From Pristiophorus japonicus (lineage: Eukaryota), in contig NC_091999.1 in the NCBI RefSeq assembly GCF_044704955.1, positions 50,468,001-50,532,000 of the forward strand: 64,000 nt of DNA. The letters run 5' to 3'. Of the stretch, positions 1-64,000 are shown piece by piece. The notes under the pieces are model-generated. The model was not told the DNA's origin and ran no database searches. It was given only the letters and a program-made list of their open reading frames with translations. How positions within the stretch are numbered: the first letter of the stretch is position 1; the number at the start of each line of letters is the position of its first letter. Both the position numbers and the translations under genes were made by a program.

Positions 1-1233
1 CCTGTCTAACCCCGTCAGAATTTTAAATGTTTCCATGAGGTCCCCTCTCATTCTTCTGAACTCCAGTGAATACAAGCCCAGTTGATCCAGTCTTTCTTGA
101 TAGGACAGTCCCGCCATCCCGGGAATCAGTCTGGTGAACCTTCGCTGCACTCCCTCAATAGCAAGAATGTCCTTCCTCAGGTTAGGAGACCAAAACTGTA
201 CACAATACTCCAGGTGTGGCCTCACCAATGCCCTGTACAACTGTAGCAACACCTCCCTGCCCCTGTAATCAAATCCCCTTGCTATGAAGGCCAAGATGCC
301 ATTTGCTTTCTTAACCGCCTGCTGCACCTGCATGCCAACCTTCAATGACTGATGTACCATGACACCCTGGTCTCTTTGCACCTGCCCTTTTCCTAATCTG
401 TCACCATTCAGATAATAGTCTGTCTCTCTGTTTTTACCACCAAAGTGGATAACCTCACATTTATCCACATTATACTTCATCTGCCATGCATTTGCCCACT
501 CACCTAACCTATCCAAGTCGCTCTGCAGCCTCACAGCATCCTCCTCGCAGCTCACACTGCCACCCAACTTAGTGATATCCGCAAATTTGGAGATACTACA
601 TTTAATCCCCTCATCTAAATCATTAATGTACAGTGTAAACAGCTGGGGCCCCAGCAAAGAACCTTGCGGTACCCCACTAGTCACTGCCTGCCATTCTGAA
701 AAGTACCCATTTACTCCTACTCTTTGCTTCCTGTCTGACAACCAGTTCTCAATCCATGTCAGTACATTACCCCCAATCCCATGTGCTCTAACTTTGCACA
801 TCAATCTCTTGTGTGGGACCTTGTCGAACGCCTTCTGAAAGTCCAAATATACCACATCAACTGGTTTTCCCTTATCCACTCTACTGGAAACATCCTCAAA
901 AAATTTCAGAAGATTTGTCAAGCATGATTTCCCTTTCACAAATCCATGCTGACTTGGACCTATCATGTCACCTCTTTCCAAATGCACTGCTATGATATCC
1001 TTAATAATTGATTCCATCATTTTACCCACTTCCGATATCAGGCTGACCGGTCTATAATTCCCTGTTTTCTCTCTCCCTCCTTTTTTAAAAAGTGGGGTTA
1101 CATTGGCTACCCTCCACTCCATAGGAACTGATCCAGAGTAAATGGAATGTTGGTAAATGACTGTCAACGCATCCACTATTTCCAAGGCCACCTCCTTAAG
1201 TACTCTGGGATGCAGTCCATCAGGCCCTGGGGA
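1..1233 (-). mobile_element. CR1-type LINE ORF2 fragment (reverse transcriptase region), running off the window start
   Basis: The minus strand reads SPGPDGLHPRVLKE...KAFDKV...GVPQGSLLGP...FADITK...RPHLEYCVQFWSP...LYSLEFRRMRGDL, all typical CR1 ORF2 motifs. Confidence 0.9.
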
Positions 1234-1614
1234 ATGTAAAGATTGCAGTTGCGACTGTGTTTGCTGACAGACATTTCGATGTATCACATGGTCGAGACCG
1301 TGGCTGTGACTGTATCAAAACCTAATGTGCAGCGTCAGGAAAACATTGTGCCAATTTGGAACAGTAATAGGAGGGCAGACCTTCCAATGATGAAGTTTCT
1401 TCTTGAGAACTTAACTTTGGTATTTTTTGCCCAGGAGCGCACACTTTAATAGGTTTAAAGTCCATGTTAAGAAAATACACAAAGGAATTTATTACACATT
1501 TGTTCGTGTTCCTTTGTGAACTTTACTGACCTGACGATTTGCCAGATCATTTTGCATTATCCTTTGATTTCCACAGGGTTAAAATGGAGAAGGAAGTGGC
1601 CTCGTGTCAGACCG

Positions 1615-2050
1615 AGAGATTAAATCTTGAGTAGAGTGGGCCTATATTCTCTGGAGTTTAGAGGAATTAGGTGATCCCATTGAAACGGGGACAATTTTAA
1701 CAGGGCTTGGCAGCGTCGATGATAAGAGGATGATTACCCGCGCTGGAAATTCTAGGACTAGGGGTGATAGACCCAGCATAACTGGTCGGCCATTTAGGAC
1801 GGAGATGAGGAGGGATTACTTACTCAGAGGATGGTGAATATTTGAAATTTTTATCTTCCCGGGGGCTGCGGAGGCTCAGTCGTTGTATATTCGAGGCAGA
1901 GCTCAATAGACTTTTGGGCTCAAAACGAATATGGGAATGGGAAGTGGAGATGATGTACTAGTTCAGCCATGACCTTATTGACCAGCAAATGAGGCTGGAA
2001 GGGCCACATGACCTACACCTGCACATATTTCTTACGTTCTTATGTTCTTA
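1615..2050 (+). mobile_element. decayed CR1 3' end
   Basis: It has GLYSLEFR-like coding, a CR1-type 3' UTR and a terminal (TTCTTATG)-type tail at ~2028-2050. Confidence 0.7.
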
Positions 2051-2240
2051 AGGGGAAAATAGTCACGGACGAAGGGGACAGTCTTGAAGGGAGCGGTAGT
2101 GCAAAGCTGGCAATAGCGAATCGGCTGCACATTTTACAAGGCCGACAAAGACCAATGTCATGACAGAATGTCAGGCCGAAGAAAAGAAAGACACCAATAT
2201 ATAATCCGAGTAGTAATTGAAGCCGACTCTTAAAGCTTTT

Positions 2241-3148
2241 CTAGTTTACTAAATTTACAATTCGATTGCAAAAATATTTTGCCGCATGCTTTAACTTCTC
2301 CCTAAATTTTTTCTGTGTCACTGTATAAATACACGTGTTGGTGCAGCAACTTCGGAGCTGGAGCATGTTTCTACTTTCCTGGCGAATGAAATTGGGTTCA
2401 TTGAAATTGGAACCTGCGAAATAAGATCCGTTTGTAATTTTCACATACAAGAAATCTACAACATACGTCATCCATAACAGGATTAAACTGCCCGAGACGG
2501 TGAAGAGTAAAATGATGGACTTTCTCCGGCTTTCCATCTCTGGGTCACTCTCGTTCTTTCCATTGATGTGGGTCCGGAGCCTCCTGCGGGCTCTGTTGGC
2601 TGCTACAATGTGTCTGACGGTCAGAGCATTCAGCAGCAAGATCAGGAAGAATGGGAGGCCTGTATTGAAAAGACGAGCAAACCAATCATACGCTATCCAC
2701 ACGAGTGAAGTGTAGAAGGTTGATTTAATATTTCAAAACTACGGGAACTTGTTGATTATATAGAGCGGTTCGTATATAAAGTATCAAGGAACGCTTTTTA
2801 AACAGCTCATTAAACAGACCGTTCCTATAACCACAGCCGCTGTTTTCTCGGTGCAATAATTTGTTTTCAGCTTCTGGCAACAAATGGCTACAAATCGATC
2901 AAAGGTGAAAGCGACCGTTAACCAGACCGAACTCTCCGTGGCTGCATAAATTACCACAGGACTAAGAGTACACGCCGGGGTCAGGGACAAAAAACTACCT
3001 GGAAAATAAATGCCACAAATCCGATTGAATATCACAGCTGTGATAATGACCAGAAGATCCGTCACCGCTATGGACACAAGGTACCGAGTGGTACATCTGG
3101 AGAGACCGCACCTTCCTTGGGACAGGATCACAATTGCCACTAAATTAA
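2241..3148 (-). pseudogene. GPR139/GPR142-like class A GPCR, main coding exon, pseudogene
   Basis: A phase-1 splice acceptor (ctttcttcttagtctcag|TT AAT) sits at 3149. Translation gives NLVAIVILSQGRCGLSRC...WLTVAFTFDRFVAIC...ESRRKSIILLF...CCTNTCIY. Three in-frame stops (2784-86, 2739-41, 2733-35) join the two ORF-track pieces in one frame. Confidence 0.85.
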
Positions 3149-3813
3149 CTGAGACTAAGAAGAAAGTTAACATTGGGAAGCTACCAGTCAAAGTCTCAGC
3201 AAACACATAAGTGTGACAGTTATTCTGTGACATTTTGAGACTTCATCCAACCACAGCAGAACACCGTTTACAAAAGATACCCCAAAAATTATTAGTGCGT
3301 TTCCAGTGTCACCTGTATCTCGACATTTTTCCCGATAATTAGTTGTCAACTGTAGGATACAGTATAATGTAACAGGAAAGTAACTTAAAATACAATCGTC
3401 AGTATTAATAAGTTGGTATTATGAGAATCTATTATTTGATAGAGCCGACCACGGTTTAGATGAGACCATTGGGATACTACAAGAGAATACTCAGTAAGCA
3501 GGAGGATTCATGTTAATGCAATTTAAGGAGCATCAAAGGGTATGTGTAAGATTTCTCGCTTGTTTGGAGCTAACACGCCTCCAAACTGTTCTCGATTTTG
3601 TTGACTTCTGATCTTTATAACCAAACAAACTCTATATATTCTACATAAACACAACTATAACCCCTGCGAGACTGGAGTGTCTATGGTGCCACATTTCCAT
3701 TTACAGGTGATGTGGCACATGACAACAGAAACACGACATGAGAATAATCACAGAATTGATAGGTTCAGAGCGACTGATCTCACATCTAGGTGCATTAATC
3801 GGCGAAAGCTCAC

Positions 3814-5597
3814 GGAGCGAAATTGCCCTGCACCCTGATTGGGGTGGTAACCAGCTGGGGTTGGGACATCCTGCGCCCAGTATGGAAGTCCCGCCCCGGT
3901 TGCAGAATTTGGCTTATTGCCGCTCAAATGAAGTGGAGTGCAAACTCGCGCGTTCCACTTATTTTAGTGGCGGTACCAGCTGCGCTAACAGGGTGAGTAG
4001 TGCAGTGCTACACAGATGCTCCACATAACGCTGCTGCGGTTTAATGCCCCTACCCTTCGCCTAAAGGGGAGGGCCTCTGTGCACTTTTCACGCCTCTGGT
4101 GGTCTCCACTAAACAACCAGGACTGCGTGGTACCGGCCCTGCAGCCCGGCACCCAAAAGAGAATAACGGGCTCCACGATGGTGGCTAGGACCATGAGAAC
4201 ATAAGAACATAAAAAATAGGAACAGAAGTAGGTTATACGGCCCCTCGAGCCTGCATTGTCATTCAATAAGTTCATGGCTCATCTGATGATGGACTCAACT
4301 CCACATCCCCACCCGCTCCCCATAACCCCTTAGCCCCTTATCGTTTAAGAAACTGTCTATTTCTGACTTACAATTATTCACTATCCCAGCTTCCACAGCT
4401 CCCTGAGGCAGCGAAGTCCATAGATTTACAACCCTCTGAGAGAATAAATTCCTCCTCATCTTTGTTTTAAATGGGCGGCCCCTTATTCTAAGATCATACC
4501 CCCTAGTTCTAGTCTCCCCCATCAGTGGAAACAGTCTCTCTCCATGCATTTTGTCAAACACGATCATAATCTTATACGTTTCGATAAGATCACCTCTCCT
4601 TCTTTTGAACTCCATAGAATATAGGGCCAACCTTCTCAGCCTTTCCTCATAAATCAACTCCAGAATTCTCGGAAGCAACCTAGTGAAACTTCTCTGAACT
4701 GCCTGCAAAGCAATGATACCCTTGCGTATATATGGAAACCAAATCTGCACACAGTGTTCCAGGGGAGGCCTCACCAAAACGTTTTTATAGCTGTAGCAAG
4801 CCTTCCCTGTCTTTATACTCCATCCCCTTTGCAATAAAGCCCAAGATACCATTGGCCTTACTGATCACTTGCTGTACCTGCGTACTATCCTTTTGTATTT
4901 AATGTTCAATTACGCCCAGGTCCCGCAGTACTGCGGCACTTTGCAATCTTTTGCCATTCAAATAATGACTTGCTCTTTGATTTTTTTATGCCAAACTGTC
5001 TCACACTTTCGAACATTTTACTCCATCTGCCAAATTTTTTGCCCACTCACTTCGCAGTTCAATGTTCTTTTGCAGATTTTTTGTATCCCACTCACACATT
5101 TGTTTTCCTCTCATCTTTTTATCGTCAGCAAACGTGGCTACGTAACACTCAGTCCTTTCTTTCAAGTCATTAATATAGATTGTAAATAGTTGGGGTCCCA
5201 GCCTGATCCCTGCGGCACCCCACTAGTTACTGGTTGCCAACCAGAGAATGAACCATTCATCCCGACACTCTGTTCTCTGCTGGTTAGCCAATCCTCTTTA
5301 CATGTCACAACCAAGTGAACTTTATTTTGTGCAGTACCCTTTGACCATGCCAGAGGGGGACATGTAGTGCTAACCCGAGAGTTGTCAAAACGAGGAAGAT
5401 GATGTCGCCGGGCTCTGGCGACATTACCTTTAACTTCTTGCTGCAGCGCGCGCCAGCCTTGCGGGAAGCGTTCTCCAAATTCCCGTGCAATTTACCAGGA
5501 GCCAGGAGTGTCCCCCACCCCTTGCGAAAATTGTCTTTTGCCCCGTTGGCACCCCTGGAGGCACTAACGGGCCTCTAGAAATGGGCAATTTGGCCCC
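3814..5597. mobile_element. TIR-bounded non-autonomous DNA element (MITE, possibly Harbinger-related) interrupted by a CR1
   Basis: GGAGCGAAATTGCCC (3814-28) and GGGCAATTTGGCCCC (5583-97) are 13/15 inverted repeats, and the GC-rich body continues on both sides of the CR1. Confidence 0.55.
4196..5342 (-). mobile_element. 5'-truncated CR1 LINE with a 7-bp target-site duplication
   Basis: There is a (GAACATAA) tail at 4196 and the ORF2 C-terminus (VRPPLEHCVQIW...FSQRVVNLW). GACCATG flanks it at 4189-95 and 5343-49. Confidence 0.9.
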
Positions 5598-7914
5598 ATC
5601 AGTTATCCTTTTGCACTCCGTGCTGAGAATTATCCTGGGTTGATCCATAGTTCTTATAAACCGGTGGGTATCCTACTCGTAAGTGTAGAAGTATGACATA
5701 CTTGCATGTTCTGTCAATATTAATAAAGTAAAAAAGTTCGAGAATATGTGTGGTTATAGATTTTCGATATATATATGCAGATAGAGAAATGGGAGGGGGA
5801 ATGTGTGCGCGAATGCTCTGTTCAAGAGATGATGGATCATTATACTTTATCAAGAGTGTAGCATTGGCTGCGTTTCATTTCGATTTACTTCAATGTTTAA
5901 CACAAACAGCGATCATTATAATGGGCAAAGTCGATGAAAATAGATTGGTGTGCAAAAGGGGCTGGGATTGCCTGCGACACACTTTTTGCCTGGCAGCAAA
6001 AGTAGGAATTCACCCCAGTCCTACAATACTGATTCAGTATTATTATTCCTAGTTAAATAGAAACCGTTACTGAATTTGAGGAAAATAGTTGGTTGAAGAT
6101 TTGGCGATTTTTTATAGTGTAAAGTGAGCAGCTGTGTAACATCAAACTAAAGTGCTATAACGCCCTTTATGCTGGAATTGTGTAAGTAAATAGTTAGCAG
6201 TTTCTATTAATGTAATTAAATAAATTCGCACAAACATTTGCCAACATGTAAAAATGGAAAGTCACTTTCCTTTAGTCACCAAGAGCAAGCAAAAATATGT
6301 TTAGCATATTATTATTCAAGATTGCAATCGATAGATTTTTGCATATTGGAGGTATCAAGGGATATGGTGATAGTACGGGAAGGTCGAGTTGAAGTCGAAG
6401 ATCAGTGCTGTCCCTGTGATTTTGAAGCAATGGCCTCATTTACGCCAGGCCGGCAATTCGGGTCACCAAACGGGTGTCCCGATGCTGCTCCTGGGTTGAG
6501 ATCTCCCAATATCCGGACGCTACATGTCACGTGAATTTCCTGTTCATCACTCTTTCTATCTCAATTTTTTCTCAAAGATTTGTGTCACACTCAAGTAGAT
6601 GCGAACATATTTAAATGGAAATTTCATGCAGCTTATTCTTTTATATCAAATGTTCATCTATCACTAAAATATTATAGCTTCTCTTTGCAACTAAATATAA
6701 TATTTACAAGACAAAAACAACAAACTTATTTATAGTTTATTTAATTACGCGTGGCTACTAATGTACACTTTTTAAATAAATCTTAGCCAAAACTTGTTTT
6801 GTTCTACTGGCCTACGACTTGGCCCTGTGCCCAACGCTCACCCTAATGACCGTTTCAAGACCTGTTCCAGATTCCCCGATGAATGTCGACCCCTCTGACT
6901 CCCTCAACGTTCATTATGTCTTAAACACTGGTCCTATGATCCATGTTAAATTCTAATTCTGTCTACTCAGCCTTAACGATTTTCTTGTCAAAGCCATCAC
7001 TCCTCGGTTATCTAGCCCGGTTTTATGCTGAACGCGCAAGCAGCATGTCTTCCATCCCGTCTTCCTTGCTCATCCACTTCTGGCCATCAGGAGTGTCTCA
7101 GAATCGAGCATCGCGAAATTACCCATTAACACTAAGCAGCCATACCTGAACAACGTTCTATCCAGTAAATAAACTATTCACCTTATTTGATAGTGATACT
7201 GACTCTCTCAATTAATAATTATTGTATAAATTAAACATAATCACTTAAGTTAACTTACTCGATAAATGTAATCATTGATTGAATAATTGATTTAACAGCC
7301 TCACTTTTTAAAAATTCTATCCGATACATGTGATCGTTCTCGTCTGATATCTACATTGGTTTACAAATGTAGTCTGTATTCAGTTTATATTCAGTCTTTC
7401 ATTATCAGCAACGCAATCATTTCTGCTAGGAAACCCACTAGAAGCCGACGAAAGATCCGATTTAAAGGCCAAAATTAGCGCATTATGAGAAATAACAATC
7501 AAAAGTGGGTAACAAAAATGAACCAAAACCCTCTGAAATGAAACTGCAAATGTTGCAGCTCTGAAAATAAACCACTGAGATGGAAATGCACAACAACTCA
7601 ATCAGCATCTATAAAGAACACAGAAAGAACCTGGCTTCGGTTACAGGCCCTTCACCAGAAATGATAAATTCCTCACCAATGACCTACACATCAACCCTTA
7701 CATGTCGAATGTTCCTTACAACCGGGGACCCATCTGTTACTCATGTGCAACTTTTCAATGTTGTCTTTTCATGCACACTGTACGACAACGAAAATATTGA
7801 AGATTGCAATCCCCAATAATAGAAGCAACTAATTAAATGGGGATAAACCCCGAGATTTTATCTCTAGTGGAATAGAAAATAAAAGCCAAGAGATAATAAT
7901 GAAACTATATAATA

Positions 7915-8450
7915 CAAGAAATTGCATTTATATTGCGAATTTAACGTAGTAAAGCGTCCCAAGACGCTTCACAGGAGTATCATACTGAGCCAAATATACG
8001 GAACGATAACCAAATGCTTGATCAGAGAGATAGGTTTAAGGAGCGTCTTTCATGACGAGAGAGAGATAGCACGGTTCGAGAGAGAATTCCAAAGCTTAAC
8101 GACTAGGGAGCTGAAGGCATGGCCACCAATGGTGGAATGAAGAACATTGGGGACGGGGGATAGGCCAAAATTGAAGGAATGCATTCATGATCAAAGATGG
8201 TAGGGCTGAAGGAGGTTACAAAGTCTGGAGGTGTGGTGCAATGGAAGGATTTGGCCAACGGTGAGAACGTTCAAATCAAAGCGTTGTTCGACCAGGAACT
8301 CGTGTAGGTCAGCAAGCACAGGGCATGATGGATGAAACTGATGGTTGGAGTTAGTATACGGAAAGCATGGTTAACGAGATTTAGTTAAGAATACGGTATA
8401 AAGTATTGCAGTATAGGAAGGATAGTGAGGCAATAGAGAGAGAAAATCAC
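7915..8450 (-). mobile_element. decayed L2-like LINE/SINE 3' region
   Basis: It starts with ttgcatttatattgcg...cgtcccaagacgcttcacagg, resembling the reverse complement of L2-type tails. Heavily decayed. Confidence 0.4.
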
Positions 8451-8905
8451 GCGATGCTGATTGGCATGATGGTATACAAATATCAATAAATCTTCCAAAA
8501 TTGTTTTTTTATTGATTTGAACCCTAATTATGGGATGATGTGATAGAAATGTTTCAAATTATGAAAAGATAAGACAAGGGAGCGAGAAACAGACTGCTTG
8601 CATTGATTGAGATATGTAGAACGTGGAACACAAAAGGTCGATCCCAACTGAGCAGCTTGGTGTTGGTGCTGGAAATGAAAATCGACCAGCTTCCATAAGG
8701 ACAAGTGATCAGCGATGCCAGTTTTAGGTAATAGCTGCAAATTGCAATCCTACCTCAATATTGAAAGTCAGGGCCGAAGATATCATCTCAGGTGTTAGAC
8801 ACTGAATGTCAGGCACTGCGTATACCAGGCGATATATACACCTGGATATTGTAAATTGCCTCCGTCCTTAGCAACACGGGAATATAAAAATCAGAAGGAA
8901 CACTG

Positions 8906-9054
8906 GGGTGAAATTAGTGACGGGCTGTAGCGAATAGGCCACCTGTTATATGCTCAATCGTAATTTCTTCTCCTTCGATGTCAATGGGCAGATAACCGGG
9001 AGAATTGTAAAACTGTTAAGTGATTACCTCTACCATGAAAGACCAATTTCACCC
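8906..9054. mobile_element. ~150-bp MITE
   Basis: GGGTGAAATTAGT (8906-18) and ACCAATTTCACCC (9042-54) are 12/13 inverted repeats. Confidence 0.5.
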
Positions 9055-9414
9055 ATAATCATTTCAAGCAGGCACATCTTCACTTCAAGAGGTAGTGTAA
9101 AGCGGCTGATAATGAACCTGCAGCTCGTTTTATGGCCGCAATTTCGCCTACCTCAGTGGCTCCGTACAGGTTCCGATCTCGCTGCTGGCTCCAGCCAGTT
9201 ATGTCGATAAGATTATCCATTGATTAAGCTTGTTAAGCCCGCCCAGAGCATTGCTCGGGCGGTTTGAAGGAAGGGGGCCTGATGACGTCATTTGGAGACG
9301 CGTCATCAGACGGTTTCCTGAAAGGGTCCTTTTCGAAATTGAATTTAATAGTTGTGCTCTGAGTGTTCCACAGTATTGAATTGCTACAAACAGTGACACG
9401 CACTGCAGAAAGAT

Positions 9415-9600
9415 GCACGGCTTCACCCAGGCTCTCTTATGCAGCACAGAGAGACGTTTTCGTTACTTACTATGGGCAGGGGCGACCTCCCCAGGAATCC
9501 AAATCAACACGGTTGCACATTGCAGTGGAATCAAAGGCAGTGATATCGTCAGCAGGACCAGCCTGCAGTGGTGCAAATCTTTCCATGATCTAAGTGGATC
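9415..9600 (+). mobile_element. decayed Myb/SANT-like ORF, probably a PIF/Harbinger transposon relic
   Basis: The frameshifted translation SPRLSYAA..RDVF..GQGRPP...LHIAVE / SDIVSRTSLQWCKSFHDL resembles the Myb/SANT DNA-binding domain (..RTxxQCRKRFNDL). Confidence 0.45.
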
Positions 9601-10837
9601 ACAACCTTTATTGCAAAGCCATTCTCAACCTTATCCTGCTGTGCCACTCACCACAGCCCCATCACTTCCTGCACATTCTTACGCACATCAACTTTCCTTG
9701 CACATCCACCTATCCCTCTCTATCTACATTATAACTTCTCCATCTCGCTAGCCACGCCCCATACTCACCCTCATCCTGTTGCAATTATACCAACTAACAA
9801 CACACAAGGGTAGGCATGTGTAGTTTAGCCAATGATCATACAAGCTTTCTGTTAATGTGCTGTCAAACATTGACACCTTTAATTTCATCACTTTGTGTTC
9901 TTGGACAGATTTATGCGCATCTTCAGATGTGATGCTATGAGCTGTGTGAATGTTGAAACATAACGGTACCCCCCGCAATGGCAACTAGTGTGAAAGCTGT
10001 GGCTTGGGCACTGTAACGACGCTGTATGATGTTCTTTTGGAGTGGTGTCAAATGGCGCATTATGTGACAGGCAGGATGTACAGCGTCTGCTGAAGTAAAT
10101 CATGGTCAGGCCATCCTTCCCGTCCTGGTCAGCAATATGGCCGAGTTCTGATGCCCTCTCTCCTGTGCAGCATCAGTTGATTACGGAGAAGGATGTTGTT
10201 GTTGGTGCTGCTAGTGTTAATTGTGATTATGGTGCTGGCGCTAATCGTGATGGGATTCAGAGGAGCAAGGTGAGAAAGCTTAAATTGCCAAAGGCTAATG
10301 TAATACATGGCAAGTGACCTTGAGAGGACAGAAGTGATCTATCAATGGTGAGAGATTGTTCCGAATGTGAAACCTCCAATGAGAGATTGTTCCTAGGACG
10401 TGCAACGTCCACAAAGTTCAATGTGCCTCCCAAACCCAGTAAGCAAGACGTTTTAATCTTGAAATACAAACAGCTGTGAGATGGGAGTATTACAACATAT
10501 TTGTAGCTAACAGGTAAAGAAATGAATTCATGGTAACAGATCGCCCGATGTCCTGCTTCCCGAGCCGTGTGAATCTCATTGAAAACCTGGCAAAATGGGA
10601 AGTTCAGCTCAACATTATTTTTAATAAACTCTTAACAAGGTCACAATGACCTAAATTGCCTCGCCTGCTGCAGCGTGGCGGGTCTGCTGAGAGTTTACAG
10701 ACCGGACATCTGGGAAAGTAGCATGGTGCTCGGTCCCAACCCACTGTCAATGTTTTTATTTTGATAGCTGACTCTCCACCGATCCCGCCCTCTGAGCGCT
10801 GGGAAAACTCCAGCATCCCAATTTGTATTTCTATTGA

Positions 10838-11850
10838 AGTCACACAATACAAGGTGTACTAAAACAAAATAATGTGTCGGTAGACAATACAAGGTGTACT
10901 CACACAATATAAGCACTACTCACACAATACAAGGTGAAATCACACAATACAATGTATCCTCACAAAATACATGGTGTACTGACACAACAGAAGATGCATA
11001 AACTGACAATGCAAGTTGCAGTCACACATTACAATGGATTCTCACACAATACATGATGTACTCACACAATAGAAGCTGTACTCACACAATAGATAATATA
11101 TTCACACAATACAAGATGTACTCGCACAATATAAGATGTGCTAACACAATACAATGTCTACTTATACAATACAATGTGTACTCACCTGCTTTAAAGTGTA
11201 CTGCCACAATACAATATATATTCACACAATACAAGATGTACTCACACAATACAAGGTGTACTCACACAATACAAGATGTACTCTCACAATACAAGATGTA
11301 CTCGTTCAATAAAATGTGTACTCACACAATACAATGTGTACTCAAATATTCCAATTTATTCTCACACAATAAAACGTGAACTGGCAGATTACGGGATGTA
11401 CTCACACAATACAAGGTGTATTCACATAATGCAAAGTGTAATCACACAATACAAGCTGTACACTAACAATACAAGGGTAATCACATTACAAGTTGTAATC
11501 ACACAATACAAGGTGTAATCACACAATACAAGGTCTATTCACAATACAAGATGTAATCACACAATTCAAGGTGTATTCACAATACAAGGTGTAATCACAC
11601 AATACAAGGTGTAATCACACAATACAAGATGTATTCACACGATACAAGGTTTACTCACATGATACAAGGCATACGCACAAAATGCGAGGTGTACTCACAA
11701 AGTGCAAAGTGCTCACAAAATACAAAATGTACTCACGAAATACAAGGTTTACTCACACAGTACAACGTGTACGAACACAATTCAAGATGTACTCATGCAA
11801 CTCTGATTGTCCTCGCAAAATACAAGGTGTGTACACACAATACAATGTGT
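10838..11850. repeat. 20-bp minisatellite (ACTCACACAATACAAGGTGT)n, left part
   Basis: The tandem unit is directly visible, and the array resumes after the CR1 at ~15230. Confidence 0.9.
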
Positions 11851-14800
11851 AGAAACATAGAAACCAGAGAAAATAGGTGCAGGAGCAGCCCATTCGGAAC
11901 TTCGAGACTGCACCACCATTCAATATGATCAGGGCTGATAATGCAATTTCAGTACCCCATTACTGCCTTCTCTCCATACCCACTGATCCCTTTAGCCGTA
12001 ATGGCCAAATCTAACTCCCTTTTGAATATATCCAACGAACTGGTCTCAAAAGCTTTCTGTGGTAGAGAATTCCATAGGTTCACGATATTCTGGGTGAAAA
12101 AGCTTCTCCTCATCACGGTCCTATATGGCTTACCCCTTTTCATTAGACTGTGACACCTGGTTCTGGACTTCCCCAACATCGGGAACAAAGTTCGTGCATC
12201 CGACCTGACCAATCTCGTCAGAATTTTATATACTTCGATGACATTCCCTCTCATTCTCCTAAATTCCAGTGAATATAAGCCAATTGATCCAACCTTTCTT
12301 CATATGTCAGTGCTGCCATCCCGGGAATCAGTCCGGTTAACCTTCGCTTCACACCCTCAAAAGCAAGAAAGTCCTTCCTCAGATTAGGAGACAAAACTGC
12401 ACACAATACTCAGGGTGTGGTCTCACCAAGGCCCTGTACAACTGCAGCAAGACCGTCCTGCTCCCATACTCAAATCCTCATGCTATGAAGGCCAACATGC
12501 CATTTGTTTTCTTTACTGTCTGCTGTACATGCCTGCCTATTTTAATGACTGAGGTACCATGATGCCCAGGTTTCGTTGCACCTCCCCTTTTACAAATATT
12601 TCACGATTCAGATAATAATTTGCCTTCCTATGTTTGCCACCAAAGTGGATAAGCTCACACTTCTCCATATTTTACTCAATCTGCCATGCATTTTTCCACT
12701 CACTTATCCGGCGAATTCAACCTGCAGCCTCTTAGTATCCTCCTCACAGCTCACACTGCCACCCAGCTTAGTGTTATCTGCAAAGTTGGAGATATTACCT
12801 TCAATTCCTTCGTCTAAATCATTAATATATATTGTAAATAGTTGGGGTCCCAGCACTGAAACTTGCGGTATCCCACTACCCCTCAAAATTAAACCCTTTG
12901 TCTTTCTCTACTGAATTCTAAACTTCTTCCAGTCCTCAGGTTTGCTACTTTTTCTGGCCAATTTATGTGCCTCTTCCTTGGATTTAACAATATCCACAAT
13001 TCCCCGTGTTAACCACGGCTGAGCCTTCATCCCCGTTTTATTTTAATGCCAGACAGGGATGTACAATTGTTGTAGTTCATCCATGTGATCTTTAAATGTC
13101 TGCCATTGCCTATCTACCATCAACCCTTTAAGTATCATTCGCCACTCTATCCTAGCCAATTCATGTCTCATACCATCGAACTTACCTTTCTTTAAGTTCA
13201 GGACCCTAGACTCTGGATTAACTGTGACATTATCCTTCTTAATGAAGAATTATACCATATTATGGTCACTCTTCCCCTCGCATGACAAGATTGCTAATTA
13301 ATCCTTCCTCATTACACAAGACCCAGTCTAGGATGGACTGCTCTTTAGTTGATTCATCGACATATTGGTATAGAAAACCATCCCAAATACACTCCAGGAA
13401 ATCCTCCTCCACAGTACTGCTACCAGTTTGGTTACCCAGTCCATATGTAGATTTAAGTCATCAATGATAACTGCTGTACCTGTATTGCACGCATCCCTAA
13501 TTTCCTGTTTCTTGCCATCCTAACGCTCACTACTACTGTTTGGTGGTCTGTACATAATTACCGAAAACATTTTCTGACCTTTGGTGTTTCGCAGCTCTAT
13601 CCATATAGATTCCACATCACTCAAGGTAATGTCCTGCCTTACTATTGTGTTAATCTCCTCTTTAATCAGTAACGCTACCCCACCTGCTTTTCCTTTCTGT
13701 CTATCCTTCCTGAATATTGAATACCAATGGATGTTGTGTTCCCAGCCCTGGTTACCCTGGAGCCATGTCTCCGAAATTCCCAATTACATTATATCCGTTA
13801 AAAGCAATCTGCGCTATTAATTCATCCACCTTATTATGAATGCTCCTCGCATTGAGACTCAAAGCCTTCAGGCTTGTTTTTTTAAAACTCTTTGTCCTTT
13901 AGAATTATATTTTAATATGTCGCTTTTTGATTTCTCTGCCCTCCACTCTTACTTTTCTCCTTCCTATCTTTTACTTCTGCCGCCTTTTTACTTCCCTCTG
14001 CCTCCCTAAATAGATCCCCATCCCCCTGCCATATTCGGTTAAACCCTCGTCAACAGCACTAGCAAACACACCACCGAGGACCTCGGTCCCGGTCCTGCCC
14101 AGGTGCAGACCATCCGGTTTGTACTGGTCCCATCTCCCACAGAACCAGTTCCAATGTCCCAGGAATTTGAATACCTCCCCCTTGCCCCAGTCCTCAAGCC
14201 ACGTATTCATTTGAACTATCCTGCTGTTCCAACTCTGAATAGCACGTGGCACTGATTGCAATCCTGAGATTCTACCTTTGAGCCCCGACTTTTAAACTTA
14301 ACTCCTAGCTCCCTAAATTCAGCTTGTAGAATGTCATCCAGTTTTTTACCTGAATTGTTGGTACCTATATGCACCACGATAGTTGGCTGTTCATCCTTCC
14401 CCTCCACAATGCCCTGCACCCGCTCCAAGACACCCTTGACCCTTGCACCAGGGAGGCAACATACCACTCTGGAGTCTCGTTTGCGGCCGCAGAAACGCCT
14501 ATCTCTCCCACTTATAATGGAATCTCCTCTCACTATATACCTTCCACTCTTTTTCCAGTTCACCTGCGCAGCACAGTTACCCCTGCTGCCATGAACTTGG
14601 CTGCTGCTCCCTTTCCCTGATGAGCCACCATCCTCAACAGTATCCAAAACTGTATATCTGCCCTACCTTCCGTCCCCTGCTCTTCCTGATGGTCACCCAT
14701 TCCCTATCTGTCTGTGTCATCTTTACCTGCTGTGTGACCAACTCACTAAACATGCTATCCAAGACATCCTCAGCATCGCGGATGCTCCAGAGTGAATCCA

Positions 14801-15225
14801 TGCACAGCTCCAGTGCCTCAATGTGACCTGACAGGAGCTGTAGCTCGACACACTTCACGCACACATAGTAGCCAGTGTCCCTGACTTCCCACATACCACA
14901 GGAGGAGCAGGACACGGCTCTGGGCTCTCCTGCCATGACTTAACCTTTAGATTAACATAATTTGGCAACAATGCCAAAGGTTTCCTACTGATGAGAAAAG
15001 AAAAAGATAAAGAAAAAATGCTTACCAATCAACCAGCCAAAAACTTACCCGCTTGGCTGTGACATTACCCTTCGATTTCTTTTTACTTCTATTTTGCTTT
15101 TTGATTTTTGACGCTACACCAGCTGTTCCTGCGACTGCTCTTCCTGACGATCTGCCGCAGAACTTTTATCCGCCTCGATCCTCCCATTCCCTCTAGCTCC
15201 TCCAACTGATGCTCCTCCCGATCAG
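11851..15225 (-). mobile_element. near full-length CR1 LINE (5'UTR, ORF1 zinc finger + SGNH esterase, ORF2) with an internal deletion near 12880-12905
   Basis: ORF1 shows CSSCGMWE..CVKC and GDSIISG..VCCLPGARV..VVHIGTN. The endonuclease shows GISETWL..YRPPN and the RT shows GIPQVSVLGP..FADNTK. An (AACATAGA) tail is at 11851. Confidence 0.9.
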
Positions 15226-15227
15226 AG

Positions 15228-15815
15228 AGCAAGGTTTACTCACATAATACATGTTGTACTTATACAATACAAGCTGAAATTACGCAATACAATCTATTCT
15301 CACACAATACAAGGTGTACATACACATTACAAGGTTTACGCACACAACACCAAGGTGTACTCACATAATAAAAGGTGTACACATACAGTAAAAGGGGTGC
15401 TCATACAATGCAAGGAGTACACATACAACAAAAGCTTTACTTTCACAATACAAGATGTACTTACACGATAAAACGTGTGCTCATATCATAAAAGTTATAC
15501 TCACTCGATATAAAATGTAAACTCACACCATAATATCAATACTCACACTATATAAGCTGTATTCATACAACAAAGTCAGTACGCACACAATACAAGGTGT
15601 GCTCACACAATAAAAGCTTTACTTATAAATACATGGTGTACTCCCACAATACAAGATGTAGTCACGCAACACAAGCTGTACTCATGCAACACAAGTTCTA
15701 CTCACACAATATATCGTGACTTCACACAATACAAAGTGTACCCACACAAAACAACATATACGGACAAATGTTAATCTGTACTCACACAACACATTGCATT
15801 CTCACCCGATACAAA
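15228..15815. repeat. 20-bp minisatellite, right part (more diverged)
   Basis: Same cacacaatacaaggtgtact unit as 10838-11850. Confidence 0.85.
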
Positions 15816-16863
15816 GTATCATCATTGGCAGTGCGTCGAAACGAGGATGACTTGCTTCCACGCCAAAAAGAAGGATGAGTTCACAGATGTTTCAATGAAG
15901 AACCTAATATTCCAGGTTCCAAACTACATCCTGACGGGTGGAAGATGCTTGTGCATGAATTTTTTTAACGTGTGGTGGCCGTTACACACCAGCCGCCACA
16001 CGGGCTTGACAGAGCTAGGTCTTATTCCAGTGGCAAGGGTTATCCTAGATGTGCTCTGTTGCACGGACCTAGTGTGCACACATATCACTGTGTGGTCTGG
16101 CCCGCGCTGCCCAATGGCACCGAACTCACGCCTCTGTAAGCTACAAGGCTACGGACTCAGAGCTGGAAAGTGGGATTAGGCTGGATAGCTCTCTATCAGT
16201 CTGCGCAAACACGATGGGCCTAAATGGCCTCCTTCCTTGCTGTAAATTTCTATGGTTATATAATGAGAAATAATTAACAGTTTCGGGGGTCGATAACCAG
16301 GTGTTTAAAGGCCATTCATTTCTCTCTTTCCATATCGCTGTTAGTTAAAGGAACACAGATTGATTTCCCCTCATTATGCATCTTTAGTTGTGAAACAAAA
16401 ATCCTTCCTGTTAATAGAGAACCACATTCTGCACTGGGGGAGACGGCGGGTAGCTTCAGCCTGTAAAATTCTCCTCCTCTTGTTCAAATCCCGCCAACAC
16501 CTCGCCACTCCCTATCTCTGTAACCTCCTCCAGCCCACCAACCCTCTTAATGAAGGAAAACATTTTCAGTGTCAGACGGCTCGGTAGCCGGAGGACACCG
16601 ATTTAACATGATTGGCAAATGAACCAGATGCCACAAGAGCGAAAAACATTCAGTAGCGAAATGTTATGGCCTGGAACGCACTGCCTGTAAGGGTGGTGGA
16701 GGCAGATTCACTCTTTACGTGCAAAAGAGATAAATATTTGAGTTGCAAAGATTTGCAGGGTTATGAGGCAGAGCAGTGGAGTCGACTAATTATACAGCTT
16801 AGGATAAGCAAGAGAGTAAAGAATGTTCCAGAGAAACTAGAACTGTCTGTAGAGAATTTATAT

Positions 16864-17160
16864 CTTGGGCAGGCAGCTCAGTCGGTTGGAATGCACATCC
16901 TGGGCAGGCAGCTCAGTCCCATGGAATGCACATCCTGGGCAGGCAGCTCAGTCCCATGGAATGTACATCCTGGGCAGGGAAGCTCAATCCCACGGAATGC
17001 ACATCCTGGGCAGGCAGCTCAGTCCCATGGAATGCACATCCTGGGCAGGCAGCTCAGTCCCATGGAATGTACATCCTGGGCAGGCAGCACAGTCCCATGG
17101 AATGTACATCCTGGTCAGGCAGCACAGTCACATGGAATACACATACTGGGCCATGTGGGA
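16864..17160. repeat. 35-bp minisatellite (CCTGGGCAGGCAGCTCAGTCCCATGGAATGCACAT), ~8.5 copies
   Basis: Unit starts are at 16864, 16899, 16934, 16969 and onward. Confidence 0.9.
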
Positions 17161-17169
17161 ACATCTGGA

Positions 17170-19555
17170 TGACCACGTTGCGGGAAGTGTCGCCAGCTCC
17201 CTAATTGCCTGTTTGATGCCCTCCCCAACATCACTACTACTGTCTGGATGTCGGTACACAACTGCCACTAACGTGTATTGCCCTTTGGTGTTCTGCAGCT
17301 CTACCCATATAGATTCCTTATCATAGGGGTGCATTTTGAGCACCGGGTTTCGGAGCTTGAGCAGTTGCTAGCGTCAATGCAGTCTATCCGCGGGGCTGAG
17401 AGCTTCGAGAATAACGTATTTCAGGAGGTAGTCACCCAGCAGCTTAAAATTGTGCAGGCATAGAGGGAATGGAAGATCGTCAGACAGACAAGGAGGAACT
17501 GGCATGTAGGACAGGAATCGCCTGACTCATTAACCGCTTTTCAGTTCTGGTTAATGAGGAGCATGATGGTTGCTCTGGGGAGTGAAGCCAGTGCCAAGTC
17601 CATGGAACCATGGGTGGCTCAGCTGTACAGAAGGGAAGGAAGAAGAGTGGAAGAGCAATAGTGGTAGGTCATTTGATACATGGGGAATAGACAGACATAG
17701 AAACATAGAAAATAGGTGCAGGACTAGGCCATTTGGCCCTTCTAGCCTGTACCGCCATTCAATGAGTTCATGGCTGAACATGCAACTTCAGTACCCCATT
17801 CCTGCTTTCTCGCCATACCCCTTGATCCCCCTAGTAATAAGGACGTTTGGAGGCTGCAGACGTGACTGCAGGATAGTTATTGCCTGCCTGGTTCCAGGGT
17901 CAAGGTTTGTCACTGATAGGGTGCAGGACATTGTGAGGGAACGGGGGGGAGGGGGGTGAATAGCAGAAGTCGTGGTCTATATTGTCAGCAATGAGAAGAA
18001 TGACGTCCTTCAGGCAGTTTTAAGGGAGCTGGAAAGGAGACTAAAAAACAGGATATCAAATGTAGTAATCTCCAGATTACTCCCAGTACCACGTGCTAGT
18101 GAGTACAGAAATAGGAGGATCGAGCAGGTGAATATGTGGCTTGAGACGATGCAGGAGGGAAGACTTTAAATTTCTGTGGTATTGCGACTGTTTCTGGGGG
18201 CGGTGGGAACTGGACAAGCCAGTCGGGTTGCACCTGAACAAAGCTGGGACATAGATCCTCTACAAGCTGGGAGAGCCTCAGCTCGTTGGTGGGACAATTT
18301 TTGGATAAAATGCTGAGGGATAGGATAAATCTTCATTTGGGAAGACACGGATTAATCAAGGACAGTCAGCATGGATTTGTTAAGGGAAAGCCGGGTCTGT
18401 CTACCGATTGACTCTCCTATATAGCCCCTCAAAAAATGTAATGAGGGCAGTGCATTTGAATATGTGTATATGAATTCTAGCAGCGATTTTGATAAAGTCC
18501 CACAAGGCAGACTGGTCACAAAAGTATAAGCAATTGGGATACGAGGCAAAGTGGCAAGTTGGATCCAAAATTGGCTCAGAGTCAGGAAGCAAAGGTTAAT
18601 GGTTGATGGGTGTTTTTGAGACTGGAAGGCTGTCTCCAGTGGGGAATCCATAGGGCTCACTACTAGGTCCCTTTTTTATCAATAATTTGGACTTCAATCT
18701 ATAGGGTATGATTAGGAAGTATGCAGATGACACACAAATTGCCGTTGTGTTTGATAATGAAGAAGAAAGTTATAGACTGCAGGAAGATGTCAATGGACTG
18801 ATCAGGTGGGCAGAATAGTAGCAAGTGGACTTCAATCCGCGGAAGTGTGAGGTCTTGCATTTGGGTGGGCTAACAAGGCAAGGGAATACACAATGAATCG
18901 TAGGATACTGAGAAGTGTAAATGAATAAAGAGACCTAGGAGTGCATATCCACAGACCCATGAAGGTTTCAGGACAGGTAGACATTATAAATACATTAAGA
19001 GGATAACTAGAGAAAGAATGGGGCCTATTAGAGACCACAAAGGAAATCTGTGTGTGGAAGCAGAAGATGTGAATATAATTCTTAATAAATACCCTGCATT
19101 TGTTTTCACAAAAGAGAGGGGCGATGCAGATTTTGCAATGAGGGATGAGTGTGAAATATTGGACGAGGTAAACATAGTTGGAGAAGAAGTATTAAGGGAC
19201 TTAGCAGCTTTGAAAGTGGATAAATCCCCAGGCCCAGATGAAATGTATTTCAGGCTGTTAAGCGAAGCAAAAGAGGAAATAGCAGAGGCTCTGACCATCA
19301 TTTTCCAATCCACACTGGCTACAGGTGTGGTGCCAGAGGACTGAAGGACCTCTGATGTTTAACCTTTGTTTAAAAAGGGAGACAAGGATAGATCGATTTA
19401 TTAAAGGCCAGTCAGCCTAACCTCAGTGGTGGGATTTTTTTTTGGAAAAATCCTGAATGACAGGATAAATCTTTATTTGGAAAGACATGGATTAATCAGG
19501 AACAGTCCGCACGGATTTGTTCAGGGAAGGTCATATCTGACTAACTTGATTGAAT
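17170..19555 (+). mobile_element. scrambled CR1 mosaic: mostly + strand ORF1/ORF2 pieces, with short - strand pieces at ~17170-17325 and ~17695-17840
   Basis: It contains ORF1-like EHRVSELEQLL and SRLLPVPRASEYRNRRI, and ORF2 DKSPGPDEM and HGFVQGRS. The HGF region occurs twice (~18300-18410 and ~19445-19555). Confidence 0.75.
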
Positions 19556-20812
19556 CTGTCCCCTCTTCCAGGTCATCTATGCATATTGTAAACAATTGTG
19601 GTCCCAGCACCGATCCCTGTGGCACACCACTAACCACCGGTTTCCAACCCGAAAAGGACCCATTTATCCCGACTCTCTGCTTTATGTTAGCCAGCCAATT
19701 CTCAATCCATGCTAATACATTTCCTCTGACTCCACTTACCTTTATCTTCTGCAGTAACCTTTTGTGTGGCACCTTATCGAATGCCTTTTGGAAATCTAAA
19801 TGCACCACATTCTTCGGTATTCACCATGCTCATTATATCCTCAAAGAATTCTAGTAAATTAGTTAAACTTGATTTCCCCTTCATGAATCCATGTTGCGTC
19901 TGCTTTATTGCACTATTCCTATCTAGATGTCCCGCTATTCCTTCCTTAATGAGAGCTTCAAGCATTTTCCCCACTACAGATGTTAAACTAACCGGCGTAT
20001 AGTTACTTGCCTTTTGTCTGCCCCCTTTGTTAAACAGAGGCGTTACATTAGCTGCTTTCCAATCCGCTGGACCTCCCCAGAGTCCAGAGAATTTTGATAG
20101 ATTATAACGAATGCATCTGCTATAACTTCTGCCATCTCTTTTAATACCCTGGGATGCATTTCATCAGGACCAGGGGACCTGTCTACCTTGAGTCCCATTA
20201 GCCTATCCAGCACTACCCCCGTTGTGATAGTGATTATCTCAAGGTCCTCCCTTCTCACATTCCCGTGACCAGCAATTTCTGCAATGGTTTTTGTGTCTTC
20301 CATTGTGAAGACCGAAGCAAAATAATTGTTTAGGGTCTCAGCCATTTCCACATTTCCCAGTATTAAATCCCCCTTCTCATCTTCTGAGGGACCAACATTT
20401 ACTTTAGTCACTCTTTTCCGTTTTATATATCGGTAAAAGCTTTTACTATCTGTTTTTATGTGTTGCGCAAATTTACTTTTGTAATCTATCTTTCCATTCT
20501 TTATTGTTCTCTTAATCATTCTTTGCTGTCGATTAAAATTTTCCCAATCTTCTAGTTTCCCACTAACATTGGCCACCTTATACGCATTGGTTTTTAATTT
20601 GATACTCTCCTTTATTTCCTTGGTTATCCACGGCTGGTTATCCCTTCTCTAACCGCCCTTCTTTTTCACTGGAATATATTTTTGTTGAGCACTATGAAAT
20701 AGCTCCTTAAACGTCCTCCACTGTTCCTCAATTGTGCCACCGTTTAGTCTGCGTTTCCAGTCTACTTTAGACAACTCTGCCATCATCCCACTGTAGTCCC
20801 CTTTGTTTAAGC
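19556..20812 (-). mobile_element. CR1 ORF2 fragment, same subfamily as the Tx1-interrupted CR1 at 63563-64000
   Basis: Translation gives RSPGPDEMHPRVLKE...[12 protein letters not shown]...[10 protein letters not shown]. Positions 19556-19735 closely match 63818-64000. Confidence 0.9.
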
Positions 20813-21294
20813 GACTGTAATATAAATAGAGACAGGGTCTCGTGTAATGTAAACAGAGACAGGGTCTAGTGCAATGTAAGTAGGGACAGGGTCTAGTGTA
20901 ATCTCAGCAGAGACAGGGTCTAGTGCAGTAATACATTTTAAATCTCTGGCTTGTGGTTACTGTCCGTCCTACCAGTGGTAAAGTTTTCTAACTATTTACT
21001 TGATTAAAACTCCTCATAATTTTGATCGCCACTATTAAATCTGCCTTAACATTCTCGGATATAAGGAGCACCGTCCCAGTTTCCAGCTGTTCTACTGATG
21101 CACCTCATGAACATCCAGATGAGGATTCGCTAAGATTTGATCCCATTTTACAACAGTGCCAGAATATCATCCCAGGCAAGATAAGAGCATTATCCCCAGG
21201 AATTAAACCGATTGTGTAAGACTCGTCTCAGGCAATGAACTTTGGACACTCTGAACTAAATGACAACATCTAAAAAATTAAGCTGTGACGTGCT

Positions 21295-21740
21295 AAAGCC
21301 CCGGTACAATGGGATCACTCTCACCTCTGAGTGAGAAGGCTGTGGGTTCTCAACCCCTCTTCACAGACTGAGCACATAATCTCGGCTGGCACTCCCGGTA
21401 CCAGTACCGAAGGAGAAGGGGAGGGGGGGCTATATTGACGGTGGAGCAGTCTTTCGGATGAGACGTTACATCTGCTGAGTCTTCACTCACAGTTGGATGT
21501 AAGAGATTGAGTGGCACAATTTTAAATAGCAGGGGAGTTCACCCCGAAGTCCATTACACATACTTATCCATTAACCAGCATCGCTAAAGAACAGATTCTG
21601 TGGTTATTATCACATTATGTTTGTGGGAGCTTTCTGTGTGCAATTTGACTCCACGTTTCCTGCATTACAAAAGTGACTACACTTCAAACGTACTTCATTA
21701 TAAAGCACTTTTGGACATTCTGAGGACGTGAAAGACGTGA
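21295..21740 (+). mobile_element. tRNA-headed SINE with a Deu-like core (shark SacSINE1-like)
   Basis: A B-box-like head (gggttctcaacccc) precedes the core tttgtgggagctttctgtgtgcaattt...gtgactacacttcaaacgtacttcatt. Confidence 0.6.
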
Positions 21741-22587
21741 AAGTTATTTCTAAACGTCAACATTTAAAATACACGTTGCAATGGGTGACTCCTCTGTTCG
21801 CTGTTTTAACTTGTTTATTTTAAGTGGCTGGAATCTTACGCTAAATGGACATCCAGTGAATTACTGATCTGTTCAGCGAGGTTCCATTGACATTGGTAGC
21901 AGAATTTTCAGAATTGAATTATTAATTTTAATATGTTCCCTTTGATATAAATCACATCTCTTCTAATTGAACAAACCAAAAACCGATGTCACAGCTGGAG
22001 ATATTTCCATTTCTTTGTACCAACTACCAATATTCATAAAATAAACCCGTGCTGTGAGTTAAAACTAATCAGTAAATGACTTTGTGGATCTGCTTTTGCT
22101 GCCATGAACACTTCATGGAAACCTGTGAGGTGTTTATGTAAATAAACGCAGAAATAGAAGTCCCAGATTAGAATAGTGAACGACAGAATAGAAATAAACA
22201 GAGAAAGAAACGCTAATGTCTCAACGGATTCCAGCAACAATTGATGTTTGGGATATTTATTTTCAGTTATTGGTGAACAAATCAACGATGTTATCCGCGG
22301 CCAGAATAGGGAAAGATTCTAGTCACCGTACATAGTCACAGCTCAAATGTATTCGTGGCATTTCTCTGTATCCCCTCCCTCTCTGCCTCTCTCTACTATC
22401 CCCACCTTTTGCCTTGCCTCTAAAGAATGCGTCATTATTTTTACTTCACAATAAGAAGTCAATGTCAAACAAAAATATTCTCTAAGGTCTATTTCCAGGC
22501 CTCAAACCAAATTGGTGGGTGTGCGGAGAGGCAGCTTTATAATAAAATATATCATGTGAACTCAATGATCTTGGGTGTTTGATGTGA

Positions 22588-22925
22588 CTCTGTAGCGGGA
22601 ACTTTACTCTGCATCTAACTACGTGCTGTACCTGCCCTGCGAGTGTTTAATGGGACGGTTTCGAGGGAGCTTTTCTCTGCATAGACCAGTGATGTACCTG
22701 CTCTGGAAGAGTTTGATGGGACGGTGTAGAGGGGGCTTTACTCTATAGCTTACCCGTGCTGTACCTGCCCTGGGGGCGTTTGATATGACGGTGTAGAGGG
22801 AGCTTTATTGTTTTTCGAATCGTGCTGTACCTGAGCTGGGAGTGTTTGATGGGACAGCATCGAGGGAGCTTTTCTTTGCATAGACCCGCGCTGTCCCTGC
22901 CCTGGGAATGTTTGATGGCACAGTG
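22588..22925. repeat. ~65-bp tandem repeat (GGGAGCTTTACTCTGTATCTAACCCGTGCTGTACCTGCCCTGGGAGTGTTTGATGGGACAGTGTAGA-like), ~5 copies
   Basis: gtgctgtacctgccctg...gtttgatgggac recurs. A decayed array of the same unit lies at ~35715-36240. Confidence 0.8.
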
Positions 22926-23159
22926 TGACATCACTATCGCAGAAAATTGTTTTTGTCAGTGCAACTTCCTGTATATTGCATTTCGTGTTTACCTCTTTGA
23001 CATCATCACGTCAGCAACACGTAAACAATGGGTGACCTCATTGTTTACAACAAAGCAGCGTCATGAACGTGATTTGGTCGCCATAGCTTCATCGGTGCGA
23101 CGTCTGACCCTCAGCCAAATGGATTGCTCGATTTGACCTATATAGACACATCTATACCC

Positions 23160-24060
23160 CAGGGTCTAGTGCAGTAATAACCGAGACATGTCCAAGTATA
23201 ACATAGACAGAGAGAGGATATAGTGTAATATCTACAATGACAGGGACCAGTGTAAAATATAAACACACAGCGTCTAGTGTAATATAAACAGAGACAGGGC
23301 CTAGTGTAATATAAAGAGAGACAGTGTCTAGTGTAATATAGAAAATAAAGGGGCTAGTGTAATATAAACAGAGACGATATCTAGTGTAATATAAAAAGTG
23401 CAGGGTCTAGTGTAATATAAACAGAGACAGTGTCTAGTGTAATGTAAAAAATACAGAGTCTAGTATAATATAAACAGAGACAGGGCCTAGTGTAATATAA
23501 ATAGAGACAGGGTCGAGTGTAATATAAATAGAGACAGCGTCTAGTGTAATATAACCAGAGACAGGACCAATCTATTATAAAGAGACAGGGGATAGTATAA
23601 TATAAATAGTGACAGGGTCCAACATAATATAACAAAGGATAACGTGCTCTAATACTAACTAATACATGAGATATTGTAGTAGAAACATTGACATTTTCGA
23701 GTGCAATATAAACTGAGACATATCGAGTGCAATATAAAGAGAGACATGAACTAGTGAAATATTGACAGAAACATGGTGTACGGTCATATAAACAGAGACA
23801 GCGTCTAGTTCAGTAGTAACTGAGAATGGGTCTAATGTATTATAACGGAGGGTCCAGTACTGTGATAACTGATACAGAGCCGAGCATAATATAAGCAGAG
23901 ACACGGTCTAGTGCAGTGTAACTGAGACAGTATCCACAGTAATAAAATTGATCCCGAGACTTGTGCAGTAATAACTGAGACAGGGCCTTGTGCAATCCGA
24001 AAAGAGAGATGATCGAGTGTAGTTATAATTAAACAGGGTCCAGAGTAATTTAAACATATA
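23160..24060 (-). repeat. 27-bp satellite in reverse orientation (AGGGTCTAGTGTAATATAAACAGAGAC)n
   Basis: It is the reverse complement of the unit at 24215-26830. A short piece in the same orientation is at 20813-20932. Confidence 0.85.
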
Positions 24061-24214
24061 GAATGCCTGGAATAATTTGATGGTAACATTCCAGCCATGC
24101 GAATCTTCATGTCTGTCTGACTGTCTATCTGTCTGTCGTTCGGTCGGTCGGTCCATTCGTCTGTCCGTCCATCCGTCGATTCGTACTTCTATCCATCTAT
24201 CTGTACTTCTATCT

Positions 24215-26830
24215 AATATTACACTAGAACCTGGCTCTCTTAAGACCCTGTCCCTGTTAATATTACACGGGACCCTGTCTCTGTTTATATTACCCGTGTC
24301 CCTGTCTCTGTTTATATTGTACCAGACCCTGTCTCTGTTTATATTGCACTAGACTCTGTCCCAGTTTATATTACACTAGACACTGTCTCTGTTTATATTA
24401 GTCTCGACCCTGTCTCTGTTTATATTATAATGGACCCTGTCGGTGTTTATATTATTCTGGACCCTGTCCCAGTTTATATTGCACTAGACCCTGCCTCTGT
24501 TTATATTACAGTAGACTCTGTCTCTGTTTTTATTACACTAGACCCTGTCTCTGTTTATATTACACTAGACCCTGTCCCAGTTTATATTACACTAGACACT
24601 GTCTCTGTTTATATTGTACTAGACCCTGTCTCTGTTTATATTACACTAGACCCTGCCTCTGTTTACATTACATTAGACCCACTCCCAATTCATATTACAC
24701 TAGAGACTGTCTCTATTTATATTAGTCTAGACCCTGTCTCTGTTTATATTCGACTAGACCCTGTCTCTGTTTATATTACACTGGACCATGTTTCTGTTTA
24801 TATTAAACTAGACCCTGTCTCTGCTTATATTACACTAGACCCTGTCTCTGTTTATATTGTTCCAGACACTATCCCTGTTTATATTACACTAGACTCTGTC
24901 TCTGTTTATATTACACTAGACCCTGTCTCTGTTTATATTGTACTAGACACTGTCTCTGTTTATATTACACTAGACCCTGCCTCTGTTTACATTACACTAG
25001 ACCCTCTTCCAGTTCATATTATACTGGACCCTGTCTCTGTTTATATTAAACTAGCTCCTGTCTCTGTTTATTTTACACTAGACCCTATCTCTCTTCATAT
25101 TACACTAGACCCTGTCTCCGTTTATATTAAACTAGACCCTGTCTCTGTTTATATTACACTAGACACTGTCTGTGTCTATATTCTTCTTAACACTATCCCT
25201 GTTTATATTGGACTCGACCCTGTCTCTGTTTATATTAAACTAGACGCTGCCTCTGTTTTTGTTACACTAGACCATGTCTCTGTTTATATTACACCAGACA
25301 CTGCCACTGTTTATATTCTTTCTGACACTATCCCTGTTTATATTACACTAGACCCTGTCTCTGTTTGTATTACACTAGACTCTGTCTCTGTTTATATTAC
25401 ACTAGACCCTGTCTTTGTTTATATTCTTCCAGACACTATCCCTGTTTATATTACACTAGACCCTGTCTCTGTTTATAATACACTAGACCCTGCCTCTGTT
25501 TATATTACACTGGACACTGTCTCTGTCTATATTCTTCTTAACACTATCCCTGTTTATATTGGACTCAACCCTGTCTCTGTTTATATTAAACTAGACCCTG
25601 TCTCTGTTTATATTACACTAGACCATGTCTCTGTTTATATTACACCAGACACTGCCTCTGTTTATATTCTTTCTGACACTATCCCTGTTTATGTTATACT
25701 AGACCCTGTCTCTGTTTGTATTACACTAGACCCTGTCTCTGTTATATTACACTAGACCATGTCTCTGTTTATATTGCACCAGACACTGCCTCTGTTATAT
25801 TCTTTCTGACACTATCCCTGTTTATATTACACTAGACCCTGTCTCTGTTTGTATTACACTAGACCCTGTCTCTGTTTATATTACACTAGACCCTGTCTCT
25901 GTTTTTATTCTTCCAGGCACTATCCCTGTTTATATTACACTTGACCTTGTCTCTGTTTATAATACACTCGACCCTGTCTCTGTTTATACTACACTAGACC
26001 CTGTCTCTGTTTATTTTACTCCAGACCCTGTATCTATTTATATTACACTGGACCCGGTCTCTGTTCATATCACACAAGACCCTGTCTCTGTTTATATTCT
26101 TCCAGACACTATCCCTGTTTATATTACACTAGACGCTGTCTCTGTTTATAATACACTAGACCCTGTCTCTGTTTATAATATACTAGACACTGTCTCTGTT
26201 TATACTACATTAGACCCTGTCTCTGTTTATATTACACCAGACACTGCCTCTGTTTATATTCTTTCTGACACTATCCCTGTTTATATTACACTCGACCCTG
26301 TCTCTGTTTATAATACACTAGACCCTGTCTCTGTTTATACTACACTAGACCCGGTCTCTGTTTATTTTACTCTAGACCCTGTCTCTATTTATATTACACT
26401 GGACCCTGTCTCTGTTAATATCACACAAGACCCTGTCTCTGTTTATATTCTTCCAGACACTATCCCTGTTTATATTACACTAGACCCTGTCTCTGTTTAT
26501 AATATACTAGACACTGTCTCTGTTTATACTACATTAGAATCTGTCTCTGTTTATATTACACTAGACCCTCTCTCTGTTTATATTACACTAGACCATGTCT
26601 CTGTTTATATTACACCAGACACTATCTTTGTTTATAATCTTTCTGACACTATCCTTGTTTATATTTCACTAGACCCTATCTTTGTTTGTATTACACTAGA
26701 CTCTGTCTCTGTTTATATTCCAATAGACACTGTCTCAGTTTATATCACACGAGACCCTGTCTCTTCTTATAATACGCCAGGCATTGTCACTGTTTATATT
26801 ATCTTCGACACTGTCTCTCTTTTTATTACA
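24215..26830 (+). repeat. 27-bp satellite (GACCCTGTCTCTGTTTATATTACACTA)n
   Basis: The unit is directly visible and produces the 9-aa DPVSVYITL repeat in the ORF track. Confidence 0.95.
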
Positions 26831-27639
26831 CCAGATCATCTTTCCTTTTCAAATATATATTGATTTCCCTATTTGAAAGTTATAATTAAATTTGCTACCA
26901 TCACCCTTCCAGACACTACATTCCAGGTTATTACAACTCGCTGCATAAAAAATCTCCTTATCTCCCGTCTGGATTTATTTTTTCATTCATCTTAATCTTT
27001 GTGTTCTGGTTACCGATAGACCTGCCGATAGAATCCCCACCTTACTATCAACTCAATGAAACCCCTTCACAATTTTGAAAACATCTGTTAATCTCCCCTA
27101 AGCATTCCCTGCTATAATAAGAATAAACCCATCCTCTCTCGTCTCCAGAAAACTGAACTCCCTCATGCCTTGCACCAATCTCCTCTGCATCCTCGACAAG
27201 AGCCCGACAATCTTCTTAAAATTTGGATTGAAAAAAATTCAATCTTTATTTGCCCTTCAGATTATTTCTAAGGATACATGCTCCCTTCAAATTTGACTGA
27301 CTGAGAAGCATTAATTATATTGTTTTACTTGTTTTGACAAAATGGACGGTGACTGAAATGCTCAGCAACATCCGTCTCCACATGACTCATGTATCAATAT
27401 GATCATTGTCGCCACCTGCTGATAAACGACATCTACTGCAAGCTCCAGAGCTTACTTCAAACATGATTCATAACACCCACAACAATAACTTGCTTGAACG
27501 TTTACCCAGAGGATTTTTTTTAGAACAAACCACAAGAGGTGCAGATGATCAGGAAGTATCAAGGGCGGAATTAGCAAAATTATTATTGCAAATTCACCTT
27601 CAGCTCATCATACAGAGCGGTCAGATTAGATAAACTTCC

Positions 27640-29063
27640 ATAATGAATAAAAACCTCACAGGAAAAATGGTGCAACCGTGGCTAACAAGGGAAGTTAATG
27701 ATAGTATTAGATTAAATTAACAGCCATGGAATGTTGACAAAAAGAGTAGTAAGCCCGAAAATTAGGAAGATTTTGGAATTCTGCAAAAGATGCACATGCA
27801 ACTGATAATATGGGAGAAAATATAAAATTAAATAAGCTATCAAAATCTACAAACAGATGGTTAGAGCTTCTACACGTGTATAGAAAGATGACTTAAATTA
27901 GCGTACTTTACAATACAAAGGTAGATAGGACAGTAAACAGTGAGGAAGAAGTAAGGAGGCTGCAAAGGGATATTGACAGGTTAAGTGAGTGGGCATGAAC
28001 ATGGCAGATTGAGTATAATGTGGAGAAGTGTGAAGTTACGCACTTTGGTAGGACAAATAGAGACGCAGAAAATTTTTTAAATGCTGAGAAACTGGGTAAT
28101 ATTGTTATTCAGAAACACCTGGATGGCCTTGTACACGAATCACAGAAAGCTAACATGGAGCCAAAGTGAGCAATTAGGAAAGCAAATGGTAAGCAACATT
28201 TTATTGCAAAGGGATTGGAATATTAGAAAAAAGAAGCCTTCATGCACTTATATAGGGCTCTGCTGAGACTACACCTGATGTATCGTGTACAGTTTTGTTC
28301 TCCTTATCTAAGGAAGGATGCACTTGCCTTGGAGGGAGTGCATCTCAGGTTCATCAGACTGATCTGATTCCTGGGACGGCGGCGGGGGCGTGAGGCTGTT
28401 CTATCAGGAGAGATTGAGTATCTAATGTCCATATTTCCTCGGAAATCACAACATAAGAACATAAGAATTGGGAGCAGGAGTAGGCCATATGATTCAGCGA
28501 GCCTGTTCCGTCATTCAACGGGATCATGGCTGCTCTTCTACCTCAACTCCCCTTCCCTGCACTATCCACATATCTTAATGGAAACATATGCAGGGCTTCA
28601 GGGAAATGGCGGGGGATTGGTCAATTATACAAAGTACGTCAAGTGTGGTCTAACCATGTTTAGCATAACTATTTCACGTTTCAATTCGATCCCTCTAGAA
28701 ATAAACCCGAGTGTAGGTGTTCTTCTTTTTATAGCATTATTAACCTGCGTCGCTACCTTTAGTGATGTGTGTATTTGCATTCTCAGAGACCTGTGTTCCT
28801 CCATCCCACATAGATTCTTATTTTAAACGTGATAAGTGACCTCCTTATTTTTCTCACCAAACTGTAATAACTCATACTTGTCTGTGTTGAAATTAATTAG
28901 TCAGTCCGTGTATTCTTTTAATTAGTTGCAGTGTTCCACAGTATTTAAACGCCAACCCGCCCGCCCCAAGTGCATTGGTAAAATTTAGATATTGTGTGTT
29001 TGACTCCAAAATCTAAATTGTTAATATAAGTTGTGAACAATAGTGGACCCAGCACTGACCTTT
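27640..29063. mobile_element. decayed CR1 fragments (+ strand ~27640-28420; - strand ~28450-29063)
   Basis: LQRDIDRLSEWA-like and RLHLMYRVQF-like remnants are present, with an aacataagaa tail at 28450 and SVLGPLLFT near the gap. Confidence 0.7.
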
Positions 29064-29424
29064 NNNNNNNNNNNNNNNNNNNNNNNNNNNNNNNNNNNNN
29101 NNNNNNNNNNNNNNNNNNNNNNNNNNNNNNNNNNNNNNNNNNNNNNNNNNNNNNNNNNNNNNNNNNNNNNNNNNNNNNNNNNNNNNNNNNNNNNNNNNNN
29201 NNNNNNNNNNNNNNNNNNNNNNNNNNNNNNNNNNNNNNNNNNNNNNNNNNNNNNNNNNNNNNNNNNNNNNNNNNNNNNNNNNNNNNNNNNNNNNNNNNNN
29301 NNNNNNNNNNNNNNNNNNNNNNNNNNNNNNNNNNNNNNNNNNNNNNNNNNNNNNNNNNNNNNNNNNNNNNNNNNNNNNNNNNNNNNNNNNNNNNNNNNNN
29401 NNNNNNNNNNNNNNNNNNNNNNNN
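29064..29424. other. assembly gap (361 N)
   Basis: Run of N. Confidence 1.
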
Positions 29425-30966
29425 CAGTACTGATACACCAGCTGACTGCTGCTAATGACATGATGTCTGAGACTTTGGATATATTTCCTTTCCTGCAATA
29501 TGTGAATAGTTACACACATTTACACAACGAAAACATTTTACTTAACACCAGTTCTGTTATTGGGTAGATGTGTATATAAATAGGTCTTTTCACAACGTAA
29601 ATGTTTTGAAGTTGGCTTCCAGGCATGCGGTCAGTAGAGAGAAAACTGACCTTTGATGGAGTGCACAGAACCCCAGATGCTTCCTGAAAATGACACTGGT
29701 GTTCGAGGCTCGCTGACGGCAGTCGGTTGGGTTACTGCCAAATATTGTGCGGGTCAGATTAGCGTGAACAAGAATGAGAGAAAGATGGTATTTAACTATT
29801 TAAATATTACATTATTCAGTCGAACTTTTAAAATAAGAAACATTTTACATCGTATAACATCTCAAGAATGATTTTACGTAAATTGCATGCTCACAATATT
29901 ACAAAACAGGATCGGAAAATAATGAATTGATACACACAGTACCTAATGAAAACTATTTCCAAATAAAGACCATTCTAAATCTTTCAGTCGATTTATTCAG
30001 TACAGCATGAAGTGCTGGAGAGAGGTTTAATGTCCTCACCCCACACTGTAATGAGATGAGTGGGATTCGCAAAGCAACTAAAACAGGTTGAAGTGCCTTG
30101 AATATTCTCACAGAGAAGTGCCAGCTGCACTTCTTTAATATTCTCACAGAATTTTGCGCCTGGTCTAAACTAATGTCTCCATTATTCGTGATCAGTAGCC
30201 GCGCAGTGTGCAGTGTAATTTGAACTGATTTGGATCGCTGAACAAGCCCTCTCACAGCCCGGCTACCAGTGGGTGGTGAAAGGCCCAGATTGTGATCTGT
30301 TTCTGCTGGAGATGAAGCATTTATTCCTGTGATATTCTGTAACATATCACTATGTCCTGATAGACCGTGTTCCTGTTACCCGTGTCTGTTACACATTCGG
30401 TCGCTATTAAAGTTAGCTGCAAGGATTTGGATGTCGAGGTTTGCTGATCACATTATCGATTCTGATTCACCAGCTTCTCTCATAAAACGCTGGTCTGAAG
30501 CGGGCGGGCCCCACTTTCTTATGTGTCTTCGTCAACTCACTCCTTAATCATCAGACAAGTGGACTTATTTTACAGCTAAATTTTACAGCTAAACGGCTGT
30601 CTTAGAGTCACAGACTCAGGGGCATTAGTGAAATGCAGTGAGAGACAATTGTATAATGTGAGGAGTATGATATCATCTCCAGAACAAAAGTGTAGCTTCA
30701 GCCAAGTACACTGTAAATAGAATCACATTACCCATCTACCGCACTCGGGTACATAGAGTGATATCAATTCAGATTATAGGGGATACTTTACTGGTACAGT
30801 TGCATGGATAGATAGCGGGAGATGTAAAAGCACAAACTGGCCGTGTGTTTAGATCCTGATAATGTAATTCAATCTCAAAGATTTACATCCCCTGTGAAAG
30901 AGTGAGGAATAAAGGGATTTAATTTACAGTCCAGATGTGAGTCCATTCTGTTGGTGATGTGGAAAG

Positions 30967-31049
30967 AGTGACGTGGATACAGAAACCGCTTCTATCAGGG
31001 AATCAATGGGTGGCGCCTTTAACCTCGCCCCCATCTCCCGGGTATTTAG
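30967..31049 (+). promoter_or_regulatory. VH promoter: CRE/TCR-decamer-like AGTGACGTGG (30967-76) and TATA-like TATTTAG (31043-49); no octamer seen
   Basis: The motifs lie ~175 and ~100 bp upstream of the leader ATG. Shark VH promoters are known to lack the Ig octamer. Confidence 0.5.
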
Positions 31050-31141
31050 CTGCCGGCCACTGGGAGCGCAATACAACAGTCTGGGAGTGGGTTTGCTCAG
31101 TGAGTTCTTGCCAGAACCAGTCACCACACATTGCCAGGAGG

Positions 31142-31187
31142 ATGAGGTCGGCGATTGCTTTCGTTTTGTTGCTGGCTTTACTTTCCC
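31142..31187 (+). pseudogene. IGHV: IgM VH leader exon
   Basis: It encodes MRSAIAFVLLLALLS(R), followed by a phase-1 gtgagt donor. Confidence 0.92.
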
Positions 31188-31315
31188 GTGAGTCGTTTTT
31201 ATTGTCCAATTCTCTCATTGTTACTGTCTCAGTGATAGTCTCTCTATGGAATTTTACAGAGTCAGGAATCATTTCTCGAGGATTGATCCTCGGGGTATTT
31301 TGATTATTTTTACAG

Positions 31316-31635
31316 GTGTCCAGTCGGATGTGGTGTTGACTCAGCCCGAGGCAAAGACCAGGATTTCCTGAGGCTCCCTGAGACTGACCTGTAAACCAGC
31401 GGGTTCGATCTTAGCGGCTATGGTATGAACTGGGTCCGCCAGGTTCCCGGACAGGGGCTGGATTGGCTGGTTTACTACTACACTCCAGCGAGCAACAATA
31501 ACGTCCCAGGGATTGAGAGCCGATTTACTGCATCCAAAGACACTTCAAACAACATCTTCACGTTGGACATGAAGAACATGAGGAGCGAAGACACCGCCAT
31601 CTATTACTGTGCAAGGAAGGACTATGGGAGTGGGT
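31316..31635 (+). pseudogene. IGHV: IgM VH exon pre-joined to D1 (V-D1), pseudogene
   Basis: After the ttttacag acceptor it reads [57 protein letters not shown], then 19 extra nt ending AGTGGGT. There is a stop at 31369-71 and a -1 frameshift at ~31395. Confidence 0.93.
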
Positions 31636-31673
31636 CACGGTGCAATACAGAGCGAGCTCTCCATACAAAAACC
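31636..31673 (+). other. recombination signal sequence, 22-bp spacer (D1 3' type)
   Basis: CACGGTG (31636-42) + 22 nt + ACAAAAACC (31665-73). Confidence 0.92.
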
Positions 31674-31764
31674 CCAGACAGGGAGTTTGCTCAAACCTGC
31701 GACCATTACCACGCCAGGAGCGTCGAAGGAACTGAGGCTTAAATAAAAATAATTAGAAATAAGT

Positions 31765-31796
<32 letters not shown>

Positions 31797-32002
31797 AATG
31801 TATAACAGTTTTCTTCTTTATTACTATTGATTGCCATGTTGAACATGCACAGATGCTTCAGAAGTATTCCAATCATTTTTGTAAATATAATGAACGGTAC
31901 AAAATGAAATATCTCGCTGATTCACTCTTACGATAGTCGGAATCGGGTTTTTAGAGCTGGGTGGAATTTAATCTCTGTATTTTACAGTTAACAGTCCGCC
32001 GG

Positions 32003-32030
32003 AGTATTTGACACAACGTGTCTCACTCTG
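32003..32030 (-). other. recombination signal sequence, 12-bp spacer (D2 5' type), degenerate
   Basis: AGTATTTGA (6/9 to GGTTTTTGT) + 12 nt + CACTCTG (6/7 to CACTGTG). No nonamer is present at the 23-bp position. Confidence 0.7.
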
Positions 32031-32080
32031 TTACGCAATTGGCTACTGGGGACAAGGGACCATGGTGACGGTGACTGCAG
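32031..32080 (+). pseudogene. IGHJ: JH segment (probably D2-J pre-joined)
   Basis: It encodes YAIGYWGQGTMVTVTA, followed by a gtaagg donor at 32081. Confidence 0.93.
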
Positions 32081-35000
32081 GTAAGGAGCATTCACTGATT
32101 CAGTAACACTTGTATTTGTGTCTTTATTTTATATTTCTGTTTATTTTAATAATTATTTCGTTCACTGAAACTTGGGTCCGGTGGATTTTGTTTTGAGATT
32201 TTTTTGCAATTATCAATGTGATTCTGCTGCAAAGTGATTATAAAATTCAACTGTTTCTCCACAGAAAATGTTGCTGATGTGATTTGGTATTTATTTGCTG
32301 ACGAGACTGTGTGTCGAGGTTACTTTAAATACCTTATGATCATTACACTGTTTGACGTTTCTGCAATGTTTAATCTTGGTGACCTCTGATTGCTGGAGTT
32401 TTTCTGATCGAATGCAAACATTGTGTTTGAATGTGTTTAAAAGAACATTGTAGGCACAAAACAGAAAGCTTAGAGGTCAGTAAATAACCTTAAGGTCATT
32501 TAAGTTTTTTCATGAAAATTACATTGTCATCTACTGACCGAATGTTCCCGAATGATCAGATTCAATACGTGAGTTGTAATTAAGAACTGACAAATTAACA
32601 TATTTCCAGCTGGAACACATTTAAATTAACATTATTATAACGTAGTAATATCACCGATTATTATTGAAATACGCTATAATATCAAAATTAATGTATTTAA
32701 CATGATCCGTCCAATCACAATTCTCTGTCAGTATTTTATATTTCTGTTGAATTCAATCTTTCGTTATTTCAGTGTTAGGCGGGTTTGATGATTGTGTAAT
32801 GAGATTTTTTGCAATGATACATTTGATTCTGCTGAAAGGGTTTATAGAATTACGGATCTGCTCCATGAAAGGTTCTGTCGAGGGATTCCGCCCCTCAGCG
32901 ATGTGATTTAGTGTTGATCTGCTGAGGAGAGTTTGTGCCTGTGTTACTCAGAATACCTAGAATTTGTGAAACTGTTTGGCGTTTCTACAATGTTTAATAT
33001 CGGTGACAGCAGCAGGTTTCTGATCGAATCCAAACACGATATGTATTTTGAAACTGTTTGAAAACAGTCGGTAGGCAAAGAACAGGACGGGTTTAGACAT
33101 CAGAAATTATTGAAAGGTATTTTAACATCACAATTATTGAAGTGATAATTATATATTCAACTATTAATCAATGTTGACGATGCTGGTATATTAATATGTG
33201 AAATGTAACTAGTTGCCATCTACATAATTAACTTATTCAGGTTGTAGTTGGATTAAATTACTATTAACCAACCGATTATAATGCAATAATATCTCTGAAT
33301 GTTATTCAAATATGCTATAAGTCCAATGTTCATTTACTTAATATTATTCGCCTTCAAAAATCCTGCTCGACACTGGGCACCATTAAGGCAAGCAGAAACT
33401 TTTAGAGGCTGGATACAGTTATTAATTATGCCTGCAATTATTTCATTAACAACATACTGATTCCACCGCTGTGTTCAGTTTGAGTCGGGAGTTCAATTAC
33501 TTGCTACCTCCTGTTTACACAGATGAATGACTGAGTGCAATTAATTATAACTTAAAGCCGTGTTGCAAATTCCATTTTATCAATTTAATATATCTGCCGG
33601 GGTATGACATTCTCACTGTGTAGCAGAAATTTGTTATTGAATCAATATTGTGTGTTGTTTGATAGAATTATCACTAAGTTAATCTTGAACACTTTGCAAG
33701 AACCAAAGCTGAAAGACAGGCGTCGCTGGCAGTCAAAGAATTGTTCATGTAATTATATTGAAATTCAAGGCAGGTTCCGACTGCGTATGGCTGGAGACAG
33801 CAAATAATCCATTGAAATTCAAGCAGATTAATTTACTTACAAAAGGTTCATCTTATTTTGAATTTAAAACAAAATTCAACTCCCAAAACGCTGCTGTATG
33901 CGGAATAGAACGGTAGACAAAGCACAAATCATATCTGAGAGCTATGTTTAATTCTTATTAATATTAAATTGATGAACAATGTCTCTCCTCCATTTGCTCA
34001 TTCAGTTTCAGTGCCCCAGATGGTCTGAATGAATTGTTATCCTCTAGTTTTACACTGACCATTCTGGAAACTATTTTCAAGAAGTAGCAGAATATATTTA
34101 ATCATTAACTTACGGGCATTTTGTGACTAACTGGAGTATTCAGCCATGAACTCATTGAATGGCGGTGCAGGCGCGAAGGGCCGAATGGCCTACTCCTGCA
34201 GCTATTTTCTATGTCTCTATGAACTTTAAAAGATTGTCTGTGTTATTCAGTAGCGGAGGCTCTGCTACTGACTGCAAACTGCAAGGATGGATTTTAATTA
34301 ATAAAACCATTTTTGGGGTTTAAGATTGAGGAGAATATTTCAGCTCGAGATTCCAGCATTAGTAAACAAGCGGTTTACAGCCCATCGGAGTTGTGACCCC
34401 GGCTGGACAGAGAACTATTTAAATTAGACCACCCCCAAATCCATCATGTGAAATGTTCTCTGCGAATAGACGCAGTTTATGCTACATTAGAAACATGCAG
34501 AGTTTAAAAAGGTGTCGGTCGAGAGCGGGACATTAGTAGAACTGCCTGATTATTGTCAATTATTCAAATTTGATTCCATTTAAGTAAAAATAAGGTATAT
34601 TTCTGAGTAGTTATGTATTAATATGCTGCTTAATATTTTAATATTGATTAATTGTTATGGTAAGTTAAGTAAACCATAATATATCACAAGTTATCAGGCA
34701 GAAAAGGTTTTAGAATTATTAATAATTACTTGTATTTGTATGGCTGAAATTCAAGCACGTTAATTTAATTTCAAAAGTTCCAGGTAGGTATGCTTCTGAG
34801 GAGGAAGGGCCAGACTGGCACTCAGATTATTTTCAATATTCAGCTAACATGAACATTAAATTAGAATGTAACATCAGTGCTAATTCATTAAAACATAAGC
34901 GAGCCCTTACAATTGTGTTGCATACTGGTCAGTATTACAATTATTGCAAAATTTCAAGGGTTGGAGATAATGTTTAATTCATTCATAAATTAATTTAGAA

Positions 35001-36869
35001 AACAATACATTTATAACTCGGCTGTGCTGAGTTCGACAAGGTGTCGCTGCAGATTTTAGTGAATTAATTTCCTGTTTTTCCGCGATGATTTTACAGGTTA
35101 TATTTACTGATGAAAATATATAAAATCAGTGGGTGATTAGGTATCACTGGATATGTCTCCTGGATTGTGACATTCTTACTCTGTCACCGAGTCCCGTGTG
35201 ACAGGCAGCAAATTCCCGTGGAATGTGAATTATTTCCAGATACTTGCTTTCAGGGAAGTTAATTTTTACACGGTTTACCAGATAGTTGACAGAAATGGGG
35301 AAATGGCTGGATGTTGAAGAGTCTCTCAAATTAATATCAGATTAATTTCAAAGAATCTGCAGCGTTGAGGTGGTTGGAAATTGAAAAGAAATAAACTAGA
35401 AATCAAACAGCTTCATTGAAATTAACAGATTGAACTGGTCTCTCTCTGCCTGGAGCACCCTTGTTGCACCGTTTGTGTCTGTTCTGTTTCTGTGCGCCTG
35501 CTCACTGGGTGAGAATCAGGAGTCCTCCTGACGGGTTGTAAACCTTCTGGATTGTGATCCTGTATTGCGGGCAGTGTCACTTAATTCAGTTATTTAAGAA
35601 ACTGGTATATGTGAGAAACGGGAAAGATTGACTTTAAGGTTGAGGAGTCGCTGTAGAGATGAGATCAGTAATCCAGATTGTGACAGTCAGAAGGAGCAGT
35701 TCCGAAACACCACGGGGAGACAGTCGAAGGAGTTTTAATCAGTTTCTAACCCGGTTGTACCTGCCCTGACAGTGTTTGATATGACAGCTTTACTCTGCAA
35801 CTAACCCGTGCGTTATCTTATCTGCCAATGCTTGATGGGAAATTGCAGAGATAGCTTTAATCAGTCTTTAACCTTTTCTTTAAAAGGACGTGGAATTTAA
35901 TTGGGTCCTTCAATATAGAATGATCTTCTATTTAATCAGAGCTTTGGAGGGGTGGTGCGCTTTAATGGGACAGTGTTTTGGAAGCTTTTCATTGTACTCG
36001 TCATAATTGTGCTTAATTAATCGGTCAATTTGATAACGCATTTTATGGGGAGACATTTCGTAGCACATCTCTGCAGTACTTGAGCTGGGAATGTTTGACG
36101 GGATAGTATAGATAATATATTACTCTGTGTGCAACACTTGCTATACCTGTCCTGACCCACACGGCAGCATAGCGGGAGCTTTGCTCTCTTATCCGTGCTG
36201 TATCTGACCTGAGAGTGCTTGGTCAGGCAGTGTTCTCGGCACCGTTATCAGCGTCTAACAGATAGCAGATAAACTGCTCAATTTTTAATGAGTTATTAAT
36301 GTTTGAACATTTTGAGCATCAGATTACTAATGAACATGATTGGCCTGATCCTCAGCTCACTTTCAGAACAAACAGTTTCAGGAAGTGAATAACGCTTCAG
36401 AAAGCAGCGCCTGTTCTGATCTGATGGGAGGTTACAAGTTATTTCCACAATTAAAATAGAGAATATCGAGACTCCCACTTCAAATAACCATCATGGGGAC
36501 CTCATGTTTAGAAAAATTATGTTGTCCAAGTCTTCCTGAGAAGGTTAAAGGCAGGGACAAACTGTGACGAGATGCAGCTATTGGCCTGGGTCACAACACA
36601 AGGCACACAGTCACTGAGCTGCAATACTGTGAAACATTTAAAGAGAGAGAGTCAACCTGCAATAAGTCATCATTCGCAATGAATTTAAGCCTTTCTAACA
36701 GCATGTGATTGACTAATTTGCGTCAGATTTATAAGATCCCTTTATTTTAAATATCCTCTTTTATTATAACGAACAATAAAAATAGATCTGGTATAGGTGT
36801 CCAAAATATGAAGTGTTTCCTTCCATGAAATCTAGAAGAACTATTCCCACTGACTCGTGTAGACTGATA

Positions 36870-37775
36870 GCATCTCACAGCATTGGAAGAGGCCATTCAG
36901 GCATCGTGCCTGTGCCGGCTCTGAAAGAGCTGTCCAATTTAGTCCAACTCCCCAGAATTTAACGTGCAAATGAATCCTCCTGACGTACTGGAGATACTGC
37001 CTTGTGCATTCCTGAAATTACCAACCCTCTGTGTGAAAAAAATCACCTTAATTTCACCTTCTGATCTTTTCACAATTATTTTAAAACGGCGACATTTGGT
37101 TACCCACCTACTTTCCAGCGGAATAATTTCTCCCGACTTAGTATATCAAAACCTTACATAATGTTGAATATCTCTCTTAGGTCTCCTCTTAACCTCTGCT
37201 CTAAGGAGAATATTCTAGCTTCTCCAATCTCGCCACACAACTGATGACCCCATCCCTGGCATCATCCAGGTAAAAGTCTCCCCTCTACGCTCCCCAAGGG
37301 CTTGACATCCTTCCTACATTGTGGTGACAAAATTGTACGCAATAGTCCAGCTGAGGCCTAACACGTGATCTGTAAGCTTAGCATAACCGCCTTGTTTTTG
37401 TAGTCAATGCCCCATTTACAAAGTCAAGTATCCCATACGCTTTCCTAACAGCCTTACCAGTTTGCCCTGCCCTCTTCAAAGATTTGTGAATATGTACATC
37501 CAGATCTCTCTATTCGTGCATCCCCTCAAAACAATACTATTTAGATTATACTGCCTCTCCAACTTCCACCCAATGTGCATCGCTTCTCAATGATTCGCAT
37601 TTAATTGCAATTGCCATGTCCCAGCCTATTTCACTGGTCCATCTGTCTTCTCATGGAGTCTGCTGCTATCATGCTCACTATTGGCTACGTTGCAAGGTTT
37701 TGCATCATTTTCGAACTTCGAAATTGTATTCCCTGTAACCAAGTCCATGTTATTGTTATATAACAAGAACAACAA
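36870..37775 (-). mobile_element. decayed CR1 3' portion in the J-C intron
   Basis: A 3' UTR-like ggccattc..., plus VRPQLDYCVQFCHH-like and FAT/DD-region remnants on the minus strand. Confidence 0.65.
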
Positions 37776-38534
37776 TGGGAATTGAAACGGGCCATTTAAG
37801 AAGTAAACTTCAAATTAACCGGATTTTGGAATGGTATTTTATTCGGATTATTAATGGAGTGGCAGGAAGCAGGCTACTCAAGAGACATGCATATAATTGA
37901 ATGGAATAGTGCTCAGATCACAGTGCGCTGAAGGACATCGCTCTCACTCAAATGCTGAGAAAATAAGGAAGACATTCGTCTCAATCGCGGTTCATTTACA
38001 ACATGCATCTTAGAAACTAGACTATGGAAATGCTACCTGTTGAATTATGTGGTAGGCAAGTTTGGAGGGTATTTTGCTAACGTCCTAAGCAGGAATTCCG
38101 CTGCTCCTTTGAAGTGCAGTCACTGTTGTTTTGTAGGGATACACCACAGGCAATGTGCACAGAGCAAATTTCCCCAAACTGCAATTAAATAAAGGACAAG
38201 AAATGGTGCTCATTGAGAAATAAATGCAGGCCGAAATAACAGGAACACGTCTCTGTTCTGCTATTGCACGATCCAATGAAGGCTTCTTTATTGACGAGTT
38301 GTGTAAAGGTTCTTCTTGTGTAATGTGACAGAGCTCGGTGATAGAGTGGTGCGTTCCTGACCAGCGCATTGACAGGTGCTTACGATAGAACTGACAGAAG
38401 CTCAAATGCCCGTGTAGCCTTTGATGGAGAAATGGTGGAATTAGTTTATTCTGCAGTCAAATTTCGATTTGTTTATTTCTTTTATAAGCACGGATTACAG
38501 AGTCTAACTTGTTCAATGGGCCAATCCTTCCCAG

Positions 38535-38833
38535 TAACACCGTCTCCCCCATCGTCTGCGCCCTGCTCTCCTCCTGTGAACAGCCCAGCACCGATGGCTC
38601 CATCACGTAGGGCTGTTTGGTGATGGACGACTCCCCTGACATCATCAGCCTTTTCTGGAAGGAAGATAAAGAGCCGACCACGACTGGATTGAAGACCTAC
38701 CCGTCATTGCTCAAAAAGAATTGAACCAACACCCTGAGCAGCCAATTAACCATCACCGAGTCCGAGGTGGGGAGCAGCACAATCTGCTGCGAAGTTCGAC
38801 GTGGTGGGTCGCTGTGGAACATCACAATATCAG
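38535..38833 (+). pseudogene. IGHM: IgM CH1 exon
   Basis: After the ccag acceptor it reads VTPSP(fs)..[59 protein letters not shown]. Stops are at 38608-10 and 38722-24, with a gt donor at 38834. Confidence 0.92.
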
Positions 38834-38859
38834 GTTAATGATGTGGGATACAGGGCAAA

Positions 38860-39212
38860 CTGTGATAAGGTGAGAAGTTATGTTCAACTTGTATAGAAAC
38901 TTGTTTAGACAACACTTAGAGTACTGTGCATAGTTCTGGTCTCCATATAATACTTAGAATACTGTGCACAGTTCTAGTTTCCTTATCACATTTAGGTTTT
39001 AGTTTACAATTCTGGTTTCCATCTCATACTTAGAATACTGTGTAAAGTTCTGTTCTCCATATCATACTTAGAATAGTATGCACAGCTCTGCTCTCCATAT
39101 CACACTTAGAATACTGTGCATGGTTCTGGTCCCCATATCGCACTTACAATAATATGCACAGTTCTGGTCTGCATATTACACTGAGTATACTGCGCACAAT
39201 TTTGCTCTCTGC
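38860..39212 (+). repeat. CR1 fragment expanded into a ~38-bp minisatellite (~8 copies)
   Basis: The unit cacacttagaatactgtgcacagttctggtctccatat corresponds to the CR1 HLEYCAQFWSPY coding segment. Confidence 0.75.
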
Positions 39213-39325
39213 AAATGCCAGGTTAGTGTGGATCTGACAGCAAAGAACTTGTTAAAATATAAGGAGACTTTGCCTTTCTTAATCATTTATTTTGCAAGCA
39301 ATGTCAATAAAATGCCTTCTCGTGA

Positions 39326-39645
39326 ACGTCCTGAACGGATCATCGTTCCTCCAATTGTTCTCCTCTTGCTAAGTTCCACTGAACAAATCATCTGCAGCAG
39401 ATATGTAAGCGCCATGTGTTCAATCATCGAATTAAGGCCAAAGTCACTGACCGTGAATTGGCTGAAGAGTGGACAACTCCTGGATTCGGGCTTCATCACC
39501 TCTCCCGCCTTTGAGATGAACGGAAACGTTTTGACGGCCAGTCGTCTGACACTCCCCGACAGGGAATGGTTCACCGGCTCGGTCTGCACCTGCCAGGTCA
39601 CTCATGAAGGGGGCACACAAAGCCGTAACTTCAGCAGATCTTAGG
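39326..39645 (+). pseudogene. IGHM: IgM CH2 exon (5' boundary approximate)
   Basis: It reads VPPIVLLLLSSTEQI..MCSIIE..VNWLKSGQLLDSGFITSP..SRLTLPDREWF..CTCQVTHEG. There is a TAG at 39642-44, a gtaag donor at 39646 and no intact AG acceptor. Confidence 0.88.
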
Positions 39646-39799
39646 GTAAGAGGCACAATCCGGCGAGGTTCCAGACCATTCTGAGCGCTGATCTCAGTCA
39701 GAACTTTGATTGAAATTAGTAGAAAGCAGAGGAATATTCCTAATTCCCAATCATGCAGTTTGTGTATTCTTGTGATAAAATTTTGCCTTGAAACAGCGC

Positions 39800-40205
39800 C
39801 TTCAGCGACCACAGATTGAACCAAAGCGCTTGCCAGGCAATGAATTAAGTTGTGAAATGTGGTCACAGTTGTAATGTACTAAGTGCTGTAGTCATTTAGT
39901 GCTCAACAAGCTCCCACAAACAGCAGTGTGATAACGACCATTTTTTTTGTTTAGTGTTATTTCTTGAGGGATTAATATTCCCAGGCCACCAGGGAGAACT
40001 CCTCTGCTTTTCATTGAAATAATTCCAGGGGAACTTTTACCTCCACCTGAGAGGCTAGACGGATTCTTGGTTTAACACATGATCCGAAATACGGCACCTC
40101 CGACAAAGCACCACGCCCCCAGTACTGCACTGAGAGACTCAGCTTACATATTGTGATCAAATATCTGGAGTGGGACTTCAACCCACGATCTTTTGGTTCA
40201 GGATT
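39800..40205 (-). mobile_element. SINE of the same family as 21295-21740
   Basis: It shows the reverse-complement core (ctcccacaaacagc...cagtactgcactgagag) and head (gtgggacttcaaccc). Confidence 0.6.
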
Positions 40206-40399
40206 CCTCATTGCTCAGGATTTATTAACCTCGCCAAAGAAGCTTTCCCCTTGCTCTGGTGCCAGGCAGTGAGTGAAGTGTCCTTCGTCTCAGGTATATC
40301 CTGAGTTAGCTGATCATATACGGAATGGCAATAGGAGTCTGGAATCCTTCACTGCTGACTGTCCAGGAACCCACTGCAAGAATGGGCATCTACCATATT

Positions 40400-40915
40400 C
40401 AGAGTACTGAGCCCAATTCTGGGCTCCGCACCTGAGGAAGGATATACGTGGAGGTGTTGAACTGCAGGTTTACCCGAATTATACCGGGGCTAATAATGTA
40501 AAATGATCAGGTGGTGAGAATAGAACGTTAAGAGATGGTCCAATTGACGTGTTTAAGTTGATAAATGGAATTGTATCGAGTAGATATAGAAACATGTATT
40601 TAGTTTGATGGGAGAGTCCAGAACAAGTAGCAGAACCTTAACATTAGAGTTAGGCCGTGCAGAGGTGATGTCAGAAAGGATTTTCTAACAGGAAGAATAT
40701 TGCAATTCGGGATTTCCCTCCCCAAAAGCTGCTGACACTTGCTTTCAATTGAAAAGTTGAAAACTGAAATTGATAGATTTTTGTTCGGCAAGTTTATCAT
40801 GGGTTACATAACCAAGGCGTGAAGATGGTGTTGAGTGTTGATCAGCCATGATCTAACTGGATGGCGGGACAGGATGGATGGGCTGAATGGCCTTCTCCTA
40901 TTCCTATGTTGCTAT
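40400..40915 (+). mobile_element. decayed CR1 3' end
   Basis: An EY*AQFWAPHLRKD remnant and the 3' UTR ggctgaatggccttctcctattcctatg. Confidence 0.65.
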
Positions 40916-41617
40916 TAATGCCCTGAGGTCATAGTGCTTTCTGAATCTCTCTCACCAGACATGATAAATGTTCAGTAATTACAGATATTAACAAACTACC
41001 TCACATCATTACAAATGATGCCCCACCACAAAAGATTCCTTGCAACTCCATTCTCCGGACCTTGCACTTCTCCTCTGACGGCGGATGTGACTGGTTCCTG
41101 CACATTTTCATCGCAACAAAAATAGCAGCAAAAGACTAGAAACTTAACTTTGTTTCCTGTTGTCCCATAAATCCTGAAATTAATTTGACACTGGTTTTGA
41201 ACCAGTGTAATGCTGGTGTAGACCTCTTGAACTTGGGGATATTCGGGCTTCAGCTATTATAACCAGTGGAGATGCACTTGGGTGCAAGAATCTATAGACG
41301 GGCGTAAAGGAGCAAGGGATTTCAGGAAGAGCGCTATTCAGTGCCTTTAACAACTGCGTCCCAATGTATTCCCATTTTACGCCAGGTATTTGCTTCACAG
41401 GCCATTACAGGTAGCTCTGGCTCAAATACACAGGAAATATTACAGATTCCCCGGAATCGTTGCCAATTCATTGTCCTTCCATAACGACGGTGTTCAAGCA
41501 ATAGCGAGAGGTTGATATCTCAAAAGTGAGTTATTCTCCTTGAAAGAGTTAAGGCTAATTATTGGTGTCCTGATTCTGAAGATGCGGCTTTTCCTGACTT
41601 TCATTCCTGTTTCGCAG

Positions 41618-41925
41618 TGGATGTCCCATGCAGCGATTAAAAATCACTCTTCGCCCACCGTCACTGGAACAGGTTTTACTGGAGGCGACGGTGACCTTAA
41701 CGTGCGTCGTGTCTAACGCTCCTTATGGGCTCACCGTGACCTGGACACGAAAAAACGAGTCTTTGAAATCAGAGATTGCCGTCCAACCCGGAGAGGATCC
41801 CAACAGTGTGATCAGCAACTAAAACATCTCGACACAAGACTGGCTGAGTGGGAATAAGTTCTACTGCGTGGTGAGCCATCAGGATATGCCGACTGCTCTC
41901 AGAGATTCCATCCACAAGGGAAAGG
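41618..41925 (+). pseudogene. IGHM: IgM CH3 exon
   Basis: After the ttcgcag acceptor and an early frameshift it reads [62 protein letters not shown] is at 41820-22 and the gtgag donor at 41926. Confidence 0.93.
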
Positions 41926-42817
41926 GTGAGCGGGGAGATTGTTGCAATAAGTACGACACTGCGACAATTTCGATGCGTGTGCAAGGGCCAATTGATTATA
42001 TAAAGTGTTTAATGGCTACTCTGATAATTCAGGTTGGTAATTCCACCAACTCAGCACTCTGGGACATGACATTATGTATTTTAGGGGAAACTGGATAAGT
42101 CCATGAGCGAGAAAGAAATAGAACGGTATATTATTAGGTTTAGATGAAGTGGTCTCGGAGGAGGCTTGTTTGGATCATAAACACCGGCATCGACCAGTTG
42201 GCCAAATCTCCTCGTTCTGTGCATTAAATTCTTTGTCATTTTCCAGTCCAATGCTTCAATATTTCAGAGAGAAAGATTACGTTCCCTCGGATAAGGGATG
42301 GAAAACCAGAGAGGCAACAGAGGGGAAAAGGAAAAGCGTCAAAATTCAACGCGGTGTCCATTTCTCTCACATCTAACCACCGGAAATTGGCTGAATTTAA
42401 ATGAGGAAGGCGAGTTGTGGGCGTTGGTCTCACAGGCCACCAGTGAAAACGGGAGGATTGGAAGCCGAGTGAGGAGGTCGCGGATCCTGGATCCAGGAGG
42501 TAGGTGTAAGGGCAATTACCACCTGGGAGCAGCAATCCCCACCTTGCTGTAACTGCTGAGATTTACACAGTGTTTCAAACCGGACCAACGACTGTTAAAC
42601 ACCAAATGGTGGTTAAAATAGAGGATTCAAGTCTCATTTAAATATATTACTCAAATATAATATTACAACTGGAAGTAGGCGAGTTGAGGTAGGGATTCTA
42701 ATTTTTACCAATTTAACAACCTCCACGCCCAAAACCCGCCCGCTGTATTGGGTTGAAATTCCCCCATTGTCTCTGGAACTATCCAGTTCATTGGCCTTTG
42801 TTGTTACTGTTCTACAG

Positions 42818-43177
42818 CGAAAGATCCGCGGGAACCAGCCGTGTCTGTCCTCCTGCCCTCAGCAGAAGTCTCTGCTCAGAGGTTGGTCAGCCTCACCTGC
42901 TTAGTGAGAGGTTCTCCCCCCGAGAGATCTTCGTCAAATGGACCGTCAATGACAAGCCGGTGGATTCCCGCAACTGCAAGAACACCGAGGTGATGGCGGA
43001 GAACGGTAGCAGCTCCTTCTTCATGTACAGCCTGCTATCCATTGCAGCCGAGGTATGGGCCAGCGACGCCTCTCACACCTGTGTGGTGGGACATGAAGCG
43101 ATCTCCTTGATAATCACCAACAGAACCGTCAATAAATCCAGTGGTAAAGCATTTTCCTTGTTCTGATGGACACCTTC
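42818..43177 (+). pseudogene. IGHM: IgM CH4 exon plus truncated secretory tailpiece
   Basis: It reads [23 protein letters not shown](fs)[40 protein letters not shown], with the internal G|GTAAAG donor at 43143/44. The tail remnant LVLMDTF is then cut by CR1. Confidence 0.93.
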
Positions 43178-43871
43178 ATAAGAACATAAGAACATAAGAA
43201 TTAGGAACAGGAGTAGGCCATCTTGCATCTGGAGCCTGCTCCGCCATTCAACAAGATCATGGCTGATCTGGCCGTGGATTCAGCTCCACTTACCCGCCCG
43301 CTCCCCATAACTCTTAATTCCCTTATTGGTTAAAAATCTATCTTTCTGTGAATTGAATACATTCAATGAGCTATCCTCAATTCCTCCCCTTTGCAGATAA
43401 TTCCACCGATTCACAACTCTGTGGGAGAAGAAATTCCTTCTCAACTGAGTTTTAAATTGGCTCCCCTGTATTTTGAGGCTGTGCCCTCTAGTTATAGTCT
43501 CCCCGAGCAGTGGAAACAACCTCTCTGCTCTATCTTGTCTATGCCTTTCATTGTTTTAAATGTTTCTATCGATCAACCCTCATCCTTCTGAACTCCAACG
43601 AGTAAAGACCCAGTCTACTCAATCTATCATCATAAGGTAACCCTATCATCTCCTGAATCAGCCTCGTGAATCGTCTCTGTACCCCCTCCAAAGCTAGTAT
43701 ATCCTTCCTTAAGTAAGGTGACCAAAACAGCACACAGTACTCCAGGTGCGGCCTCACCAATACCCTATACAGTTGCAGAAGGACCTCCCTGCTTTTGTAC
43801 TCCATCTCTCTGGCAATGAATGTCAACATTCCATTCGCCTTCCTGATTACCTGCTGCACCTGCAAACTAAC
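43177..43871 (-). mobile_element. CR1 LINE, 3' part (host of the Tx1 array)
   Basis: It has a (CATAAGAA)n tail and VSLQVQQVIRKANGML..VRPHLEYCVLFWSPYLRKD, collinear with 63563-64000. Confidence 0.93.
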
Positions 43872-43872
43872 A

Positions 43873-44066
43873 TTAATTGCCGGTGCTTTTAGTGTCCCCC
43901 TCCCCTTTTATAGGGGGCACTTGGAGAAAAAATATGTTTTTGTGCCCAAAAAAAAACCCCAAAAAATACCACCAAAAATAAAAGGGCCTGTAAATGTTTG
44001 GTATTTCCCCCAGACCCGGGGGGGGGGGGGTACGGTTTAATGTTTTTTGTTTACTCCCAAAAAGAG
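43873..44066 (+). mobile_element. Tx1-like element, 3' UTR-only stub (copy 0)
   Basis: ttaattgccggtgctttt...aaaagag matches the last ~160-190 bp of the three long copies. Confidence 0.9.
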
Positions 44067-45010
44067 TTTCATGCACAAGGACCAATGATGGAGCTTTGGA
44101 GGCGTGGCCTATGCACTTGGAGCCTGGCTGCTGTGAGAGAAGGAACTCCCTGCTTTAGCTTCTGTCTGGAAGGCCTGGAGTGAGCCCTGAGACCAGCCCA
44201 GGAACAGGAGGTAGGAAGGGGCTTCATTACCATTCATCTCGAGGGAGAGGAGGAGAGCAGAAGACTGCAACACCTTCATTATTTCAACAAAGAGTTGGAA
44301 AGAGGTGGAAAAAAGAACAACAACTTACCAGTGTGGAAGGAGGGAAAGACTTCTTCAGCCAAAGGTGGGTGTGTTTTGGTGCATTCACCAAAAATACTTT
44401 GTTGTATCGGTGGGGGGAGGAAAGAAGACCAATCGAGGGCCAGAACACCGCGGGGGGGGGGGGGGTGTGTGTGTGGAAGTGTGTGTGGGGGTCTTGCCTA
44501 CAGCTAGGCCCACACACCACTGAACACCCCTCACCCAATTGCCTAGCCTGGGATAGCTGGAGCTACCAGGCTGAAGAAACTGAATCACCCTAATTAACAT
44601 CGTTGGGAGTGTATACCTGTGTGGCTCCAGCTGCCCCAGGTGAAGACATCTTCTCCCCCCAGCCGAAGATCACCCCAAAGACTGTTTTGTTTGCCATCTG
44701 TGGAGTGCACCCACCCATTACTGTGAAGGGAGACCTGCCCTTGCAGCCTCCCTCTTTCCCACACCCCATCACTCTGTCTCTCTCTCTGTCTCCCCCCTCT
44801 CTCTCTGAGAGCCTTTCCTCCCAATTGGGAAAAAAAGACAAGAACAATTAAGACAACTGAGCAGAGGGAGCAAGGCCCCTCCCCAATTGCAAACTAGGGG
44901 AGAGGAGTGCCTCTTTCAGAGCTCCCGCTGTTAAAAACTTAAACGAGGCCAGTTAAGACCATTAAGGCCTGTGACTTTGGGGTGGATGTCGCCCTTAAAG
45001 GGACCCCGTG

Positions 45011-47071
45011 ATGGCGACCCCATCCACGCTGGTGGCAGGGCCAGCTAGGAATTATGCGCAGGCGGCGTCCACATCCACGGCGCCTCCTGCGCCTCCTGTT
45101 GCCCTGCCACCATTAAGACTGATAACTAAAAAACACGGGGTCAAGGGCTACACTCACCCCACAATGAGCATTGAGGAGTGCGCGCGGGCGATGGCTGGGG
45201 TAGTCGGCCCCTGGGCCATTGTCGCAGCCTCCAAGATGTCTGGGAAGGCCGTGTTCTTCCTGGGGTCGGAGCGACCGGTGTCCCTGGCCCTTGAAAAGGG
45301 GCTCACGGTGGGCGGGACTTTCCTGCCAGTGGACCCTCTCGAGGTCACCACGCAGAGGGTCATCATTTCAAACGTCCCGCCCTTTGTTCCCGCTGAGCTC
45401 CTCCTCCCTCACCTACACCAACTGGGGGAGGTAAGGTCGGGGATCAACCTCATACCGCTCGGCCTCAGGGAGACCAGCCTCTGCCATGTGTTCTCCTTCC
45501 GCCGCCAGCTCTTTGTCCGGCTGGCGCGGGAGGAGAAGACGGAGGGCTATTTTAATGTGGTGCACGAGGGGACTGCCTACCGCGTCTTCTGGACGTCGAA
45601 CGGCGTGCGGTGCCATGCCTGTAGGGAGGTGGGGCATGTTCGCAAGAACTGCCCCGCCAACAAGGCTGCCAAACCACCGAGGGCGTCCAAGGCTGGCGCC
45701 GCCGCCACCCCTCCCCCTAGTAGCGTCCACTTGCCGGGAGCCATAGGTGCGCGGGCATCATCGGGGGCCTTTGTTTTCACGGCCGGAAAGAAGGCGCGGA
45801 AGAAGGCGAAACATCCCCTCGGTGCGCCAAACAACTTGTTTACCGCGCTCGGCCAAACCCCGTCACCGGCGAGCGCGGGGTGCCCTGAGCCCGTGCCCGA
45901 GCCCTTGACTAGTATCACCGAGGGGTTCGGGCGTGGGCAAGACAAGAAAAAGGGGGGAGTGGAGCGGGAGGCTTCGGCAGACATGGGGGTCTCCCTGCCT
46001 CCGCGCACCCCCAGGAAAAAAAGGAGGCGCCGCTCCAATGAGGTGGAGGGAGAACAACATCCCTCCGCGGAGGAGTCGGTGCCCGTCGCGTGTCCCGCGT
46101 CCCCCACCATCGCCCCCGAACTGCGCTGTAGGCGTGAGGAATCTGTCCCCGGGGAGGGTGAGGCAGTCGAGGCTGCCCAGCCGCTGCCTCCCGGGGATGA
46201 TGTGGAAGATCTGCCTGTCGTGGGGGGCGTGGGGCCAGCGGAAGAATCGGTAGCCGCCGGGTCGAGCGTCCCGGGGACTGAGGCGGGCGAGGCCGAAAAG
46301 GCCGAACCTGAGGCCGCCCAGCCAATACCCAACTTCCCCCGGGATTTGCTCGACTCGGCAGAAGCTGACACTGCAGACAACTGTAATATACATCCACACG
46401 CTGGGCCGGTGGGAGGCGGCGGGGAGGGGGAAGAACAACAACCCTCACCCCCTACTTTGGAGCTGGGATACTTGGTGGACCTGGAGAATTTCCTCAACCA
46501 GGTCTCTCCGTGTTCCCCGGCTCCTGGGGCGGAGGAGGAACCCCTTCCGCTGTCGCTTCCCGACCCAGCACCACTTTTAAAAATGCTCAGTGGGGACTCC
46601 TCTGCCGACGATCGTGGGGGTGGGATCTGGGCAGAGCCAGGGCCAGATGGAGCGGCCGGGCCGTTTGCCGTATCTCGTGCGGTCGATGGGCCGGCTGCTG
46701 GCGGCGACCTCCCGGAGGGGGACGGAGACTCGGTGGGGGACGCAGGAGAAGATCTAGAGACCATCGCCAGTGAGGCGGTGGATCTGCTCGCGGCCGCCGC
46801 TGAGACCCTCCTCATTCCTGTAAAGGAACTCCGGGACTTTTTGGTCCAGTGCCGGGGTCGCCGCGACCAAGCACGTCTGGCCCGGGAAAGATGGTCTGAG
46901 CCAGTGTTGCTCGTCGCTTCCGTCCGCACCGCAGCTAAAAGCATGGCCGCGGGCGGGCCCTTATCAAAGGCGCAATGCCTTGAGCTGCGCCGGCTACAAA
47001 AAGTTCCTCGCTGGGCTGCTGAAGGAGTGGAGGTCAACAAACGACTCCACTCCCCCCCCACAATAGGTTAG
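45011..47071 (+). CDS. Tx1 ORF1 (gag-like; CCHC knuckle CHACREVGHVRKNC; long Pro/Glu/Gly-rich C-terminus), with an apparent frameshift near the end
   Basis: This is the 687-aa ORF, with RVIISNVPPFVP, FSFRRQLFV and CX2CX4HX4C. Confidence 0.85.
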   Translation: MATPSTLVAGPARNYAQAASTSTAPPAPPVALPPLRLITKKHGVKGYTHPTMSIEECARAMAGVVGPWAIVAASKMSGKAVFFLGSERPVSLALEKGLTVGGTFLPVDPLEVTTQRVIISNVPPFVPAELLLPHLHQLGEVRSGINLIPLGLRETSLCHVFSFRRQLFVRLAREEKTEGYFNVVHEGTAYRVFWTSNGVRCHACREVGHVRKNCPANKAAKPPRASKAGAAATPPPSSVHLPGAIGARASSGAFVFTAGKKARKKAKHPLGAPNNLFTALGQTPSPASAGCPEPVPEPLTSITEGFGRGQDKKKGGVEREASADMGVSLPPRTPRKKRRRRSNEVEGEQHPSAEESVPVACPASPTIAPELRCRREESVPGEGEAVEAAQPLPPGDDVEDLPVVGGVGPAEESVAAGSSVPGTEAGEAEKAEPEAAQPIPNFPRDLLDSAEADTADNCNIHPHAGPVGGGGEGEEQQPSPPTLELGYLVDLENFLNQVSPCSPAPGAEEEPLPLSLPDPAPLLKMLSGDSSADDRGGGIWAEPGPDGAAGPFAVSRAVDGPAAGGDLPEGDGDSVGDAGEDLETIASEAVDLLAAAAETLLIPVKELRDFLVQCRGRRDQARLARERWSEPVLLVASVRTAAKSMAAGGPLSKAQCLELRRLQKVPRWAAEGVEVNKRLHSPPTIG

Positions 47072-47096
47072 GTAGAGGTTGCACTATGCTCTAGTC

Positions 47097-49102
47097 ATGA
47101 AGATAACCATAGCCAGCCTCAACATCAACGGCGGCAGAGGGGCACGCCGTAGATTTGACAATTTTTCGCTCCTGCGGGAGGGGAAATATGCGGTGGAGCC
47201 TTTCCTGCGCCTCTTGCGGACGAGGTTGACGGGACTGGCTCTGCAAGGGCCGGGCGTGGAAGTCGTCCTCTCGGCTTACGCCGATGACGTGCTCCTCGCG
47301 GTAGAGGATCCCGCTGACCTGCGGAGGATGTGTGAGTGCCAGGAGATTTATTCGACCGCGTCCTCCGCCAGAATCAATTGGGAGAAATGTTCCGGACTCC
47401 TGGTGGGTCAGTGGCGGGTGGACTCCCTGCCGGAGGAGCTCAGGCTTTTTGCCTGGAGCACGACCCATCTCCTCTATCTGGAAGTCTACCTTAGCCCCGA
47501 CGAGGAAGTGTGGGTGGCGAACTGGCAGGAGCTGGAGGCCAAGGTCGCCGCTCGCCTAGGCCGCTGGACAGGACTGCTCCGAGTGCTGTCCTACAGGGGT
47601 CGAGCGCTAGTCATAAACCAGCTGGTGGCAGCCATGTTGTGGTACCGGCTGGTCACTTTGAGCCCTCCCCCTGCGTTTGTCGCCAAGATACAGAAGAAGC
47701 TGGTGGACTTCTTCTGGAACAACAGGAAGCACTGGGTCTCTGCCGCGGTCTTGAGTCTCCCGCTTGGGGAGGGTGGTCAGTCGTTGTTGTGCGTCAGCGC
47801 CCAGCTCGCGACTTTCCATCTTCAGACCCTGCAGAGATATCTTTACGTCGAGCCTCCTCCTAGGTGGCCTGCTCTGGCAATGTATTTATTTCGCCAGCAG
47901 CACGGCCTCAACAACAACACGCAGCTCCTGTTTGTGAGTGTGGGGGCGTCAGGACCGCCCTCCGGGAGCTGCCTGTCTTTTACAAGGAACTCATCAGGGT
48001 CTGGAACAAAGTCTCCAGCAATCCCAGCTCTGCACCGGCTGGAGTGGCGGCCGTCCTGCAGGAGCCGCTGCTCGGGAATCCGTAACTCCACGGCCGAGGT
48101 TTTTTGTGGCGGTCGGATGAGAGGGCTGTGGCTGGTGAGGTGACCAGAGTCAGGGACCTGCTCGATGGCGGAGGAGCGGGCTGGATGGCGCCAGACACGC
48201 TGGCACGGCGCCTAAATTCTGCCAACGTCCGCAATGCGGCCGATGCCATCGAGTCGCTAAAAAGAGCTCTGGTCCCCGACTCCGTTTGGTGCATCGAGAA
48301 GGCTCAAGCACGTGGGGAGATCCCGTCCGAACTGACCCCCGTCCGGACAGAATTCCTCATTGGCGCCAAACCCCGGAACCTCCCTCGGGGGCCGGCGCCT
48401 CACAACTTGAGCCGCCTCGGGGAAATCCCCTCCGTGCCTTTCAGTTCCACGCGGAGGGGTTTCCTGTACGGGCTGCTCCTGCACACTCTCAACTTTGCCA
48501 ACCTCGCCTGCCGTCCGGACACGCCATGGCGTACCATCTTGCCGTCCGGAAGAGGCGCGGGTCACCGATGGAGGGCACTCGACGCAGGCGTCCTCCCAGT
48601 ATTTATCGGGGACTTGGCCTGGAGGGTGGTGCACGGAGCAGTCCCGTGCAATAAATTATTAAGCCGGTTCACGGGCTCCCAGGCCGCCTTCAATTTCTGC
48701 GGTCTAAAAGAGTCCGTGTTCCATGTTTTTATTGAGTGCACGAGGTTGCAGTCCCTGTTTTGTTATTTAAAGGGGCTGCTCCTGAAATTCTGGCTGCACT
48801 TCAGTCCCACACTCCTGATCTTCGGGCACCCTGTGCGGAGGGGAGCGGGTTGGTCCGAGGGCCTCCTCGTTGGACGGCTCCTGGGCACGGCCAAGGGAGC
48901 CATCAGCCGGTCCAGGCAGCGGGCGGTCGTGGGGGTCGTTCAGCCAGACTGCCTGCCTCTCTTCCGCTCTTACATCCAGTCCAAGCTGTCCTTGGAGATG
49001 GAGCACGCGGTGTCCACCGGTACGCTCGCGGCCTTCCACGAGAGGTGGGCACCGGAGGGACTGGAGTGCATCATCACGCCCGGCAACCAAGTTTTAATTT
49101 GA
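47097..49102 (+). pseudogene. Tx1 ORF2 copy 1, lacking the endonuclease and RT N-half
   Basis: MKITIASLNING..GKYAV is fused at 47195/96 to EPFLRLL..AYADDV. There is a frameshift at ~47945 and a stop at ~48083, then the C-terminal FCGLKESVFHVFIEC. Confidence 0.88.
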
Positions 49103-49285
49103 CTTTAGGTGTTTAATTGCCGGTGCTTTTCGTGTCCCCCTCCCCTTTTGTAGGGGGCACTTGGATAAAAATTCAATTCTGTGCCCAAAAAAAAAAGGAC
49201 ATTGTAAATGTTGGCGTTTCCCCCAGATCGGGGGCACGGTTTAATGTTTTTTGTTTACTCCTAAAGGAGTTTATGCACAAGGAAC

Positions 49286-52200
49286 AATGGTGGCGCTTTG
49301 GAGGCGTGGCCTATTCACTTGGAGCTGTGCTGCTGAGAGAGAAGGAACTCCCTGCTTTGCTCCTGTCTGGGAGGCCTTGAGTGAGCCCTGAGACCAGCCC
49401 AGGAATAGGAGGAGGAAGGAAGGGGCTATATTACCATTCTTCCAGAGGGATAGGAGGAGAGCAGAAGACTGCAACAACTTGATTAATTCTACAAAGATTT
49501 GGAGAAAGGGGGAAAAAACAACTGTGTGGAAGGAGGGAAAGACTTCTTCAACCAGATGTGGGTGTGTTTTGGTGCATTCCCCAATAGACTTTGTTGTATC
49601 GGTGGGGGGAGGAAAGAAGACCTATCGAGGGCCGGAACATCGCGGAGGGTGTGTGTGTGTGTGTGGAAGTGTGTGTGGGGGTCTTGCCTACAGCTAGGCC
49701 CACACTCCACTGAAGCACCCCTCCCCCATTTCCTAGCCTGGGATAGCTGGAGCTACCAGGCTGAAGAAAGTCAATCACCCTAATTAACATGGTTGGGAGT
49801 GTGTAACTGTGTGGCTCCAGCTGCCCCAGGTGAAGACATCTTCTCCACCCACCCGAAGACCACCCCAAAGACTCTTTTGTTTGACATCTGGGAGTGCACC
49901 CACCCACTGCTGTGAGGGGAGACCTGCGCTCGCAGCTTCCCTCTTTCCCATCCCCCCTCTTCCTCTATCTATCTCGCTCTGTCTCTCCCCTCTCTCTCTG
50001 AGAGCCCTTTCCTCCTAATTAAAAAAAAACAAACAATTAAGACAACTGAGCAGAGGGAGCAAGGCCACTCCCCAATTGCCAACTAGGGGAGAGGTGTGCC
50101 TCTTTCAGAGCTCCCTCTCTTCAAATATTTAAACGAGGCCATTTAAGACCATTAAGGCCTGTGACTTTGGGGTGGGTGTAGCCGTTAAAGGGACCCCGTG
50201 AAGGCGACCGCATCCACGCCGGTGGCAGGGCCAGCTAGGCCATATGCGCAGGTGGCAAGCGCTTCCACGGCACCTCCTGCGTCTCCTGCTGCCTGCCACC
50301 ATTCAGACTGATAATTAAAAAACACGGGGTCAAGAGCTACACTCACCCCACAATGAGCATCGAGCAGTGCGTGCGTGCGATGGCTGGGGTAGTCGGCACC
50401 TCGACCATTGTCGCAGCCTCCAAGATGTCTGGGAAGGCCGTGTTCTTCCTGGGGTCGGAGCGGGCGGTGTCCCTGGCCGTCGAAAAGGGGCTCACGGTGG
50501 GCAGGACGTTTCTGCCGGTAGACCCTCTCGAGGCCACCGCGCAGAGGGTCATTCTATCGAACGTCCCGCCCTTTGTTCCCGCTGAGCTACTCCTCCCTCA
50601 CCTACACCAACTGGGGGAGGTAAGGTCGGGGATCAACCCCATACCGCTCGGCCTCAGGGAGAACAGCCTGCGCCATGTGATCTCCTTCCGCCGCCAGCTC
50701 TTTGTCCGGCTGCCGCGGGAGGAGACAACAGAGGGCAATTTTAATGTGGGGCATGAGGGGACTGCCTACCGCGTCTTCTGGACGTCGGACGGCGTGCGTT
50801 GCCATGCCTGTAGGGAGGTGGGACACGTTCGCAAGAACTGCCCCGCCTCCAAAGCCGCCAAACCACCGAAGGCGGCCAAGGCTGGCGCCGCCACCACCCC
50901 TCCCCCTAGTTGCGTTCGCGTGCCGGAAGCCGTCGGTGCGCGGGCATCGTCGGGGGCCTTTGTTTTCAGGGCCTCCGGCGGGGGGGAGGGAGAGCGTCCG
51001 GCCGGAAGGAAGGCGCGGAAGAAGACGAAACATCTCGAGGCGGGTCCCTTCGGTGCGCCAGACAATCTGTTTATCACGCTCAGCCCAACCCCGTCACCGG
51101 CGAGCGCGGGGTGCCCTGAGCCCGTGCCCGAGCCCTCGATCAATACCGCAGAGGTGTTCGGGCGCGGGCATGATAAGGAAAAGGGGGGAGTGGAGCAGGA
51201 GGCCTCGGCAGACATGGGGGTCTCCTTGCCTCCGCTCACTCCCAGGAACAAAAGGAGGCGCCGCTCCAATGAGGCGGAGGGGGAACAACATCCCTCCGTG
51301 GAGAAGTCGGTGCCCGCCGCGTGTCCCGCGTCCCCCACCAGCGCCCCCAAGCTGCGCTGTAGGCGAGAGGAGTCTGTCCCCGGGGAGGGTGAGACATTCG
51401 AGGCTGCCCAGCCGCTGCCTCCCGGGGATGGCGTGAAAGATCTGCCTGTCGTGGGGGGCGTGGGGCCAGCGGAAGAATGTGTAGCCGCTGGATCGAGCGT
51501 CTCGGGGACTGAGGCGGGCGGGGCCGAAAAGGCCAAACCAGAGCCCGCTCAGCCAATACCCAACTTCCCCCGGGATTTGCTCGACTCGGCAGAAACTGAC
51601 ACTGCAGACAACTGTAATATACATCCACACGCTGGGCCGGGGTTGGCGGTGGGGAGGGGGAAGAACAACAAAGCTCGCCCCCTACTTTGGAGCTGAGGGA
51701 CTTGATGGACCTGGAGAATTTCCTAAACCAGGTCTCTCCATGTTCCCCGGATCCTGGGGCGGAGGAGGAACCCCTTCCGCTGAAGCTTCCCGACCCAGCA
51801 CCAATTTTAGAAGAGCCCAGTGGGGACACCTCTGCTGACGATTCTGGGGGTGGGATCGGAACAGAGCCAGGGCCAGATGGAGCGGCCGGGCCGTTTGCCG
51901 TATCTCGTGCGGTCGACGGGCCGGCTGCTATTGGCAACCTCCCGGAGGGGGACGGGGACTCGGTGGGGGCCGCGGGTGAAGATCTCGAGTGCATCGCCTG
52001 TGAGGAGGTGGTTCTGCTCGCGGCCGCCGCTGAGACCCTCCTCATTCCTGCAAAAGAACTCTGGGACTTTTTGGTCCAGTGCCGGGGTCGCCGCGACCAA
52101 ACCTGACTGGCCCTGGAAAGATGGTCTGAGCCGGTGTTGCTCATCGCTTCCGTCCACGCCGCCACTAAAACCATGGCCGCGGGTGGGCCCTTATCAAAGG

Positions 52201-55200
52201 CTCAAGGCTTTGAGATGAGCCGGCTCCAAAAGTTCCTCGCTGGGCTGCTGAAGGAGTGGAGGTCAACAAACGACTCCACTCCCCCTCCCACAATAGGTTA
52301 GGTAGAGGTTGCACTATGCTCTAGTCATGAAGATAACCATAGCCAGCCTCAACATCAACGGCGGCAGAGAGGCACGCCGTAGATTTGACAATTTTTCGCT
52401 CATGCGGGAGGGGAAATATGCGGTGTGCTTCCTGCAAGAAACCTACACCGTTCCGGGAGATGAAGCCACGTGGCTCCTGGAATGGCAAGGAGAGGTCCGC
52501 ATGAGGCACATCACTACCACTTCTAGTGGGGTGGCCATCTTGTTGGCCCCGCATTTTCAGCCGGAGATCTTGGGGGTCGAGGATCTCGTTCCAGGCCGCT
52601 TGCTGCACGTAAAGGTTCGCCTGGGGGACGTGCCACTCCATCTCGTGAACGTGTACGCCCGTCAGCCCGGCCCGCAGCAAGTGCGCTTCTTCGAAGAAGT
52701 GTTCGCTCTTCTTGGCTCCGTCGACGTCGGCGACTGCATTATCCTCGGGGGGGGGGGATTTTAACTGCACCCTCGAGGCGATGGACCGCTCCAGTGCCCC
52801 GCAGAGCATGACGGTGATGGAGAAGTTGAGGGACCTGGTCGGGTCCTTCGACTTGGTGGACGTCTGGCGAAATCTCCATCCCGACTCCAGCGCCTTTACT
52901 TGGGTGAGGCCTGGAGTAGGATGGTCCACAGTCGACCGCGTTTACGTGTCTCGGGCAGACGTTTCCTGCGTCCTGGCGGCCTCCATGCGGCCGGTGCCAT
53001 GTTCGGACCACCACCTGGTCTGGGCGGAGCTCGCTTCGCTCCGCACGAGAACGGGGTCCGCATAGTGGTATTTTATCAACCAGCTGCTGGAGGACGTTTC
53101 TGGGCCGACAGGAGAAGGAAGCAGGGTGGCTTCCCCTCCTTGAGGCTATGGTGGGACGTGGGCAAGGCTCACGTCCGCGTCTTCTGTCAAGAATACGCGA
53201 GCGGCTCGACCAAGAGGCGGGCGGCCAGGGTCGGGCGCCTGGAAAAAGAGGTGCTCGAACTGGAGCCCGTCTCGGTCAAGTCTTCCAGGACCCGGCCCTG
53301 CGGATGGTGTACGAAGCGAAGACGGCCGCGCTGAAGGATCTGCAGCTCGTCGGGTCCCGAGGCGCGTTCGTGAGGTCGCGGATCCGGTTCCTGCGGGATC
53401 TGGACCGTGACTCCGCCTTTCTTCTACTCGCTGGAAAAAAGAGAGGGTGTCGGTAAGCAGCGCTTGACGCTGCTGGCCGACGACGGCTCTCTATCTCGGA
53501 TCCGGAGGGCGTCAACAACATGGCCCGTGAATATTACGGGGCTCTGTTCTCTCCGGATCCGTCCAGCGAGGAAGTGCATAGAGTTTTGTGGGAGGACCTG
53601 CCGAAGGTCAGCCCGGAGGGCGCCGAAAATCTGGAAGCTCCGCTAAGCCTGGCGGAGCTGACCGGTGCCCTCGACCGGCTCTCGAGGGGAATATCCCCGG
53701 GGCTGGACGGGCAGACCGTGGAGTTCCACAGGGCGTTCTGGGACGTCCTGGGGAGCGACTACGCGCGGGTCCTGGGGGAAAGTCTGGCGACCGGGGAGAT
53801 GCCCCTCTCTTGGCGCAGGGCAGTCATCGTCCTGCTGCCTAAGAAGGGCGATCTCCGCCTCCTTAAAAACTGGCGCCCGGTCTCCCTCCTCAGCACGGAC
53901 TACAAAATCTTTGCCAGGGCGATGTCTGCTCGCCTTGGTGCCGTGCTGGACCACATGATCCACCCCGACCAGTCCTGCACGGTCCCGGGCCGGACAATCC
54001 ACGCTAACATCCATCTGGTCCGGGACCTCATCCATCATTTCCAGGAGGCTGGTCTGACGGTCGCCTTCCTATCCCTCGACCAAGAGAAGGCGTTCGACAG
54101 GGTGGATCACGACTATCTGCTCGGAACTCTGCGCGCTTTCGGCTTCGGGACGCATTTCGTCGCCCGGATCCGACTTTTGTACGCCGCCGTGGAGTGTGTG
54201 ATTAAGGTTAACGGGTCCTTGACGGCGCCCCTTCGCTTTAGGAGAGGGGTGATCCAGGGATGCCCCATGTCTGGCCAGTTATACGCCGTCTGCGTGGAGC
54301 CTTTCCTGCGCCTCTTGCGGACGAGGTTGACGGGACTGGCTCTGCAAGGGCCGGGCGTGGAAGTCGTCCTCTCGGCTTACGCCGATGACGTGCTCCTCGC
54401 GGTAGAGGATCCCGCTGACCTGCGGAGGATGCGTGAGTGCCAAGAGATTTACTCGGCTGCATCCTCCGCCAGAATCAACTGGGAGAAATATTCCTGGTTC
54501 CTGGTGGGTCAGTGGCGGGTGGACTCCCTGCCGGAGGAGCTCAGGCCTTTTGCCTGGAGCACGACCCATCTCCTCTACCGGGGAGACTACCTTCGCCCCG
54601 ACGAGGGAGCCTGGCCGGCGAACTGGCAGGAGCTGGAGGCCAAGGTCGCCGCTCGCCTAGGGCGCTGGACAGGACTGCTCCGAGTGCTGCCCTACAGGGG
54701 TCGAGCGCTAGTCATAAACCAGCTGGTGGCCGCAATGCTGTGGTACCTGCTGGTCACTTTGACCCCTTCCCCTGCGTTTGCCACCAAGATACAGAAGAAG
54801 CTGGTGGACTTCTTCTGGAACAACAGGAAGCACTGGGTCTCTGCCGCGGTCTTGAGTCTCCCGCTTGAGGAGGGCGGTCAGTCGTTGGTGTGCGTCAGCG
54901 CCCAGCTTGCGAATTTCCATCTTCAGACCCTGAAGAGATACCTTTACGTCGAGCCCCCTCCTAGGTGGTGTGCTCTGGCGAGGTATTTCTTCCGCGAGTA
55001 GCACAGCCTCAACTACGACACGCAGCTCCTGTTTGTGAGTGTGGGGGGCGTCAGGACAGCCCGCCGGGAGCTGCCTGTCTTTTACAAGGAACTCATCAGG
55101 GTCTGGAACAAAGTCTCCACCAAGCGCAGCTCTCCGCCGGCTGGAGTGGCGGCCGTCCTGCAGGAGCCGCTGCTCGGGAATCCGTACCTCCACGGCCGAG

Positions 55201-56400
55201 GTTTTAGGTGGCGGTCGGACGAGAGGGCTGTGGCTGGTGAGGTGACCAGGGTCAGTGACCTGCTCGATGGCGGAGGAGCGGGCTGGATGGCGCCAGACAC
55301 GCTGGCGCGGCGCCTAAATTCTGCCAATGTCCGCCACGCGGCCGATGCCATCGAGTCGCTAAAAACAGCTCTGGGCCCCGACTCCTTTAGGTGCATCGAG
55401 GAGGCTCAAGCACGTGGGGAGATCCCGTCCGAACTGACCCCCGTCCAGACGGAATTCCTCATCGGCGCCAAACCCCGGAACCTCCCTCGGGGGCCGGCGC
55501 CTCACAACTTGAGCCGCCTCGGGGAAATCCCCTCCATGCCTTTCAGTTCCACGCAGAGGGGTTTCCTGTACGGGCTGCTCCTGCACACTCTCAACTTTGT
55601 CATCCTCGCCTGCTGTCCTTACACGCCATGGCGTACCATCTTGCCGTGCGGAGGAGGCGGGGGTCCTCGATGGAGGGCACTCTACGCAGGGGTCCTCCCA
55701 CTATTTGTCGGGGACTTGGCCTGGAGGGTGGTGCACGGAGCAGTGCCGTGCAATAAATTTTTAAGCCGGTTCACGCGCTCCCAGGCCGCCTGTAATTTCT
55801 GCGGTCTGGAAGAGTCCGTGTTCCATGTTTTTATTGAGTGCACGTGGTTGCAGCCCCTGTTCTGTAATTTAAAGGGGCTGCTCCTGAAATTCTGGCTGCA
55901 CTTTAGTCCCACACGCCTGATCTTCTGGCACCCTGTGCGGAGGGGAGCGGGTAGGTCCGAGGGCCTTCTCGTAGGACTGCTCCTGGGCACGGCCAAGGGG
56001 GCCATCAGCCGGTCCAGGCAGCAGGCGGTCGAGGGGTTCGTTCAGCCATACTTCCTGCCTCTCTTCTGCGCATACATCCGGTCCAGGGTGTCCTTGGAGA
56101 TGGAGCACGCGGTGTCCACCGGTACGCTCGCGGTCTTCCGCGAGAGGTGGGCACCAGAGGGACTGGAGTGCATCGTCACGCCCGGCAACCAAATTTTAAC
56201 TTGATTTTATATTTTTAAGTTAATTTGTTTTAATTGCCGGTGCTTTTAGTGTCCCCCTTCCCTTTTATAGGGGGCACTTGGAAAAAAAATTTGATTCTGT
56301 GCCCCAAAAAAAAAAAAATTTAAAAAAGGGACTTGTAAATGTTGGTGTTTCCCACAGATCGGGGGGCACGGTTTAATTATTTTGTTTACTCCTAAAAGAG
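49286..56400 (+). mobile_element. Tx1-clade retrotransposon copy 2 (full length ~7.1 kb, both ORFs disrupted)
   Basis: ORF1 spans ~50200-52295 with the start codon mutated and frameshifts. ORF2 spans 52327-56204. Confidence 0.93.
52327..56204 (+). pseudogene. Tx1 ORF2 copy 2 (APE endonuclease, RT, C-terminal CCHC), several frameshifts and stops
   Basis: Motifs: SLNING, LQET, VNVYA, GDFN, SDHH; SPGLDG, NWRPVSLL, LDQEKAFD, QGCPMS, YADD; CNFCGLEESVFHVFIEC. Confidence 0.9.
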
Positions 56401-57360
56401 TTTGATGCACAAAGACCAATGGTGGAGCTTTGGAGGCGTGGCCTCTTCACTTGGAGCTGTGCTGCTGAGAGAGAAGGAACTCCCTGCTTTGCTCCTGTCT
56501 GGGATGCCTTGACTGAGCCCTGAGAACAGACCAGGAATAGGAGGAGGAAGGAAGGAGCTTCATTACCATTTATCCAGAGTGAGAGGAGGAGAGCAGAAGA
56601 CTGCAACACCATTATTATTCCTACGAAGAGTTCGAGAGAGGGGAAAAAAAAAGAACAACAACTTACCAGTGTGGAAGGAGGGAAAGACTTCTTCAACCAG
56701 AGGTGGGTGTGTTTTGGTGCATTCCCCAAAAAGACTTTGTTTTATCGGTTGGGGGGAGGAAAGAAGACCAATTGAGGGCCGGAACATCGCGGGGTGTGTG
56801 TGTGTGTGTGTGTGTGTGTGTTGAAGTGTGTGTGGGGGTCTTGCCTACAGCTAGGCCCACACACCACTGAAGCACCCCTCCACCATTGCCTAGCCTGGGA
56901 TAGCTGGAGCTACCTGGCTGAAGAAACTCAATCACCCTGAATAACATCGGTGGGAGTGTGTACCTGTGTGGCTCCAGCTGTCCCAGGTGAAGACATCTTC
57001 TCCACCCACCCGAAGACCACCCCAAAGACTGTTTTGTTTGACATCTGGGGAGTGCACCCACCCATCGCTGTGAGGGGAGACCAGCCCTCGCAGCTTCCCT
57101 CTTTTCCACGTCGCCTGGCTCTTTCACTCTTTCTCTGTCTCTCCCCTCTCTCTCTGAGAGCCTTTCCTCCCAATTGGGAAAAAAAGACAAGAACAATTAA
57201 GACAACTGAGCAGAGGGAGCAAGGACCCTCCCCAATTGCCAACTAGGGGAGAGGTGTGCCTCTTTCAGAGCTCCCTCTGTTCAAATACTTAAACGAGGCC
57301 ATTTAAGACCATTAAGGCCTGTGACTTTGGGGTGGGTGTAGGCCTTAAAGGGACCCTGTG

Positions 57361-59286
57361 ATGGCGACCCCATCCACGCCGGTGGCAGGGCCAGCGAGGA
57401 CATATGCGCAGGTGGCAACCGCTTCCACGGCACCTCCTGTGCCTCCTGCTGCCCTGCCACCATTCAGACTTATAGCCAAGAAACACGGGGTCAAGAGCTA
57501 CACTCACCCCACAATGAGCATCGAGCAGTGCGTGCGGGCGATGGCTGGGGTAGTCGGCCACTCGGCCATTGTTGCAGCCTCCAAGATGTCTGGGAAGGCC
57601 GTGTTCTTCCTGGGGTCAGAGCGAGCGGTGTCCCTGGCCATTGAAAAGGGGCTCACGGTGGGCGGGACGTTCCTGCCGGTGCATCCTCTCGAGGCCACCG
57701 CGCAGAGGGTCATCATTTCAAACGTCCCGCCCTTTGTTGCCGCTGAGCTCCTCCTTCCTCACCTACACCAACTGGGGGAGGTAAGGCCGGGGATCAACCC
57801 CATACCGCTCGGCCTCAGGGAGAACAGCCTGCGCCATGTGTTCTCCTTCCGCCATCAGCTCTTTGTCCGGCTGGCGCGGGAGGAGACGACGGAGGGCTAT
57901 TTTAATGTGGTGCACGAGGGGACTGCCTACCGCGTCTTCTGGACGTCGGACGGCGTGCGGTGCCATGCCTGCAGGGAGGTGGGGCACGTTCGCAAGAACT
58001 GCCCCGCCTCCAAAGCCGCCAAACCACCGAAGGCGGCAAAGGCTGGTGCCGCCGCCACCCCTCCCCCGAGTAGCGTCCACGTGCCGGGAGCCGTAGGTGC
58101 GCGGGAATCGTCGGAGGCCTTTGTTTTCACGGCCTCCGGCGGGGGGGAGGGAGAGCGTCCGAGCGGAAAGAAGGCACGGAAGAAGACGAAACATCTAGAG
58201 GCGGGACCCCTCAGTGCGCCAGACAATCTGTTTACCGCGCTCGGGCCAACCCCGTCACCGGCGAGCGCGGGGTGCCCTGAGCCCGTGCCCGAGCCCTTGA
58301 CCAGTATCACAGAGGCGCTCGGGCGCGGGCAAGAAAAGAAAAAGGCGGGGGTGGAGCGGGAGGCCTCGTCAGACATGAAGGTCTCCCTGCCTCCACGCCC
58401 TCCCAGGAACAAAAGGAGGTGCGGCTCCAATGAGGCGGAGGGGGAACAACATCCCTCCGCGGAGGAGTCGGTGCCCGCCGCGTGTCCCGCGTCCCCCACC
58501 AGAGCCCCCAAATTGCGCTGTAGGCGCGAGGAATCTGTACCCGGGGAGGGTGAGGCAGTCGAGGCTGCCCGGCCTCTGCCTCCCGGGGATGGCGTGAATG
58601 ATCTGCCTGTCGTGGGGTGCGTGGGGCCAGCGGTGGAATGCGTAGCCGCCGGGTCGAGCGTGCCCGGGACTGAGGCAGCCGGGGCCGAACAGGCCGAACC
58701 TGAGCCCGCCCAGCTATTAATTATCTGCCCCCTAGAGTCGCTCGGCCCGGAAGAAACTGAAAATGGATTAATTTTAACGATTCTGTACACGCTGGGCCGG
58801 GGGGGTGGCGGCGGGGAGGGGGAAGAACAACAACCTTCGCCACCTACTTTGGAGCTGGGGTACTTGGTGGACCTGGAACATTACTTTGACCAGGTCTCTC
58901 CGTGTTCCCCGGTTCCTGGGGCGGAGGAGGAACGCCTTCCGCTGTCGCTTCCCGACCCAGTACCAATTTTACAAGAGCCCAGTGGGGACTCCTCTGCCGA
59001 CGATCCTGGGGGTGGGATCGGGGCAGAGCCGGGGCCAGATGGAGCGGCCGGGCCGTTTGCCGTACCTCGTGCGGTCGACGGGCCGGCTGCTGACGGCGAC
59101 CTCCCGGAGGAGGACGGGGACTCGGTGGGGGACGCGGGTGAAGATCTCGAGTCCATCGCCAGTGAGGCGGTGGATCTCCTCGTGACCGCCGCTGATTCCC
59201 CCGTCATTCCCGTAGAGGAACTCCGGGACTTTTTGGTCCAGAGCCAGGGTCGCCGCAACCAAACCCATCTGGCCCGGGAAAGATGA
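57361..59286 (+). CDS. Tx1 ORF1 copy 3 (ends early at a TGG>TGA change)
   Basis: This is the 642-aa ORF with the CCHC knuckle. Copies 1 and 2 have TGG at the stop position. Confidence 0.8.
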   Translation: MATPSTPVAGPARTYAQVATASTAPPVPPAALPPFRLIAKKHGVKSYTHPTMSIEQCVRAMAGVVGHSAIVAASKMSGKAVFFLGSERAVSLAIEKGLTVGGTFLPVHPLEATAQRVIISNVPPFVAAELLLPHLHQLGEVRPGINPIPLGLRENSLRHVFSFRHQLFVRLAREETTEGYFNVVHEGTAYRVFWTSDGVRCHACREVGHVRKNCPASKAAKPPKAAKAGAAATPPPSSVHVPGAVGARESSEAFVFTASGGGEGERPSGKKARKKTKHLEAGPLSAPDNLFTALGPTPSPASAGCPEPVPEPLTSITEALGRGQEKKKAGVEREASSDMKVSLPPRPPRNKRRCGSNEAEGEQHPSAEESVPAACPASPTRAPKLRCRREESVPGEGEAVEAARPLPPGDGVNDLPVVGCVGPAVECVAAGSSVPGTEAAGAEQAEPEPAQLLIICPLESLGPEETENGLILTILYTLGRGGGGGEGEEQQPSPPTLELGYLVDLEHYFDQVSPCSPVPGAEEERLPLSLPDPVPILQEPSGDSSADDPGGGIGAEPGPDGAAGPFAVPRAVDGPAADGDLPEEDGDSVGDAGEDLESIASEAVDLLVTAADSPVIPVEELRDFLVQSQGRRNQTHLARER

Positions 59287-59488
59287 TCCGAGCTGGGGCT
59301 GCTCATCGCTTCCGTCCGCACCGCCACTAAAACCATGGCCGCGGGCGGGCCCTTACTAAAGGCGCAAGGCCTTGAGCTGCGCCGGCTCAAAAGGTTCCTC
59401 GCTGGGCTGCTGAAGGAGTGGAGGTCAACAAACGACTCCACTCCCCCCGCCACAATAGGTTAGGTCGAGGTTGCACTATGCTTTTGTC

Positions 59489-62400
59489 ATGAAGATAACC
59501 ATAGCCAGCCTCAACATCAACGGCAGCAGAGAGGCACGCCGTAGATTTAACAATTTTTCGCTCCTGCGGGAGGGGAAATATGCGGTGTGCTTCCTGCAAG
59601 AAACCCACACCTTTCCGGGAGACGAAGCCACGTGGCTCCTGGAATGGCAAGGAGAGGTCCTGATGAGCCACCTCACTGCCACTTCTAGTGGGGTGGCCAT
59701 CTTGCTGGCCCCGCATTTTCAGCCGGAGATCTTGGGGGTCGAGGAGCCCATGCCAGGCCGCTTGCTGCACGTAACGGTTCGCCTGGGGGACGTGCCGCTC
59801 CATCTCGTGAACGTGTACGCCCCTCAGCCCGGCCCGCAGCAAACGCGCTTCTTCGAAGAGGTGTCCGCTCTTCTTGGCTCCGTCGACGTCGGCGACTGCA
59901 TTGTCCTCGGGGGGGATTTTAACTGCACCCTCGAGGCGAGGGACGGCTCCGGTGCCCCGCAGTGCATGACGGCGATGGAGAAGTTGTGGGACCTGGTCGG
60001 GTCCTTCGACTTGGTGGACGTCTGGCGAAATCTCCACCCCGACCCCAGCGCCTTTACTTGGGTGAGGCTTGGAGTTGGATGGTCCACAGTCGACCGCCTT
60101 TACGTGTCTCGGGGGTACGTTTCCTGTGTCCCGGCGGCCTCCATGCGGCTGGTGCCGTGTTCGGACCACCACTTGGTGTGGGCGGAGCTCGCTTCGCTCC
60201 GCGCGAGGACGGGGTCCGCGTACTGGCACTTTAACAACCAGCTGCTGGAGGACGTGCGGTTCCAGGACTCGTTCCGTCGTTTCTGGTCCGACTGGAGAAG
60301 GAGGCAGGGGGGCTTCCCCTCCTTGAGGCTATGGTGGGACGTGGGCAAGGCTCACGTCCGCGTCTTCTATCAAGAGTACGCGAGGGATTCGACCAAGAGG
60401 CGGGCGGCCAGGGTCGGGCGTCTAGAAAAAGAGGTGCTCGACCTGGAAGCCCATCTCGGTCAAGTCGTCGGGGACCCGGCCCTGCGGACGGTGTACGAAG
60501 CGAAGAAGGCCCCGCTAAATGACCTGCAGCTCGTCGGGTCCCGAGGCGCGTTCGTGAGGTCACGGATCCGGTTACTGCGGGATCTGGACCGCGACTCCCC
60601 CTTCTTCTACTCGCTGGAAAAAAGGCAGAGTGTCCGTAAGCAGCTCTTGACGCTGCTGGCCGACGACGGCTCTATCTCGGATCCGGAGGGCGTCAACAAC
60701 AGGGCCCGTGAATATTACGGTGCCCTGTTCTCTCCGGAGCCGTCCAGTGAGGAAGCGCGTAGAGTTTTGTGGGAGGACCTGCCGAAGGTCAGCCCGGAGG
60801 GCGCCGAAAATCTGGAAGCTCCGCTAAGCCTGGCGGAGCTGACTGGCGCCCTCGACCGGCTCTCGAGGGGAAAATCCCCGGGGCTGGACGGGCTAACCGT
60901 GGAGTTCCACAGGGCGTTCTGGGACGTCCTGGGGGGCGACTACGCGCGGGTCCTGGGGGAAAGTCTGGCGACCGTGGAGATGCCCCTCTTTTGGCGCAGG
61001 GCAGTCATCGTCCTGCTGCCTAAGAAGGGTGATCTCCGCTGCCTTAAGAACTGGTGCCCGGTCTCCCTCCTCAGCACGGACTACAAAATCTTCGCCAGGG
61101 CGATGTCTGCTTGTCTTGGTGCCGTGCTGGACCACATGATCTATCCCGACCAGTCCTACACGGTCCCGGGCCGTCAATCCAGGATAACATCCATCTGGTC
61201 CGGGACATCATCCATTATTCCAAGGAGGCTGGTCTGTCGGTCGCCTTCCTATCTCTCGACCAAGAGAAGGCGTTCGACAGGGTGGATCATGACTATCTGC
61301 TCGGAACTCTGCGCGCTTTCGGCTTCGGGACGCATTTCGTCGCCCGGATCCGACTTTTGTACACCGCCGCGGAGTGTCTGATTAATGTTAACGGGTCCTT
61401 GACGGCGCCCCTTCGCTTTGGGAGAGGGGTGCGCCAGGGATGCCCCATGTCCGGCCAGTTATACGCCGTTTGCGTGGAGCCTTTCCTGCGCCTCTTGCGG
61501 ACGAGGTTGACGGGACTGGCTCTGCAAGGGCCGTGCGTGGAGTTCGTCCTCTCGGCTTATGCCGATGACGTGCTCCTCACGGTAGAGGATCCCGCTGACC
61601 TGCGGAGAATGCGTGAGTGCCAGGAGATTTACTCGGCCGCATCCTCCGCCAGAATCAACTGGGAGAAATGTTCCGGACTCCTGGTGGGTCAGTGGCGGGT
61701 GGACTCCCTGCCGGAGGAGCTCAGGACTTTTGCCTGGAGCACGACCCATCTCCTCTATCTGGGAGTCTACCTTAGCCCGGACGAGGAAGTGTGGGTGGCG
61801 AACTGGCAGGAGCTGGAGGCCAAGGTCGCCGCTCGCCTAGGGCGCTGGACAGGACTGCTCCGAGTGCTGTCCTGCAGGGGTCGAGCGCTAGTCATAAACC
61901 AGCTTGTGGCCGCCATGTTGTGGTACCGGCTGGTCACTTTGACCGCTCCACCTGCGTTTGTCGCCAAGATACAGAAGAAGCTGGTGGACTTCTTCTGGAA
62001 CAACAGGAAGCACTGGGTCTCTGCCGCGGTCTTGAGTCTCCCGCTTGGGGAGGGCGGTCAGTCGTTGGTGTGCGTCAGCGCCCAGCTTGCTACTTTCCAT
62101 CTTCAGACACTGCAGAGATACGTTTACGTCGAGCCCCCTCCTAGATGGCGTGCTCTGGCGACGTATTTCTTCCGCCAGCAGCGCGACCTCAATTACGACA
62201 TGCAGCTCCTGTTTGTGAGTGTGGGGGGCGTCAGGACCGCCCTCCGGGAGCTGCCTGTCTTTTACAAGGAACTCATCAGGGTCTGGAACAAAGTCTCCAC
62301 CAAACGCAGCTCTCCACCGGCTGGAGTGGCGGCCGTCCTGCAGAAGCCACTGCTCGGGAATCCGTACCTCCACGACCGAGGTTTTAGGTGGCGGTCGGAT

Positions 62401-63383
62401 GAGAGGGCTTTGGCTGGTGAGGTGACCAGGGTCAGGGACCTGCTCGATGGCGGAGGAGCGGCTTGGATGGCGCCAGACACGCTGGCGTGGCGCCTAAATT
62501 CTGCCAACGTCCGCCGCGCGGCTGATGCCATCGAGTCGCTAAAAACAGCTCTGGGCCCCGACTCCATTAGGTGCATCGAGGAGGCTCAAGCATGCGGGGA
62601 GATCCCATCCGAACTGACCCCCGTCCGGACGGAATTTCTCATCGGCGCCAAACCCCGGAACCTCCCTCGGGGCCGGCGCCTCACAACTTGAGCCGCCTCG
62701 GGGAAATCCCCTCCGTGCCTTTCAGTTCCGCGCGGAGGGGTTTCCTGTACGGGCTGCTCCTACACACTCTCAACTTTGCCATCCTTGCCTGCCGTCTGGA
62801 CACGCCATTGCGTACCATCTTGCCGTCCAGAGGAGGCGGGGGATCCTGATGGAGGACACTCTACGCAGGGTTCCTCCCACTATTTGCCGGGGACTTGGCC
62901 TGGAGGGTGATGCACGGAGCAGTGCCGAGCAATAAATTTTTAAGCCGGTTCACGGGCTCCCAGGCCGCCTGCAATTTCTGCGGTCTGGAAGAGTCCGTGT
63001 TCCATGTTTTTATTGAGTGCACGAGGTTGCAGCCCCTGTTTTGTTATTTAAAGGGGCTGCTCCTGAAATTCTGGCTGCACTTCAGTCCCACTCTCCTGAT
63101 CTTCGGGCACCCTGTGCGGAGGGGAGCGGGTAGGTCCGAGGGCCTCCTCGTAGGACTGCTCCTGGGCACGGCCAAGGGGGCCCTCAGCCGGTCCAGGCAG
63201 CAGGCGGTCGAGGGGGTCGTTCAGCCAGACTGCCTGCCTCTCTTCCGCGCATACATCCGGTCAAGGGTGTCCCTGGAGATGGAGCATGCGGTGTCCACCG
63301 GTACACTCGTTGCCTTCCGCAAGAGGTGGTCACCAGAGGGACTGGAGTGCATCATCACGCCCGGCAACCAAATTTTAACTTGA
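59489..63383 (+). pseudogene. Tx1 ORF2 copy 3 (EN-RT-CCHC), frameshifts near 61172, 62670 and 62845
   Basis: Motifs LQETH, VNVYAP, GGDFN, SDHH, KSPGLDG, GVRQGCPMSG, YADD and YLGV are present. Confidence 0.9.
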
Positions 63384-63562
63384 TTTCATATTTTTAAGTT
63401 AATTTGTTTTAATTGCCGGTGCTTTTAGTGTCCCCCGCCCCTTTTATAGGGGGCACTTGGAGAAAAAATATGCTTTTGTGCCAAAAATAAACCTTGTAAA
63501 TGTTGGTGTTTCCCCCAGATCGGGGGGCACGGCTTAATGTTTTTTGTTTGCTCCTAAAAGAG

Positions 63563-64000
63563 TTTCATGCACAAGGACCCCCAAGTCCCTCTGCATCGCA
63601 GCATTTTATAATTTCTCCCCATTCAAATAATATTCCCTTTTGCTGTTTTTTTTCCCTCAAGGTGGATGACCTCACACTTTCCGACATTGAATTCCATCTG
63701 CCAAATCTTAGCCCATTCTCTAACCTATCTAAATTTCTTTGCAGCCTCTCTGTGTCCTCTGCACAACCCGTTTTCCCACTAATCTTTGTGTCATCTGCAA
63801 ATTGTGTTACACTATACTCTGTCCCCTCTTCCAGGTCATCTATATATATTGTAAACAGTTGTAGACCCAGCCCCGATCCCTGTGGCACACCACTAACCAG
63901 CGATTTCCGACCCAAAAAGGACCCATTTATCGCGACTCTCTGCTTTCTGTTAGCCAGCCAATTTTCTATCCATGCTAATACTTTTCCTCTGACTCCACGT
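63563..64000 (-). mobile_element. CR1 LINE, upstream (RT) part of the element split by the Tx1 array
   Basis: It reads GVPQGSGLG..FADDTK..RDLGVLVHE and ends where the 43177-43871 piece resumes, with only ~3 codons missing. Confidence 0.93.

What the first reader, a model, noticed from the sequence alone, without database searches (positions are those of the whole stretch)
31608..32080. Germline-joined VD-DJ IgM cluster retaining one 22/12-compatible RSS pair
Seen: CAR is followed by 19 nt ending AGTGGGT, then a 22-spacer RSS. After a single ~390-bp interval a 12-spacer RSS abuts JH directly. Known: unjoined shark IgM clusters are V-23, 12-D1-22, 12-D2-12, 23-J, with three short intervals, and germline-joined clusters occur in cartilaginous fish. 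Inference: V-D1 and D2-J were joined by RAG in the germline, leaving only the D1-D2 step. Very little D2 sequence survives (50 nt from heptamer to donor), so heavy trimming or a hybrid joint is possible.
Basis: partly seen in the sequence, partly recalled or inferred. Interest (0 to 1): 0.72.

Follow-up and report, generated by a model that had tools for sequence, protein, structure and literature searches.

The report
Pre-joined shark antibody pseudogene missing D2
This is a broken copy, one of 26, of a shark antibody gene whose V and first D pieces are already fused in the genome, a known arrangement; the less ordinary part is that its gene family has lost the second D piece, likely through one or a few old mis-joining events, leaving some relatives with a simpler three-piece layout.

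Summary
V is fused to a full 17-nt D1 carrying a 22-spacer signal; a 395-bp interval follows that aligns to D1-D2 of four-segment IgM clusters in this genome; D2's 5' 12-spacer signal then sits on J. Germline VD-DJ is a named class (PMC5192425), and this scan found the same kind on another piece (e1-9845814). Two corrections. First, this copy is dead: V has a stop and a frameshift (V is broken in 26 of 26 copies of this junction), the 12-signal heptamer has lost its third C, and all four C-mu exons are damaged. Second, the J side is not an ordinary D2-J join. J is full length, no D2 bases are recognisable, and the same 12-signal J occurs in 44 of 72 related clusters, 9 of them with V and D still free and V intact. 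None of the 72 has D2 or a 23-signal J. D2 loss is therefore probably older than the V-D1 join; a RAG hybrid joint is my best reading (about 0.5). Intact relatives, not this copy, are where the remaining step could work; untested.

The parts
31142..31187 (+). IgM leader exon, intact, GT donor
31316..31616 (+). VH exon (family B), pseudogene: in-frame TGA at 31369-71 and a 1-bp deletion near 31393; ends CAR
   Evidence: a DNA-run contig covers 31324-31459 with 1 difference and no gap
31617..31618 (+). 2 nt (AA) at the V-D1 junction; GA in sister copy L026, which matches the germline V end, so probably V-derived rather than N-added
   Evidence: origin inferred
31619..31635 (+). D1, full 17 nt, fused to V; V 23-RSS, D1 5' 12-RSS and the ~470-bp interval are gone
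   Evidence: comparison with free D of L031-L035, L048
31636..31673 (+). D1 3' RSS, 22-nt spacer, intact
31674..32002 (.). former D1-D2 interval, about 100 bp longer than in the four-segment family, with a TA microsatellite at 31765-31804
32003..32030 (-). 12-spacer RSS homologous to the D2 5' RSS; heptamer damaged (C at 32028)
32031..32032 (+). 2 nt (TT) between heptamer and J; match no D2 start seen in this genome
32033..32080 (+). full-length 48-nt JH, donor GT at 32081
   Evidence: same length as 23-RSS J segments in 7 of 7 family A clusters tabulated
38535..38835 (+). C-mu1, frameshift near the start and two stops
39342..39653 (+). C-mu2, stop near the end of the matched stretch
41625..41933 (+). 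C-mu3, internal stop
42811..43148 (+). C-mu4, frameshift; no transmembrane exon found in the window

Best explanation
The window holds a dead, duplicated IgM heavy-chain cluster in which V is fused to D1 and J carries D2's 5' 12-spacer signal with D2 itself gone, likely the result of two successive germline RAG events. Inferred order: (1) in an ancestor of this IgM family, D2, the D2-J interval and J's 23-signal were deleted and D2's upstream signal end was joined to J's coding end, most likely as a deletional hybrid joint between the head-to-tail 12 and 23 signals, giving V23 / 12-D-22 / 12-J clusters; (2) such clusters were then joined further in the germline several times, twice V-to-D and several times D-to-J; (3) one V-D product lost its reading frame and was copied to 26 places. 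Intact relatives would need only one or two joins; this copy would make nothing.
For: Shown: interval homology to D1-D2 up to the last base of the heptamer. Full-length J directly after the heptamer in 12 clusters, after 2 nt in 32. The 12-RSS J in 9 clusters with free V and D and intact V; C-mu1-4 and TM open in 2 of 3 checked. No D2 or 23-RSS J in 72 of 72 family B loci; all 71 family B J-pattern hits inspected. The other germline junction classes involving a D keep at least 5 D-like bases. The 26 copies form one clade on V (100/100), and all 44 12-RSS-J clusters lie inside one 51-row clade on J plus intron (99/95). The second V-D class is joined over a 4-nt overlap of V end and D start. The 12-RSS-J junction is bridged by contigs of two samples from two studies. 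Precedent for RSS-to-downstream-J deletional hybrid joints: PMC5339680 passage; for germline RAG joining: PMC2193156.
Against: No four-segment family B cluster was found, so the lost D2 is unknown and D2 remnants cannot be strictly excluded; the comparator family A is only about 70% identical in V. AU tests reject the 44 as a clade by themselves (p 0.0003; expected if the 7 nested V-DJ clusters descend from them), and reject both the 48-nt class (p 0.02) and the 50-nt class (p 3e-5) as clades, so a single origin needs later junction change or gene conversion. On the V tree the window's clade is not grouped with the free V-D-J clusters. Tissue of the assembly and runs is not on record, and the DNA runs may be the assembly's own sample. 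Some near-identical copies may be haplotype or assembly duplicates (5 of the 35 VD copies are on small contigs).
Confidence: 0.55

Rival explanations
1. Textbook VD-DJ: D2 was joined to J by an ordinary germline coding join that trimmed D2 back to 0-2 nt and left J whole.
For: VD-DJ is a named germline class (PMC5192425) and a somatic intermediate in nurse shark (PMC2435157). The 2 nt in 32 of 44 clusters could be D2 or N bases.
Against: Needs all 13 nt of a D2 like family A's removed exactly to the heptamer with J untouched, possibly more than once; other germline D joins here keep 5 or more D-like bases.
Confidence: 0.22
2. D2 was lost without RAG, by deletion between the two direct-repeat CACTGTG heptamers of D2 and J; only V-D1 is a RAG join.
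For: Gives exactly the 48-nt class (12 clusters); both heptamers read CACTGTG in family A.
Against: Cannot give the 50-nt class without a later 2-nt insertion, and that class is the more widespread on the J tree; only 7 bp of homology.
Confidence: 0.17
3. The joins are somatic products captured from lymphocyte DNA, or an assembly artefact.
For: Tissue not on record; VD-DJ occurs somatically in sharks.
Against: One junction sits in 26 loci diverged to 94-100% in V with distinct subclades; somatic joins are unique per clone; run contigs reproduce the V lesions and the J junction.
Confidence: 0.03

Closest known systems
Partially germline-joined elasmobranch IgM clusters (VD-J, VD-DJ), PMC5192425; skate and horned shark primary papers recalled, not held
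   Same: Minicluster with V fused to D1, D1 3' 22-RSS and D2 5' 12-RSS kept across one interval, fixed in many copies.
   Different: No D2 coding bases and an untrimmed J; the 12-RSS J is family-wide and also found with free V and D; this copy is a pseudogene.
Nurse shark somatic 2R intermediate VD-DJ (PMC2435157)
   Same: Same map: one interval, D1-D2.
   Different: Here one junction is inherited and amplified; there each clone is unique, with trimming and N/P additions.
Deletional hybrid joints at mouse J-kappa (PMC5339680) and D-JH hybrid joints (PMC2194253)
   Same: An upstream RSS joined to a downstream J exon by deletion between head-to-tail signals (PMC5339680).
   Different: Those are rare somatic by-products; here the product would be fixed in the germline and found a gene family. 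PMC2194253 describes the reciprocal, inversional form.
TCR beta/delta signal layout, V23 / 12-D-23 / 12-J (recalled)
   Same: The 9 three-segment relatives have the same signal order.
   Different: They are IgM by C-mu1-4, tail and TM exons, and the layout is derived from D1-D2 sequence, not TCR sequence.

Membership tests
Elasmobranch IgM minicluster | Leader, VH, JH followed by C-mu1-4 | tested here: met
   all four exons present but damaged
Elasmobranch IgM minicluster | Open reading frames and TM exon (functional gene) | tested here: not met
Germline-joined VD-DJ cluster | V-D1 coding join with both facing signals and interval removed | tested here: met
Germline-joined VD-DJ cluster | Remaining interval is D1-D2 | tested here: met
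Germline-joined VD-DJ cluster | D2-J coding join with D2 bases before J | tested here: inconclusive
   0-2 nt, none assignable to D2; family B D2 unknown
Germline-joined VD-DJ cluster | Present in germline or non-lymphoid DNA | tested here: inconclusive
   26 diverged copies and two samples argue for it; tissue not on record
Germline-joined VD-DJ cluster | Usable 22/12 signal pair | tested here: not met
   heptamer damaged in this copy and 10 of 26; CACTGTG intact in the other 16 and in 9 of 9 of the second VD class
RAG hybrid joint | Intact signal end abutting a coding end of a 12/23 partner | tested here: met
   D2 5' 12-RSS on a full J whose homologues carry a 23-RSS
RAG hybrid joint | RAG dependence, as against 7-bp homology deletion or full trimming | not testable with these tools
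   the three routes give the same 48-nt product

The most novel reading that the evidence does not exclude
A germline RAG hybrid joint, normally a somatic error, removed D2 and founded this shark's largest IgM family, whose intact members rearrange as three-segment V23 / 12-D-22 / 12-J genes with a TCR beta/delta-like signal order, allowing D-skipping V-J joins and short CDR3s, and whose once-more-joined members need a single somatic step.
Probability: 0.3. Interest if true: 0.68.

Novelty: new variant of a known kind. Interest (0 to 1): 0.4.

Why it matters
The window copy itself is a pseudogene of a known class. The family matters more. Lee et al. 2000 (PMC2193156) noted that heavy-chain germline joins were hard to dissect because joined and split genes were too diverged; here 72 related clusters give V-D, D-J and VDJ joins beside close unjoined relatives. 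If the D2-less clusters rearrange, germline RAG activity changed the recombination rules of a working antibody family rather than only freezing a specificity, which is testable by repertoire sequencing.

Tried and rejected
I first took the four-segment clusters for IgW from recalled V motifs; their C exons show IgM, so I dropped that. No database name was obtained for their V. A direct census of 23-RSS J segments was not obtained; the D2-J interval search (14 of 14 candidates, 7 inspected, all family A) and a D2 3' RSS pattern (34 hits: 14 at family A places, one on C23 at 9.66 Mb not inspected, the rest scattered) stood in. The C-mu2 search scored only 40 of 119 candidates, and four C-mu2 places had no V or J in the 9.9 kb fetched upstream (L093-L096), so more clusters may exist. 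No RNA holder was listed. No listed contig showed a somatic join from a VD cluster or a three-segment cluster to the 12-RSS J; contigs drop rare variants and tables were cut, so this says nothing either way. Run X5 is another organism and was not used. Contig depths were not used as copy numbers. The X4 contig over the V-D1 junction has 30 letters on the V side, one short of the tool's bridging rule. Left out of the trees: 5 duplicate loci, 6 other-family V loci, L085, L087, L091, L093-L096, and L109-L110 (fetched later). Harding 1990 and Kokubu 1988 were not held. Searches found no paper on a one-D or hybrid-joint shark IgM family; the library lacks most subscription journals, so this is weak. 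Figure S1 of PMC2435157 (somatic junctions) was not seen and may bear on how often D2 is fully trimmed.

Full report
Observation. The layout is as described: CAR at 31608-31616, 19 nt, a 22-spacer RSS from 31636, 395 bp heptamer to heptamer, a left-facing 12-spacer RSS at 32003-32030, and 50 nt to the donor. Shuffles gave the 22-RSS in 0 of 2000 and a 12-RSS this good in 11 of 2000. The RSS consensus used is recalled. The 12-RSS heptamer has C for G at 32028, which alters the third base of the CAC. The window lies at G000:C23:50468001-50532000.

The copy is a pseudogene. V has an in-frame TGA at 31369 and a 1-bp deletion near 31393. C-mu1 has a frameshift and two stops, C-mu2 and C-mu3 a stop each, C-mu4 a frameshift, and no TM exon was found in the window. 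A DNA-run contig covers both V lesions with no gap, so they are unlikely to be assembly errors.

Census. A DNA search scored 40 of 92 candidates; further searches by V-D interval (36 of 36 scored), V-end pattern (79 hits) and J pattern (73 hits) gave 72 loci of the window's family (B), five of them divergent VDJ genes whose placement is weak. Classes: 26 with the window's V-D junction, V broken in 26 of 26; 9 with a second V-D junction, V intact in 9 of 9; 9 with V23 / 12-D-22 / 12-J, V intact in 9 of 9; 20 V-DJ in four junction groups; 8 VDJ. None has D2 or a 23-RSS J. These are lower bounds, and some may be haplotype duplicates. A second family (A, about 70% V identity) has V23 / 12-D1-22 / 12-D2-12 / 23-J in 5 of 8 loci inspected, plus 2 V-DD-J and 1 V-DDJ; it is IgM by C-mu1-4, secretory tail and TM in 2 of 2 checked.

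The interval is D1-D2. It scores 145-146 against family A D1-D2, against 19 for V-D1 and 28 for D2-J (shuffle maxima 25-28), and aligns through the last heptamer base. So the 12-RSS on J is D2's 5' signal; its odd nonamer is normal for this genome.

V side. The 19 nt are 2 nt plus a full 17-nt D1. Free V ends carry 2-4 nt after CAR, and sister copy L026 has GA, as in the germline V end, so no N addition is required. Both facing signals and about 470 bp are gone, as in a coding join. The second class is joined over a 4-nt overlap. Two V-DJ groups have AC after an untrimmed D ending GT, which fits P nucleotides (inference). RAG action in germ cells is the published explanation for such genes (PMC2193156, passages and section 21; PMC4279169, passages).

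J side. Family A J segments are 48 nt from heptamer to donor in 7 of 7 tabulated. In family B, 12 clusters have a 48-nt J directly on the 12-RSS and 32 have 2 more nt, TA or TT, which match no D2 start seen here. Every other junction class involving a D keeps at least 5 D-like bases. A signal end joined to an untrimmed coding end is what a deletional hybrid joint between head-to-tail signals gives; PMC5339680 (passages) reports this at mouse J-kappa and notes that two successive inversions can mimic it; PMC2194253 (passages) reports the inversional D-JH form. Full trimming of D2 and a 7-bp heptamer deletion remain open. I put hybrid joint at about 0.5-0.55, full trimming 0.22, heptamer deletion 0.17.

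Order of events. The 26 copies are one clade on V (100/100). On J plus intron, all 44 12-RSS-J clusters and 7 V-DJ clusters form one clade (99/95). Against a simple story, AU tests reject the 44 alone, the 48-nt class and the 50-nt class as clades (p 0.0003, 0.02, 3e-5), and the V tree does not group the window's clade with the free clusters. D2 loss before both V-D joins is the economical reading, with one origin plus later junction change or conversion, or with several origins.

Reads. Contigs of sample S1 bridge the heptamer-J junction (31807-32069, 2 differences) but may be the assembly's sample. A 103-nt contig of run X7, another sample and study, bridges it too. One spliced X7 contig joins a family B V to a germline DJ junction with 4 extra nt, out of frame by my count: a weak hint that partly joined family B clusters still recombine. 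It concerns the V-DJ class, not the window's, and the run's kind is not on record.

Function. C-mu1-4 and TM are open in L048 and L032 (three-segment) and L030 (second VD class); L031 showed only C-mu1 in 19.8 kb. Rearrangement of them was not shown.

Known and new. PMC5192425 (passages) lists VD-J and VD-DJ germline clusters and gives two D per functional nurse shark IgM gene; PMC2435157 (passages and section 10) shows VD-DJ and V-D-DJ as somatic intermediates. PMC12227049 (passages), PMC2191167 (no matching passage) and PMC2192082 (reference list) added nothing on this. The skate and horned shark primary papers are recalled only. I found no description of a D2-less, 12-RSS-J IgM family in searches, in a library lacking most subscription journals. 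Verdict: a dead member of a known class, within a family showing a probably unreported variant. Interest 0.4.

Noticed in passing
L048, L054, L055, L031-L035, L052 (C23): Nine three-segment V23 / 12-D-22 / 12-J IgM clusters with intact V; two of three checked have open C-mu1-4 and TM exons.
   Followed up: yes
L027-L030, L036-L040: Second germline V-D class with intact V and intact 22/12 signals; L030 has open C exons. Best test of a one-step IgM.
   Followed up: partly
L044-L051, L057-L069, L078, L079, L086, L088-L090, L109, L110: Twenty V-DJ and eight VDJ germline-joined family B clusters in several independent junction groups.
   Followed up: partly
L070-L076, L092: Second IgM family with a V resembling recalled IgW V motifs but C-mu exons; holds the only four-segment clusters found, also V-DD-J and V-DDJ forms; mostly on small contigs.
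   Followed up: partly
L077, L080, L081, L083, L084, L082: Ig-like V exons with a 23-RSS and no D or J within 2.4 kb, resembling recalled TCR-associated Ig-like V genes; L082 is a joined, out-of-frame VJ of this type.
   Followed up: no
window 43900-64000: GC-rich tandem copies (89-92% alike) of a LINE-like element with endonuclease- and RT-like ORFs, starting just after C-mu4 where the TM exon would be expected further on.
   Followed up: no
L093-L096: Four C-mu2 matches with no V or J in the 9.9 kb fetched upstream; possible orphan constant regions.
   Followed up: partly
window 10840-26835: Minisatellites of 20, 27, 35 and 66 bp, including 96 copies of a 27-mer at 24243-26835.
   Followed up: no
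G000:C23:9661944: One 12-spacer RSS pattern hit on C23 outside the IgM loci.
   Followed up: no

What the first reader, a model, noticed from the sequence alone, without database searches (positions are those of the whole stretch)
43873..63579. Candidate sequence-specific Tx1 retrotransposon that targets CR1 LINEs and stacks head-to-tail at one site
Seen: four Tx1 3' ends all stop at ...AAA(A/G)GAG and are each followed by the same motif: TTTCATGCACAAGGACC (44067-83), TTT-ATGCACAAGGAAC (49270-85), TTTGATGCACAAAGACC (56401-17) and TTTCATGCACAAGGACC (63563-79). The first three run straight into the next element's 5' end (AATG(A/G)TGG..). The last runs into CR1, where the motif is native sequence (antisense of the GVLVHE codons downstream of the RT FADD motif). 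The CR1 halves on either side of the array are collinear. Known: Tx1-clade elements are often target-specific (Tx1L/Tx2L in Xenopus DNA transposons, Keno in U2 snRNA, Mutsu in 5S rDNA, Dewa in tRNA arrays). Inference: the motif is a ~17-bp target-site duplication regenerated at each insertion. The element would then be a parasite of a very abundant LINE that it uses as a safe harbour and inactivates. I do not know of a described CR1-targeting Tx1, but cannot check novelty.
Basis: partly seen in the sequence, partly recalled or inferred. Interest (0 to 1): 0.92.

Follow-up and report, generated by a model that had tools for sequence, protein, structure and literature searches.

The report
Tx1-type LINE stacked in CR1 site
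Three decayed copies and one stub of an L1/Tx1-type jumping gene sit head to tail at one exact 17-letter spot inside another jumping gene (a CR1 LINE) of a cartilaginous fish, which adds a new target to the known Tx1 habit of aiming at other repeats.

Summary
Window 43873-63579 carries a 194-bp 3' stub (e0) and three near full-length elements (E1-E3, about 7.1 kb, with APE endonuclease, RT and zf-RVT). All lie on the + strand inside one antisense CR1 copy.

- **Motif:** each 3' end (..AAA[A/G]GAG) is followed by TTTCATGCACAAGGACC or a 1-2 change variant. This motif occurs nowhere else in the window.
- **Origin of the motif:** it is native CR1 sequence. It encodes DLGVLVHE about 70 codons after FADD and lies about 700 bp from the CR1 3' end.
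- **Flanks:** the CR1 flanks are collinear, minus 7 bp at the left junction.

At least two separate landings hit the same nucleotide, because e0 is 5'-truncated and joins CR1 directly. Assembled contigs of this genome put the canonical motif next to the element's ends in 22-27 sequence variants per run. One contig from another locus shows motif, 12-nt tail, motif, truncated copy.

Site-specific insertion with a 16-17 bp target duplication is therefore well supported. E2 and E3 could still be a local tandem duplication.

This scan has already reported the same thing on many other pieces of this genome. Tx1 elements that target other transposons and stack around a TSD are published (Kojima 2015). 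I found no paper that names CR1 as a target.

The parts
43177..43872 (-). 3' part of the host CR1-type LINE (left flank). Its 3' end is at about 43177, with (TTCTTATG)x3 at about 43177-43201.
   Evidence: Aligns to the unoccupied copy at 4192-4887. The octamer repeat sits at the 3' end of both copies. The - strand reads RPHLEYC..FWSPYLRKD-type ORF2 C-terminal sequence.
43873..44066 (+). e0: a 194-bp 5'-truncated 3' stub of the Tx1-type element, joined directly to CR1 with about 7 bp of target lost and no motif on its 5' side.
   Evidence: Aligns to the last roughly 150-190 bp of E1-E3. The left junction was compared with the intact CR1 copy.
44067..44083 (+). T1: the 17-bp CR1-derived motif TTTCATGCACAAGGACC.
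44084..49269 (+). E1: starts at the full-length 5' end and has an internal deletion of about 1.9 kb in ORF2. ORF1 is at 45008-47071.
49270..49285 (+). T2: the motif with one base lost and one change (TTT-ATGCACAAGGAAC).
49286..56400 (+). E2: 7115 bp, full length, with broken frames. The RT piece is at 53520-55001 and the zf-RVT piece at 55035-56204.
56401..56417 (+). T3: the motif with two changes (TTTGATGCACAAAGACC). Nearly all genomic contigs read the canonical C and G at these two places.
56418..63562 (+). E3: 7145 bp, full length, with broken frames. ORF1 is at 57358-59286. The ORF2 pieces are 59471-61381 (endonuclease), 61054-62691 (RT) and 62895-63383 (zf-RVT).
63563..63579 (+). T4: the native target in the CR1 copy, encoding (D)LGVLVHE on the - strand.
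63580..64000 (-). Upstream (RT) part of the same CR1 copy, which runs off the window. The FADD codons are at 63790-63801.

Best explanation
This is a site-specific non-LTR retrotransposon of the L1/Tx1 kind. Its landing site is one fixed position in the RT-coding part of CR1 LINEs, about 700 bp from the CR1 3' end, and it inserts antisense to CR1. Inferred mechanism: the APE endonuclease nicks the CR1 sense strand just beside ..CATGAAA, and reverse transcription is primed there, so every element ends directly against TTTCATG... The second strand is then usually cut 16-17 bp further on, so the 17-mer is duplicated on both sides of the new copy. Each duplicated 17-mer remains a usable site, so later landings pile up head to tail with one 17-mer between neighbours. 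In this array e0 is a separate, 5'-truncated event that ended in a 7-bp target loss instead of a duplication. E1 and the E2/E3 pair are most likely further landings from one burst, since each copy is about 4% from their common ancestor. E2 and E3 may instead be one landing that was later duplicated locally. All copies here are dead, with broken frames. Shown: the anatomy, the host origin of the 17-mer, at least two events at one nucleotide, and many genomic junction variants carrying the canonical 17-mer. Inferred: the nick positions, the order of events, and that the endonuclease sets the specificity.
For: The motif occurs only at the four junctions, 4 matches against 0.24 expected. The CR1 flanks are collinear apart from 7 bp, and unoccupied CR1 copies hold the motif natively. 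The motif encodes DLGVLVHE downstream of FADD. The CR1 3' octamer repeat lies about 700 bp away. ORF2 has Exo_endo_phos, RVT_1 and zf-RVT. The RT piece is 45% identical to a protein named Transposon TX1 ORF2, scoring 373-400 bits, against 156 bits to human L1 ORF2p. In Logan contigs of the same genome, 22-27 contigs per run cover T next to element sequence. Nearly all of their depth reads the canonical letters at 56404 and 56413. One contig holds T, then a 12-nt tail, then T, then a copy truncated at about 55929, and that sequence is absent from the window. No other fragment of this family lies in the remaining 43.8 kb of the window. The published precedent is Tx1-Mar and SINEU-3: a 16-bp TSD in Mariner-N4_AMi, with tandem copies sandwiching a TSD that the author reads as sequential insertion (PMC4494074).
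Against: Only one occupied CR1 copy could be read in full here. The contigs are about 100 nt long, so the sequence beyond T at other loci was not seen, and the 1710 unlisted loose ends could hide junctions with other flanks. E1, E2 and E3 are nearly equidistant, with 201-216 private differences each. E2 and E3 share 11 non-majority states. Early local duplication would produce the same pattern. Placement in the Tx1 clade rests on an automatic name and on score differences, not on a tree with reference elements.
Confidence: 0.8

Rival explanations
1. One insertion into this CR1 copy, at no preferred site, was later amplified into a tandem array. The first step would be unequal exchange or slippage between its two 17-bp target duplications, followed by exchange between elements. 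The repeated motif would then be copied DNA, not a regenerated target.
For: The structure T-E-T-E-T is exactly what such amplification gives. The three copies are nearly equidistant. E2 and E3 share 11 states that differ from the genomic majority while E1 shares about 1. This fits a duplication of an already slightly decayed copy.
Against: e0 is a 5'-truncated stub that ends at the same nucleotide but joins CR1 directly with a 7-bp loss. Under this rival it would need a 7-kb deletion whose left edge happens to fall within 7 bp of the target. The canonical 17-mer sits next to element ends in 22-27 contig variants per run, and in a mini-stack from another locus. Several of the states shared by E2 and E3 are carried by 15-42% of genomic contig depth, for example at 56070 and 56072. 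This points to a subfamily rather than to private mutations, although the depths are noisy.
Confidence: 0.1
2. The element is site-specific, but the 17-mer between copies is not a staggered-cut duplication. It would instead be carried on read-through transcripts that run from an element into the CR1 sequence behind it. It would then anneal to the nicked CR1 site, so RNA-DNA homology contributes to or sets the precision, as proposed for some rDNA-specific LINEs.
For: Every copy in a stack or in a CR1 is followed by T, so read-through RNA would carry it. The element has no poly(A) and its tail has no complementarity to the site. Kojima 2015 notes that co-transcribed target sequence can strengthen target-specific integration (PMC4494074).
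Against: The 12-nt tail flanked by T on both sides is explained more simply by a staggered cut. No transcript data were examined. The two models give the same DNA structure at this locus.
Confidence: 0.2
3. The array is an assembly artefact, that is, a single element falsely expanded.
For: No listed contig spans a whole junction plus unique flank. Repeats are hard to assemble.
Against: The three units differ by 8-11%. They also differ by a 1.9-kb deletion and several smaller indels, which a false expansion of one copy would not produce. Contigs with one mismatch in 129 nt confirm E3-specific sequence in the reads (table 8).
Confidence: 0.02

Closest known systems
Tx1-Mar LINEs and their SINEU-3 passengers in crocodilians (Kojima 2015, PMC4494074)
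   Same: These are Tx1-type elements aimed at a fixed position inside another abundant transposon, with a 16-bp TSD. Tandem copies sandwich one TSD, and the author reads them as sequential insertions. Insertion is often in the opposite orientation to the target.
   Different: The target there is a Mariner DNA transposon, and for sister families Harbinger or LTR retrotransposons. Here the target is the RT-coding region of a CR1 LINE. No snRNA-derived head was found here: Rfam gave no match.
Tx1L / Tx2L of Xenopus laevis in Tx1D / Tx2D DNA transposons
   Same: This is the founding case of a LINE that lands at one site in another mobile element. ORF2 is of the same type: the nearest named relative of the RT here is 'Transposon TX1 149 kDa protein ORF2', at 45% identity.
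   Different: The host element is a piggyBac-type DNA transposon. Relatedness to the Xenopus element itself was not tested here.
R1 / R2 in 28S rDNA, and Keno (U2 snRNA), Mutsu (5S rDNA) and Dewa (tRNA) of the Tx1 clade
   Same: All show sequence-specific TPRT into a multicopy target, and some of these families have been reported in tandem or stacked arrangements.
   Different: Their targets are host RNA genes kept uniform by selection. Here the target is a selfish repeat whose copies decay, so usable sites are made by CR1 activity and then lost by mutation. The three unoccupied CR1 copies in this window all have diverged 17-mers.

Membership tests
Tx1 clade of non-LTR retrotransposons (L1 group) | ORF2 with an N-terminal APE-type endonuclease followed by RT | tested here: met
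   Exo_endo_phos scores 7.5e-11 in 59471-61381. RVT_1 scores 5e-25 to 9e-35 in 61054-62691 and 53520-55001.
Tx1 clade of non-LTR retrotransposons (L1 group) | C-terminal cysteine-rich zinc-binding domain in ORF2 | tested here: inconclusive
   zf-RVT scores 26.0-26.9 bits in two copies, just under Pfam's 27.5-bit cut-off.
Tx1 clade of non-LTR retrotransposons (L1 group) | ORF1 with CCHC zinc knuckle(s) | tested here: inconclusive
   zf-CCHC scores 17-18 bits at residues 201-216 in two copies, below the 20.8-bit cut-off. ORF1 has 1720 relatives in fishes, rays and turtles over residues of about 35-230, and none carries a Tx1 name.
Tx1 clade of non-LTR retrotransposons (L1 group) | RT groups with reference Tx1 elements and not with L1 proper in a phylogeny | tested here: inconclusive
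   No reference Tx1 or Repbase sequences were available, so no tree was built. Indirect evidence: 373-400 bits and 45% identity to a protein auto-named Transposon TX1 ORF2, against 156 bits to human L1 ORF2p.
Target-specific (site-specific) LINEs | Independent insertions at the same nucleotide of the target sequence | tested here: met
   e0 and the full-length copies end at the same base before T but have different 5' junctions. A contig from another locus holds T, a 12-nt tail, T and a truncated copy.
Target-specific (site-specific) LINEs | Most genomic copies are flanked by the same target in different target copies | tested here: inconclusive
   Between 22 and 27 contig variants per run carry canonical T beside element ends. 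Other windows of this genome are reported by earlier AI notes to show the same thing, and I did not check them.
CR1 clade LINE (the target) | 3' end with an octamer microsatellite-like repeat | tested here: met
   (TTCTTATG)x2-3 ends two independent copies, at about 43177 and about 4192 on the - strand. This feature is described for amniote CR1 in PMC4316615.
CR1 clade LINE (the target) | RT with FADD and CR1-type downstream motifs; phylogenetic placement | tested here: inconclusive
   FADDTK, WQMEFNVGKCEV.H and RDLGVLVHE are read on the - strand, and ..HLEYC..FWSPYLRKD in the left flank. That these motifs resemble chicken CR1 is from my own knowledge. No tree was built. Pfam and ESM Atlas gave nothing for the 185-aa ORF of the intact copy.

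The most novel reading that the evidence does not exclude
The element belongs to an old lineage of LINEs that lives only inside the RT gene of CR1 LINEs, a hyperparasite whose supply of landing sites is made by CR1 activity. Its nearest protein relatives found here are in sea turtles (55-62% identity), whose genomes are known to be CR1-rich. If those relatives use the same CR1 codons, the pairing would date back to early jawed vertebrates or would have moved between lineages. Its endonuclease would then be a natural nickase with a 17-bp stagger and a long recognition site.
Probability: 0.12. Interest if true: 0.7.

Novelty: new member of a known kind. Interest (0 to 1): 0.5.

Why it matters
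It shows a LINE using another LINE's conserved coding motif as a safe harbour. The target is abundant, harmless to the host and renewed by CR1 activity. It offers a natural case for studying how an APE-type endonuclease reads a long site and places two nicks 16-17 bp apart, which bears on the interest in site-specific retrotransposons as insertion tools. In practice, these stacks will produce chimeric CR1/Tx1 consensus sequences and false 'subfamilies' in repeat libraries of cartilaginous-fish genomes. The principle is not new: Tx1 families aimed at DNA transposons, LTR elements, microsatellites and small RNA genes are published.

Tried and rejected
- **Fetching independent loci:** I therefore could not read the contigs behind the 75-80% identical ENA proteins or the turtle proteins.
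- **Metagenome scan:** a scan for the 20-nt junction word gave two AT-rich microbial-looking contigs with no similarity to the window, so these are chance matches.
- **ORF1 search:** ORF1 found nothing in the word-indexed search. The exhaustive search found relatives, but none with informative names.
- **Loose ends at the T boundaries:** the read-laying table shows only the best-supported rows and left 1710 out, so the flanks beyond T stayed unseen.
- **Subfamily test:** I tried to use contig depths to show that the states shared by E2 and E3 are subfamily markers. The minority shares are noisy and overlap those of private sites, so the test is only suggestive.
- **3' UTR structure:** the fold is no better than shuffles (z = -0.46) and shows no covariation among the four tails.
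- **RNA-derived head:** Rfam gave no snRNA- or tRNA-derived head.
- **CR1 ORF:** ESM Atlas and Pfam gave nothing for the CR1 C-terminal ORF.
- **CpG and transition counts:** counts of private differences are alike in the three copies and do not date them apart.
Full report
**What is there**

The 13-nt core of the motif (ATGCACAARGAMC, one mismatch allowed) occurs four times in the 64-kb window, at 44071, 49273, 56405 and 63567. All four are on the + strand. Shuffles give 0.24 matches on average and none reaches four.

Repeat finding and BLAST show three long direct repeats. E1 is 44084-49269 (5186 bp), E2 is 49286-56400 (7115 bp) and E3 is 56418-63562 (7145 bp). They are 89-92% identical pairwise, and E1 lacks about 1.9 kb internally. 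A 194-bp piece, e0 (43873-44066), matches only the last 150-190 bp of the elements.

Aligning the four junctions shows that every 3' end finishes in AAAAAGAG, AAAGGAG or AAAAGAG. Each end is followed by TTTCATGCACAAGGACC (T1 and T4), TTT-ATGCACAAGGAAC (T2) or TTTGATGCACAAAGACC (T3). After T1-T3 comes the same 5' end, AATG(A/G)TGG. After T4 comes different sequence.

**What the element is**

The ORF2 pieces carry three domains:
- Exo_endo_phos at 7.5e-11.
- RVT_1, down to 9e-35.
- zf-RVT at 26-27 bits, just under the cut-off.

ORF1 has a weak CCHC knuckle. The frames are broken in all three copies.

The best relatives of the RT piece are unnamed sea-turtle proteins at 55-62% identity and two metagenome proteins at 75-80%. 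A pufferfish protein auto-named 'Transposon TX1 uncharacterized 149 kDa protein ORF 2' is 45% identical over 420 residues. Human L1 ORF2p scores 156 bits.

ORF1 has 1720 relatives, among them proteins of a manta ray, a sturgeon, turtles and a catfish.

The element is therefore an L1-group LINE of the Tx1 type. I could not build a tree with reference Tx1 elements, so clade membership is probable rather than proven.

**What the host sequence is**

The left flank (43177-43872) and the right flank (63563-64000) align to one uninterrupted repeat copy at 4192-5304. The two alignments meet there, with about 7 bp (4891-4897) absent at the occupied site.

On the - strand the right flank reads FADDTK (63790-63801), then WQMEFNVGKCEV.H, then RDLGVLVHE. 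The last codons are the motif itself.

The left flank continues with ..HLEYC..FWSPYLRKD-type sequence. It ends about 700 bp further on in (TTCTTATG)x3, and the copy at 4192 ends the same way. An octamer repeat at the 3' end is a conserved CR1 feature (PMC4316615).

The target is thus a CR1-type LINE lying antisense to the Tx1-type elements. The 17-mer is its own sequence. Three unoccupied copies in the window hold diverged versions of it.

**One insertion copied, or repeated landings?**

Structure alone cannot separate the two for T-E-T-E-T. Four observations bear on the question.

1. **The stub e0.** It ends at the same nucleotide as the others but is 5'-truncated and joined straight to CR1, with no motif and a 7-bp target loss. 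This is the usual outcome of an abortive TPRT event. The alternative is a 7-kb deletion whose edge happens to fall 7 bp from the target, which is far less likely. So at least two events used the same bond.

2. **Contigs from the same genome.** When Logan contigs of four runs of one sample are laid on 55900-57100, 22-27 contigs per run cover the motif together with neighbouring element sequence. Nearly all their depth reads C at 56404 and G at 56413. The genomic majority beside the element's ends is therefore the canonical TTTCATGCACAAGGACC, not the local T3 variant (table 3).

3. **A mini-stack from another locus.** One contig reads ..ATGCACAAGGCC, then ACTCAAAAGAG, then TTTCATGCACAAGGC, then continues in a copy truncated at about 55929 (table 5c). 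This sequence is not in the window. A 12-nt tail with the motif on both sides shows that the motif is regenerated even for a severely truncated insertion. It is therefore not part of the element's own 5' end.

4. **No stray fragments.** No other fragment of this family lies in the other 43.8 kb of the window.

The contigs are only about 100 nt long and most loose ends were not listed. I therefore did not see CR1 beyond the motif at other loci.

**Relations among E1, E2 and E3**

A three-way alignment gives 215, 201 and 216 private differences over 5154 shared sites, with only 16 sites where all three differ. That is a near star, each copy about 4% from the common ancestor.

I used the majority letter of the genomic contigs as an outgroup at 38 listed sites. 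E2 and E3 share 11 non-majority states, E1 and E3 share one, and all three share three. So E2 and E3 are sisters.

There are two possible reasons. They may come from one subfamily, since some shared states such as 56070 and 56072 are carried by 15-42% of contig depth. Or one may be a local duplicate of the other. The data do not decide, and the depths are noisy. CpG and transition counts are alike in the three copies.

**Mechanism (inferred)**

- The first nick falls on the CR1 sense strand, beside ..CATGAAA.
- Reverse transcription is primed there.
- The second nick usually falls 16-17 bp away, giving the duplication.
- Each duplicate remains a site, so copies stack.
- e0 shows that the second break can also fall upstream, giving a target loss.

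The 17-mer could instead be carried on read-through RNA and help by annealing. This cannot be excluded here.

The 3' UTR has no poly(A). Its predicted fold is no better than shuffles and shows no covariation. No RNA-gene-derived head was found.

**Comparison with what is known**

Kojima 2015 (PMC4494074) lists Tx1 targets:
- Tx1D (piggyBac).
- U2 snRNA (Keno).
- (TC)n and (TTC)n microsatellites.
- For crocodilian families, Mariner-N4_AMi (Tx1-Mar), Harbinger elements and specific LTR retrotransposons.

The same paper gives SINEU-3 a 16-bp TSD and 'tandem insertions sandwiching a TSD', which it explains as sequential insertion. The behaviour seen here is the same. The difference is that the target is a LINE, hit in a conserved RT motif.

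Four full-text searches found no paper describing a Tx1 aimed at CR1. Repbase Reports could not be searched.

**Earlier notes of this scan**

Earlier notes of this scan report the same CR1-targeting Tx1, often stacked, on many other pieces of this genome. These are unchecked AI notes. I used them as leads only. They agree with my reading.

**Verdict**

This is a new target for a known habit, so a new member of a known kind. The interest is moderate.

Noticed in passing
window 55900-56300 versus 56310-56840: Summed contig depth over the ORF2 C-terminal part is about 100 times higher than over the last 90 bp of the 3' UTR, the motif and the 5' region (millions against 10^4). The coding 3' part may be shared with a much more abundant family or subfamily that has a different tail, and perhaps a different target. 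Alternatively, contigs may simply break at the variable A/G runs.
   Followed up: no
proteins P0001-P0030 and P0060: The closest RT relatives in the protein collection are sea-turtle proteins (Caretta, Natator, Lepidochelys, Eretmochelys) at 55-62% identity. Two unnamed ENA metagenome proteins reach 75% and 80%. Whether the turtle elements also sit in CR1 could not be checked.
   Followed up: no
window 31608-32080: Another note of this scan describes a germline-joined VD-DJ IgM cluster here. This fits a cartilaginous fish and means the Tx1 stack lies about 12 kb from an immunoglobulin heavy-chain cluster.
   Followed up: no
window 24430-25755 (+): A 441-aa ATG-started ORF, the longest outside the array, has no Pfam family and no relative among solved structures.
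   Followed up: partly
window 2241-2702 (-): A 153-aa ORF gives a weak 7tm_1 (rhodopsin-type receptor) match at 21 bits, below the cut-off. It may be a receptor gene fragment or chance.
   Followed up: no
window 29064-29424: A run of 361 N (assembly gap or masked stretch). I left it untouched.
   Followed up: no
window 4891-4914, 28139-27956 (-) and about 330-350: Three unoccupied CR1 copies carry the target position with three or more changes in the 17-mer, for example TTTAATGTTCAATTACG. This fits an element that needs the undiverged site.
   Followed up: partly
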